DNA of 64,000 bases from Octopus sinensis (taxonomy: Eukaryota), in the NCBI RefSeq assembly GCF_006345805.1, contig NW_021831041.1, positions 62,001 to 126,000 on the forward strand, read 5' to 3'. Shown in pieces: positions 1 to 64,000 of this stretch; position 1 is the first letter of the stretch; every line of letters begins with the position of its first letter. Made by a program: the position numbers and the translations under genes. Below the pieces are notes generated by a model, which was not told the DNA's origin, did no database searches, and saw only the letters and a list, made by a program, of their open reading frames with translations.

Positions 1-1510
1 AAATATTGATTTGCATAAATATGTAGATTCATATATCCATTGTGTGTTATATTTTTGAATTTTTCTTGAGGAATCGCACCATGCTTTGCCAATCCCGAGA
101 GTCTTTCCAGATTCGACCATGCTCTTAGGACTTGCCTCGAATCAATATGTAATGCACCATTCGACGATCTTGGCTGGGAACAGGCAATACTCCCTATCAG
201 TCATGGCGGCATCGGTGCGCGCTCAGCCACTGACCTTTCTTTGCCAGCATTCCTTTCTTCCACACATGCCACGAGCACCCGCCGCAAAAAGCCGCTGGCT
301 TGGGTTGTCTTTTGAGCTCCCTCAGAATCCGCACGCACAGGTCGAATGGGACAGGATCCTCTGCGACCAGAAGCTGAACAGCTCAAGCCTAAGCTTAACC
401 AACATCGCTTGACTTGCTTATTGGCTGCCTCACAACCATATTCGGGGGCTTGGTTGACCGCTATCCCAATGGGTTCTATTGGAACTTTATTGGACGATGA
501 TTGCCTGAGGATCGGCACATCACTGCGCCTAGGACTGAACGTATGCCGGGAACACCGGTGTCGCTGTGGATCGACCGTTGACCCCTTTGGATTGCACCCG
601 TTATCGTGCTAAAGAAGTTCCGGACGCTTCCCTCGACATACTGCTCTGAACGACATAGTCAAGCGGACTCTGGAAACGGCCGGATTCCCTTCACAGCTGG
701 AACCGGTCGGGCTGGCTCGGGAGGATGGTAAACGTCCTGATGGTCTAACGACCTTCCCATTTGAAAATGGCAAGTCTCTCATCTGGTACGCTACTTGCAC
801 GGATACCTTCTCCGCCAGGAACATCTTGACGTCAGCCTCAGAGCCGGGCTCTGCAGCCAACCTGGCCGAAACGCTAAAAATCAAGAAATACAGTGCATTA
901 TCTCACCGCCATATCTTTGCCCCGATCGCAGTGGAGACATCGGGAGTCCTCGTCCCCAGAACTAAAAAATTCCTTATTAAACTGGGGGATTTGGCAAGCA
1001 GAAGAAGAAATGATCATCGGGAACGGACATGGCTTTTCCAACGCATATCAATAGCCATCTTGCGTGGGAATTGCCATTCCATCTTATCCTCTGCTGCTAA
1101 TTAAATACTAAATAACAGATCTATGGCCACTGCGACTATCAGTTTGATTTGAGGAATTAATTCGTAAAAATTAATAATGGATGCATTTTTTAGCAATGCT
1201 GCCAGTTCTATATCATGTTGTAAATTAATGAGTTCTAGTTGAAACTTTGCAGACGCATCCTTAATTTCCACGCTGAATGGAGTTGCGAATATTTTCATTA
1301 AAGGAAGGAATTCTTTAAAATTCTAAAAATTAAATTTATATTAATGTACCCCAAAACGTGTTTCAAATTGATTAATGAAATCACCAATTATGGATATGTT
1401 TAACCTTAAGAATGAATAATTAAATTTAAACATTATTAAAAAATTACAAAAGTTAGTTCCTCTAGAGGGGCCGCAAAAAAAATCCTGGGGGCCACATTTG
1501 AGATCCGCTG
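1..1510 (-). mobile_element. Degenerate hAT DNA transposon remnant (Charlie/SPIN/GTF2IRD2-like), split by a CRE insertion at 75-1148
   Basis: Terminal sequence CAGCGGATCTCAAATGTGGCCC starts at 1510 on minus, flanked by gTCTAGAg (1511-1518), the typical hAT target. Minus strand 1298-1158 reads FATPFSVEIKDASAKFQLELINLQHD...NFYELIPQ. After removing the insertion it continues EKFKNI and, frameshifted, YESTYLCKSIF (hAT C-terminal GSTYLCE-like motif) in 1-65. Confidence 0.75.
75..1148 (+). mobile_element. 5'-truncated, inactive CRE-clade non-LTR retrotransposon (RT thumb, CCHC knuckle, restriction-like endonuclease)
   Basis: Motifs WEQAILPISHGG, SGAWL, CRCG...HPLSC, KRPDG, IAVETSG, LFQRISIAILRGN. 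In-frame TAA at 610-612 and frameshifts. Flanked by the 9-bp direct repeat ttgaggaat at 66-74 and 1149-1157. Confidence 0.9.
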
Positions 1511-1529
1511 GTCTAGAGTTTTGCTTGTC

Positions 1530-2850
1530 CCCTACTCTTAACTATCCATCTAACCTTGTTCCTAGCACGTTTACAAATATCCTCAAGATCGTCACTAGTT
1601 TTTAGTCGGCTCCCAATTCTTGCAGGATCATCACTCAGGCAGAAGGGAAGCATGCTTCTTGTCGACACGGAAATCCAATTCCGTGATTAGAAAAGTAATA
1701 TTACATAATTGGATTGCAAGAAATCATTTCGTCCATTATCAGAACAAGTCCGAAAAATCTCCAGAGTCGTTTTGGATAATCTGTCGCTATTTATATTCGC
1801 AATTTTTCTCAATTGTTCTCTATGAAAAACGTCTAATCTTCCAAGGTCTGTTTTCGATGTTCCCCTGAGATTTATAATAAAATTAGTTGTAAAAACGCAT
1901 GGTACAATTTTAGGAGATAACTTCTCTGCGTGTCCAGATAATCCATGTTTTTTAGTACACACGATGCCAACATTTTCCTGTGGGAAATGTCCTTAGAATC
2001 CCCCAAAAGCCTTTTAGTAAACCTCCACTTCTCATCATTTTGTGTCGACAGCCGCTAAATAGAAGTTAAGTCCTTTTTTCTGAGTTAATTTTCAAGAATC
2101 ATCTCTTCAGAACTGTTTTGGCTTTATCCGCTAAAATCTCCACATCTTCAGACACAATATCGATATCGTTATCGTATATTAGTTCCTTGTCGGTTGAGCT
2201 GGTTGAAACTTTTCACTTTGTTATGTCTTTATTGTACTCTTGATCTGTCCATTCTAAGCTTTTTTCCATTACATTTTTCAATGTCAGAGGAATTGCCTCA
2301 AACATAAAAAAGAACATTCTATGTAGGGACCTGGAGAAATACAAAACCATCGTAGCTGCCTGCAAAAGAGGAGAGTATCCGTGAAACGAGACGTATGTTG
2401 TGAAAATTACTGGTTAATACTCTTAGGGTCAGACTCCCGTCATTCTAGAATAAGCTTTGCTGTACACATCTCACTTATGAATCGGTTACTTAAAGTATGG
2501 ATGCTAAGACATAGAATTTACATTATCAAACTTAATATCGAATTGCGTAATAAGAAATCGGTTATGAATGCCCCCACACGGGAAGATTATCGATTTTTAG
2601 GGATAAGCTTGATGATTTCTATACGCGCTTATCGGGAATATACTCCCAACTCTGGTCGTCCGTAATAATTTTTGTAGCGGTGGACTGGAATCCGAAGACG
2701 GAAATTAAACGCAGGGGTGAACGCTGCATTGGTAATCACGGAAAAGGATATCAAAACTCTTCTGAAAATCTTATGATCGATTTTCAAATATTGAACTGGA
2801 TTTAAAGTTTTAAAAAGTCCTCTAATTTTTTTCAAATAATCTTACATCGA
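1530..2850 (-). mobile_element. Decayed non-LTR (LINE, RTE-like) reverse transcriptase remnant
   Basis: Minus frames give LIYDNDIDIVSED (eroded YADD), KRLLGDSKDISHRKMLAS, SKTDLGRLDVFHREQLRKIANI and RLKTSDDLEDICKRARNKVRW, with many stops. Confidence 0.6.
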
Positions 2851-3047
2851 ACGTTTAATAAAGTCCATCTAATTCAAATTACGAAAAAAACCGAGACGAA
2901 AAACAGAAGGTTTTATATTGAATAAATCCGGTATTCAATAATTAGCAAATTGTTGATTAATGTTTTTTTAATTTGCATTAATTTTTTAAAAAATTTTATC
3001 AAAAAATTTTACATAATGAAATAAAAATAACCTAATTCTTTTACTGA

Positions 3048-3746
3048 ATGGAAACATTCACAATTGTTCTAAACTATTCCAAATCAGGATTCGGTTTTGA
3101 GTTTAATACATTCGATCAATCAAGGACTCACGTCATTTCTAAAATTTTACCAGATTCAGCTGCTTCAAAGTCAGATTTAAAAATCAAAGATATCATTTTG
3201 AATATTAACGAAAAAAGTCTTAAAGATAAAAATAGAAGATATGTCAATAAAAAAATCAAAAAGTGCAAATCGGACCTCAAAATCACAATCATGCGATTCA
3301 AAGAAGATGAAGTATTACCGATAAGATTGTGCGAGATAGCTGTCTGGGAAAATGAAGATTTGGGCATTGAAATCATACAGAGAGACTCCGACAAAATGTT
3401 CTTGATTAGTAAAGTCGTTGAAAATTCTCCAGCAGATAATGCAGACATCCGAATATGGGATATTCTCATTGAGGTCAACTGCATTCCTGTCAAAAATATG
3501 TCCTATACTGAAGTTTGGAAGGAAATTAATAAAAATCAAACAATGACGCGACTTCTTGTGTTAGATGAGAATAATTACAAATTCTATCTGAGTTTAAACA
3601 TTGAAATCTCAAGTTCAATAAAAAATCTACAAATATGTAAAAACTATCATCAGTGGGACTACAAAAACTGGACTTGTACTGTTGAACGTACGCCATCTCG
3701 TCGACAAGTTCGAACAAAGCTAGGATCAAATATAACGTCTCTTTAA
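3048..3746 (+). CDS. Tandem two-PDZ scaffold protein, NHERF/PDZK1-like, intronless
   Basis: 232-aa ORF with two PDZ folds: GFGFEF...ISKILPDSAA...DIILNIN and LGIEI...ISKVVENSPADNADIRIWDILIEVN...TRLLVLDE. Confidence 0.75.
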   Translation: METFTIVLNYSKSGFGFEFNTFDQSRTHVISKILPDSAASKSDLKIKDIILNINEKSLKDKNRRYVNKKIKKCKSDLKITIMRFKEDEVLPIRLCEIAVWENEDLGIEIIQRDSDKMFLISKVVENSPADNADIRIWDILIEVNCIPVKNMSYTEVWKEINKNQTMTRLLVLDENNYKFYLSLNIEISSSIKNLQICKNYHQWDYKNWTCTVERTPSRRQVRTKLGSNITSL

Positions 3747-3928
3747 TCATGAATTGATCAGTAATTTTTGAATTAAAACATTTAAAAGACTCTAATTTGA
3801 TAGTAGAAAAACAATTTATGTCCAAAATCCTTATCGTGAATTAAATTTAAAGTTAGTTTTCTATAATGAGATTTATTTAATGACACAGGTGAGATACTAG
3901 CTAGAGTAGGTGGCTGAGAGAGTAGTCG

Positions 3929-4000
3929 AGAGCCTAAATGTCAGCTCAACGAGGCCGCATTGCGTATTGAATGACAGTTTCTGCAGAATACGGCGACCGA
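3929..4000 (+). repeat. 72-bp dispersed repeat, copy A (homologous to 8087-8158 on minus)
   Basis: Ungapped manual alignment, 57/72 identical. Confidence 0.8.
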
Positions 4001-4132
4001 CTAAACTAAATTCCTTTTTAATGATGTTAATCAACCTAAATATTTTATAATGAAAAATTAGTTCATTAGTCGTGAGTCGAACGTGAAACCGTGACGGTAT
4101 CATGAACACTGGCATGTGTCTGAACTTAAGGA

Positions 4133-4451
4133 TGATGTATAGCCGGATGGAGTGATTCAAAATGATTTGGATTTCAGAAAGAAGGTTTCCGACTCCAAAA
4201 ATGGCATCGTTCATTTGAAAACATCAGCCATCTTGTACTTTTCAAGAAAGTATAATAAAAGAAAATGCTTGTCGAAAATCATGATCGAAGTCAAGATAAA
4301 CTGCATTTTTTTCTTAAAGATACTATTTATGGATTCTAGAGTTATGTTTGTTCTCAAATTCCGCTGCAATGTCAAGCGATAAACCTCATGAACACCAGGC
4401 TGGCAATTAAGCGCATAAGAGCCTATAGTCACTCCATCTGGTTATACATCA
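4133..4451. repeat. 23-bp inverted repeats enclosing about 270 bp (possible MITE or fold-back)
   Basis: tgatgtatagccggatggagtga (4133-4155) versus the reverse complement of 4429-4451: 21/23 match. No clear TSD. Confidence 0.6.
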
Positions 4452-4689
4452 GTGAGAAATATTAAATATATTTTTGATCTAATTGATTTACGTCACTATG
4501 AATATGAGAACAAAAATTGCTCATGACTTTTAATTGACTTTGATTAATTCTTAAAGTTTTGTTAAACGTTTCTTTTTGACAGGCTTGTTTAAATAACCAT
4601 GAATGTATTTTAGTTTTAACAGTTAACTTTTGAATTGTGAATATCACTTTATTTAACGAAAAACAGAAATTAACTAAATCAAAGTTAAC

Positions 4690-5165
4690 TAAATTAATCC
4701 GACGACTCTTTCGCTTGCAAAGTCAGGATACTAGCCTCTTCTGATTGAAGGAACGTTTTGTGGAGAATGTTTTCTAACCTTTAATTGTAAATAAAAAAGT
4801 TATATTTTCATTAAGTTTAAATGACAGAACGAGTCATACTGTCTATAGTCAGAAAATGACCTTGTCATCCGCCAATAACAAAACTAATCAAATCGATTGA
4901 TCTTTCCCTCATAGTATGGTTTAAGTCTCTCAATGCAGTTTCCAAATATACGACAAACAGCATAAGAGATAACGGATCCCCTTAAGGTGTTTTCGATTTT
5001 GTTTAGAGCACTTGTCTCTGACCGATAGATAGGTTTCTCATATGATTGCCCTAATCATCCGGGTAGAAGATTCGCCAAACAATAAATTTCTGACGATAGT
5101 CAAAAGCTCTTGACATCGATTTCCAGAATGCTTGGAAACCGCCATGAAAAACAGCATGTTAGAAT
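4690..5165 (-). mobile_element. Second decayed LINE RT fragment
   Basis: Minus strand reads SMSRAFD, GDPLSLMLFVVYLETALRDLN and LLADDK (RT motifs) with stops and frameshifts. Confidence 0.6.
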
Positions 5166-5455
5166 GATAAAATCTGGTATTTTCTTATGAATAACTATTT
5201 TTTCTTTATAAGGCAATCGATAGGTTAAGAACATTTTAGTTTTATTTTAAAATACAGATAATGCTCAATAACCAGACTATAACTACAAGTCCGGGCGCCT
5301 TGTTCTGCGCGTATAACACTACTACCAGTTTAGAAAGAGCTTGATCGGTCAGTTAGTTTTTAACACCACGACAACTAGATAGATGCAGCAGATTGCAGTG
5401 ATCATACCGACCAACACAAATGAAACAAGACAGCATAAATTATTGTTTCAATAAA

Positions 5456-6565
5456 TCACTCGTTGGAATCGTCAATCCCAGATGAAGTAATAGCAAAAGT
5501 AGCATCACTCTCAGGGAGGCAGGGGGAGGCATATATTTTGCAGATCCTGTTCTGGTTGCGTCCCTTCTTGAGTGACAGTCTGGTGGTGGACGCATGGGCC
5601 ATTATATTCCCCCCAATGGGCTTCTTAGGGTCGGACACAAACATGGAAGCCCCATCAACCTGTGACACAACTTGGTTAGTAATAATGACAGCCACCCCGA
5701 ACTGATCTCACAAAAACACCAACCTCGTCTGCCAGTCTGAGAAGTATTCTGAGGAACTGACCCAAATGGACTTGTCGATTGGCCAACTCCCCTCTCCCAA
5801 CATAGTCCGAGCGGAATAAAGCAGTGGCACTGTCCACCACCAGGAGGGAATATCTCGTCTCGACCATAAGTGCTGCCGCATCCACCAACAACTGGGACTG
5901 TCTCTCACTGTTGTATGCCCGAGCACACACAATATTGTCCAACACTTGTTCCACGTTCAAATTAAATCTCAAATAAGCACAACCAATACCGTTCAGCAAT
6001 AGGAGCAAATCTTTCTGGGCGGAATGTCCCCTCCGTGTCAATATACAGACACTTCCCCTCACCCCCACCCATTTCCACAGGCAACTACCAATCATACACA
6101 CTCTCTGCCTGGCAGGTCACAGCCAGTGTGTGACACAACTGAGTCTTCCCTGTCCTGAACTCCCCAAATACCTCCGTGATGGACCCCGTCTCCACTCCCC
6201 CCTGGAGAATGCAGTCCAACTCCTTCGATCCCGTGCTTACGCGGATTATTTCATTCCGTCGTCGGAACAGTTCGGTCGCCGTGGAAAACCCCATGGGCAC
6301 CAGTTTCTCCACGTATGTCTGATTAGTACTCAATTGTACCAATATTTTGTCGGCTTTGGCCTCGCTTATCCCTTTTATGGACAGAAGGGACTTTCTCGTG
6401 GTGAATGCCAGAGATTCGAGAGTGTGGAACCCCGCAGTCTCCAATTTTTTAGTGTCGGTGGTGGATATTCCCAATTCCTGGTTAGAATTGAGGACGTGGA
6501 CTTACTATTAGCTTGCTTATTCGTAGGGGACCCTCCTCTTGCTTTATGTCACTGTCATTCAACAT
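5456..6565 (-). CDS. RAD51: DNA recombinase RAD51; 5 micro-introns (28, 21, 24 [GC-AG], 22, 22 nt)
   Basis: Spliced protein contains [26 protein letters not shown], Walker [28 protein letters not shown] and [17 protein letters not shown]. These are RAD51-type rather than DMC1-type residues. Confidence 0.96.
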
Positions 6566-6667
6566 TGCCACACAAAACAATTTTCGTTTATTCTTTTATT
6601 AATATACTTTCAATATATATTTAAATAAATTAAAGTTTATTACTATTTTATTATTATCTTGTGGCCA
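6566..6667. promoter_or_regulatory. Putative bidirectional promoter between RAD51 and MICOS10
   Basis: 102-bp AT-rich spacer between two divergent ATGs, with TGTGG just upstream of each ATG. Confidence 0.6.
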
Positions 6668-6914
6668 ATGAGCAGTGAACAACAAATTACTGTCGCAGAA
6701 AAGTGTTTGGCAGATTTTTTAGTAAAAACAGGTGTCCTGCCAATTACATATTTTAGCTGCCACTGGTACCGTTGGACTGATCGTGTCGTTCGCATTATTC
6801 AAAAGTAGAGGTGGCTTTAACTCATAATTAGGAAGACTCTGGCCTGTCACTTACGGACTGGGATTTGGAATGGGTGCCAGTTACAATACATGCCTCAATA
6901 ATTTGTCTCAATAA
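6668..6914 (+). CDS. MICOS10: MICOS complex subunit MIC10; 3 exons, absent from the ORF track
   Basis: Removing 25- and 27-nt GT-AG introns gives MSSEQQITVAEKCLADFLVKTAATGTVGLIVSFALFKRRLWPVTYGLGFGMGASYNTCLNNLSQ*, with the MIC10 hallmarks CLAD, FKRRxWP and GxGxGxG. Confidence 0.92.
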
Positions 6915-7161
6915 CATTATTTTAATATTTAATTTGTTACTTTGACCTTATTTGTTAATTATATATCTTTAAAGAATTTCATGTATCTAAATAAAGAAGG
7001 AATCTATTAGTTTCAACAAAAAATAGCGGCCAAAAAGCGCCACGTGAATGTGACCCACATCAACATCTTGTTTTTTTTTATATTATTTTTTTCTGTTGTT
7101 AATAATTATATATTTCCTTAATTTTATATATTAAATATATAAATAAAGAGTGTGGTGTGTT

Positions 7162-7543
7162 ATGAACAGTGTCAAAAACAAATATGAAACCAATAGACAC
7201 ATGCCCACAGCCAAGAAACTAAAACTGGTATCACGTTGTTGGCTCACTTAAGGCTTCCCAGAGAAAGGCCCGCATTCTCCGTGCTAGAGAACGAGGAGAG
7301 GAGGAATTGGCCAATCAGATGGAGAATGGGGACGCCTGGAACAACGCCATTTTGAATGTTTCAGGCCTCAAGTCCTTGCCGAATGTTTCCACTTTGGAGA
7401 AAAAACTGAAATTGAGACAAAAACGGAAGGAAAAGTCTGCAAAAGAATGGAAGAAAAGAACCAGTGCTGTTAATAAATTGCGAAAAGAAAAGCAGTCTAA
7501 AAGATTGCGTAATATTTCGCAGCGAGGGCGTGGCAAAAAATGA
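7162..7543 (+). CDS. SURF6: Short SURF6/Rrp14-like nucleolar protein (C-terminal domain only); one 25-nt intron
   Basis: WNNAILNVSGLK...LEKKLKLRQKRKEKSAKEWKKR...KQSKRLRNI follows the SURF6 C-terminal pattern. Confidence 0.75.
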
Positions 7544-8086
7544 TATATCTTTATTAAAACTGTTTCGATTCAATAAATGTGCTTGTTGATTTAAGATTGA
7601 TAATTCACGTTTGGGTTAACACTATTTATGGTATATTAGCCACACATTTTTTAAGATTGATAAAACAAGAAAATTAGTTGTTTTAGTTAGAAGTACAAAG
7701 TTCATTAGTAACTCTTGTCTTGTAGTTTCATTTTATTGCAGTCCAGTTGTTATCAAAGTGTCTGTTCAAAACTCGTGTAGAGTAATAAATGTAGAGTAAT
7801 TATCCTTTTCTGTTCTCAGAGTTTTGGATTTCGAGGACGGATTAGCTCCCCTCTCCATGCTTTTAAGGCGTTGACTTATTTCTTTGACATTTCATAACGT
7901 GAAGGATTCTGGAATTAATGGCTTTCAGATGTCTGTGTAGTAGTCTGAGTTATCTTAAACTATGTTGAGATTATCTGTTTCTTCTGGTGAGAAAAATGTT
8001 GGCTTAATGCATTTCTGAAATAGTTCTATTAATTCTAGATTGAGTCTCCATAGACAAAGGGTTGCCTTACGAACAATTCGCGAATC

Positions 8087-8158
8087 TCGGTCGCGGTGCT
8101 CCGCGGAAACTGCCACTCGATACGCAGTGCGGCGACTTTGAGCTGACCTCCAGGCTCT
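8087..8158 (-). repeat. 72-bp dispersed repeat, copy B (CpG-rich)
   Basis: Reverse complement aligns to 3929-4000 at 57/72. Confidence 0.8.
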
Positions 8159-8707
8159 TTATTAATTCGTGTATAACTTATTCCCTGTATCATACCTAAT
8201 AAAAATTTTGGAATAAAAAAAACTAACATAAATCAACCAAACGGGACTCAACTCAAGTAATGAAATATTTAGCTAAATCTGACATTCTTCATCTTTATAG
8301 GCATTATTCGTCAAAGTTGGATGTTTTTATTTGGAAAATTAAAAATCAATTTCTTGTTGGTGCCTTTCTATTTTATATTTTTAAAGTCGTTTTGAACTAA
8401 TCATTCAACTAATGTTTTGTAAACAAATAGAATTTTCATAAATTCAATTTTCTTTTTGTGCAATTCTATTATTATTTCTTCTCACATTCATATGATAAAA
8501 CTTTTCTTTTGTAAATCGATATACAAAATAAAATCCGAGAATGTGCAAACTGTAGCAACCACCCGGATGTCCATATCATCGATCTTTTGAAACAAGAAAA
8601 TATAATTGTTCATAATTGATATATTTGGCAGAACATATTGTTAAATGAGATTTGATTATTTAGTACTTTTAATATTTTATAAAAGAGTAAATATTAGCAC
8701 GTCCTCG

Positions 8708-9534
8708 ATGAAATTGCTAGCACTTTTTGTCCTCTTTAAAGTAAGGATTTTTTAATTATTATTAGTCCACGTTTTCAATCACTTCCAGCGAAAGAACCCA
8801 CGTGATCGAGATCCACAATTACTATCGTGCAAATGCCAATCCTACTGCTTCCAATATGCTGGCCATGGAGTGGTCGACAGAATTAGAAAATTTGGCTAAT
8901 ACGGTCGCCACTACTTGTGTAGATAATATCACGATTACTCCCGCCTCAATAAATTACGAACAAATAATCATCAAAAATTTGAGTAATTCGAATAATTGAC
9001 TGAACAGCCTCGAGTACGATAAACCTCACTGATTCCCTTCATGCAATTTTTGCTCGGATTAAAGATTGTAAGAACGACTATCTCTCATGTTCATCAATGT
9101 GCTCCAATATAAGAAAGGTTCCCGAGGGTTTCAGACTTTTAGGCAATGTGGGCATCAAATTATTACATCGGCTGCTCATACTCATCTTGCACTCCTGTAT
9201 ACGACATCAACTATACTCCCATTTCCAACTTAGCCAATATGTTGGTGTGTAACTATGGGCCCAAGTAACTATTGTAACTTATTTAACAGTTTGAATCCAT
9301 TCGGAAGCAAAACCTACTACGAGGGCTGGCCTTGTCGATACTGCCCGAACTCGCATCCGACTTGTTTAGCTAATAGTTGTGGTTCATTGTGCGGTTAGCT
9401 TAAATAACTTCATTATTGTAGGCCGCAACAATGTTACATATCCACCAGTAACTTGCAACACCCAAAGGTCTTTAATTTTCAAGACATTGATAATTACTTT
9501 AATTGCCCCCATCTTCCAAGCAGTGATTTGCTAA
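8708..9534 (+). CDS. Secreted or anchored CAP/SCP-domain protein (GLIPR1/PI16-like), multi-exon
   Basis: Signal-like MKLLALFVLF, HNYYRANANPTASNMLAMEWSTELE, MWASNYYIGCS, LVCNYGP, a Cys-rich hinge and a hydrophobic C-terminus. Confidence 0.85.
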
Positions 9535-9810
9535 CTCGAACATTAACTAATCACTAATTATTACGTTAATAATATTAGTACAACTCAAAGCACTCTAGTT
9601 ACTTAGCATCAATACAGTCACCTCGGAAGTATTGGGTAACATTATTTCAGTGCCTCGAGATGTATTGGAAAACTGTAAACACACTCGAATGGTTAAGCGC
9701 AAACAGATTGCAGAGCAATCACTGTTGGCGGTTTCTCGAGAATTACGATTAAATTTGATCGATAAGATAAATTATATTTCCCCGTTCCGAGCCATTACAC
9801 ATTTCAAAAT

Positions 9811-12800
9811 ATGACGAGCATTGCTGCTGTCCCCCAAATTGGATTTTTTGCTGGTAAAAAACACGCGTGCCTATAAATCAGACACACGTGATTGGGAAGG
9901 GAATGGCATGGTGTATCTACCTCGAAAGGAGGGCTCCTTTACACGTTTAGAAATACAAACATTTTTTGAATATATCACAAAAATAGTCGAGTAGGCATGA
10001 TTCGATAAAATGACCAGGAGAGGACATGACTCTGCTTTTTCTATAGTCGTCGACAATTCTCAGGTGAACTTTCCTGACGAATTATTCCTGTTGGGGACCA
10101 TCCAAGTTGTGTAATGTTCCATATCACTAGAAATACTGTGGAAGTGTCGTCGCCAAAGTGTACATTGTAGGAAGTGCAAAACTCGAAGACAGTCTATTTT
10201 CTTTCCCTGTCGTGTCCTTGACACAGAATTCTCTATTAGAAATATTGAAAAATGACGGATTTGATTTGAATTTTTTGACTTCCGCCTCCAAAGACATGGC
10301 CAGATGGGTTGCCATTCGAAAAGTTTGTGTTTGTCGATTGTTGGATAGAAAATTGATTGGTTTTGCCGCGATGTAGAAAAACCGTCAAATTTATCACAAG
10401 ATAACGCCTTTCTGGAATGTCTTGGTGGTTTATTATTTTTCAATTCAGGAACCGAAATTATACAAGAGATTGATAGTAGAAGCACAAACGTGACAGAAAT
10501 TGCCTTGGATCAGCAAATCGCGAGGGAATACATTCTGACTTGTATCGATAATGTCAGAGAAAGAAATGGGTTTGCCAAGTCTGACAAAAAAGTTGTTGTC
10601 TGAAGAATTATTTCAGTTGTGTTTGCTGAAAGCTCGCATTGACAGTATTGAGTTTGACGAAACCGACCCATCTAAGCTTGAAATGGCATTAGAAGAGTTT
10701 GAGGAATTGGAAAATGCAGCAAAGGTTGAAAGAATAGTAAATTAGCACGAGGAGTTGGAAGAGGACTGTCAGGAGGCACATCAAATAAGGAATTTGATCA
10801 GGGACAATATTCGTCACATCTCGGACTGCTTGTTTCTGTCTCACTTGGAGAGAGTTGTTCCCGAATGGATTGACTAATAGATGTGTGACTTTCAAGACGA
10901 GCATTATCTTGACGCATTGGCAGCTAAATTCAGTCAATCGGACTTGGCGAATAAATTCCGAGAATTAAATGAACGGCTAATCGAAATTGGTATTTTTTAT
11001 TTAATGGAAAATTCAGAGAAATGCAAAAAACAGCTAAAATTCGTGAAAATGGAAGGCGAAAATGAGAAAGAAATTAAAACAGTCGAAACTCGCATTCAAA
11101 ACTGTGTCACTAAGATTGATAAATTGACTGAGAAAACAGAGAAAGAAAGAAACTTTTTACTAACTACAATACTGAGCAATCACATCGAACAGGACGTGTC
11201 CAATGTAAACACTTACTCCTAAGTCTTAGACCGTAGATCACCTGAAGAAAATGTGCGAGGTAGTACTTCATTACCAGTACTGCGACTATGCCAAGGCGAG
11301 AAAACACTATTCACTCATGTATACTACTGCACAAGTAATCGACTGCACTACTCGTCTAGAAAACATACGAGTACGGTGAAATGTCCCTCAAAATATTGGA
11401 AATACTGTGGAAGAGACTCGACTCGAATAGGGAGAGTATCCGCCGCCTGAGCACACAACTGGACGACCATTGGAAGGTGGCTGCCGAGCAGTTTTCTACA
11501 ATTCTCTTAAAGGTTAAAATGAGAGGAGACAATCCATAGGAGGAGTCGACTGGAAGTTGGGAAGAGGAATGGTATTAATGTGCACTCACATGGCAGCATT
11601 GAAAGAGGACGCGAGTCGATCGTGATCGAAGCGTCGAACCAAAAGTATTTTAATTGTCTTAGTTTTAGTGAATGCGGAAATATTGACTCGTCACAGGTTA
11701 TTATTTATTTTCCTATTTCCCCGATAAATAATTTGCCCTCTTCGGTGTCCTTACTTATCCCTAATACTGTTTCTATGACATTTACTAATGACAGTCTGCT
11801 GTATCTCACGAAATGCAAATTGAAGAGTTTCCTGGTTCCGTCGAACAAAATCTAATTGACCCAACCTTGTTTGCTGATATTTGCGAACGTTTGGGATACT
11901 CCTGGGCTCGACTGCAGGAATTAATGGAAAGTCGACTGTGCCGGCTTGAATTATCAGAATCCTTTATTGAAGAGGCTCAAAATGTACTAAGATTGTAATA
12001 TTCATAGCTCTGTCTTGAAATAACTCAACTTACCGAATATTTGAATACTAAGATGCTTAGTCCAATGGCTGTTCAACTAAATGAAGGAATGTTGTTTGTC
12101 AATATTTTTAGACCTTGATCGACGGTACAACAATGCGATCGAAAGTGGCAGAATGCTAATCGAACGTATCGAAACACTCAACTCGTCAATACTTCTGGCT
12201 ACTAAGGAAGAGGAAGCTCAGAAATCACTTGTCAAGATTCATACCACTCTCGAATCACTGAGCAAGCAATACTCGCTATTACAACGCTTGATCAGCCAGA
12301 ACAAGGATTCAGAGGCAGATCCTGATCGAGAATAATCTTATAGATGGCAGTAGACAATATACGTCGACATCTGCTGGAACTAATGAGCACTCCAATCACT
12401 TCAGTCCACACGTGTTCCATTGCTCAAGGAAAACTAGAAGATATAATTTCAGAGCTAAAAGTTTGGTTTATTGAACAGTGATGGCGACTAGAAATACGAA
12501 CTTGTTAGTGAAAATGTGGGATTGAGCGATCAGATATATCAATGTTCGGAGTGCCTCGACAGCATCTCCATATTCTTTACCGAAAGTGACAAAGTTCCAT
12601 TTACTATGCCAATGTTTAGTTTGAATCTGAAATAATTGAACTTGAAAAGGCGGTGCATTACATCGATCCTTATGGCAGGTCATCCTCTGATCTATACGGC
12701 CAATGCCTTGTTCGAAAAGGCTCATTCCTAGTTCTCACAAACCAATTGACTGCCATGCTCATGACCGCCGGATTTTCTGTCTCCGGAATCGCCCAAAGAG

Positions 12801-15800
12801 TAGTAAATGTAGCTCAAATGAGTAGCAATTCGACTTGGAAAGACGCCTGGACGTGCTAGGAGAGAGTCATGAAATCATGCACAAGGCGACTGAAGTGATC
12901 CTCGAGGACGACTACTCTCTGGTAGTGTCGAGGAATAGTCAATTACAGTTGGAAAAGTGGTACGAATATGCGGTCAGTAAAGGATATACTAATATCAGTT
13001 GTCCTCTCACTTATCAGGAATGTCAGATTGCACTTGACGAGTCAATCAATCACTCAGTTGAAATGACAGTTTAAAAACATTGTTCGTTCATTTGTAGCAC
13101 AAACAACCACTGGTTGAACGATTGCGAATATTTCTCGATTCACCAATGGCCCAAAAAATGGAGGATTATGCTAATTCTGTCCACCAACTCGTCTTTAATT
13201 GGAACCAAATCCTTGAACTCGTAGAAAACAAACGTAATCTACTCCAGAAGTACAACTGCTTCCTCAAATCTGCTGACAAAGTAAAAACTTGATTAGTCAG
13301 TCGCCAGTTGGAAGAGGATTCCGCCAATCTGAGTAAGGTCCTCGTCATGTTTTCGGAAACTCCAAACACAGTCACCAGACCCGGCGTTTTAAACGTCAAC
13401 GGAGAATACCTCCGCATTTCGAATGCCATTTCGGATATTTGCATGGACGCGGATAGTATTTCTGCAGAAATGGCATCTCCGAGAATGTCATATGTTTAGA
13501 ACCAGCAAGGAGTGGAGACGGGCCCTCTCGAACGGCGGATCCGTGAATTGAAAGTCATTTCGACGTCTCTTAAAGAACTCATTGACTTGATGCCAAAATT
13601 TGAGCCGGATGTCTCCAGGTGGAGAGACTTTTCGGACGAATGTCGGAAACTGGTTCTAGAAATGAAGGAAAGTGAATTATTTCTCCTCCCCAACCACATT
13701 GATAATGATAATCCGACAGCCACAATTTCTCTTTGCAAAGAAATACTCGTCAAAATCGAATCCTCTCTTAATGTAAACGATTCTGTTCATTTGTGTAGAT
13801 CACTGCAAAACGCGTGCAAGATTATTTGGAAAAGACCGGCGAGACGACCGAATCCAATCTCAGTTGCACGTTCGCGGAATATGTGGATGTGGTGAATAAA
13901 CACCGGGACTTTATTGAGGAAATAATAAAATATTGCAATCTATTGCAAACAGTGAATTCTCCGAAATATGCTTAGATCCAATCGCCTGAACTTGATGACT
14001 CACTCCAGAATCGACGCAATGAACTCGTCCAAATTGCACGGCGTCTGCGTCGAGTAATTGGTTGTGTCACCGGGCAGGATTTCCGTCGATCTCCCCACCA
14101 AGAAGTGCAATCCTTGTTGAATGAGCTGTTGAATATTTCATCAAACGTGGCACGCGATGGTCAAACTCGCGTTCTAGACCAGCTGGTCTCCACGACTTCA
14201 AAACTTGTCGAATGGCGGGAAAATGTCTCTAGAGTGTTCGGAATAATTACGGAAACTGATCTGACTTCCATCGAAGGACTTTGCAATGTTTGTTCAAAAA
14301 CTAATTCTCCAGAAAGTCGAATCGGATGCTTTGAAATACATTGCTGACTGTTCCCCTGATAATGAATTGTTTCCCGTCAAACGTCGTCTCCACGAAATGC
14401 AGGAGTTGTTAGAACAGTGTCGCAATTATGATATTATTCTGACGGATTATGCCTCAGTATAGGATTTTTATCATATTTTGCAGGTCTCGCAGTGGTTGGA
14501 CACCGTATCTGATTCGCCGAGCAGTGTTTTGCTGGAACAGGTTCCCTTCTACAGACAGAAGATTGACAAGTGCCATCTCATGTCCCTCAACACTTGCTGT
14601 ACCGCATTCCTTTGCATTTACAGCTCCGAGTGAAATTGAACAAATCGAAAATCTCAAGTCGCGCTTTGAAGAAAAAATTGACTTGATTTGTGACGTGAGT
14701 CCAATCAAGTATTGATGTGTGTTGAATCTGTGTTTAGGACGGCCCGAATAGTAAAGACAAGCCCCCATGACACTGTAGAAGACAACACATATTCAGAGAA
14801 CGTGCCGTCGTTCAAAGACGTATTCATGTGCTATATTTGGCCGTAGTATTTGAACAATATACGCTGTCTTTCTGGAAATGATGTCGCCCTCGAGTGCACT
14901 CCCAACAATGCCACTCATTTCGAATGGTTCTACAACGACACCAGACTGACTCTATCACAACCAATCGACGAGAAATACCCGCTTTGTCATCTGCTCATTA
15001 AAAATGTCACAATAAGTGACTCCGGCCTATATAAGTGCAGAATCACCAACCAGTATGGGTCGGCCGACTTGGTATTTGTTGTGGATGTAGAAGGTGGCTC
15101 CACACACTCATTTTCTAGATAGTGAAATAAAAGAAGACTCGCAGGTCGAATTGAGTCGTGTTGAGGTAAAGGAGTCTCCTAATTGTTAAGATGAAACCCG
15201 ATTTGATGGACAGTCTCGAAGAACTAGTCCCTCACTTCCGGAATAACACTCGGATTTCACCCTTTCCTCCCAAAATATACTGTTTGGATTACCAAGAAAA
15301 GGAGAATCGACACATAGTCCAATGTGATGTTTTTGGAGGGAGAGGAACGGAGGTATTCTCGCTCATTTTATACAGGTATTTTTGTTTCGCAACGGTGAAC
15401 GTATGGACGACGTTTTGTCTGTCACTCAGTCGAAGGATGGCCATTTGGTGGCCAAACTGAGAAGCAGTCCAGGAGACTGGGCAGTGGGAGTAAAGAACAG
15501 TCTGGGAAAAGCCATTCGTGTTTACTCACCTCCGTTTGCTGAGGATGAATACGTCAAGCCATTCTTTACAGTCATTCCGGAAAATATTCAAGCTCCACTA
15601 CACAGTAGGACAAAAGCGACATGTCAATGGAAGGGATCTCCGACTCCCGAGGTGGTTTGGTACCTGAATGCGTGTCCAGTGAGTAGTCTTCCCAGCGTCA
15701 CTGTTGTCGTAATTGTTTAGAGTATAGGTTTCCTTCGATGACGATACAAGCACTTTGGAGATTAGAGACGTCATCAAAGAGAACAGTGGCAAGTACAGGT

Positions 15801-18800
15801 TTTTTGCTTCCAATTGTGCGGGGGATGATTCATTTGTGGTCGACGTCACCTGTGTCGGTTTTACTTAATTATCAATTTTATAAGACGAATTTTCTACAAA
15901 AATATGTTCTACTGAACTGAACGAGGAAGAATCATTAATACTTGAAGTCGCAAGGAAAGGAGATTCTACCAATTATGTTTGGAAGAAGAACGGATCTATA
16001 TTGAAGGAGGACGCACAAACCAAGTATTTACTTAATCCATAAAACCTAGAATTATACATAGCGATCAAAGTTGCCGTCTCCTCATTCAAAACACGACATG
16101 CGAGAATAGTGGACTTTATCAGTGCTATTACTCCTCCGACCATAACTCCCCTATTTTCCAGAGCAAAGTTATTATTAAAGGTGAGTGGAAATCAATATTC
16201 AGCCATTCCACTCAAAGTGGCAGAGGAAATTACGTTGGAATTGAAAAACGGTGATTCGTCCAGACAAACAGCAATCTGTGGCGAGGATTCTCTCATATCT
16301 TTCCAAGTGAGTGGTACTGGAGGACAGACTCCTATCATTGAATGGCGGAAGGACGGGTCGTTGATTAGTGGCGGTATTCTACCAATAGGAACAGTGGTAG
16401 ACTACAGAACAACCTGTTTCTACCAGGGAGAGACTGCCAGTCTCCGAATGAGCAATATCCGGGAATCTGATGAAGGGAACTACACTTGCCGAGTCATATT
16501 AGGCACCCAATCGACAGAGAGGGGGAAATATTTGTGGATAACTAATTCGAGGGATAATTCGAGGTAAGAAAGGTATTTCCATTGTTGAGGAGTGCCCCTT
16601 CTTCAAATTCATTCCGGCCGATTGCAGTACAGTAGAGAACGAAGGAAGAACTTTTGTGGTGAACTGTGGAGGGACGCCTATTCCAGAAATAACTTGGTCA
16701 CTCAATGGAAAACAGTTGCATGATGTAGAGAATGGGGTGTATTGTGTAGAGCAGGCGATATTCCCTTACAAACGACGGGTTTCTTTCGAAATTGTTCATC
16801 AAATCCATTCGACTTGAGGACGCTGGAGTTCTCGAAATCACAGCCTCCAACGAATTTGGGACTGCCAAAAAACAAGTCAATCTAGTCGTCGAACCCAGAG
16901 GAGAATTATTCGGAACTCTGCAGCGTACAAAGTATGCGACTGGACTGTATATTGCATCGTGATGTATTCAGAAAACCATTCTTTCTGGAAACCATCCACT
17001 CCCGAGATTCCGAGAACATGTCTGAAATGGTCCTCGAGTGTCAACTAGAGCCCTCAGTGGAAGCAGATGTCGTGTGGCTTTTCAATAAGCAAGAAATAGA
17101 CAAGAAATCTGGTCATTATAAAATCGAGAAAGAAAACTCCGGGATTTGCAGATTAACTGTTTACGAATTGACTGATAAGGATGGAGGCCGTTATTCATGT
17201 TTGGCTCACAACAAGTATGGAGTTACTCGAATACACGCCAACATAAGTCTTGATGGTTGCTTAGTAAAGTCAATGTGTAGAACTTGACAAACCTGACAAG
17301 CCGAGTGAAACAATCGGACCTGTTTCTGCTGAAAAGGGAGATTCCGTGACGGTAAGAATATCCACGGAGAATCATACCGCGATGACATGGTGAGCAACCG
17401 TAATGTGATTGCAGGACTCGAGATGGAATGACTGGATGGGTTAAGTGCGAGAAAGACGAGATGGGAGTCAACTATTTCAGGATCGAGGGTGTAAGTGAGC
17501 AGAGTGTGGGGAAGTACTTATTGCGAATTGACGACACATTGAACGAGTGTGTTAGCGAGGTGCAAGTTGGATTAGGTATAAAAGTGCAATTATACTTATT
17601 TGTCAACGTTAGCGTAAAATGACAAACCAATCGATGTGCCGAGTATTACTTATAGCAACACACTGCATTCTCCGCTTATTTAGTTTTTGCATGTATCTTA
17701 AGGAAATTGATTTGCCGACCGTGGCGATGTACTGCAATATTGCATATATTAAGATATGTGCTCATGTTAGTACCCTCCAAGCGTCCATTCAACCACGCGG
17801 TATTGCAATCGCGGCATTTCTCTGTTCTTATCTAATACTCGCAGATTACAAGCAGGAATACGATTTTGTCCTCCACATCAGCCCCAAGGAGGTCTCAGAT
17901 GATCTACAATTTGCCTGCGATATAAGCAGCAAGACGAAACCGCAAGTTCGATGGTTTTATAATGACCACGAACTGGAGGGCTTTGGGAACTACGTCTTCT
18001 TCAAAGTTGTTGCACAAAACCATTCTGTAGAACAGCCAACAACACGACATTGGCATTTCGGACAAACTGTTGGACCTTCCAACTGATCCAATTTATGCCC
18101 GTGACTCAGAGAACGTAATCAAGTACTACGCATCCGTCGACGTAACAGGTCGAGTGTGTGCCCGTATATCCTCACAGCCAGTCCGACTAAAGAAATTCCT
18201 CCTAAATTTCTAATTGCAATCAACACTACCGTAAGTGATGAGACAAGGCTGGAGACGCGAATATCCGGAAGGCCGAAACCGGAGGTCACGTGGTACAAGG
18301 ACGGGGAAGAGTTGATGACCAGTCAACGTCGATTCCTGGAATATGGGCAGGAGGGGAAAATCTCACTTGTTATTCTCGATATATCTACTGCCGATTTTGG
18401 AAAATACACATGCATTGCACGGAATCCAGCAGGATATGATATTGCGGAGACATCCCTCACTTTACCAGATCACTTGGAGACTGCGACGACCATTGTGGAG
18501 GAGGATTTGGTTATTAGTGATGGTCAGTCGATGATCACAGGTATACAGATTGTTATATCCAGACATGAAAACTCGCCAAGATATCAATATTTCTGGAGGA
18601 GAATTTGATATTCTGCAAACGTATGATTTGCTATTTCATGTGCAGAACATACGATGTTCGGATTCTATTAACTGGGCTCGACAAAAAGAAGCAAACTATA
18701 GAACCGGAAACACATCTATCAGATTCACCTGTCCAAGACGATTCCAAAGAAAGTTCTTCCTCGGATGAGAGTTCTGACTATACAAGTGAGCCATGTGGGA

Positions 18801-21663
18801 CGACTGGGTCAGAACGTGGAATATCGCCAAGATACTTAGTCGAAGAAAGTCTGACTAGGCCTGAGGCAAATCGTTTATTTCCGACAGAAAAAGACGTGAG
18901 AATAATTCACGAAGACCTTCCAATGCCGCGAACGTATCAAGTAACAAGAGAACCTGGTTTTCTGGACAAGCAAAACGCAGAACGTTCATTTCCTTTAGAA
19001 AGTGACAGAGATATTCGAATAATTCAAGAAATTTCCATCCCCAAAACTGTTCAAAAATTAAATGAAATCAGTTTTCCAAAAAAGTCTGAAGAAAGTGAAC
19101 GAGACATAAAAATACTTAACCAAGACAGCCCATTTCCAATGCCGTGTCAAAGATCAGAAGAAATTACTTTTCCAAAAAAACCTGCTGAAAATGAAAGAGA
19201 CATTAAGATAATCCACCATGATTTTCCCATACAAATATCCAAAGAAAACAATTTCCCCAGTGAGCCAGTAGCGGAGAGGTTGTTTCCAACGGAAACTGAG
19301 AGAGATATCCGAATAATTCACCAAGACTACGTATCAAAAGAAATCAGTTTCCAAGCAAGCCAGTCGCAGAGAGTCCACTTCCTTCTAAAAGTGAGAGAGA
19401 TATCCGAATAATTCACCAAGACTACGTATCAAAAGAAATCAGTTTTCCAAGCAAGCCAGTTGCAGAGAGTCCTTTTCCTTCTAAAAGTGAGAGAGATATC
19501 CGAATAATTCACCAAGACAAATCCACAACAAAAACATTCCAAACATCCAAAGAAATCCAATTCCCGTACAAGCCCGTTGCTGAACGTAAACTTCCTTTTG
19601 AACGAGACATCAAAATAATTCAAGAAGGCGTTCCCACCACCAAAACTTATCAAATATCAAAAGAAATCAACATTCAAAGTAATCTCTCAGAAAGTGAACG
19701 CGACATCAAAATAATTGATAAAGATGTTCCCACCCCAGAAGCATCTCAAATACGAAAAGAAACCAGCTCTCCGAGCAGGCCGGAGACAGAACCTACATTC
19801 CTTTTGAAATGGAGAGAGATATCCGCATAATTCATCAAGACCTACCCAAAACTGTCCAAATATCCAAAGAAATCAATTTTCCGACTAAACCTGTGGCAGG
19901 ACGTACAATTCTCGCTGGAAGTGACCGAGATGTCAGAATAGTCTTTAAAGACGACCAAATATCCCGGAATGAATACCCCCAAGACTATCCAATTATCAAA
20001 AAGTCCGTCTCCCCTGCCTCTGAACGTGATATTCGAATAGTGGACACTGACTCTCCAGAAATATCTAGCCATAAATCGAGTCCTGGCAAATCATTTATGA
20101 AAAAACTTGATATTCGAATAGTGCCGGGAAAATGTGCTGAGAGTGACATTGATTCGGAGGGTAACGTTTCCCGGGACATTTATTCTTCTCAAGAGACGTC
20201 TTATCCAACAACAATCACTGAGCCAACCAGTCAAATAACGTAAATAACAATCGCTGAATTGTAGACTCGAATGTGAGGATGAAAGTGCTAAAGACTCAGT
20301 AAGAGGGGACACGAGTGAATATGGTGAGCCCCTTTCTAATCTGTAGATGTTTTAAATTATGAAATTGTTCATAAAGATGAGAGTAACACCACAATACAGA
20401 CTGTCTCCACTCTCGTAGACCCTAAGAAGGAATTCTGCTTCGATTTGAGGTATCTCGTTATTATATTGTGAGTGAGAAAACGACCTCTGACGACGAAAGC
20501 GACCTCAGGTGAGCAATTCTCAATAATTGGCTTAGTAGTAGATTGCGTCTTGATACGTCGCAACCAAGCGAGCCTCAAGTCTCTCGGAATCTTTTGGACG
20601 GTGAGACCACGTGTTTTTATTGAAGTGAGGAAAATGTTTCCCCAAATATCTTACGATTCGGGAATAGCTCCAAATATCAGTATGGACTCATCCATCGCCA
20701 GTCGAGTCAAGCCCGTCACAAGAGAGGACTCGATTAAGAATGTATTCTTCTTCATTCACCGACAGTTCACCCGCCGACTGAGAAACATTCGCACCAAAGA
20801 AAAGAGCGTGGCGGAATTTGTGTGCGAATATTCTTCGGGTGGTGTCAGTGCTCAGTGGTTTCACCAGCAGTCACCGGTAGAAGAGGGGACTGGGAAGTAT
20901 GAAGTCACTAACAGCCATCGAGTTTCGAGACTTGAAATCAAAGATTTGTGTCTGGGAGATTCTGGTGAAGTGGAGTGCATTATCAATGGACGGTCGACCT
21001 CCGCTCGTTTGACTGTCGAAAGTTGTCCTCGCATTAACCTTCCAGAACTTGTCGACATTTTCCGGACTAAACTGAAGAGTCAAAATGTACGTGAAGGCGC
21101 ACCCGCACACTTTTGGGTAGAACTGGACGTGGATGGAGTGGAGGTAGAGTGGAGAGCGGATGATCAAGTTATTGAATTGAGTGAGGCGGTGGCGACACAG
21201 GACGGACCAATCCACTCTCTGAAATTCCACAATGTCAAACGGAGTGACCATGCCAAGTCAATATCAGCACATTGTCTCGACTTTAGTACTTCCGCCTTCA
21301 TATCAGTGATTGGTTGTGTGTCTTTTCTTATCCCAAGGATGCGAAGAAGAATTGGTGGTTGTCCGTCGTATGGAGGGGTTCCTGGCATATCCTCACGAGA
21401 ACGTGGTTTTCATAATCGAGTTCTCTCGGCCATGTCACGATGTGCGGTGGTATCGCGGGGACCAGCAGATCGTCCCCAATTTATCTAAATACGAAAATTA
21501 CTGCGACAATGGCATCCAGCACTGTCTGGTCATTTCGGATGTTGACAAAAGTGATGCGGGGACATATTATGTCTACTTTGAGGACGTCGGATCTGACCAC
21601 GCTGATCTAGTTGTCCAAGATCCCAAACTGATTGACGAGTTTAGTCACATACAGTTTGATTAA
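9811..21663 (+). CDS. Giant SEC14 + spectrin-repeat + multi-Ig protein (zormin / SESTD1-CCDC141-titin-like) with a central repeat region; dozens of micro-introns
   Basis: Spliced N-terminus (FFADTRDWEGNGMVYLP...AFSIVVD...RWVAIRKKIDWF) resembles the Trio/SESTD1 SEC14 domain. 10.5-14.7 kb is helical with Trp-containing spectrin-like repeats. At least ten I-set Ig domains follow (e.g. WFYND...DSGLYKC, WYKDG...DFGKYTCIARN). Exact exon boundaries only partly resolved. Confidence 0.8.
18872..20126 (+). repeat. Coding tandem repeat: 13 copies of an (E/D)RD(I/V)(R/K)II-type motif, including a near-perfect 96-bp unit
   Basis: Units start at 19298, 19393 and 19489 (95 and 96 bp spacing). Motifs TEKDVRII, SDRDIRII, SERDIKIL, NERDIKII, TERDIRII and others. 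Confidence 0.9.
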
Positions 21664-22573
21664 TTAACTCAGAGTTAATTATTTTTCTAATTTCGTTGCT
21701 AATATGAGTTAATATTTATTTCCTTTTCTGTCTGAGTGCATATTCAAATAGTTGGACTTAACATATTTCTATTTAATGGATATAGTCATGACAAATCCTG
21801 ATTTTAGCTTAATCAAGACTGAAAATTTGACATATCCAATTATAACTGCGCTTTGAGAAATGTGGAAATGTGCTGAAGTTCTGAATAGTCTGTGCATCTT
21901 TATATCAAATACAGTTTGTTATGTTTGAACATTGATGACATTCCCTCGAATGACTTTAGAGGATTCTAAAATGTGCATGGAGGTGCAAAAAATACAGAGT
22001 TCATAAAATTCACAGTTTCAAACTTTATTTAAATTTTACAGTTTAAACTAGAGAATACATAACCAATTTATATCTCAATAATAAGGTTTATCACTTGCAC
22101 AAATTCGGGGGAAATATGCACTGACATTTCCTTTCATTAAAATTTGGTCCTGTCCTTAAAATTTTGTTCAAAGATGGCAAATAAATTCATTTTTGTTTTT
22201 AAAATTTGAAATAAAATGCTTGTCTATTTTCTTTGAACGGATTACTCTTCCTCACGATCTTTTGAGCTACAACAAAACTGATCCAGTTCTCAAAATATAT
22301 TTTTATCTATTATAATTGCAATTTCGAAAATCCAATAAAGTGTTTATTTTTCTCGGAGTTTCCTCAGCCTTGTAGCACGAGCAAGTAAAAGGAAAACTGC
22401 GGGCTTGATTTGTTGCGTATAAAAAATTATTTATAAAAACAGGGCATTTTAACAGTCATCCTTTTTGCCTGAGAATTAAATCTTTCTTATTTAAGTACGA
22501 TTCTATATATTTATTTCTAAAAATATATGCATTAATTAAATACTTATCAAATAAAACAAAAAGTAAAAATATA

Positions 22574-23351
22574 ATGTCGTCCGAACGCTATAGCTTCTCG
22601 TTGACCACTTTCAGGTTGTAAATGAATATTAACCGACAGTCCAACTGGCAAGCTCAATCAAATCGAGCATGCACTGGCAGCCGTAGCAGCAGGTGCCCCG
22701 TCGGTGGGAATCAAAAGTGAGCATAAAGATGGTCATTTGTAGCCTCTCAAGGCGTGGTGTTAGCAACCGAGCGATATCACCGGACTGTGTTATACGACGT
22801 GGAAAGTCTGCACAAAATAGAACCAATTGGCAAACACTCAGGCGCCACATTCAGTGGAATCAGTCCCGACTTTCGTGTGATTATCAAATTCATTCGCAAA
22901 CAATGTGCCAACTACATGTACAAATACGACTCAGAAATGGGAGTGGAGACTCTGGCACAAGGAGTGTCCCACATCATGCAGGAGTACACTCAGTCAGGGT
23001 AGTCTGTGTGCACACGCAAGGGGAGTCCGTCCATTTGGCATGTCCCTCCTGGTGGCTGGGTGGAGTGAGGGGAAGGGCCATCTCTACCAGTGTGACCCCT
23101 CTGGCATCCACTTCCCATGGAAGGCGTGTGCCATTGGGAAGAACCATCTGTCTAATAGACTGTTCCTGGAGAAGAGATATGACTCGACTATGATGTTGGA
23201 TGACGCAGTCCACACGGCTATTCTCACATTGCAGGACAACTTTGACGGGGCTATGACCGAGCATGACATTGACATTGCTTTGGCTACTCCCTCAGGGTTC
23301 CGGCAACTGTCTGCGGCTGAGGTGAAGGACTATTTGTCCATTCTTAAATAA
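22574..23351 (+). CDS. PSMA2: Proteasome subunit alpha-2; introns of 25, 26 and 22 nt
   Basis: [56 protein letters not shown]...WKA. Confidence 0.96.
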
Positions 23352-23439
23352 CTAACTAGTGAACCATTCTTTTTTAGAATAAAGTGGTTAACCTGCCAAA
23401 ATAATAACTAACGATTCCTTTATTAAGACATTTGTTATA

Positions 23440-23782
23440 TTAATTGTTCTTTTTGTGTTTGAGGACGACCCACACGATTATGACGACCAGGACGGTGAGG
23501 ACGACCCCTCCTATTATTAGTTTCATCTGCGTGTTGGACAGGTATAACCTTGAGGTTCTTCCACCAGTATTTTCGACGGAGGCGATTGGCACTTGTGTTG
23601 AAGTTGGAAGCCCCTTGTTGGAGCATGTCTGCTCGTCCGTCCAATTCGCTTAGTTTGCTGTCACGTTCCAGCACTTTCTCGACGTTTACCTTCATTATGT
23701 CCACCACATAGGAATTAAAGGCAATTTATACTTCGTCGACTTGTGCTCTTGCCATTTCTAGTTTGTTGTTTGTTGGATTCAT
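23440..23782 (-). CDS. VAMP: Synaptobrevin/VAMP2-3-like R-SNARE; 2 introns, the first apparently GT-AT
   Basis: AQVDE|[36 protein letters not shown]...RKYWWKNLK|[10 protein letters not shown] plus a transmembrane segment. Confidence 0.93.
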
Positions 23783-24099
23783 TGCAACTAGGAACCACAA
23801 ACTTATATTTTATTAATTCCTTTACAAGACAATTATTATTTTAATTTGATTTTACTTATATCATTAATTAACGATTTATGCCAAGACAAACAAATTTATG
23901 TCAAATTTTTTAATAAGTCAATTAGGTCACTAAATCTGTCTTTTATTTTGTTCAAAACCAAAGCCAACAGTTTATCGTCACTTTAAAGAGGCCAAAACAG
24001 TCTTTCATTTCCGAAGGTTACTCGAAATATTTTAATATTGAAAGATAGCAATTTCTCGATTTAGCAATTTGTGCAAATAATTTGGATGTTTCCATAGGA

Positions 24100-26048
24100 A
24101 TGAAAAGTAAAGAACAGTGGAACCACCTCTACTCAATCCCACAAAGTAATGTGAGAACAATCTCACAATGCCTCTCCCTCGAGCGGAGACAGGGCAGTTC
24201 TACCTGTCGATTGACTCTCGCTAACTTATTTCTTGAAGCTGGAAATTCGGTCATTTCGACATATTCAAGTTATTTGAATAAAACATATTTCAGCAAGTGG
24301 AATTTCCGCATCAATAAAAATTCCTGATTTAGTCTCGGGTGTCCTACATTTCCAAATCGGACCAGACGACGAGAGTCACCCAGGTTGCCCCAAATTATCT
24401 CCTCTCAGCACTGGCCGTCTCCGCAGGGTCGAGGATATATATTTACAAAAATTCACGTCCATTCTACTGCTACAATCTCCCCCAGCCTGAAGAAGATAAG
24501 AGAATCGACTCAGCACTTGTTTGACTGTGTAGAATAACAACAAGGAAAGTCTGAATGAGGAAAAAACGGAACTGAGGACAGTCGAGTAATTTTCCTGACT
24601 GAATAGCAGACAGTCGGGAGTAAAAACAACGTATTTAAGTAACAGTCGTCGTTTCATGGAGAACAAAGTGAATGTTTAGGTCAAAAATTGTCTAGTCAGT
24701 GATCTGTTGCATGACCTCTATCAGAAAGAGGAATACAAATGAAGACGAGGTTGAGCACTTGGTTGTGGGGACTGAGGACTGTCGTATTTCGATCATTGAA
24801 ACGACGTGTTTTAAAGTGATAAAACAAGTGTCCATACACCCATCAATCATTAGCTGAAATTAGAGAACATTCCCGTTTTCATTTCCTGTCTTGGATCCCT
24901 CAACATGACGTGCGACATATTTGTCAGTACTCGCTCTGCGCACATTTATCTCATCGAAACGTTCGGATATTGCAGTAAACATTAGTAACACGTTCAAGGC
25001 ACATCCAATTGTGCATCTGAGTGTCCCAGTCGTCGGGATCTTCTCGACCATCGAAGGCGTGGTCGTAGCCTCTCAGGACGGGCTGCTTCAGACGATTACT
25101 AACTCTGTAGTCATCAGACTATATTTAAGGGAAGACAAATCTGGGCATTCCAAATGCCGGCTAAATTTGTCAGCTTCAGAGGAGTGTACTTAGGGAGAGT
25201 TTCGGAGTGGCTTCTGGTCGTGGCTCTCCGCAACAAGCAGATTCGTTTGTACAACAAGAAAAACTTGTGCTCGGTCCTCGATCTAGAATGGAGCATTCAA
25301 GCCGTGGCATTCGGTCGTTATGGGAAATTCAACAATGTCCTGGTTGTGGTCTCCGAAGGCAGGGATAATAAATTCTTAAACTTAGACGGGAATCTCGAAA
25401 TGTTTTCCACGACTGAAAAACGTTGTTGAACTCCGTTGTGTATGACACGTGCAAGGAATATGGTCAAACAGGAGAGAACCGACTCAAAGAAATTGGCAGA
25501 GAAGAGAATTCGATTAGTTTGAACTACTGCTGATTCACACAGATATGCACAAAGTCTACAATTATGACTGCACTTTTATGAAGCTAAAAATACTGAGGGA
25601 ATACATGTCATCAACCAACTACTTGCCTGTCGCCAAAAACGACGATTTGAGATTAAAAATAGATGTTAGCAAAACATACAATATGAGTTCAGTTTGAGGG
25701 GATTGGTCCTGTTTTTATAATCAACATCGACGTCCAGAATGTCGGGCTGAAATCTGAGGTGACCCACGCCTTTGTCGTATTCGACTATAACGATGCCAAC
25801 TACCAACTAAATCCAAGTATTATCCAAGTAAGAATAACTCCTAATGTGCCCTGGTTCCAATGATCGCACCAGGACTGACATACAAAGCCAAAACTACCCT
25901 TTCTTGTTCCCAGGACGCGGGTTTTTCAGAATCCATAAGGGTTGGCTACATTTGACTACTCTAGACAATGCTAATCAAGAAAGATAGTCCGGGACCTCTA
26001 CTAGTCCTGGATCTGGAGGTTCCTCCAAATCAAGGCACTGACATTTAA
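24100..26048 (+). CDS. BBS1: BBSome subunit BBS1, multi-exon
   Basis: LAVSAGSRIYIYKNSRPFY, EHLVVGTED, FGRYG, MHKVY and VPMIAPGL match BBS1 blocks. One segment near 25400 needs a 1-nt correction to keep frame. Confidence 0.88.
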
Positions 26049-26098
26049 AATAAATATAAGTCGACTGAATTGCTAACAAAAGCACAAAATAAGAAAAT

Positions 26099-26507
26099 TT
26101 AGTTTGGGAAAACATTTCTAAAAGACAAATAAGCGTTCACAGTTTCTGCGGAGAGTTCCTTAATGAGGGCGAATTCAGCACAATTGCTGTAACGAAGTGT
26201 GGTGACAGGGTCGGTATAGGGAGCCTACATATGACAGTCAAACCAACTGGAGTCCCTGAAATATCCGAATACCGTTTTAGAGGCCTAGAAGAGTCCCCCG
26301 ACTCAAACAACTCATCTACCCGTTAACCAAGGGATAGAATACAGTGGTAGGGAACATTCGAGGTTCTGTCTGAGTGGAGAATCTGCCTTAAATATCGATG
26401 ATTTCTCCACTTTCTTTGTCGTTCGGGGAGGTTTGCCTACTTCTCCATTACATAAGTAGTGCCTTATATCTTTTATTTTTAAAATTATATTCTGTCGTAA
26501 TGACCAT
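26099..26507 (-). CDS. INO80C: INO80 complex subunit C (Ies6, YL1-C domain); 3 introns, absent from the ORF track
   Basis: Spliced ...LRQILHSDR...RPLKRYSDISGTP|APYTDPVTTLRYSNCAEFALIKELSAETVNAYLSFR. Confidence 0.88.
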
Positions 26508-27479
26508 CCAACAACTCAAGATTCTATTTAATTAATATTTAAATTTAGAAAAGTATTTTATGTTTATTTTCAAAAATATGGCCAAACAAATAATTCCCAA
26601 TTGTCCTCGTTTTTGGTAATTGTTGACTCCGTTGGTTTATCTATTTGTGTTGGCTTTCAAAGCCACTCTAAAAAAACGAGAATCAATACCAAAATTGAAG
26701 CTTCAAATACAGAAAAAGAGTCTTCCGAACAAAATATCAAGTTAAAACAGATATGAACGCTATAAAAGATTTGGTGTATACATTACTGCTAAAACGTTGG
26801 TTTTTAGATTAATACAAGCTCAACAGCAAAAATGCGTACTTCCAAAAAAAAGAAATAAATAAAAAGAAAAGCAGTCGCTAAGCATATCGAGTGAATCCTT
26901 CGCAATCCGGCAAACGAAGACGCCCGCTTGGACAATATGTTATTTGTCTTGCATGCTTACTCTATTTATCCACAGACGTCTCTGTCAATTTCAGGATGCT
27001 TTCAAATACGGATTGCAAATAGATTACCAAAGATAATCATTCTGGCTTCTGATCGCTCTACCAGTGGCACATAATAGATTTAAATACATCAATTAATTAG
27101 TTTAATTGACAAAGATTAGCTGAATAATACTTCTGATGTAATTTTTCCATGCAAAATAAAATGTCTCATAAAACACTTTCTCGGCTGCGAACCTCGGTTT
27201 ATAAGGAATCAATTTTTATGGTCATTATCAAGGTCATAATTTTTGAGTAATATGACTGAATCTAAATTAAGTCTAAATATTTAAATAGTATTTAAGTCCG
27301 GGTATGCCAGGTCAAGACACAACAACAAACAAGCTAAAAAGCAATTATTTAACTAAATAATCACTTTTGTTATTTTATACGTAAAGGTGATAAGACTTGA
27401 ATGGAACTGGATGATCTATTTGAATATTTCTCAGAATACTTAATTTTGATTCATTAATAATTAATCCGTGCCGTAAACG

Positions 27480-28085
27480 ATGTCTGCATTTATTCTGCTG
27501 CTTAACCTTATGTTCACCACAAAATCAGGTATTATGACTATGCTATGTCTAGATCTGGAGGCAGTATCGATTAAATTTCATTCATTAACTGTAATTTGTT
27601 ATAAAAAGTTAATAAAATAGCCGGATCTTATAAAAGCTGTCAAAAAAGTATAAATTTCTGTACATTCCAGGGCCTGTCAGATGTCGTTGAAATAAATGTT
27701 TCGAGAGGTGATTTATCTGCATTTACAATTAAAATAAACGAGTGAATTACAGTTTTTAAACAATAAAAACTAGAGAAGGAGAAGAATTTAAATTTACAGT
27801 TTCAGGAAATACAATTACTATAACAGTCCCTGAGCTAATCAATAATATTAGAAAACCTAAAACAGGCAAGTTTTACAAAATAATATTTCCAAAGATTCAG
27901 ATGACCAAAAACTCTACGACACTCAGGAATTTATAGATTGGGAAATGGAGAAACAAGTACGTATCAGTGTTATGTCAAGAAATACTACCCTCGATATATA
28001 ATATACGTTATACTACTATTGGCAGGGGGGACGTTTTCGGATGATCCAAACAGTGTGCTTTATCCTTCGAAAAAGTATGCTTGCC
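27480..28085 (+). pseudogene. Orphan micro-exon gene copy A (signal-peptide-like start), 3' end broken by a CRE fragment
   Basis: Removing six 23-32 nt introns gives an open frame MSAFILLLNLMFTTKSDLEAVSIKFHSLT|PDLIKAVKK|GLSDVVEIN...|EGEEFKFTVSGNTITITVPELINNIRKPKT|DSDDQKLYDTQEFIDWEMEKQ|KYYPRY. Exon and intron layout is mirrored at 34159-34837. Confidence 0.65.
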
Positions 28086-28099
28086 ACTTCTCATCCCAG

Positions 28100-29049
28100 C
28101 AATCGGAACAACAATACTTGATTCTGCCAATGGAGTTCAACAAGGTGACCCTCTAGGTTTTCTTTTATTCTCCCTCGCAATTCACCATACAACGAGATCG
28201 TGTAAAAATGATCTTAACATGTGGTATTTGGATGATGGAGTAATTGGAGGAACCCCTGAGGGCATCTTGGAAACGCTGAAGTCTTTTGTTTTTAAATTTG
28301 GAGCGCTTGGGCTTGAATTCAACTGCGGCAAATGCGAAATTGTGAATGTCAACACGGACGAACTTTCCTTTCGTAAGTGGATGACCGAATTCGACAAACT
28401 ACTACCTGGATGCACCTTCCCCCTCAAAGAGGACTTGATTTTTCTTGGATCTCCTATTTTTGAAAGTGGTATCAAAGCTGTTATGAAGGCTAAAATTTCG
28501 GAATTTTCCCTTCTCTCTGAAAAATTACGTTGTGTGGATAGCCACATTGGGCTCTTTTTAATGAGGAACTGTCTATCTATTCCGAAGTTAACATACTTTT
28601 TGAGGACGGCCCAATGCTATCAGGAAACAGATCTTCTCGAAGACTATTCCGAGCATATGAGAGCTTGCACTGAGGACATCCTCAACGTTAGCTTCGATAC
28701 GCAGTCGTGGAGACAGGCGACTCTTCCAATTTCCCTGGGAGGGATCGGCTTGATCACCCCGGCAGATTCAGCGCACGGCGCATATTTTTCCTCAGTACTC
28801 TCATCCAGAGATATGATCGACACTGTTCTTTCTCAAATAAACGAACAGAGGAAATCATTTGCTGTGGATGATTGCGTCGCCGTATGGGAAAAGCTGGGAT
28901 TGCCATTGCCATCTGATGTGACCTGCCAATCGGAGTGGACGTCGAAAGTCCACGCCAATACGTTTTCATGCCTAAAGGAAACCATGGACCAGAGAATGTT
29001 GGCTTGTTTACAAGCGGGCAGCCAGCCCCTAAGCGGCGCGTGGCTAAAC
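28100..29049 (+). mobile_element. Internal CRE-clade RT fragment (no endonuclease), reading frame intact
   Basis: GVQQGDPLG, WYLDDG, LGSPI, LSIPKLTYFLRT, WRQATLPISLGGIGL, ending at SGAWLN. No stops within the 324-codon ORF. Confidence 0.92.
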
Positions 29050-29081
29050 AGTTAGTTAGCTTTTCATTTCAATTTGCTTAG

Positions 29082-31464
29082 GCGACTCCCAGGCGGACCC
29101 ACTTTCGGAAATGAATGCAAAAAATGAGTTTTACAGAGTAAGGATGAATAACTATATCAGCAAATTGAAGGGGATGGATTCGTCGATTACGAACAACTAA
29201 ACCGACTGTTCGACTTGAGTTCTTCCAAACAAGGAACCGTCGACGTGGAAGGGACATCAGGCAACCTTCTGAACGACAGTAACGATTGCGGTTATACAAG
29301 TCGAATGGAACACTCTTCCCACGGGGCAAGGAACAACAGATCAAGGAGACTATGCGGAAAATAAGTGCTGGCCAAACCCTCAATTAACTCGCGAATCAGT
29401 CCAAATGACAATGCCAGAAACGACGACATTCTCAGCCCTCCAACAGGAGTACAGGGGAGTCCAACGTCTGGAATATTCAAAAGAAATATCGCAGGATCTC
29501 AAGGAGAACAACAACCATTCCAAAAATGATTTTGGCCTCAAACTGTTCAAAGTAGAGGACACTGAAAGTTCCGTTTCCCACTCATTCTAGAAACTCAGCT
29601 GAGAGACATGGACGAGATCATGGCTGACTTGGAAATGCTCGGAGGTGGTTACGTCATCTCAATTACGTCATAGACCGACAATGCGGTGTCCCCGACTCAA
29701 GGCTGGACATGTCTCCTGTACATGTGACATATCAATGGTAGAAAGTGGAGGATCTCCCTGAAAGGAAGGTCCAATCAAACGAGCATGTTGGAGACTTCCA
29801 GCGAAAAGTTGGGAGTTTAGACAAATTCCAAGGGCATCTCTGCCGAATCAAGTCACGACCAACTCCAAGTTTTGAAGAAGGAAATGGAAATTCAAGTTTG
29901 TCTGTCCCACATTTGCAGGAAGACATCATCAACGAGTATCAACAGGACAATGTAGCCTTACGAGACAAGGTCAAGAAAGTAACTGTCGAAATGGAGGTCC
30001 TTCGAAAGTCCCAGTCTTGTCAGATTCAAAAACTGAATCGACAAATTGGTCAATTAAAGTTAAGTTTTCGTCTCATTTCAGAAATGAGTTGGAAATGAGA
30101 CCAACTCCTGTGTCGGAGTGTCAGGACTGTGTTATTATGCGCCAGGAACACGAGACACTGCAAGCTCGGTTGGAGACAGCAGTCAAGGCAGAGCAAGAGG
30201 CATCGAAAAAGTGCCGAGAACTTGTCGACTCGGTCGAAAATATGAAGAAAGACAACCAAAGACTGACAGAATCGAATTTGTCGCATCTTCAAATTATTTC
30301 GGATGGTGAACAGAACAGGACTTTAATGCAAAATTGTTTGACTCAGGCGACATCTGAGGCTGCCGAAAATGCAGCAAAATACGAAAAAAAGAGTCGAGAA
30401 GAACGAATTTGTCACAGAAAATTGGTATTTCTAAAAGAACTAAAATTCGAGGGCGAGGCAGACAAAACGATCGAATCTTTGCGGAATAGTTTGATGGAAT
30501 GTCAAGCCAAATTGGCCAATGCAACCAAAATTCGGGCAAAGACGACTTATATCGAGAACAAGGAGACAGTCCAGACTCCTCGTTTTAGTCAGAGGAAGAT
30601 GAGCGAACACGTATCGCATATTCGCGCATGCTCAGACTCGTTGCGGACGGAAATAGGTGTTATGCAAAAAAGAGGTTTTGGATTTCCTGACTGTCCAGTG
30701 GTGGGGGGACACAACTGGCACGTGCTGAAGGACCTCCAGTCCCAACTGCACTGGCGAGTGGGGAAACTGAGTGAACTGCTCATTACTGACATCTCCACGC
30801 CAACAAATGAAAATATCCCCGCATTTGTTGATATTTCGACTAAAGAACTTCCCAACGAGTCAATTTCTCGAATGGTTAGATGTGGTGATTTATTTAGCTT
30901 GGAAACATTGAGATGACTCAAGACAAAGTTCTCAAGAAATTAGACTCCCAGACTGTCCAACAACCGATCAAGGACATTGTGACAAGTCAGCAGGTTGTCG
31001 TGTGTCCCCAACAGGCTCTGGTCGAGGCTCTCCAAGCCAAGATTGCCGAGAACGAGGAATTGACCAAACAAATCGAGCTTTTTAAAAAATCCGAAGGGCA
31101 GCTCAGGAAGGAATTGGAGCGACAGGAGATCAGTTTGGCGAGTGCAAGGAGAACTCAGGAACCGGTCCTCGATTTTGTACATTTGTAGACAGCCCGGGAA
31201 TTCGAAAGTCTGATGAGCAGGGTGGAACAGTTGGAGTGCCAGTACGAGAGAGCGGTGGCTGAATCGACCAGACAAGTCTCTGAGTTGGCACTGCTGGGGG
31301 CTGAAGGGACTGACCATACACATTGGGATATACTTTTGGATCAGAGGGATCAAAAAATTAAAAAACTTAAAAAACATTTGACACAAATTTATGAAATTCT
31401 TCAATACATATCAGACCAGGGAATTGACATTCCGATTCCAGAACAGTTTAAAGAATATCTCTGA
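29082..31464 (+). CDS. CEP162: Centriolar coiled-coil protein, CEP162-like, multi-exon
   Basis: N-terminal KNEFYR|QIEGDGFVDYEQLNRLFD and C-terminal FESLMSRVEQLE...WDILLDQRDQKIKKLKKHLTQIYEILQYISDQGIDIP resemble the conserved CEP162 blocks as recalled. Long coiled coils lie between them. Confidence 0.62.
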
Positions 31465-31567
31465 TATTTTTGTCTTTTTCAATTAATATTTCTTATAAAT
31501 TAGGTAATTTATTTATTTTAATAATAAATAAATACCGCATTGAGTCAGTTTTTTTGTAGTCCTAATA

Positions 31568-32194
31568 ATGGCGTGCTGTTGCATCAAACTATTATTTCTG
31601 TTGGTTGCCATCATTCTGGGTTGCACATACTACTCTCAAATCAGAAAAAACACATTTAACGACAACATTCTAAAACAAGCAGCTACAATCCCCCAGAGCC
31701 ATTCCTGCCCAAAAATGATTCAATATCTCCGCGGGAGATTCCCCAACGAAATAATGTCCGGTGAAGATATGAAATGGCTGGGCTATGCAGCCAAGGGGTT
31801 CTCAGGCTTTCTCTGTCCTGTCTACTCTTCCATGTTCGAGACCGTCAGTCTCCTTTACTTTCCCTTCGACCAGACTTCCTACGCTGGGGGGTCCATTTTG
31901 CGTCTGTCCTACGTCGTGCTTAAAGGGAAATTGGTCATCAACAACGGAGAGAGGAACACGACTTTCCTGCCAGGGGATTTGGTGACCAATTTTGAAGGCA
32001 ATTTGATTCACGTGTCAGCCGATACATATGTTCTTGGAAGTGGCAAAGGACTGTCGTTGTTGGGATTCTGGGACATTGCATGGGGTACTTATTTGCCCTA
32101 TATGGACGTGGTCGGGTTTGCCACAATGCTCGTAGGTATTGTGAGGCAGTTGGTCTTTACGTATTTCCAGTACGTTTTGCCATCTTTTCTTTAA
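31568..32194 (+). CDS. SIGMAR1: Divergent sigma-1 receptor / ERG2-family protein, intronless
   Basis: N-terminal TM, LRGRFPNEIMSGEDMKW (cf. LRRLHPGHVLPDEELQW), cupin FLPGD, C-terminal helices. Confidence 0.78.
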   Translation: MACCCIKLLFLLVAIILGCTYYSQIRKNTFNDNILKQAATIPQSHSCPKMIQYLRGRFPNEIMSGEDMKWLGYAAKGFSGFLCPVYSSMFETVSLLYFPFDQTSYAGGSILRLSYVVLKGKLVINNGERNTTFLPGDLVTNFEGNLIHVSADTYVLGSGKGLSLLGFWDIAWGTYLPYMDVVGFATMLVGIVRQLVFTYFQYVLPSFL

Positions 32195-32283
32195 GTTATT
32201 GGGATTGGTGATTTCTTGTTCGAATTGGGTGTCTTAATTAGTCTATTTTGTTCAATAGAGAAGTAATTAAGACAGGCAATTAG

Positions 32284-33207
32284 TTAGTTTTGTTGCTTCA
32301 TCTGCTTAGTCTGAGAAATATTAGGATTAATATGCCTGCGATTGTAGTAGTTCTCCACCGCAGAAATGTCCTATGAATATGATCAATTGTATACCAGATT
32401 GGGCGCCCCCCAGTCAATGGAAGGACTTGTATTGTCTGTCGTTACTGACTGGTGACTACTGCTGATTCTGCTGGAATCTTCGGACATTGTATCCTCACAA
32501 CTGCTCTTTGTTCCAAAAAACGACACGGGGGGGACTGATAGGAGTTCGGGTCCTCGGTCTTTATATTTTTGTGACGAATACTATCCCTGCACATCAGAGA
32601 GGAGTGGGAGACATGGATCGTTTTATAATTTGCATATCAAATGTCGTTTTTGTTTTGTGGTCCTTCTTTCTCATGTCTTTGAGGCTGCTTGTCAAATAGT
32701 CCTTGGGTCTTTTGTCGCGCCAGGGCCTCTTCTTGAGCAAGAGAACAACAACAGTATTGGTCGATCTAAGCAGTTCTCCAATCCTATGGATGGGCCAGCC
32801 AATCTGAAGTCATCTATGTGGGGATCATACAACAAGTCGTCCATTTATTTGTACAAGTTCATCTCCGAATGATATGTTTCCTTTCACGTGAGCAAGACTG
32901 CCAGGAATGACCTCCTCCACCACGCAGTCTCCAAATTCACTTTCAACAAGTTCAAGACCAAGGGACTCGTGAGGAGACGAACGGGGAATGACTGCCATGG
33001 CAGACTGTAGGCATTGTTTATCGAGGTAGCTGAGGCCTATCAAGTCATCAATCTGGTAGGTCATTAGTTTATTCCCATCAATCCCGTCTTTGTAAAAGGT
33101 GTAAGCGACTTGTTTTAAGCCCAAGCCTGATGTAATCACGTGAAAGTACCATCAATCCATTCGTATACTTCGTCTACTGTGAATATTGATACGTTTAATC
33201 TGGACAT
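32284..33207 (-). CDS. Short SAM-PDZ scaffold, CNK/CNKSR-like
   Basis: SAM: FTVDEVYEWIDG|LGL...GIDGNKL. PDZ: SLGLEL...ISFGDELVQING...|IGWPIHRIGELLRSTNTVVVLLLKKRP, matching the CNK PDZ end GW...LKKRP. Ser-rich tail; 3' exons less certain. Confidence 0.75.
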
Positions 33208-33303
33208 TAACCGCAAAATAATCCATTCAAACAAAAATTTGGAATGGATTAGCATGTAAATAAATATATCAATTTCATAAAAATTATAAATGTTGGGTAT
33301 GGT

Positions 33304-33400
33304 CAGGGGTCGGCAACTTTTTTGTTGAAAAGAGCTACTTTTTGCTTAAACAGGAATTAAGCATAATTAAAGAGCCATCATATAACAAATATTTTGTAAA
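33304..33400 (+). mobile_element. Isolated hAT-type terminal sequence
   Basis: CAGGGGTCGGCAACTTTTT...AAGAGC...AAAGAGCC is typical of Charlie/Buster-type ends. No matching right end found. Confidence 0.6.
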
Positions 33401-33984
33401 GAAAATTTCAACATATAATTAATGTGGCGATTGTCCCTGTATCTCATTTGACAATGTTATATCTCGGAAATATAGTTAGTCCCACTATCGGAATGGATCG
33501 TTTTATAATTTGCATGTCAAATGTGTTATATTCCAAATCCAACTATCGGTATCATCTACAAACAAGCTGTTGAGAATATTTTCAGTTCATACAAAATTGG
33601 TAGTTCAAATCACCTGGCTGGTATACCATAAGTTCTTAAACAGACCAAAAATCTTACAAAAATTGACGATTGACGACTCACAATTGACGTTAAAGAAAAG
33701 AAGGAAATTATTGCGTTTTTAAAGATAGTGTATTGTCAGATGGAGTGAAACAGAATCAAAATGAGTCGAATTTAAAGAGGACGGAATCATTATTCAGATT
33801 GTCCAACTCCAAAAAAGACATAGTTTATTTTAAAACATCCGGGATATCAACACATTTTTGAAATGTTTTCTATTAAAAGTTATTTCATTAATTATTTGTC
33901 ATTCTTTAAGCAGGTCTATCAGATTAATACATTTTGTTCTTTGAATTATTTAAGGCTGGCTAGGTTTTTCTTTTCAAAGGACAG

Positions 33985-34095
33985 TAAATACGGGTCATTA
34001 AGTATTCAACTGAAATTTGTTATAAAAAGTTAATAAAATAGCCGGATCTTATAGAAGCTGTCAAAGAAGTATAAATTTCTGTACATTTCAGGGAT
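33985..34095 (+). pseudogene. Orphan gene family fragment C (two introns and one micro-exon)
   Basis: Near-identical to 27593-27671 (ttgttataaaaagttaataaaatagccggatcttata...gtataaatttctgtacatt), with one donor changed from GT to GA. Confidence 0.75.
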
Positions 34096-34158
34096 TGCGA
34101 TCGTTTCAGCGTGCTATCACACAGAACAGGTGACAATAATTAATCTGTCCTATAAACA

Positions 34159-34837
34159 ATGTCTGTGTTCATTTTGCTGCATAACCTTGTCCTCAACACA
34201 AAATCAGGTACTATTAGTATACTATGTCTAGATCGGGAGACATTAATGATTAAATTTCATTCAGTCACTGTAATTTGAAATGTTAATAAAATAGGAGGAT
34301 ATTTTCAAAGCTGTCAGTATAAACTTTTGTAAATTTCATGGCCTGTCAGATTTCATTGCAATAAGTGGAGTGAGATTTGATAAATTGCTGACATGATAAT
34401 TCAAATAAGAAAGTGTATTTCAGTTATTAAACATACAAATTAGAAAAACCGACCAATTTGAATTTACAGTTGCAGAGGAACAAATTGAGATAACAGTCCC
34501 TGAGCTAATTCATAATATTAGAAAACCCAAAATATGTAAGTTTTACAAAATGATATTTTCCAAAGATTCGGACTCTACGTTCCAAATGAATTCACATAAT
34601 GGGAAATAAAGAAACAAGTAAGTAGCCATGTTAAGTTCAGAAATACTACCCTGGATATATAATGTACTTTATACTACTACTTTCAGAGGGACGCTTTCGG
34701 ATGTTCCAAATAGCATGCTTTGTCTTCGAAAAAATTTTTGTAACAAGTTTTCAGCCCACCAAACAAATTTTAAATCTTTCAGAAATCAACATGCTCAGAA
34801 ATTAGATTGCAGAAATAATTGTATGACAAATTTATAA
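34159..34837 (+). pseudogene. Orphan micro-exon gene copy B, with frameshifts and stops
   Basis: MSVFILLHNLVLNTKS|DRETLMIKFHSVT|... collinear with copy A, including intron positions. It carries deletions, a premature TAA and one acceptor changed from AG to AT. Confidence 0.7.
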
Positions 34838-34951
34838 ATTTTTTCCAAATATAGCTAATTTTTTAATCCAGTAAATTCAAATTCTCTATAGCCCCTACTC
34901 CTATGGCAATTCAAAATAATTAGATTAAAAATAATATTAGTGTTATAGGTG

Positions 34952-36961
34952 TTATAACTGAGCCAGAGCAAACTGAGCCGAATAGTGGAGGCGACTGACC
35001 AAATCATGATCACTATACTTCCTAAAAATACAAACAACTGATGCAAACATAGCCTTCGAAAAACACCTCTTCGCCTCTTTAGGCATCGACTCAGCCAACA
35101 AACACAATCCCAGTTCCACCAACGCAAAAGGAAGCAAATACCGATCGTGTTTTATAAGCCCAGAACTACCAAATCTGATACTACTAACCACCTGTTGATG
35201 ACTTGATTGAAGAATTTGGAAGCCATTTCATTCTTGCGGAGTCGGCTGTAGCACACACCGCGCAAAAATATGGCCAGGTTAAAGTCATCGATCGAGTACT
35301 CGGGGCGCTCTACCAAAAATACACTCAAAGGGACTTTGGAGACGGACTTGCTCTTCCTTAACCACGGCGAGGACATTTTCGACTATTTCCTGATTATCGT
35401 AGACCGTGTTGAGTACTCCAAATATATACATCGACTCCTACAAATGGACATCCATCCGTACAATCAACGGAAGCATCAGGAAATTGCCTTGCTTGAAAAA
35501 ACGTTCTGCCTTCTTGAGGAAAAACTTTTCCATTGGGAATGCCTTGGTGACAAAATGACTTCTCAAACCAGGCAGACTCCTTTCCGTCAAAACAAAACCA
35601 AACCCGAGCTTTTCAGCACAATCCCCGACCCCCAGAAAGCAGCCGACAAGAGCGGAATGATATGTGTATATAAGCCTACTCCAACTACTCTCCCTGTTGA
35701 GCAGATCAATGTATTTGAGGGCCGTCCCCCACTCTAATCGGAGACTGTGGCACCACATCAACTCCCAGTAGCACAAATAATGAAAGTGCTTCAATTCATT
35801 TTGTGAGGACATGCACTTCTCAAAATAAGCCACAGCCTACTCCTGACCAAGCAAACTGACCTCCCCCAAATGTCCCTCAATCACCTCCAGCCTTCCCAAA
35901 AATAGAAAAGTGTAAGCACTCTACAAATAAACCATAAATCGACATTTGGATATTTCTCTCGGAAGAAATGGACGACTTGAGTGACCCTCTCAACGTCACT
36001 CATTCTCCCCCCAATGAAGTAAATTGTGTACGTGTTGAAGAAGAGGGTGGCCAGCGAACACAGGGGAGCCCGAATACCCGACTGCATGAGATGTCCCCGG
36101 TAGAGGTAGTCCAGTCCCAGGCCCTGTCGTGCTTTACAAAAACCACCCTTTCCCCACTAAATCCAACCAGTTTCAGCATTTGGAGCACCCTTTCGGGAAC
36201 AAACGATAAAAACTAAACAAATAATGGAAAAACGAGACAATGTTGAATATTCCGTAGCCGAGGTATGTCCCCGACTCAAAATGGTCACTCATGACCCCCT
36301 CCGTCTGCAATTCGACTTTGCTTTCCACTAATTTGGCACAGTCCCTGTCAGACTGAGGGAATGACTGACTTGTAGGTAAAGTAACATTGGCGAAATATGA
36401 GGACCACGGTGATAAAGTCACCGTAACTGTTTCCCGACAGGATTTTCATGGCGGCCAAAACGAGACTGGCCTCGGCACTGCACAGTTCAGAGTGCAGTTC
36501 GCCTGAATTAGAATTTTAGTAATCACTTTCAGTCATATTGGAATAGTTGTTCGACCCAAACAAAAAACTCTTCAATTTGTTATTTTTCCGTTTATTTTGT
36601 TTAGAAATGGACACAGCCCGTTTACAGGCCGCGAGAGCATTTTCTTTATCAGTCGGGTCAAACGTCATCAGAGCTTTCAACGTCAACAGGACTGAATATC
36701 CCAGTGAGTGGTACATTGACCGGTCGGCACTACAATCACCACCATAATTACTCCTCTGACAATTTCTCCAATGCCTCGGAATATTTGTTGTTTAAAAAAA
36801 GATTTAATGCTTCCAGACAGTCATTCACTGCTGTATTCATGTCGGTGGGGACCGGACTGGATGAGACCCAAAATTACCTGTTTTGTGTGTCCACTGCGTC
36901 GAAATACTTTTAATTTCATTTTTAAATATACTTGTTCATCAGAGAATTCACTCTGTGACAT
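34952..36961 (-). CDS. TTC39: Tetratricopeptide repeat protein 39 family
   Basis: ALNLFLNNKYSEAL, SMYHSLGYS...KALMTFDP, FESGTYLGYGIFN, HYLCYWELMW, ending YSDHDLVSRLHY. Confidence 0.9.
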
Positions 36962-37177
36962 TCTAGCCACGTCAATTCACTGTCCTATTACCTTTTTAAA
37001 TTTGTATATATTTCATAAAAATGTTATTTTATAGCAATATTCGTCCATCTTATACATGTAATAGACAATGTTCGCATTCATGAGAAATAAAGCAAATAAA
37101 TAATTGTTTAAGTTAACTTTATTTGTTGCAATTACAAACCAAAGTAAAATGACAAAAAAACATTTAAAAAGTGGAAA

Positions 37178-39003
37178 TCACATTCTTGGCAAAAGCACAG
37201 TGCCCTCACACTTTAACTTCTTGTTAGAATATTTGCATTTATCTTTCAAAACAGAATCATTAATTGAGTGCCAATTTCTGAACTCTTGGGGAATGTTAAG
37301 AGCATCCAGGAGCTTCTGGGCTATTTCGGGAATAATCGGAAGCAGCACAATTCCACAAACACGCAGAAAATGACAACACAAATGCAAAACATTATTGGCA
37401 TAATTCCGTCGATCAGCATCCGCGGATAAAATATAATTCCAGGGTTTCGAACTGGTAAGTAAGGCGTTGAACTTGTTGGACCCACAGACAAGTCGTTCGA
37501 TAACTTGATAAACACGGAACTCGTCATAACTTCTCGAAACATCCACATTAATCGACACCAACTCATCAAAAAACGAATCCAACTGTATTTGTTCACCCGT
37601 CTGGCCAAGACTGGGACAAAATGGAGGAAATATCCCGGCAGGGTTGAGTTTACGGGAGACAATTCGATTGAGCATGTTCCCAATCGAATTGACGAGTTCT
37701 GCGTTGATAACAGTCTTGAACGAATCCTGATTGTAATCTAAAAATAAAATAAATCAGTCACCGCAGTCACGATCCAACAGGTTTCCACGCAGCAGGAAAT
37801 ATCGAGCCTGATCCGTCTGACTGGCCGAGAAGACAACAGTCGGGTCGACCACATTGCCCACACTCTTGGACATCTAAGTGACCCCACAAAGCAGACCTTT
37901 GTGTCTCGACTCATAAAATGGGCATGAACTACAAACTTGGCAGGAGGGGCCAATCCCCCGCCGATGAGCATGGCAGGCCACACCACCGAGTGAAATCTAC
38001 TCTCGCCAATTTCTACTACCTTAAAATGTCTTTCCCAATAATATGACAAAAACTGGGCAAAACATGGCCAGGATAGCCGCTTACAGTCAAATAGCTCAAC
38101 AAGGCGTCAAACCACACATAAATCTAACGTTCACTCAGGTGGGTACTTTTTGAGAGGGGTCTGAAGGAACGTCGATCCCCCAGCCAAGTCGACTGCTACA
38201 ACGAGACACTGAAATGTCCGAGTCCAAGTTCCGGGCGAGTTGGACTGCTATTTTCTGGTAATGATTGGGCAATATATCTGAAATACGGAAAATAAGACAA
38301 CCGACGTCCCTCAAATATGCCAAAACCTTGTCCTTTAGACTGGTGATCCTAAAAATATAATTCTCCTCCTCAATCCACTCCAATTCCTCTCCACTCCACA
38401 CATGTTGCTAAAATACTTCAAAATTGCCAACAATTGTTCCAAGATTATTCACAACGTCTTTTTGACTGACAAAGCACTCCTCCCTCGTCGAATACCATCC
38501 TTTGTAAATGCCCTTGTAGATCAGTCCCTTGGATTGGAGCAGGTTCTGGTTGGGTGACCATTCTTACCCAGAAATGGGTGACTGTGCTGAGGTGGCCTGG
38601 GTGGGTAGTTCTGATGAAGTGGTCGTACTCTATTTTGTACGTATCGAATAGACTCTGCTTGTGTTATGCCAATACTTTGAAATTGGCTGAAATTCTATCG
38701 CAGAATTCGATCGGGGTTGACTTTGAAGAAATGGCCGCTTTCAAAACCTTTTTAATAGATCAAAGGGTGCCGACCTTTGATCCGTGCTCGTCAGTACCAG
38801 TTGAGAGCTCGATGTTATCGTGGGCGAGTTTACGCCAGCGGACAAAACTATCGGCCAACAGTGCTGAGTACAGGTGGCCAATGTGGGGGTCTGCCATTAA
38901 AGTATAAATTATTCGCACTTGAATTGACATAAAATATTGGAGTTGTTACAAGCACTTTTTTTGAACTCAGTAGTCGAGAAATTATAAAAACGAGTTGTTT
39001 CAT
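37178..39003 (-). CDS. MARS2: Mitochondrial methionyl-tRNA synthetase
   Basis: [10 protein letters not shown]|[13 protein letters not shown] (HIGH motif), [16 protein letters not shown]|[12 protein letters not shown]|[11 protein letters not shown] (KMSKS motif). Confidence 0.93.
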
Positions 39004-39588
39004 CGCACAAGACAAAAGTTCAAAAACATATTCAAATCAGATTAAAAATATTTGTAGTATAATTATAACATTAAAATAATTAATTCCATTGAAAACTAAC
39101 CTAGATCACTCCTACGTTGACCAACAGCAAGCGTCCTATCACGGTCGTGTAAAAATAGGATGCCAATAACTTGAATTGATGAGGAAAAACAAACATTTTG
39201 GACAAATCAGGAATTGTAATGATTAAAGCAACTGATTTGAAAATTTCCAATATTCTTTGCTCGTTTTTCTATGCTCGATGAGTATTTTTTGTGTATTTAA
39301 AGATGCCTTAAAGTTGTCAAAATATTCGAAATCACTTGGAAATTGATTTATTTTCGAATTTTAAATCACTTCCACTTGGATCCCTGCCTATTTGAATCAA
39401 AAGCGCTGCTAATTTAGTTGATAATTGATCTTCATTAGTGACAGGTAATCGCTACCATTCTACATGGCTCTAATTTAATCCACAACCTGCCAAAAACATT
39501 GATTAGCAAACCAAAGCGTATTAAATACTCGATCACTGATTTGTGAAGAGACGCGTAGGCAGAGAGTCAGCATTTGTGCCATTTCCAC

Positions 39589-42500
39589 ATGGAAGCGCCT
39601 TTGGAAGAAAGTATGAAATATTTGCAAATTGATAAACAAAAATTGTTGCAAGAATCTCTTCCTTTCGACAGCAAAAAGTCGTGTTGGGTGCCGGATAAGA
39701 AGGAATGCTACGTTCAAGGAGAAATAATAAAGATTGAAAACAAAATGACTACAGTTTACATCGATGGGATGGGGGAGGTTTGCTTTGTGGAGAAAACAGT
39801 CAAGATTGTAGTCCAAGAACAAGAAATAGAGCCAGTGAACCCACCAAAATACGAAATGTCGACAGACATGTCGACTCTGACTCATCTGAATGATCCGAGT
39901 ATTCTATACAACCTAAGACGACGATATACAAACAACTTGATATACGTTTGCGCAAATAAATCACCCAGACCTATTCGGGACTGTTCTGCATTGCCATAAA
40001 TCCATATCGCCGTCTGCCAATATACACCAAACAAGTAATCCAGCAGTTCAAGGGGAAAAGGAGGACAGAAATGCCTCCTCACGTATACTCCGTGTCAGAT
40101 ATCGCTTATCAGAATATGCTTCAAGGTCCTCTAATAGCTGTCATTTCATTAATCAAACTTTGCTTATTCATGTCAATAAACATCCGTTTAGATCGAGAGA
40201 ACCAATCAATTCTGATCACGTTGCAATTTTCATTTCCAATCATAGAGGCGAGTCCGGGGCAGGAAAAACTGAAAATACCAAAAAAGTCATTCAATATTTT
40301 GCTCAGGTGGCGGGGAGTTGTCCCAAAAAGGACGAAGGGGATATCAAAGGGGTAGAATATGTGTATCAATTTTGAGACTCTCGAGGACCAGATTGTTCAG
40401 GCCAATCCTGTCCTTGAAGCCTACGGAAATGCAAAAACGACTCGGAACAATAATTCTTCTCGATTTGTACGTTTCCGGCATCAATATTGCAGGGAAAATT
40501 TGTCAGAATCCACTTTGGGACGACCGGGAAGATAGCAGGAGCGGACATTGAAACATGTATTCCGTGAGTAATTGAAGCAGATCTCCTGGAGAAATCACGT
40601 GTCACTGATTGTGGACCAAAGGAACGAAATTACCACATTTTCTACCAACTACTCTCGAATTCTATTCCAGAGTACACCGGTTTGATAAAACTGAGTATTT
40701 TCAAGAAAAACTGTTGTTGGATCCGAATCCAGCCAAATACAAGTTTGTCAGCAGAGGGTCACTTACTGTGGACAACATGGACGACCGAGAGGAGATGGTC
40801 CTCACTGATGTCTGTACTTGCACACCGACACAAGCCTAGAAAGCATTTGATGTCCTTGGGTTTACTCAGGAGGAAAAATGGAGTGTTCTCAAATGCACAG
40901 GAGCTATAATTCATCTCGGAGAAATGAAATTCAAGCAGCGACCCAAGGAAGAGCAGGCCGAAACAGAGGACACTGCCGGTTGTATTTGGTTGAATAAACG
41001 TGGTTCAGAGGCGGAGAAGGTTGCATTCCTGCTGGGCGTGAATGCTCAGGATCTCCTAAACTCGCTTTTAAAACCAAAAGTGAAAGTGGGGGCTGAATTT
41101 GTAACGAAAGGCCAAACTCTTGTCCAGGCAATGATTTTCGCTGAATGGTTAGGTGACGAATGCTGTGGGAGCCATGGCCAAGTCAACGTACGAGAGAATG
41201 TTCAATTGGATTGTCAAAAGAGTAAACAAGACCTTGGCAACCAACGTGAAGAGACAGTACTTCATTGGAGTGTTAGACATTGCTGGTTTCGAGATATTCG
41301 ACTTTAATACATTCGAACAACTTTGCATCAATTACACGAACGAACGACTGCAGCAATTCTTCAATCATCACATGTTTGTTCTTGAACAGGAAGAGTACAA
41401 GAAGCAAGAAATCGAGTGGGAGTTCATTGACTTTGGCATGGACCTTCAATCTTGCATCGACCTCATAGAAAAGGTGTCCTCACTCACACAATTTCAAGCC
41501 GATGGGAATCCTCTCTATTCTCGAGGAGGAGTGCATGTTCCCCAAAGCCACCGATAAGAGCTTTATGGAAAAACTATATAACAACCACGCAGGGAAGACT
41601 AGTGCTTTCGGCAAACCAAAAATGCAGAAATCTTCACCTTCTGTTCATTTCGAGATCCATCACTATGCCGGGACTGTATGTTTCTTCTTCATTTGTTAGG
41701 TCGGATACAACATTGAAAATTGGCTTGAAAGAAACAAAAACCCGATCAACGAGAGCGTGGTAGGAATCTTGAGGGAGTCAAAGGATCCCCTCCTTTCAGA
41801 ACTGTACAAAATGAGCGAGCAGAGTAAGTGTCGTGGGACTAATCCAAGATGAGGGCAACAGTGGAAAGAAACGGAAAGGAGCAGCCTATCAGACCATTTC
41901 GTCAGTCCATAAAGTCCATATTGAATAAACAAAATAGGAATCGTTGGGAAAACTTATGGTAAACCTATACAGTACACACCCACATTTTGTCCGTTGCATT
42001 ATTCCCAACGAAAACAAGGAGCCCGGTACTTTGCTGACTTATACGGCGAAGGAGTGATCGACTCTCATCTGGTTCTCCATCAACTGCAATGCAACGGTGT
42101 CTTGGAGGGAATTCGAATATGCCGGAAAGGATACCCCAACAGAATGACGTACCCTGATTTTAAGCAACGATATTCCATCTTGGCCCCCAATGTCATTTCT
42201 CAGGGTTTTGTTGATGGAAAGGTTGTGCTGAGGTGACCCATGGTAGGTCGTCACAGAAAAAATTTTGACCGCGTTGAGTCTGGAGAAGAACTGCAATAAA
42301 CTTGGAGTCACCAAAGTCTTTTTCAAGGCAGGAATCCTGGGTACCCTGGAAGAACTGCGGGACGACCGTCTTGGAAGGATCATCGGCATGTTCCAAGCCA
42401 ATATTCGTGGATATTTGTGCAGAAAGTTTTATAAACGACTGCAAGATCAAAGGTGCCGAAAACCGTAAAATTGTAGAATCGGACTGTCAATCATCCAGCG

Positions 42501-45500
42501 GAACATTCGGAAGCATCTTCAACTACGCACGTGGACGTGGTGGAAGGTCTTTCTGAAGGTATTCCCCCATCACGAAATAGATCAAACCTTTGCTAAATAT
42601 TGCCCGTCAAGAGGACGAAATGAGAGTGAAGGAGGAGGAGTTGGCTGAAACCAAAAGAAAGCTGGAGAAAGTAGATAAACTTCGCGCGGAGTTGGAAGAA
42701 CAAAACAACAAACTGTTGCAAGAAAAGGGCGACCTGTCAATCCAAATCAAGGCCAAAGAAAATAGTCTCGACGACGCCCAGGAGATGATTGACCTCCTTA
42801 TCAGTCAAAAGGGCGAATTCGAGCAGAAAATCCAGGAATTCCAAGACCGACTCCTCGACGAGGAGGACATGAATGCGGAAATCGAGGACGCGAAGCTGAA
42901 ATTAGAGGACGAAATTGACGCCTTGAAAAAAGACGTCGAAGACCTCGAAGACCTTTGGTCGAAGGTGAAAGCGTCAAATCAAATTTAGGCCGAAAACGAA
43001 AACAAAAAATATGCAATTCTCGTCGATAAAACACACCAAGAAACAGAGCAAAAAAACGCCGAAATCGAATCTTTGACCAAAGACAACAAAACTTTGCAAT
43101 TTGACTTGTCCGAGTCGGAAGACAAGTTGAAGGATTCCGTCAAGAAAATAGCTCAGTTGGGAACAGTCACCTCCGCGATGGAGGAGGAGATTGAAAACGT
43201 GAATTTGTGTGTTCAATTTAGATGAGGGAGAGCCTTGCAAAGGAGACCAAAAACAAGTCAACGTTAGAAAAACTCAAGAATAAGCTGGAGTCAGAAATAA
43301 AAAACCTCAAACTCACCATCGAGGAGTCGGAAAAAACACGTGAAGAAATCGAAGCCACAATAAAAAAGTATTTTGACTGCCTTACTCCAGAAAAGACGCG
43401 GAACTATCAAAAGAACGGCAGAAAAGTGAGGAAAACAAGAATTCTGCGACTCAACTCTCCCGGAAACTAAAAGACGTGACCGTAAATAACAGTTCTGACC
43501 GATCAAGGCCAAATGCGAGGAGTTTGGGGAAGAAATGCAGACGGAGAGGCAGCTCAGAACAAAACTTGAAAAGCAGAGGATAGAACTCGAAAGAACCTGT
43601 GACGAACTGAATGAGAAACTTGAGGAATCCGAAAGACAATCCAAGACTCAAGTTTTGTTCTCAAAATTGTTGTAGCTTGAGTTGGGCAAGCGAAGAGAAT
43701 TGGAAATCCAGAAAATGAAACACGAATTGGAAGAAATTGTCCTGAACCACGACACTTCCGTCCAAAACATCAAAAAAAGAAACCAAGAAATGCTCAACGA
43801 AATTGCTGAACAGGTGGAGAAGGGACAAAAAACAATTTCCAAGTATTTTGGCGCGAATTCAAATTTAAGACTTGAGCGAGAGAATAGTGAAATGTCCATA
43901 CAACTGGACACTTTGAAGGACGAGGTTGACCAACTATTCAAAATAAAAGTACAATTTTTGGTGGCTTAAATCTGCAGACAAATTTGGAAAAGTCCAACAA
44001 ATCGTTGGAAGGGCAACTTTACGAGGGAAATCATAAAATCGACGAACACGTGCGTCTTATTTCAGAGGCAAACGGTCGAGTGATAAAGTATGAAAAAGAA
44101 ATGAGTGAAATTAAAAGACAACTCGAAGACTCTGAGACTAAAGTAATACTTTATTTAATTTAAAAGTTCTTAAAACAATCAAAATATATTTCGACGATGG
44201 AGAACCAGATTATGGAAATGGAACAGGACATTGAAATGGCCAGGAAAAACAAACAAAAACAATCAAATGAACTTCAAGCAATTGAAAAGGAAATCTCCGA
44301 CTTACGTGAGCAATTAGAAGAGTCCCAGGAAGCAAAATTAGACTTGCAGCGTCTAGTATCAAAGGCTAACAGCGACTGCCAACAGTGGAAGTCCAAGTAC
44401 GAGTCAGAGGGAGTCTACAGAATTGAGGAACTTGAAGACCTAAAGTGCCACCTGGCCATTTTGACCATTTCAGGAAGAAAATGAGCGTAAAAATTTCTGA
44501 AATGGAAGAAGACTTGGAACAGTGCCAACAAAAATTGTCCTCCTCAGAAAAAACCCGCAATAAACTGCAGGCACAAGTCGAGGACCTCAGTTCGGAGGGC
44601 GACCGAGTTTGTCCACACAATAATAATAACCAGAACATTATGGAATATTCCCAACTCGACAAGAAAAATAAGCAGTTGGAGAAAATTGTAGTCGATCTAA
44701 CTCAAAAAACAAACACACTTCAAGGAGAACTCGACTCGACACGTGGAGAAGTGAGGAATTACGCGGACGAGTGCACCAGACTGAGGACCGACTTGGAGGA
44801 ACGGAAATTGTCGGGAGAATCGGCGAAGAAAGAAAACAAACTCCTGCAAGGTTGACACCATTCAGTCAAAAATAGACGAAATAAAAATTTTGAACGAAAA
44901 AGCGTTGAACGATAAAAAAATATCAACTGAATTGGCCAAAAACAAAAAAAAAGTCGAGAAAGATTTCGAAGAAATTCAGAACGCACTCGAAGAGGCAGAA
45001 CTGGCACTGGAATTCGAAATCAACAAGACAAGTCGCCTGGAAACCGAAATGGCCGAAGTGCGAAATCACGTGGAAACCAAATTGGCTGAAAAGGAAGAGG
45101 ACTTTGAGAACACTCGTCGAAACCACCAAAAACTGTTGGAGTCTGCCGAGGTGTCGTTGGAGAGCGAAATCAGGAGCAAACAAGAACTCCAAAAACAGCG
45201 GAAAAAACTCGAGGGAATAATCTCCGGGTTGGAAAGCGAACTCGCGGCAAGTTCAAAGCGAAACGAGGACACATCAAAGGCCCTAAAACAGGCCCTGGAC
45301 AAACTGAGTCACATGAATCATTCCTTCGACGAGGAGCACCAACAAGTGCTGTTTTTGAAGGAATCCGTGAGCCACTTTGACCGCAAATATAACATCCTCC
45401 ACTCAGAGATGGTCGAACTGAAATCTAACCTGGAAATGGTGGGGATTGTTATTTATGGGGACAGAGCGAGAAAAACCGTCTTTCCGCGGAATATTCAACC

Positions 45501-46324
45501 ACGGAATTGGAGGGGCGACTCACCGAAACACTCAACTCAGTCCACACACTCACTGGAAACAAGCGGAAACTCGAAATGGAAATTTCCAGTCTCCGAAGTG
45601 ACCTCGGCGAGGCCCAAGAGGACTTGAAGACATGCGAGGACAAACTTCGGAAGGTGACCATGGACTCCCTCCGTCTAGCAGAGGAGGTAAAGGACAGGGA
45701 TCGGTCCCTCAAGGACTTGGAAACTCTGAACATGCAGTTGGGGACCACCGTTATGGAAATTCAGGTTGACGGTTGGACAAACATGGTAGAATCAAATGGA
45801 AATGGTCGAGGGAAGTGCTTCCAAGAATGAGCGAAAGTTGGCTGCTAAATTTGACCAAAAAACACGTGAACTTGAATTTGAGTTGGAAAACGAGCAACGA
45901 GCACATTCGGATACGCAAAAAACTCTCAAAAAAGTAACCCTATTGAGAAACTCCCAAGGTCGAGTCCAAACTAAGGGACCACGTTTTACAGAGTGAAGAC
46001 GACAAGCGCAGTTTAGAGAGATATCAGGAGACCGTCGACGGTCTTCAACAAAAAATCAAGTTTTTTAAGCGCCAGATCGCGGACACGGTTGGGAGTGGAG
46101 TAGATAACAGGCAGGAGGATGTAGCTACTCTCAACATTGAGAAATACAAAAAAGCCCAGCGCGAATTGGAGGAGAGTGAGGAAAGATTGGAAAGCATTGA
46201 ATCCGAAATGCAGCGACTGAGACTGAAGGCGAGAGAAAAAATGACTTGTTCTGTATGTGATGATTTCCCGAGGCTTTAGAGGATCAAGAACTCGAGACTA
46301 AACGAACCGTTCGACTCTGACTAG
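39589..46324 (+). CDS. MYH: Myosin II heavy chain (striated/muscle type), full length, more than 35 micro-introns
   Basis: [78 protein letters not shown] motifs and a long heptad tail. Confidence 0.97.
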
Positions 46325-46482
46325 AGTTTTGTATACTTACTTCTCGTCTTGGCTTAACTTAACTAATATTGTTCGATTAAATACTAATAAAATAATTTTT
46401 GGGTCACTCAGGAGGGTTCCTTATTAACATTTTTTTAGTAATGATTCATAAATTAGTAACATTAATGGTTCCTTAATCCAGT

Positions 46483-48890
46483 TCAAATGCGTTTCGTTTC
46501 AATGTCTAAATATAGACCAGAAAGAGTCACTCGACGGTCATATGTTTTCTTCCACACAGACATACGTCTTGAGACCTTAACTGTGTCTCCGCGGTGAGGA
46601 GGGGCACAGAATATGACTGTCACGAAGAGAAACGCGATAATACCCACCACAATTCCCACTAAAATCCAAATATTTTCCTTTAGTGCCAAATACTGATCAA
46701 ACCGATATCCTTTCCCTGATAATCTTGAATATATTGCTGTTCAATATTTTTTGCAGAATCGATGTTAATGCCGTGTCACTCACATATGACCGACAGGCCT
46801 TCATCTCGCAATATGACTTGGAAGAGTCTCTCTGATGCTTATTCTTGTAGCATGGACTCCCTTGACTCACCAAATGAGAATTACCTGAGGGGACATACAA
46901 GTTCTCAGGCTCGTCTTCAGGAATGATGCTTCGTATACTCTGAGGGATCGTCTTGTCTGTGATTGGAAGACATTTGTGTGTTTCTGGGTTTGTGCACCCA
47001 ATCAGACACTGCAGTGAGTGGTCAGACGTCCGAAGTATGCAAGGACTCCACCCCGGTTCAGAGTTGCAGATGGAATTGTTGCATTCCTGCACTACTCAGA
47101 CACTACGACCCCCATGTTGCATAGGAAGTAATTCTTGAACCCGTCAATGGTGTCGTTGCAGGGTTTTCCTTCGTTTTTTGGCTCGGGGGCAGGGCACTTA
47201 TAGTCTTTCCCGTTGCCTTAAATTCTCCCAGCCAGTCCTTACAGAATACAGGCGCAGTGCATGTAGTTTCGGTCAAACATTGATATTCATCAGATTGTTT
47301 TGCAATATTGCAGTTCTGACAGCATTCGCCGTGACTTGAACTGCACTGTCAACTAAACAGACCACCTGCACGTGGCAGCCTCTTTCAGTGAGCAGTCAAT
47401 ATTGCAGCAGGGGTCACCATTTGATTTGGGTTCACACGCTTCGCCTTCTTGTAGAATGTTGTCTCCACATATCGGGTTGCTTTCAACTGCAAATGAAACA
47501 TAAAATAAACATTGGAATTTATCCGCACTGTTCATAGCAAACGCACTGATCACGTCGATAGAACACTGGGAGAACTTGTCGTTGTTTGGTTTATGACCAC
47601 TTGTGGACCGTGCGTTCATGATATAGTACCCATCCTCATCATTCCCCAGACAGTTATCCGAGTCGTGCTAATTCAATCATCACTCTCAACTGATACATCA
47701 CTGTTGAATGAATGTCCCCACTCGTGTAGGAAAACCAGCACTGTGTGGGAAATCTTGTCACCCGAATGCACGAGCATGGTGTTGTAATCACGGAATCCCC
47801 CAGCATTAGTATTGTCTGTGTGTTTATTGTAGTTTACTACCTGCTCCGACGTATGCAAGTCCGATGACGGGGGCAAACGAGACTCCTGTGTAGAGCACTC
47901 GAATGCATTCATTCGTGTGGTCGTGCTGGGTCTCCTCCGTGAATGTCGAGAGATAATTATTGACCGATTCACCTTCCAAATTGGATACACGTGTCTGTTT
48001 TTTATCATCAACCTGGAAATTGACTCATCGAATGTACCCTGATTGAAATGAGTTCGAACTTTATGTTTGATCCCTCGATGAATGGAACGTTTCTGATCAA
48101 TTTGTTAGCTTCTGCAGTGACCATTAATATTTCCCCGATGATGTACGTGACTGTTACTTCCGACGACGGTTTCTGCCAGTAAAGACGGGCTTCCAACCAT
48201 GTTATTTATTTTTGCAAATAGAGTGTAGTCCACATAAGCCCGAACCGTACATATTGATGACCTTCCGTTGTGTTCCTGCCGCTTTGTCTTCCGACTGGGA
48301 CTGTCTCTTGTCTGGGGGTCTTTGTTCCCGCAGACTCCCTCGGGTCTGGAGATGGGGGATGGCCACTTGCCTGTCTAGCAAATCAGAACCGTCTTTGTGA
48401 AAGCTTCGATATGCGACAGTATGGAATTGAGATTCATGCAGTTCGGAAAAGTGGTGAGTTGGGACAAAATGCACGTGAATGTCCTCACTTATGACCTTTC
48501 CGTGGAAGTGTCCGTCGGGAGTAATGGACCCGGTGACGAACGAATTGTTTTCATCTGCGGTGATGTGAGGACATACCCGAAAGTGACCCCTCGACGGTCA
48601 CCGAGTAGTGAAAATACTCGTCTGGGCCCAATATTTGTACTTTGTTTTTTTTTGAAGTCAAACTCATGTGGAAAGACCTAATCTGTGATTGTGAATTTCT
48701 GCCTGTTGAATGCGTCTATTTTATGGTGGACGACTCTGCGGACGCCCTTTAAGTGGAGGTTGTAGTCAGAAAGCAGTCTATGCTTGTCGAAATGAACAAA
48801 TTCGTAATATTCCAAGCCTTCGACGGGAGGACGTGCTATCGAATAAATGTACCTTTGGAAATTTAGTAGTAATATAATTGGTAGAGTCAT
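46483..48890 (-). CDS. ADAM10: ADAM10/Kuzbanian-like metalloprotease-disintegrin
   Basis: Signal and prodomain, HEWGHSFNSD|HD zinc motif, Met-turn YYIMNARSTSGHKPNNDKFSQCS, disintegrin ICGDNILQEGEAC, Cys-rich region and TM. The last exon is uncertain. Confidence 0.88.
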
Positions 48891-49018
48891 CGGGTATACA
48901 GTTGGGTCATGTTTTATTTAACCCATTTTTAGGTTAGCCTAGTTAAATTAAAAATTGTTTATTTTATATTAAAATAATTAAACTAATAAAATGTTTTCCA
49001 GTGTCAAATATTGATTGC
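48891..49018. promoter_or_regulatory. Putative bidirectional promoter between ADAM10 and ARNT
   Basis: 128-bp AT-rich spacer between divergent inferred ATGs. Confidence 0.5.
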
Positions 49019-50307
49019 ATGTCCATTAAGTATGTACTATTTTGCCTAATTAAAACAGTGAAATCAACAACGAAACAAATGTCCGACTGCTAATAAAAGA
49101 AAAACTGGCCAGGCATATCTGAGTACACATTGATAGGGATAACCACACTGAAATCGAACGCAAACGTCGCAGTAAAATGGCAGGCTACTACCAAGACCTA
49201 GCCGAGAGAGTGCCTGCCTGTCGCACGCAGAACAGAAAGCCGGATAAACTGACGATAATGAAACTGGCCATCGAACACATAAACGAGATGGGTTGTCCCC
49301 ACTTGCCCACCCAGGCCATCAACCTGGGACTGACTCCTTCTTCTCTGACTCAGAACTCGAGTTCCTCATGTCCGAGGTGGTGGATGGGTTCGTCCTGTCT
49401 GTCCAACTGGAGACAGGACTGGTCACCTATGTCTCACCCACCTGTGTGGATATACTCGGAATCCCCCACACTGACTGGTTTTCGTGTCCATTCTTCGGAT
49501 TTGTCCACCCCGATGATGTCAGACATATAAAAGACCAATTTTCCCTTCAATTACCCCCCAGAAGGGCCATCGACCTTCGCTGTATTCCCACTTGGTTACT
49601 TCCAGCAGGCACTTTGCGGAAAGAGGGCAGACAGGTCGAAGGAGTGGTGAATTCACGGAGAATGTTTGTCTGTCGGATGAGGTCTTTGATCAGCCCGACT
49701 GATTACGTAATCGTCCATGTGACTGGGGTTGTGAAGGAGGAGACCTGTTTGGTCTGTTTGGTCAGACTGTGCCAAGTGCCTGAGGACGATCCCTCAGTCA
49801 TGTCCTGTCGCTACGACTCCGTGGGGACCATCACGTTGATTGATGCCAATATGAGTCACGTGCTTGGGTATAACTCTTCGGCTCTTTTGGGAAAGTCGGT
49901 TTTTGAGTTGTGTCATCGGGATGACCGTTTGGGACTAAAAATGTCCTTCGATCAGGGTTTTTTGTGTTTATATTGTCAGCCCTACAAACTCGGGGTCAGT
50001 CCCATTCCGTGGTGTGTCGACTGGTGGCTGCGGACAGTTCAGTGGTGTCCTTTCTGATGGGCCACTCTGCCTTCATCAATCCTTATAGTGAGCGTCTCGA
50101 GTTTGTGATTGGATACAACTCTCTTATGCGCCAGTTTGTGATTTTTGTGAGTGTAGATATGACTATGATTTGTATGGGCAGTCCTTTGAGGGGCAGACTC
50201 CTGTCTTTGATGCCTACTACCCGGCCTTTCCCCCTCATTATGGATATTCTAAGGGGACATTCGACAAGGACTGTGCACATAAGGATTACTTTAGACCGTC
50301 TTTTTAA
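49019..50307 (+). CDS. ARNT: bHLH-PAS transcription factor ARNT (HIF-1beta/Tango), short C-terminus
   Basis: LAR|DNHTEIERKRRSKM...RKPDKLTIMKLA, PAS-A FSDSELEFLMSEVVDGF...VHPDD, PAS-B ...FINPYSERLEFVIGYN. Confidence 0.9.
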
Positions 50308-50415
50308 TTGTTTCCTATTAGACTTTAGTAAATTTTAAATGTTATAATATTTATAAATCACGTTTTAGTATGGTTAACCTATGAGTAATAAACTATTGCG
50401 TTTTGAAGCATCACA

Positions 50416-51231
50416 ATGAAAAATAATGCAGTAGCGCTCGTAAAGTCAAAGATCGAAGCTCTCAGAGACGAGAAGATCAGATTGGAGACTAAAGTGGTTG
50501 ATCTCCAATCCCAAATATCCCTCCAACAGAACCAGCTGGACACTGTCAGTTAGTTCAATTGACTTTTAACAGAAGCAAGAAGAACTCCTGTCTTTAACAC
50601 AAAAACTGGAGTTCCAAACTGAGACTAACGAGGCCCTACACAGCACTCTTAAAGACACAAAGTGTCAACTGTCCCAACTGATGAGTCAATTTGAGGAGAC
50701 AGAACGTCTGAAGAAACAGTCTGAGGACAAATGGGAGGCATTGGAGTCCACCAACGAGTCACTCAATCACCAACTCAAACAAATAACCTCACAACACGTG
50801 CAAACAAAGGACGCCTTGGACATTGTCAGTCCCTCTAAGCAGTCGTAGGTGACACGAGAAAAGGCAGCAGTCGAGGAGGTCAATGAGAGGCTTGAGTGTC
50901 GTGTCGATAAGCTGAAGGGTCATTTAGAGACTGTTCAAAGTCAATTCGAAGAATTAAACTTTGAGTTCAAATCCCTTCTGAATAAATCTGTAATGAATGT
51001 GGAATCAGTGGCCAGGAGGAAGGGAGGAATGACACTCGGGATACGACTGTGAGGAACCTGAGGGACCAGTTGGCTGAGGTGACCAACACAGTGGAGGAAT
51101 ATGCCTCCCAGAATAGACGCTTGGGAGAGGAGGTGGCCTCTCTGGAGGAAAGACTGGACAAGGAGAAGAAGAGTGCAATCCACCTGAGGGACTTGTTTTC
51201 CTCGGCTATGGATGATTTGACTAACATTTGA
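50416..51231 (+). CDS. Tropomyosin-like coiled-coil protein (about 245 aa), 3 introns
   Basis: Start VALVKSKIEALRDEK and end LFSSAMDDLTNI* resemble tropomyosin termini. Continuous heptads, length close to short tropomyosins. Confidence 0.72.
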
Positions 51232-51318
51232 TTAGGTAGGCCATTACGAAATTGTATGACGCACAAGAGTTGTGTTCTGTTATTTAATTAGATAAATAAA
51301 TATTTAATATTGACGTGG

Positions 51319-52083
51319 ATGGTCGATGTTGTAAGCCTGTTTGGTGCACTCGCCTTCTCCTCGACTGTCCTGCAGTTCGTCGGGGGAATGTTACATTGCC
51401 CATAAGACTGTATAGAGGCCCTTGTTTGCATATTCTACGGACGAAACGACTGGATGGGCAATCTCCGACACCCTACTTCCTCAGTCTGGCCGGGCATGTC
51501 TGTCCCGTCTTAGGAATAGGAGTGTTCTGTGGATGTCTTACGGACGAGTCACAGGCGACAATGCAATCTGTGCGGCCAACGTCGTGGCGTGTTGTGCCAA
51601 TTTGTTCTTCAGTCTAATATTCTACTACTATACTCCACACAGGGTAGTCACCCAATTGTACACCAGAGACGTGTATCTCTCACTGTACTTATTCTGGCTT
51701 TCTTTGTCTACTCTATTCTCTCATATTCTGCCAATCTATCGGATTTGAAGAGATCAACTCGCTTTCTGGGGTTGTGTTCGAGTATTGTGTCTGTCATTGT
51801 CTGTGCCTCTCCCATGCTCGACCTGGTCTTTACGTGGTCTAATATTCAGGCTCGTGTAGTGCGGTTTCGGAATAGCAATCAAATGCCGATTGGATTGTGT
51901 TGCTGTTTTTTGACTGGTTCTTTCTTATGGACTGTCTACGGGGTACTTATTGGGGATGTTTTTATGATTGTATTCTGAGTTGTGTATATATAGTCGAATA
52001 ATCTGATCGGATTTGTCCTCTCCTCTCTTTCTGTCGGAGTGTACTTTAAATACCGTCAACTTACTTATGCTGTGTTTGTCTGA
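51319..52083 (+). CDS. SLC50A1: SWEET sugar transporter (SLC50A1)
   Basis: Two MtN3/saliva repeats after splicing: SPTPYFLSLAG|SVLWMSYG...N and CASPMLDL|ARVV...MP...LWTVYGVLIGD...N. Confidence 0.9.
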
Positions 52084-52128
52084 ACTTTTAATAAACATAT
52101 TTTTGTGTATTGTTGCCAAGCATTTCAA

Positions 52129-55103
52129 ATGAGCAGTCATTTGGGCAAAAATAGACCAAAATTGCCCAGAAAACAGTATTTAGAACCAAGAAGTGCCAGA
52201 AGGTCGTCTCTTAGACTTCCGCGGTACAACGAACGCGGAAAAAAAATTTACGACTGGACAAATCTCGGCTTCAGAAAAGTCAAAGAATTCCTCGGAACCG
52301 GTAGTCTTTGACTTGGAGGAGTGTTAGAGGCAGAACCTGAGAATACAGAAGAACTAATTCTCTGCAATAACAATCTTCGGTTTGTCCCTACCGAACTCAC
52401 GTGTCTTGTCAATCTCCGTCATCTTGACATGTCTAAAAATGCAATAAAATGTGGAAGCTCGCAAGACACGAGCGGATTTCCGCCAGAATTGACGTGTTTA
52501 AAACACCTCCAAACACTCATTTTGGCCGACTGCAATCTCGCTCATGTGCCCCCGACGGTGTGGCTTTTCAAATCCATTACATTCCTTGATTTGTCGAGGA
52601 ATTCCAAATTGACGGTAAGGAATTGGCTAATTTCAGGAAATTGTGCCAGAAATTGAGTATCTGAGTTCACTTTGTAGACTAAATTTATCGTACACTGGTC
52701 TTAGTACCCTGCCTCTGGAGATTGGGCGGTGTGTCCAGCTGAGGGAACTCTTATTGTGGGGATGTCCGATCGGATTCCTCCCCGACACCCTCAAGAGACT
52801 GCCCAAGGTGGACTAATCCTGACGAATAGGCCAGCTCGAGTCACTCCAATTGGACATGCGGAAGTTGTGTTCTCACATTTCTGACCGAATGGCGGCACAG
52901 ATCAAAGAGAACTCTGTCGAGTCTGAACATTTTCCTGACTTTGTTTTTGAGTTGCCAGTCGTCCGTTCTCTCAGTCTAAGCTGTCTGGGAATTAACTGCA
53001 TTCGCTCAAATCGACTGTTCGCAATTCGGGAATTGTTGCTTGACAGAAATCACTTTCGGACAATTCCCGCCTCCCTTTTCTCCTTAGAAAACCTCGAAGT
53101 AGGGGTACCACTGACATTGTAGATACTCGATATGAGTCACAACAATATCAAAGCATTCCCACTACTCGAGTCGCCTGTCAAAAGTCTCCGAGTTCTCAAC
53201 ATGGAAGGAAACAAAGTCAAATCTCTCTCAAACTCGATTGTCCTTTTGGAGAATTTAGAAGAACTTAATTTAAACCACAACAAGTTGGGAGTCCTCACCC
53301 CTCAAATATGTGCTCTTAAACACCTAAAAAGCCTTCTTCTTCGAGGAAACAGATTGTCGGCTATTCCCGACAGTGTCTGTTTAATCATTTCTCTGGAAAC
53401 TCTGGATGTGTCTGAAAACAGTCTGGTCAAGCTACCTCACAACATTCACATGTTAAGTAACATCAAATCAATGCATCACTTTGAGGGAATCCGACGGTGG
53501 GGGTGTATTGATGATTTGTAGAGTGGGTTTGTGGCTGACGGGGAACCCCATTTCTGAACCCCCAGAACACGTGTGGAAGTCTCATGATGTCAAAAAATGT
53601 TTTGAGTTTATGAGGGAATATTCAATCAGAATATCGCCACATTGTCAGTCAAGAAAAGTAATGAGTCGAATCCCAGTTTTAGGTTGTCTTTCTGGGGGAT
53701 AACAGAAAGTCCCAAATTGTTCACAATTTATTGTACTCCCGCACATTGTTCGAGATGGTCGAGGACAGTCAGGCGGACATTGGGATCTATTCTCTGTGCA
53801 CAAAAAACAATTTGAATTTCATTTTGTACGACACCAAGTCTACTGACTTTATGAGCATGTTGGTAAGTCCTCACTCCCTCGTGCTCCTCACTTTTGATAT
53901 CGACTCATACACGGATTCCCACTTCCACTCTCACATTGGGGAGTTGCTCAGACTTGTTTGTCTCCAATCCTCAAGTTGGGGACTTTTTTGACTCTTAGAT
54001 TCGAAAATAGTCCTCGTTGGGATTACACGGACGGGAAACGACTCCTTTCCTCTGGCAGTACTTCACAAGGCCAATGAGCACGTGAAGCAAATCAGGTGCC
54101 TGTCCTAGTGCATTGTAGAGACGAGATCCTCGACCAACTCGCCAACTATGACCCACAGTCGATCGTCCCAATTGAAGAATATCGAAAACAAGTCGAACTT
54201 TTGGCAGAAAATAATATTATTTCTGAAACAGTGATTGTAACAGACACTTTGGACACTTTTTACCCTTGGAAGGAACCATTTGAAAAGTCCCTGGAAAGAT
54301 TGGATCAAACAAACCTCAATCACCGACACGTGTTTCCCAATGGAGAGAAAGCCTTCAAAAAACTCAAACGGGACCGAAATTTATTTGTGACTTTGGAGGA
54401 GGCTCAGACAGTAGGCAAATCTGAGGGGATTTACAGCACGTTTTGGGAGTGGATTGAGTCTTTGAATGACTCCGGACGTGTCATTTTAGTCCGTTCAGCC
54501 TCCATTTTGGTGGTCAACCCAAAACAGTTTTTTCAAATCCTCGGTCGGTTGTCCACACTTTCCACATGTCAGTCAAAATTGGAAAGAATTTGGAAATATT
54601 TGTGTCCCACTCGCAATTTTTTCCGTGATTTCACCGCCTTTATTCAACGTGGTGAAATGAGTCTATGCCTCCTGAAAACTCAACTTTTCGAACTCGGAAT
54701 TGAAGACACAGAAAACGTGGCCTCCCTTCTCGAATCACTCAACCTAATCATCCCCGACCCCTCCATCGATGCCTACATAGTTCCCGCCTTTGCCAGACAG
54801 TGTGGACGGTCCTCAAAAAAGGGGTACCCGACTTTTGAAAAGACCGTGGTTTTACGTCAGAGTTTGAGGAGTCTCAACAGTTGGAAAATCCTGTTTAAGG
54901 ACTTTCTGGCTTACTTATTGGCCCATGACTTGACTGTGTCCTGGTCGTCGACTGAGATGAGGGGACAAGGGGATAACATGGTTGTTACATTCGCGGAAGA
55001 TGGTGACGGATTGATATTTTCCGTTTCCGCGGAAAGTCGGGGTGGTTTGGATATGATTCGACATGTCGGAAAAATTATTTTACAAAACGATTCGTGTCTT
55101 TAA
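52129..55103 (+). CDS. LRR-ROC-COR (Roco) protein, MFHAS1-like, with degenerate GTPase motifs
   Basis: Many LxxLxLxxNxL repeats ending WLTGNPISEPP, followed by a ROC-like segment VVFLGDNRKS...FILYDTKS...LVSPHSLVLLTFD and a COR-like helical region. Confidence 0.75.
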
Positions 55104-55267
55104 CCAACCAATTTAAGTAATAATAAGACATCTGGTTAGTACATTGATTTCCATTACGGATGACAGCTGTGTAGAGATTTACTGAAATTAAATATTTTTT
55201 GATTTTTATTATTTAAAATTAATTAAACTAAATTTGAATACATTTTCATATTGCGGTTTGAATCGAG

Positions 55268-56775
55268 ATGGACCAGGACTTTGATGTGACCATTTTGGGA
55301 ACAGGGATAATTGTACCCCACAAATAACGACCCAAGGAATGTGTCATCAGCGGAATGCTCAGCGTCGACAAAAAGAAAGTATTTCAAGTCGACAGGAACG
55401 AATACTACGGAGGAGAATGTGCCTCACTGACCCCCCTCCCCGACTTTTTTGACCACTGCAAAGCCCCCAAACCATCCCCAAATAAATATGGCCCAGACAG
55501 GGAGTGGAATGTCGATCTGATTCCCAAAGTCATGATGTCCTACGGTACCCCTTTTCCCTAACCACAGGTCTCCTGTCCAACATCTTCCGTTCGACGGGAG
55601 CCTACCGTTATCTGACCTTCCACTCCATCGAGGGCAGCTACGTGTACGACAAGGGGGGACTCTGGAAGGTCCCGGCGACCAACCGAGAGTGTCTTGCAGA
55701 AATAAAAAAATTCAGTTTTGTATTAAAAATAAAAAAAGAACTTTCCAAAGCCCTGGATTTGAACCGACTGCGTGTATTCCACGGATATATCAGCAAAGTA
55801 AACGTGGAGGACCCAGTTCTGTCCAAACAGTCAATCCAGGAAGTCTACACCAAACACAAACTGTCCACCGAAATGCAGACGATGGTCACCCACGCCCTCG
55901 CCCTGTGTCCTGATGACCGGTTTAGTCTTCTTGGTCAGTCCCAGCAAGTTCCTGTCAGTCACGGAAATTGCCAAGAGGATTGCCGTGTACGCGGATTCCG
56001 TGGGGGACAACAGTTCGCCCTTCTACTTCCCCATGTACGGTCTCAGCAGCATCGCCCAAGCATTTGCTCGGCTTAGTGCGGTTTATGGAGGCACGTTTAT
56101 GTTGGATGTGCCCGAAGTGAGGATTGCGGTGGAGGATGGGAAGGCTGTGGGGGTTTATATTCGGAATGGGGAGTTTGTTCCCAGTCCGATTGTAATTTGT
56201 GACCCTTCCTATGCCCCTGAGATGTGCAGAGTTGTTGGAAAGGTTTTTTTCCGTGTTTACTTAGATTGTCCGGTGTATTTGTCTCCTGGATCATCCTCTC
56301 CGGGCTATTCCTGACGCCAAGTCAGCTCAGATCATAATTCCGGGGGCGAGGGTACACAGGAACAACGATATTTACGGACTGGTGTTGAGCGAACAGGCAA
56401 TGGTGACTCCTGCGGGGTACTTTCTGGCCATTGCGTCGACCACGGTGGAGACGGACGACCCTGAGGCTGAGTTGGGGCCTATTTTGGACTTGTTCGGTCC
56501 TAAATTGGACAAGTGAGGTCTTGTAGTGCAATGTAGGTTTATTTTTATATCGGAAATCTATGAACCTGATCCGAAACTGATGCCGGAGAATGTTTGTGGG
56601 TTATTTGACTTGATAGTTGTTTATAACTCAGAACAATGACCCGCTCACTCACTTTGGGGAGACCAGTGAGTATATTCTGGGGTTGTATCAACGCATAATG
56701 GGGGAACCATATGACATTGAAAAACACAAATTGGAGACAGAGCAGTTCGAGAAGGAGATGGGTTACTACGACTAA
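55268..56775 (+). CDS. GDI: Rab GDP-dissociation inhibitor (divergent)
   Basis: MDQDFDVTILGTGI|ECVISGMLSVDKKKVFQVDRNEYYGGE, DREWNVDLIPK, FARLSAVYGGTFML, STTVETDDPEAEL. Confidence 0.93.
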
Positions 56776-57819
56776 TACCTTTACTTAACTAATCTTATTT
56801 AACTAGAATGTTAGTCATTTGTTTCCATATTGATGTAATTAGATTCTTTCCTATACTGGTCATTAAATGTCTTTTATAAGCCGCTTATGCCAAATGAATG
56901 GACTGAGTTGAATAAGAAATTTTTTTAACATAAATGTATTAAAGGGAAATAATATACCTGCATAAGAGACTAACGTCATAGCATTATTAATGATCATAAC
57001 TTCCTTTGAGACGTTTAACAGCAAATTAAATACAAATAATTCGGCTAATGATAAACTAGGTTTCTGAATGGTTAATTAATAATTCAAAATTGCAAGATTT
57101 TTTAGCTTTTTTAAAAAGAAATATAATTCTCAAATATCTATTTAGCAAATAGACCACAAAATAATCACCAAATATGTAGAAGAAACCTCAGTCAGATTTA
57201 GTAAAAAATTTAGTTTGATTAAAATGAATATCTAAACATTCTAAGTTCTTTAAGGTTGGCAGGTTTCCATGTACATTCCTTTGTTCGTACAGAAGCTACT
57301 TCTTGCTTATTATTCTTTGCCTATATTCACTAATAATATATACATCTTGATTTTGTGACTTATTTTGATTTTTTTTAGAATTGTCTATTTTAATATGTTG
57401 GACCATTTTGACTAAAAATACGCGAAATTCAAATTTAATATACCGTTAAATAGAGGTTAACCGATTTAAATAAATTGTGTAAATAATTAAAATAAATAAA
57501 TAAAAAAGTTATTCAAATTTACAGTTTTGTACATGCAATTCAAATTAACTTTTTCTAATAATGAAGATTTCTCTTCTTTTTATCAGTCTTTTAATTTATC
57601 AGCAAAAGATAGGAGAAACTTAGGAAGACAATAATCTGCATACGGAGACACCTTGCTTTTGAATATTTGGTTTTGAAGTGTGTTGCCAGAGTCTCGATAA
57701 ATGTCCTCTTAATTACCTTTCTTCGTAATTACTTTTTGATATTTTCCAGATTGTAAAAAATCGAATCTTAAATGATTTTTAATTTTTCTTATTGAAAATT
57801 GCATTTTTGTTTATTCAAT

Positions 57820-57884
57820 CACTAAGACCACGGTAGAAACCGAACAAATAGGCACGTGATCCCGATGCACTCTACCAGGGATCT
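57820..57884 (+). repeat. Partial copy of the GC-rich element at 59611-59869 (inverted relative to it)
   Basis: ctaagaccacggtagaaaccgaacaaataggcacgtgatcccgatgcact aligns with the reverse complement of 59806-59869 (ccaagaccacagttaagaccgaactaattagcatgtgatcccgacgcact). Confidence 0.7.
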
Positions 57885-58559
57885 CATCCTCGCTCGGCGA
57901 TCTTTCTAAAATTGCTTTTGATTTGTAAAAATAAAAATTATTTGAGACCCTATTTTTTATTTGAACATTACTTCTGTATTTAAGAATAAATTGCTTTATT
58001 TACTCAAAAATATATTCTTCAATTTTCTTGTGATTTTCTCGGCTAATTTCTGTTTGGCAAATTTTACAATTATATAGAGTGTAGGCTGTAAGCTTTTTTG
58101 TTATGATAAAATCAGGATGCCCTTTTAATATGATATGCAGGCCGATTTACAATTTAGAGGATTTATTTTATGTCTTCCGTGCTTCCTTCATGTTTTTTTT
58201 AATGAATCGTCTCCCATGGACACAAATATTAAAAACCCATCGAAACTATTAAAAACAACTCAGACCCAGGCTGTATTCATTTCCAATTCCCAACTTAAAA
58301 AGTTGAGAAAGCATTAGAATGAAGAAATATGAAAACCATTGAGACGGTTTCTACAAACATAAGGGAAAATATGAAATAATAAAGTCAAAATACAATGAAA
58401 TAAACAAAAGCAACTACTTTTACTTTACAACTAGTCCAGACTGAGAACATTATCAATGATTATCCAAGCACACAAATAACTGATTTTTATAACTATACGA
58501 AAATCATGCTTCTGTTTGGCCTCACGACAAAACCATACACGAATTAGCTAACCGCACAC

Positions 58560-59533
58560 AAACAGATAATCATTTAACCGAGTATATTGTCTTACTAGTA
58601 AGCATTCCGCAAGCTCATTTGAAGAACCCTCGCACAATTCAACAACCTCACCAAATCATTCATCGGTAGTAAGTACGAGAGTGTGTACTAAGGACTGGGA
58701 CCTAATCATTCCAGGCTAATGACCTGCAATCACTATAGACATTTTCTGCCAACAAGAAATTGTAAATCTTAGTTTGCTTTTCAGAAAATTTAATAAAATC
58801 AAACGCACAACAAGTAACTAATAGTCTTGTTTATTATCAGAATAAACCAAACAAATCACTTCACCAATCAACAGCGTGAGTTAACCACAATATCAAAAAT
58901 ATATATACAAAATATATTAATTTTTTAACAATTTATCAGTAGAATGAATCCATTTAACAGTTTCCATATCTTCCACCAGGGTACGGAAGTGATATTGAGA
59001 CCCCTGCTTGGTCAAATACCCCAACGGAGACTTTTTTGCCTCATCAAGCCTCATGCGAGCCTCCACATCAAAAAACGGAGACTTGAGCGTCAGATTTGTC
59101 TCTCTTTTGATATAACTCCGACTTTTTGGACGCGACTTGAAATTTGGAATTATTGGAAGAGTCCTCGAGACCGCTAAAAGTGAAGATTCGACCATACATT
59201 GAAGACTTTATTTATGGAAATCTCCAGTTTTAATGCTGCCCGATAGAACACTGTGTCCGGAGTGTTATATTTGGTGGCATTTCCGCAGATTAGGAGGAGA
59301 TCTGCTTTGTAACTACTGATGTCTCTGTAATGTTGATTTCCAATGTTTCTGTGGATTGTTCGGAAGTCCATTGGTTTGGTGATTATTGAGGAATAGCAGG
59401 GGGCTATCTCGTCGGTCACTGGCTCATAGAACAGGTTGCAGGGATCTTTACTGGTTCAATATTAGGTTTGGGGTTACCTTTGGAAATATAATGTCAAGTC
59501 GTGTAAATATTTCTTCAAGTCTAATCTTGACAT
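58560..59533 (-). CDS. Bromodomain protein BRD7/BRD9-like; 3' end uncertain
   Basis: KDPCNLFYEPVTDEIAPCYSSIITKPMDF...YKADLLLICGNATKYNTPDTVFYRAA, then LGYL. Weak DUF3512-like segments appear to continue towards about 58600. Confidence 0.82.
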
Positions 59534-59610
59534 TACACCACCACGTAACTTTAAAAGTAATTTCAGAATTTTTATTCAATATTTGTATTAATTATTTGTA
59601 TTAATTATTT

Positions 59611-59869
59611 CTAAGGGATCTCCTTCCTATCCGGCCTTAGAAAGGCGTTACGTGGTCCACCAAATTCACTTGAGATTTTTCGACTGGATTTGAAACGCCG
59701 AGGGGGCACCTAATGCTCACCGAAAAAGGACCAATAGCTCTCCTACCCCCTGGGACATCGTCGTCGCAGGACGATGCACTTTGCATAGGATTGAACCTTC
59801 CGGAGGATCTCCGTCAAAGTGCGTCGGGATCACATGCTAATTAGTTCGGTCTTAACTGTGGTCTTGGTG
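59611..59869 (-). other. GC-rich, hairpin-rich non-coding element (SINE, retroelement UTR or ncRNA; unresolved)
   Basis: On minus: stems gcactttg/caaagtgc, catcgtc/gacgatg and ctaagg/ccttag, a GGTTCAATCC B-box-like sequence, and a second partial copy at 57820-57884. Confidence 0.45.
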
Positions 59870-59982
59870 TTTAATAAATAAAATAAATATAAATTTAAGT
59901 TTACAGATAAAAACCATTTTAAAAATACATGTGGAAGTTCATTGAGAATGTACTGAAATTTTTTTTTTTTAGGAAACATAAA

Positions 59983-62900
59983 AAATGAGCCAATGTTATA
60001 AAAGAAAATATAAGTTAATTAAGGTTGTTTAAGAGCAGAAAGGATAGCGTGGCTATTACCCCTGACAACGGTTGTTGAAAGGCGTTGAAACAGCCATTCG
60101 GTCTCCCTTCTATCTTTCGTCCGAACAGAGATCAGGGATCCAAGTTTCCTAATAAAAGAGATTGATTCCGGACCGAAGACTCCAGATGACTCCACAATAA
60201 TCGGTTGCACTATGAACCTGTCCTTGAGCTCTGAATATTTTAATTTTTTAATTTTTTCGTAGTTCTGTATTCATATCAAAAAAAAATTGAAGTCAACACG
60301 TTGTTGTTGTTGTGGTGTAATTTTTTTCAATTTATCTGTTATTTTTCATATCTTTTGTATAATTTAATACATTATCGAGTTGTCTTAGTTGTTACTATTT
60401 CTTTCGTCGGTATTTCTGTTATCTTTCTTAATACTTCTTTCCTATTTTTACATGTCATCCCTTTTCCACGATCCATTACCATGTGGTAAATGCAGTAAAA
60501 TTAACTGCCGCAAAAACGGCATTTACTGCGCCAAATGCCATGCTTACTTCCATATTGGATGTCTCAAGATTTCGAAGAAATCCGTTTCCAGCATCCCAAT
60601 ATGGCACTGTAACTCTTGCCTGGCAGCTGCCTCATTCCACGACACACCCACATTGTTTGATAGTTCCCATGATCAATCTCCCAATATACTAACTTCATCG
60701 AACGCAATACTATCCTACCTATCAAGATATCGTCATTCGAGAAGCATCCCTATCCGTTTACCGAACCAGCTCGTCCAGCAGCTGCGGAGGCCTTGTCTCA
60801 TCTGATATCCAGAGCTATGTCCTCAAACAGGGACGAGGATTGGGCAAAAGCGTTCTGCTTCCCCTTTTTCGGACTTGGCCTGACCCGTGGAGATAAATTT
60901 ACCTCCCCTTTTCCATCGACACATTAATATCTCAGGAAAGCCACTCACTGTCAAAACCAAGACTAAAACAACGAAAACCTACGCAAGAGAGTACGTTCCA
61001 AGTTAATGTCGGGCGACTTCTCGGCCGCCTTGAGAATAATTCCTCAGACGATAAAGTTGCGAGGGTTGACGAACAAACATTACAGTCCCTCCTAGCAAAA
61101 CATCCCACTCCATCTTCTCCTACAACAGTACCAACACCAAGCCCAGATCATGATTTTGTGCATGTCGATAAAGACGAAGTGTTGAGAGCCCTGAAGTCTT
61201 TTCGCCCTAGTAGCAGCGGTGGAATCGATGGCCTCCGTCCAAGTCATATCATGGATCTGGTCTCCTCTTCAGCTTCCGCAGCCGGAGAACGTCTTTTGAC
61301 GGATATTTGTGGTCTAATGAACGCATTCCTCGAAGGGTCTCTGTCTGATTTCCCACGCTCCCTTTTTCTCTCGGGTAACCTGACCGCGCTGAATAAAAAG
61401 GACGGTGGAATCCGTCCCATATCCGTCGGTAATGTTTTCAGGAGACTGGCGGCTAAGATCGCTTGCGCCAGGTCTTCACATCTGTTTCCGAAAATTTTCC
61501 ATAACATACAGATGGGTGTCGGTGTTAAAGGTGGCTGCGAAGCCACTGTCCACGCCGTGAGGGATTTTACAGAGTTTTCACACTCTGCTTATAACGACTG
61601 TATTCTTGCTAAATTGGACATGAAAAATGCTTTTATTGCATCGACCGCTCATACTTCCTTAAAGAATGCAGCAAACATAACATTCCATTACTCCCGATGG
61701 CCAGCATGTGCTACGGTTGCACACCTGAACTAATGATAGACGGACCACGATCTTGTCCTCCTCTGGGGTCCAACAAGGTGACCCCTTGGTCCATTACTCT
61801 TCTCCATGGGCGTTAACCCAACAGCACACGCCGTAAAATCACCGCTCAACGTTTGGTATCTGGATGACATTACTATTGGTGGTCCTGCTCACCAAGTCAT
61901 CTTGGATATAGAATCAATCGCTGTAAGTCTGAACAAAATTGGATTACAGTTGAACCCTTCAAAATGTGAGATCATAACCTCAACGCCAACGAGGAAGATT
62001 TCGCGACTATAGTGGAAAAATATCACTCAATCTTACCGGGTGGTATTATAACCAGGAAAGGGTCGCTTGAAGTCTTAGGATCTCCCATTTTCTCGGAAGG
62101 AATCGAGAAAATACTGTCCGGAAAATTATCCACTTTTGAGCTCATGTCAAGCAGGCTATCCATCCTGGACGCTCACGAAGGGTTTTCTTGTTGAAAAACT
62201 TCATATCACTCCCCAAGCTACAACACGTTCTCCGCTCTGCCCCCTGCTTTATAAACCCTGAACTTCTCAAAGAACTGGAAACAGGGCTGAAACACAGTGC
62301 CGAAAATCTCTGCAACATTCGTTTTGACGAAGCCTCGTGGACCCAAGCCACGCTTCCAATACGATTCGGAGGCATTGGTCTCCGGTCCCCAGCAGATATT
62401 GCATTACCCGCTTTCCTCTCTTCTCGATTGTCGTGTGACTCACTGGTGGTTGCTGTTCTCCCCCTTTCCACTGAACGCAACGCATCCTCCTGGTATCAGA
62501 TGGCAATCGAAATTTGGTCGAACAAAGGCCTCAAGACACCTGCTAACTCATTCTCACAGAGATGTTGGGACGACCTGTATTCTATGTCAATTTACCACCA
62601 CTTGGAAGAGGTCTCTGATCAATCTCGTCTTGCATGCCTTAGAAGCGCTTCACAAAAACAATCCGGAGCGTGGCTCAATGCATGTCCTATCCCTTCAGTC
62701 GGAAACAAACTGGACGACGAGACATTGCGAATTGCAATCCCTTACGTCTTTGCATGAAGATCTGTCGCCAGCAACGCTGTAGTTGCGGGGCTTCCGTTGA
62801 CGAATTCGGACGGCACGCTCTCTCATGCAGACGCAGTGCAGGCCGGTTTCCAAGACATCACGCAATGAACCTAATTGTCAAGAACGCTTTGCATGCAGCT

Positions 62901-63143
62901 GGTTTCCCGGCACAGCTGGAGCCTCCTGGTCTCATCCGCACAGACGGAAAAAGACCTGATGGGATAACAATTTTCCCGTACACCAACGGGAAGTGCCTTG
63001 TTTGGGACTGCGCTTGCACCGACACCTACTCAGAGACAAACCTGATCGCCTCAGCCTCCTCTCCAGGATATGCTTCACAGAACTACGAAAAAATTAAAAT
63101 ATTCAGAGCTCAAGGACAGGTTCATAGTGCAACCGATTATTGT
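59983..63143. mobile_element. Near-full-length degenerate CRE-clade retrotransposon with 5' inversion: 3' end on minus (59983-60268); 5' UTR, PHD, RT and endonuclease start on plus (60269-63143)
   Basis: 11-bp direct repeats ggaaacataaa at 59972-59982 and 63144-63154. About 70 bp duplicated in inverted orientation (60191-60268 vs 63077-63146). PHD finger, GGIDGLRP, KLDMKNAF, GVQQGDP, WYLDD, KRPDG motifs, with frameshifts and stops. Confidence 0.9.
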
Positions 63144-63154
63144 GGAAACATAAA

Positions 63155-64000
63155 TATTTGCAAGAAAGAAATTAAAGATAGCTATGTTAATTAAGGGCCT
63201 CACGAGACACCCGACCAGCCTCGCGAATGGCGAAGCCGTTCCCTCGGATCACAGCAATCGACAGACGTTCCAGGAGCCAAGAAAACTCTCTTGGATCGTG
63301 ACTAGTCCTTGAAATCCGTCGACCGAGCGAGCGAAGGAAGCGGAGTGTCTTGGGACCGAAGATCCCGGAGGACTCGACGGCAATTGGAGTAAAGAGCAGC
63401 GAGTTGGAGAGGTGGCCGTACTTGAGAATCTTTCGCTCCTCGGCCTGCCTCGAAGCGTGCCCAGGATTGGCGGCGGACAGAGCGAGATTTCCCAGCGAGA
63501 ACGTGTCCGAACAGGTAGAATCCCAAATAAGCGATTTCCCCTGCTCGTAGGGGAAGGTGGACATGCCGTCAGGGCGTTTGCCATCCCCTCTATCCAATCC
63601 AACAGGTTCAAGGATTGACGGGATGCCTGCTGAAGCGAGGGCTTTCTGTATGACTGAGTTGAGTTCACTGTGACGGGGGGCACGACCGGCACTCCGCCGG
63701 CAAGCGAGGGGATGCAAACCGTACTCGTCAACAGTTCCCCCACAACGGCATTTGTGCGTCTGGCAGATTTTCAGCCCGACACGGAGGGAGATTGCAATTC
63801 TTAGGCATTCCTTGTCCAACAGGTTCCCGATGGAAGGGAGAGCCTTTAACCAGACACCGCTGCCTTCACAGCGACCTGCACGGAGGCAAGCGACACGGTG
63901 TTGATTGGAGACAGGAAGCAGGCCTTCGAAGATTGCCTGACAAGAGATTTCGTCCCATTGACGCTGTACAGATTGAGAGTTGGGCAGCTTCGAACCAAAC
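63155..64000 (-). mobile_element. CRE-clade retrotransposon 3' part with an open frame running off the window edge; its 3' tail continues at 59959-59971
   Basis: Open frame from 64000 to the stop at 63187 (SGVWL, CRCG...HPLAC, KRPDG, IWDSTCSDT, AVESSG, RGN). The 3' UTR joins through the TSD to a poly(A) run (T run at 59959-59970 on plus). Confidence 0.9.

Follow-up and report, generated by a model that had tools for sequence, protein, structure and literature searches.

The closest described systems to the locus examined here are truncated, dead non-LTR retrotransposons from the restriction-like-endonuclease (RLE) group (R2, R4, NeSL, CRE, and Hero), the chimeric transcripts driven by LINE-1 in mammals, the element-host fusions SETMAR and CSB-PGBD3, and host genes that contain sequence derived from a reverse transcriptase (RT), such as TERT and the rvt genes. 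Truncation at the 5′ end is typical of target-primed reverse transcription, and members of the CRE type (CRE1/CRE2/SLACS/CZAR) insert into spliced-leader genes.

In the literature, tiny introns with reduced "GTa...AG" signals are confined to one dicyemid, Dicyema japonicum, and to myxobolid myxozoans (PMC13644364). In D. japonicum, GC content is 36.7%, repeats make up 49% of the genome, and introns average 38 bp (PMC6736024).

Here we describe a locus in a 64,000-nt stretch of DNA (the whole stretch that was analyzed, referred to as the window), in which an internal fragment of an RLE-type non-LTR retrotransposon ORF lies directly 5′ of a coiled-coil gene. The original prediction was that an intact RT fragment can splice in frame onto a CEP162-like gene, either as its 5′ exon or untranslated region or as part of a fusion protein. 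The explanation that we prefer, at a rough probability of 0.45, is that the RT piece is a young, dead remnant and that the gene is translated from an ATG of its own first recognizable exon, at 29111.

Results

The RT fragment occupies 28075-29050 on the + strand and was identified from RVT_1, from its family relatives, and from conserved residues. It begins shortly before RT motif B (QQGDPLG), passes through YLDD (encoded at 28225-28236) and the thumb/linker, and ends with the GAWLN motif. Against Pfam RVT_1 it aligned with profile positions 115 to 193 of 205 (E = 1.3e-4), and the score fell below the gathering cutoff because only half of the domain is there to be matched. The database held 154 relatives with RVT_1 (best E, 1.9e-66), and the top relative shares 40% identity over 309 aa; with no more than 3 gap positions, the two are collinear. 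Named relatives of the fragment were uncharacterized proteins from insects, sponges, plants, and Diplonema. The family pattern C..QP.L..G precedes GVQQGDPL, and this suggests that element homology already begins at ∼28078. The ORF of one protein, P0001, starts at the matching RT position, and we considered whether such a start is a feature of the whole family; homology runs further upstream on the contig of P0001, and the match was set aside as a coincidence.

Both among database relatives and in the further copies of the window, GAWLN leads into ALP..LG..RIA.GLRLG, then a CCHC motif, and finally a PD-(D/E)xK-like restriction-like endonuclease; the CCHC/endonuclease part is present in the copies at 451-1110, 62671-63125, and 63852-63226. 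A profile of these family tails (n = 31), covering all three features, had no match in the six frames of 28950-29900, and continued element homology beyond 29050, in this or another frame, was rejected. The claim that family homology stops at ∼29050 was thus borne out, with GAWLN (29049/50) as the last matched motif. A tblastn search found no displaced N-terminal half of the RT (motif A) and no endonuclease part nearby. Judged by its RT domain, the fragment belongs to the RLE group (R2/CRE/NeSL); the family carries both the CCHC motif and the endonuclease, and this copy has lost both. It keeps YLDD, starts at about profile position 115, and lacks the fingers and the motif A aspartate, and it is therefore not a catalytically competent RT. 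With both ends missing, and with them motif A and the CCHC/RLE part, it can be neither a working enzyme nor an active element.

Of the 51 positions with a conservation of 80% or more across the family, the fragment kept the conserved residue at 44; the family median is 94%, and the fragment ranked seventh lowest of 43. By this measure it still looks like an ordinary, young element copy. There are 130 single-base changes that could create a stop codon in the fragment, and under neutral decay the open frame implies a divergence of less than ∼1 to 7%, varying with the indel rate that is assumed. The fragment is either young or else selected. The description of the RT as intact holds for the reading frame, which is open over 336 codons with YLDD kept, but not for the domain, whose first half, with motif A, is missing, as is the whole CCHC/endonuclease part. 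It had also been contrasted with decayed RT copies elsewhere in the window. Stops and frameshifts do interrupt the copies at 76-1110 and 60389-63143, but a protein identity of 30 to 39% places these in other families rather than among siblings of the fragment, and they are therefore uninformative on the age of 28075-29050.

Downstream on the + strand, ORF continuity defines a gene of nine stop-free exons. The first recognizable exon (29082-29137) has its first in-frame ATG at 29111, with A at −3, and its frame is open back to 29060 only. Eight further exons follow (29161-29278, 29301-29567, 29591-29647, 29674-29717, 29742-30058, 30082-30874, 30898-31164, and 31189-31464), the stop codon lies at 31462-31464, and the product counted from ATG 29111 has 721 aa. 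The eight introns measure, in order, 23, 22, 23, 26, 24, 23, 23, and 24 nt. Four of the junctions had a single candidate intron, and elsewhere the option of 22 to 26 nt was chosen; the intron at 31165-31188 has an alternative of equal length at 31185-31208. No match to the 277-aa exon or to the 721-aa model was found among 5.8 billion proteins, and the gene matched nothing in Pfam or PDB. Its last exon had a lone match, to a repetitive 6874-aa protein, among 1.84 billion representative proteins. None of these searches supported the label "CEP162-like"; a fast-evolving lineage could mask true CEP162 orthology. The collections searched held no same-species entries for the 277-aa exon, the 721-aa model, or the RT fragment, and an exact look-up of the RT ORF likewise returned none.

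The sequence just ahead of ATG 29111 is unusual for a leader. These ∼30 nt (29082-29110) have a GC content of 67%, within the top 1% of genic 30-nt windows. Five start codons in the window are anchored by homology or context (proteasome alpha, 22574; GDI, 55268; VAMP, 23782 on the minus strand; BBS1, 24100; and an ORF, 31568), and their GC content is 10 to 33% in the preceding 30 nt and 7 to 30% further upstream. Because of this difference, 29082-29110 looks more like internal exon sequence than like a normal leader.

Introns in the clear genes of the window, identified as open frames chained across GT..AG, cluster at 19 to 29 nt. The genes used for these lengths include an Ig-domain gene (12.3-21.9 kb), a coiled-coil gene (39.4-46.3 kb), and a GDI gene (55.3-57 kb). 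All 70 trusted introns were 19 to 29 nt long, save one of 32 nt, and splice-site matrices built from them contained zero information past GT/AG. Splice-site scoring was thus dropped as a way to rank the candidate intron described below. All placeable introns in the window are shorter than 60 nt, and elements sit between genes, with none inside one. The gene upstream of the RT fragment, probably the one previously described as a broken orphan gene, carries BBS1 propeller and GAE domains and is a BBS1 orthologue. Since myxozoans are not known to have cilia, the presence of this ciliary gene favors a ciliated, dicyemid-like animal over a myxozoan as the probable source. Spliced-leader trans-splicing in dicyemids was considered as an explanation for the acceptor, and literature support for it was not found. 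Rfam, repeat, and bacterial-type promoter and terminator scans gave nothing relevant.

The RT frame is free of stops on the + strand from 28045 to 29052. When unspliced, it ends at a TAG (29053-29055) that lies inside a candidate intron of 31 nt, the GT..AG segment at 29051-29081 on the + strand (GTTAGTTAGCTTTTCATTTCAATTTGCTTAG). No other GT..AG join of 15 to 70 nt links the RT frame to the frame of the exons without a stop. Its excision gives ...GAWLN-S-DSQADPLSEMNAKNEFYR, again stop-free, and the peptide across the 29050/29082 join would, if spliced, read ...GAWLNSDSQADPLSEMNAK.... The sequence-level statements of the original prediction on this junction, including the in-frame link from the RT frame to the downstream exons, were all correct. 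The inner part of the segment has 26% GC and 52% T; the segment is longer than 69 of the 70 trusted introns, and its T content exceeds that of 97% of them.

The junction could be that of a chimeric transcript, in which the RT fragment is transcribed, 29051-29081 is spliced out, and 29050 is joined to 29082. Transcription would start in or near an AT-rich TATA repeat (∼28000-28040) or inside the RT piece. The RT piece would then act as an alternative first exon or as 5′ UTR, or else supply the N-terminal 280 to 330 residues of a fusion between an RT remnant and a coiled coil, whose start codon would be ATG 28219 or, by way of a further GT..AG of 25 nt, ATG 28041. The uniqueness of the stop-free bridge, a donor placed exactly at the homology boundary, and an RT frame open all the way to that donor fit such a transcript, as does the exon-like, GC-rich composition of the ∼29 nt before ATG 29111, unlike the five anchored leaders. 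The 31-nt segment also resembles the gene's own T-rich introns at 30059, 30875, and 31165, and its length is not a multiple of 3, with an in-frame stop inside, as is common in mini-introns. That length is an outlier, however, and a chimeric transcript gives no reason why element homology should end at the donor. The RT part, moreover, is an ordinary-looking element copy without motif A and with no evident function. We regard the chimeric transcript as a serious alternative that is nevertheless somewhat doubtful, and a stably translated fusion protein as unlikely, with roughly half of the weight given to the transcript.

To read this junction, its chance level has to be considered. Dinucleotide shuffles of 29035-29110 contained some stop-free bridge in 30% (19 to 31 nt) to 42% (19 to 45 nt) of cases, which counts against the chimeric transcript. 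A GT..AG of 19 to 31 nt begins at a prespecified position for 3% of window positions, and for 9% when 1 nt of tolerance is allowed; with an additional factor of about one third assumed for the reading frame, a donor at the homology boundary would arise by chance at a level of ∼1 to 3%. A donor exactly at this boundary is notable, and it was spotted post hoc, the junction having been chosen from many element/gene boundaries. A naive chain finder threads "introns" through any strand of the window. Thus, an in-frame GT..AG is by itself weak evidence in this short-intron genome, because introns are 19 to 29 nt long without signal beyond GT/AG and because shuffled sequence is bridged so readily. 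Both the coincidence at the boundary and the leader composition are real, and they point to upstream exon sequence. On sequence alone, in-frame splicing at 29050/29082 would be possible, and a dead remnant is at least as likely.

On its 5′ side, the RT fragment adjoins an AT-rich noncoding repeat (27456-28074, + strand; 26 to 36% GC) that shares 77% identity with 34135-34733; within it, 86 nt (27587-27672) match 34008-34093 at 95% identity. The repeat contains TATATAA at 27995-28001, 40 nt ahead of ATG 28041, and the motif is retained in the second copy at 34656. This is the sole AT-rich, TATA-bearing flank that resembles a promoter; the coiled-coil gene has none, save for the 31 nt. Preserved in both repeat copies and positioned as a promoter for an RT-first exon would be, the flank and its TATATAA add to the case for a chimeric transcript. 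Similarity of the peptides encoded past the ATG of the two repeat copies was also considered, and a 1-nt gap difference between them identified it as noncoding similarity.

The 25-nt GT..AG segment that would link ATG 28041 to the RT frame (28075-28099, + strand) is speculative. Joining 28041-28074 to 28100 gives MIQTVCFILRKTIGTTILDSANGVQQGDPL..., which is stop-free to 31461, ahead of the stop codon at 31462-31464. The chimeric frame, whose completeness and freedom from stops also speak for a chimeric transcript, would have 1,059 codons from ATG 28041 and 1,008 from ATG 28219. The join at 28075-28099 falls within element-derived coding sequence and is no better than chance.

The repeats bear on a further possibility: the junction may be misassembled, or a recent rearrangement may have beheaded the gene, which would then be a fresh pseudogene with its frame still undecayed. 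The region is rich in repeats, with the second copy of the AT-rich repeat 6 kb away. The RT piece lacks the 3′ end that target-primed insertion should keep, and the high GC of the leader suggests that the gene once had, and lost, coding sequence of its own further upstream. However, neither N runs nor abrupt breaks in composition occur at 28074/28075 or 29050/29051, and the nine exons with their eight typical introns contain zero stops, which makes us consider this possibility improbable.

The spacer between BBS1 and the coiled-coil gene (∼26.0 to 29.1 kb; 3 kb) houses the RT fragment and, further upstream, a coding-like block at 26093-26456. From 26100 to 26400 this block has a genic GC content (40 to 50%) and no family match. 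If the true first coding exon lay upstream, for example in this block, the repeat and the RT piece would sit inside one unusually long intron, with the T-rich tract and the AG at 29081 as its acceptor. The exon-like 29082-29110 and the acceptor-like TTTCAATTTGCTTAG would suit an internal exon, the composition of the block would suit a first exon, and a GT at 26319, just ahead of the stop of the block, is also in frame with 29082 when read by eye. The mean intron of 38 bp in Dicyema also implies that some introns are much longer than 19 to 29 nt (PMC6736024). Within the window, however, no placeable intron reaches 60 nt and the elements are intergenic; the block has no start codon in AT-rich context, and its in-frame fit is at the same chance level as the others. 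A long intron of this kind therefore seems to us quite unlikely.

Discussion

Our preferred explanation is that the RT piece is a young, dead remnant. Its 5′ truncation would be the usual result of incomplete reverse transcription during insertion. Since target-primed insertion normally preserves the 3′ end, which is absent here, a later deletion or rearrangement is needed as well. The 3′ part may have been lost by such a deletion, which would have halted where the functional sequence of the coiled-coil gene starts. The frame would have stayed open merely because little time has elapsed. Transcription of the gene would begin within or just past 29051-29081, with translation from ATG 29111, and the in-frame GT..AG would be a coincidence, one that arises easily where introns are defined by little more than GT, AG, and a length of ∼19 to 29 nt.

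Several observations support a dead remnant. Truncated at both ends, the piece cannot be a working element, and its collinearity with relatives, its 44 of 51 conserved residues, and the lack of any sign of adaptation to a new role point to a recently inactivated copy. The candidate intron has 31 nt, compared with 19 to 29 nt for trusted introns and 22 to 26 nt for the gene's own, and ATG 29111, with A at −3, opens a complete frame of 721 codons over eight typical introns. Counted against a dead remnant are the donor at the homology boundary, the GC-rich leader, and the presence of an AT-rich, TATA-bearing flank only upstream of the RT piece. We nevertheless give it more weight, because dead element fragments are frequent beside genes, in-frame captures are rare, and the RT piece bears no sign of a new role.

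The more striking alternative is that a young RLE-type element supplied half of an RT domain (palm motif C, thumb, and linker) as first coding exon to the coiled-coil gene of a ciliated parasite, yielding a protein of ∼1,000 residues. We think this improbable, although less so than a long intron or a misassembly. Under such a capture, the donor of the 31-nt mini-intron would have been created at the rearrangement breakpoint. If true, the locus would be a snapshot of gene birth through element capture in a genome with nearly signal-free splicing. A genuine fusion would mean that a host gene captured a retrotransposon ORF in frame only very recently, and it would indicate that splicing defined by little more than GT, AG, and length can make a new exon out of a random rearrangement. 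If the RT piece is instead a dead remnant, which we rate slightly likelier, the case is an ordinary one, and its value lies in caution: where introns are 19 to 29 nt long, chance in-frame GT..AG joins between neighboring frames are common and are no proof of splicing.

The locus can be compared with known systems on either reading. It resembles dead copies of RLE-group non-LTR elements in QQGDPL, in YLDD, and in the truncation of its 5′ end. It differs from them in that the 3′ end is also missing, and the assignment is at the level of RLE type rather than of the CRE clade. With the chimeric transcripts driven by LINE-1 in mammals, it shares the placement of an element fragment immediately 5′ of a host gene, with splice sites that are compatible in sequence. 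Those chimeras, however, involve a UTR or promoter, whereas here ∼300 codons would come from the element in frame, which is rare.

SETMAR and CSB-PGBD3 offer a closer parallel to a fusion, since in both an element ORF is spliced in frame to host exons, as would hypothetically be the case here. Both keep a complete functional domain that is conserved across species, whereas the present fragment holds half of an RT domain without motif A. TERT and the rvt genes likewise contain RT-derived sequence within a host gene, but their catalytic motifs are all intact, and they have stayed under purifying selection over the long term. Motif A is missing from 28075-29050, and this places the fragment outside the class of domesticated RT genes. 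On either reading, the locus is of a kind that is already known, namely, a truncated copy of an RLE-type non-LTR element or an element exonization.

Genes surrounding the retrotransposon fragment

The gene upstream of the reverse transcriptase fragment, a retrotransposon piece at 28075-29050 (+), had been described in the original prediction as a broken orphan gene. The gene found at 24100-26000 (+), presumably the same one, is not an orphan: it is an orthologue of the ciliary gene BBS1, in which parts of the propeller lie at 24339-24521, 24696-24854, and 24854-24982 (+) and the GAE domain at 25687-25860 (+). It lies divergent from a synaptobrevin (VAMP) gene (23435-23782, −), from which an AT-rich spacer of 317 nt separates it, and a proteasome alpha-subunit gene is located at 22574-23351 (+).

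Between BBS1 and a further AT-rich spacer is a coding-like block (26093-26456, +; 40 to 50% GC) that contains one open frame of 77 codons and one of 56 and for which no family match was found. This block could be the 3′ end of BBS1, a small gene, or the remnant of an element, or it could supply a distant first exon to the 721-codon coiled-coil gene whose stop codon lies at 31462-31464. An ORF of 208 codons with a hydrophobic N-terminal stretch (31568-32194, +), likewise without a family match, begins only ∼100 nt past that stop, indicating that spacers in the window can be very short.

Repeats and retrotransposons

An AT-rich noncoding repeat is present in two copies (27456-28074 and 34008-34733) that are 77% identical, and a TATATAA motif near its 3′ end is conserved in both. 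An 86-nt subpiece, 95% identical, is duplicated next to the second copy. The repeat is possibly a small element that is mobile or carries a promoter.

Copies of RLE-type retrotransposons (non-LTR elements with a restriction-like endonuclease) cluster at 60034-63999. A fuller copy (60389-63143, +) has a PHD-like zinc-finger N terminus and several frameshifts. Because it is accompanied by pieces in reverse orientation (63852-63226 and 60258-60034, −), these insertions are nested or inverted.

Intron size and the source of the genes

Domain recognition also identified genes for a PDZ protein (3048-3746), a large Ig I-set protein (16109-21488), a myosin-tail-like coiled coil (44890-45627), a PAS-domain protein (49293-50057), and a GDI/REP family member (55504-56076). 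Introns throughout the window, including those at 12292-21855, 39442-46278, and 55262-57151, are 19 to 29 nt long (mode, ∼24 nt) and carry GT/AG as their splice signal, with nothing further. Together with the ciliary gene BBS1, these ultrashort GT/AG introns point to a dicyemid-like animal as the source of the genes in the window.
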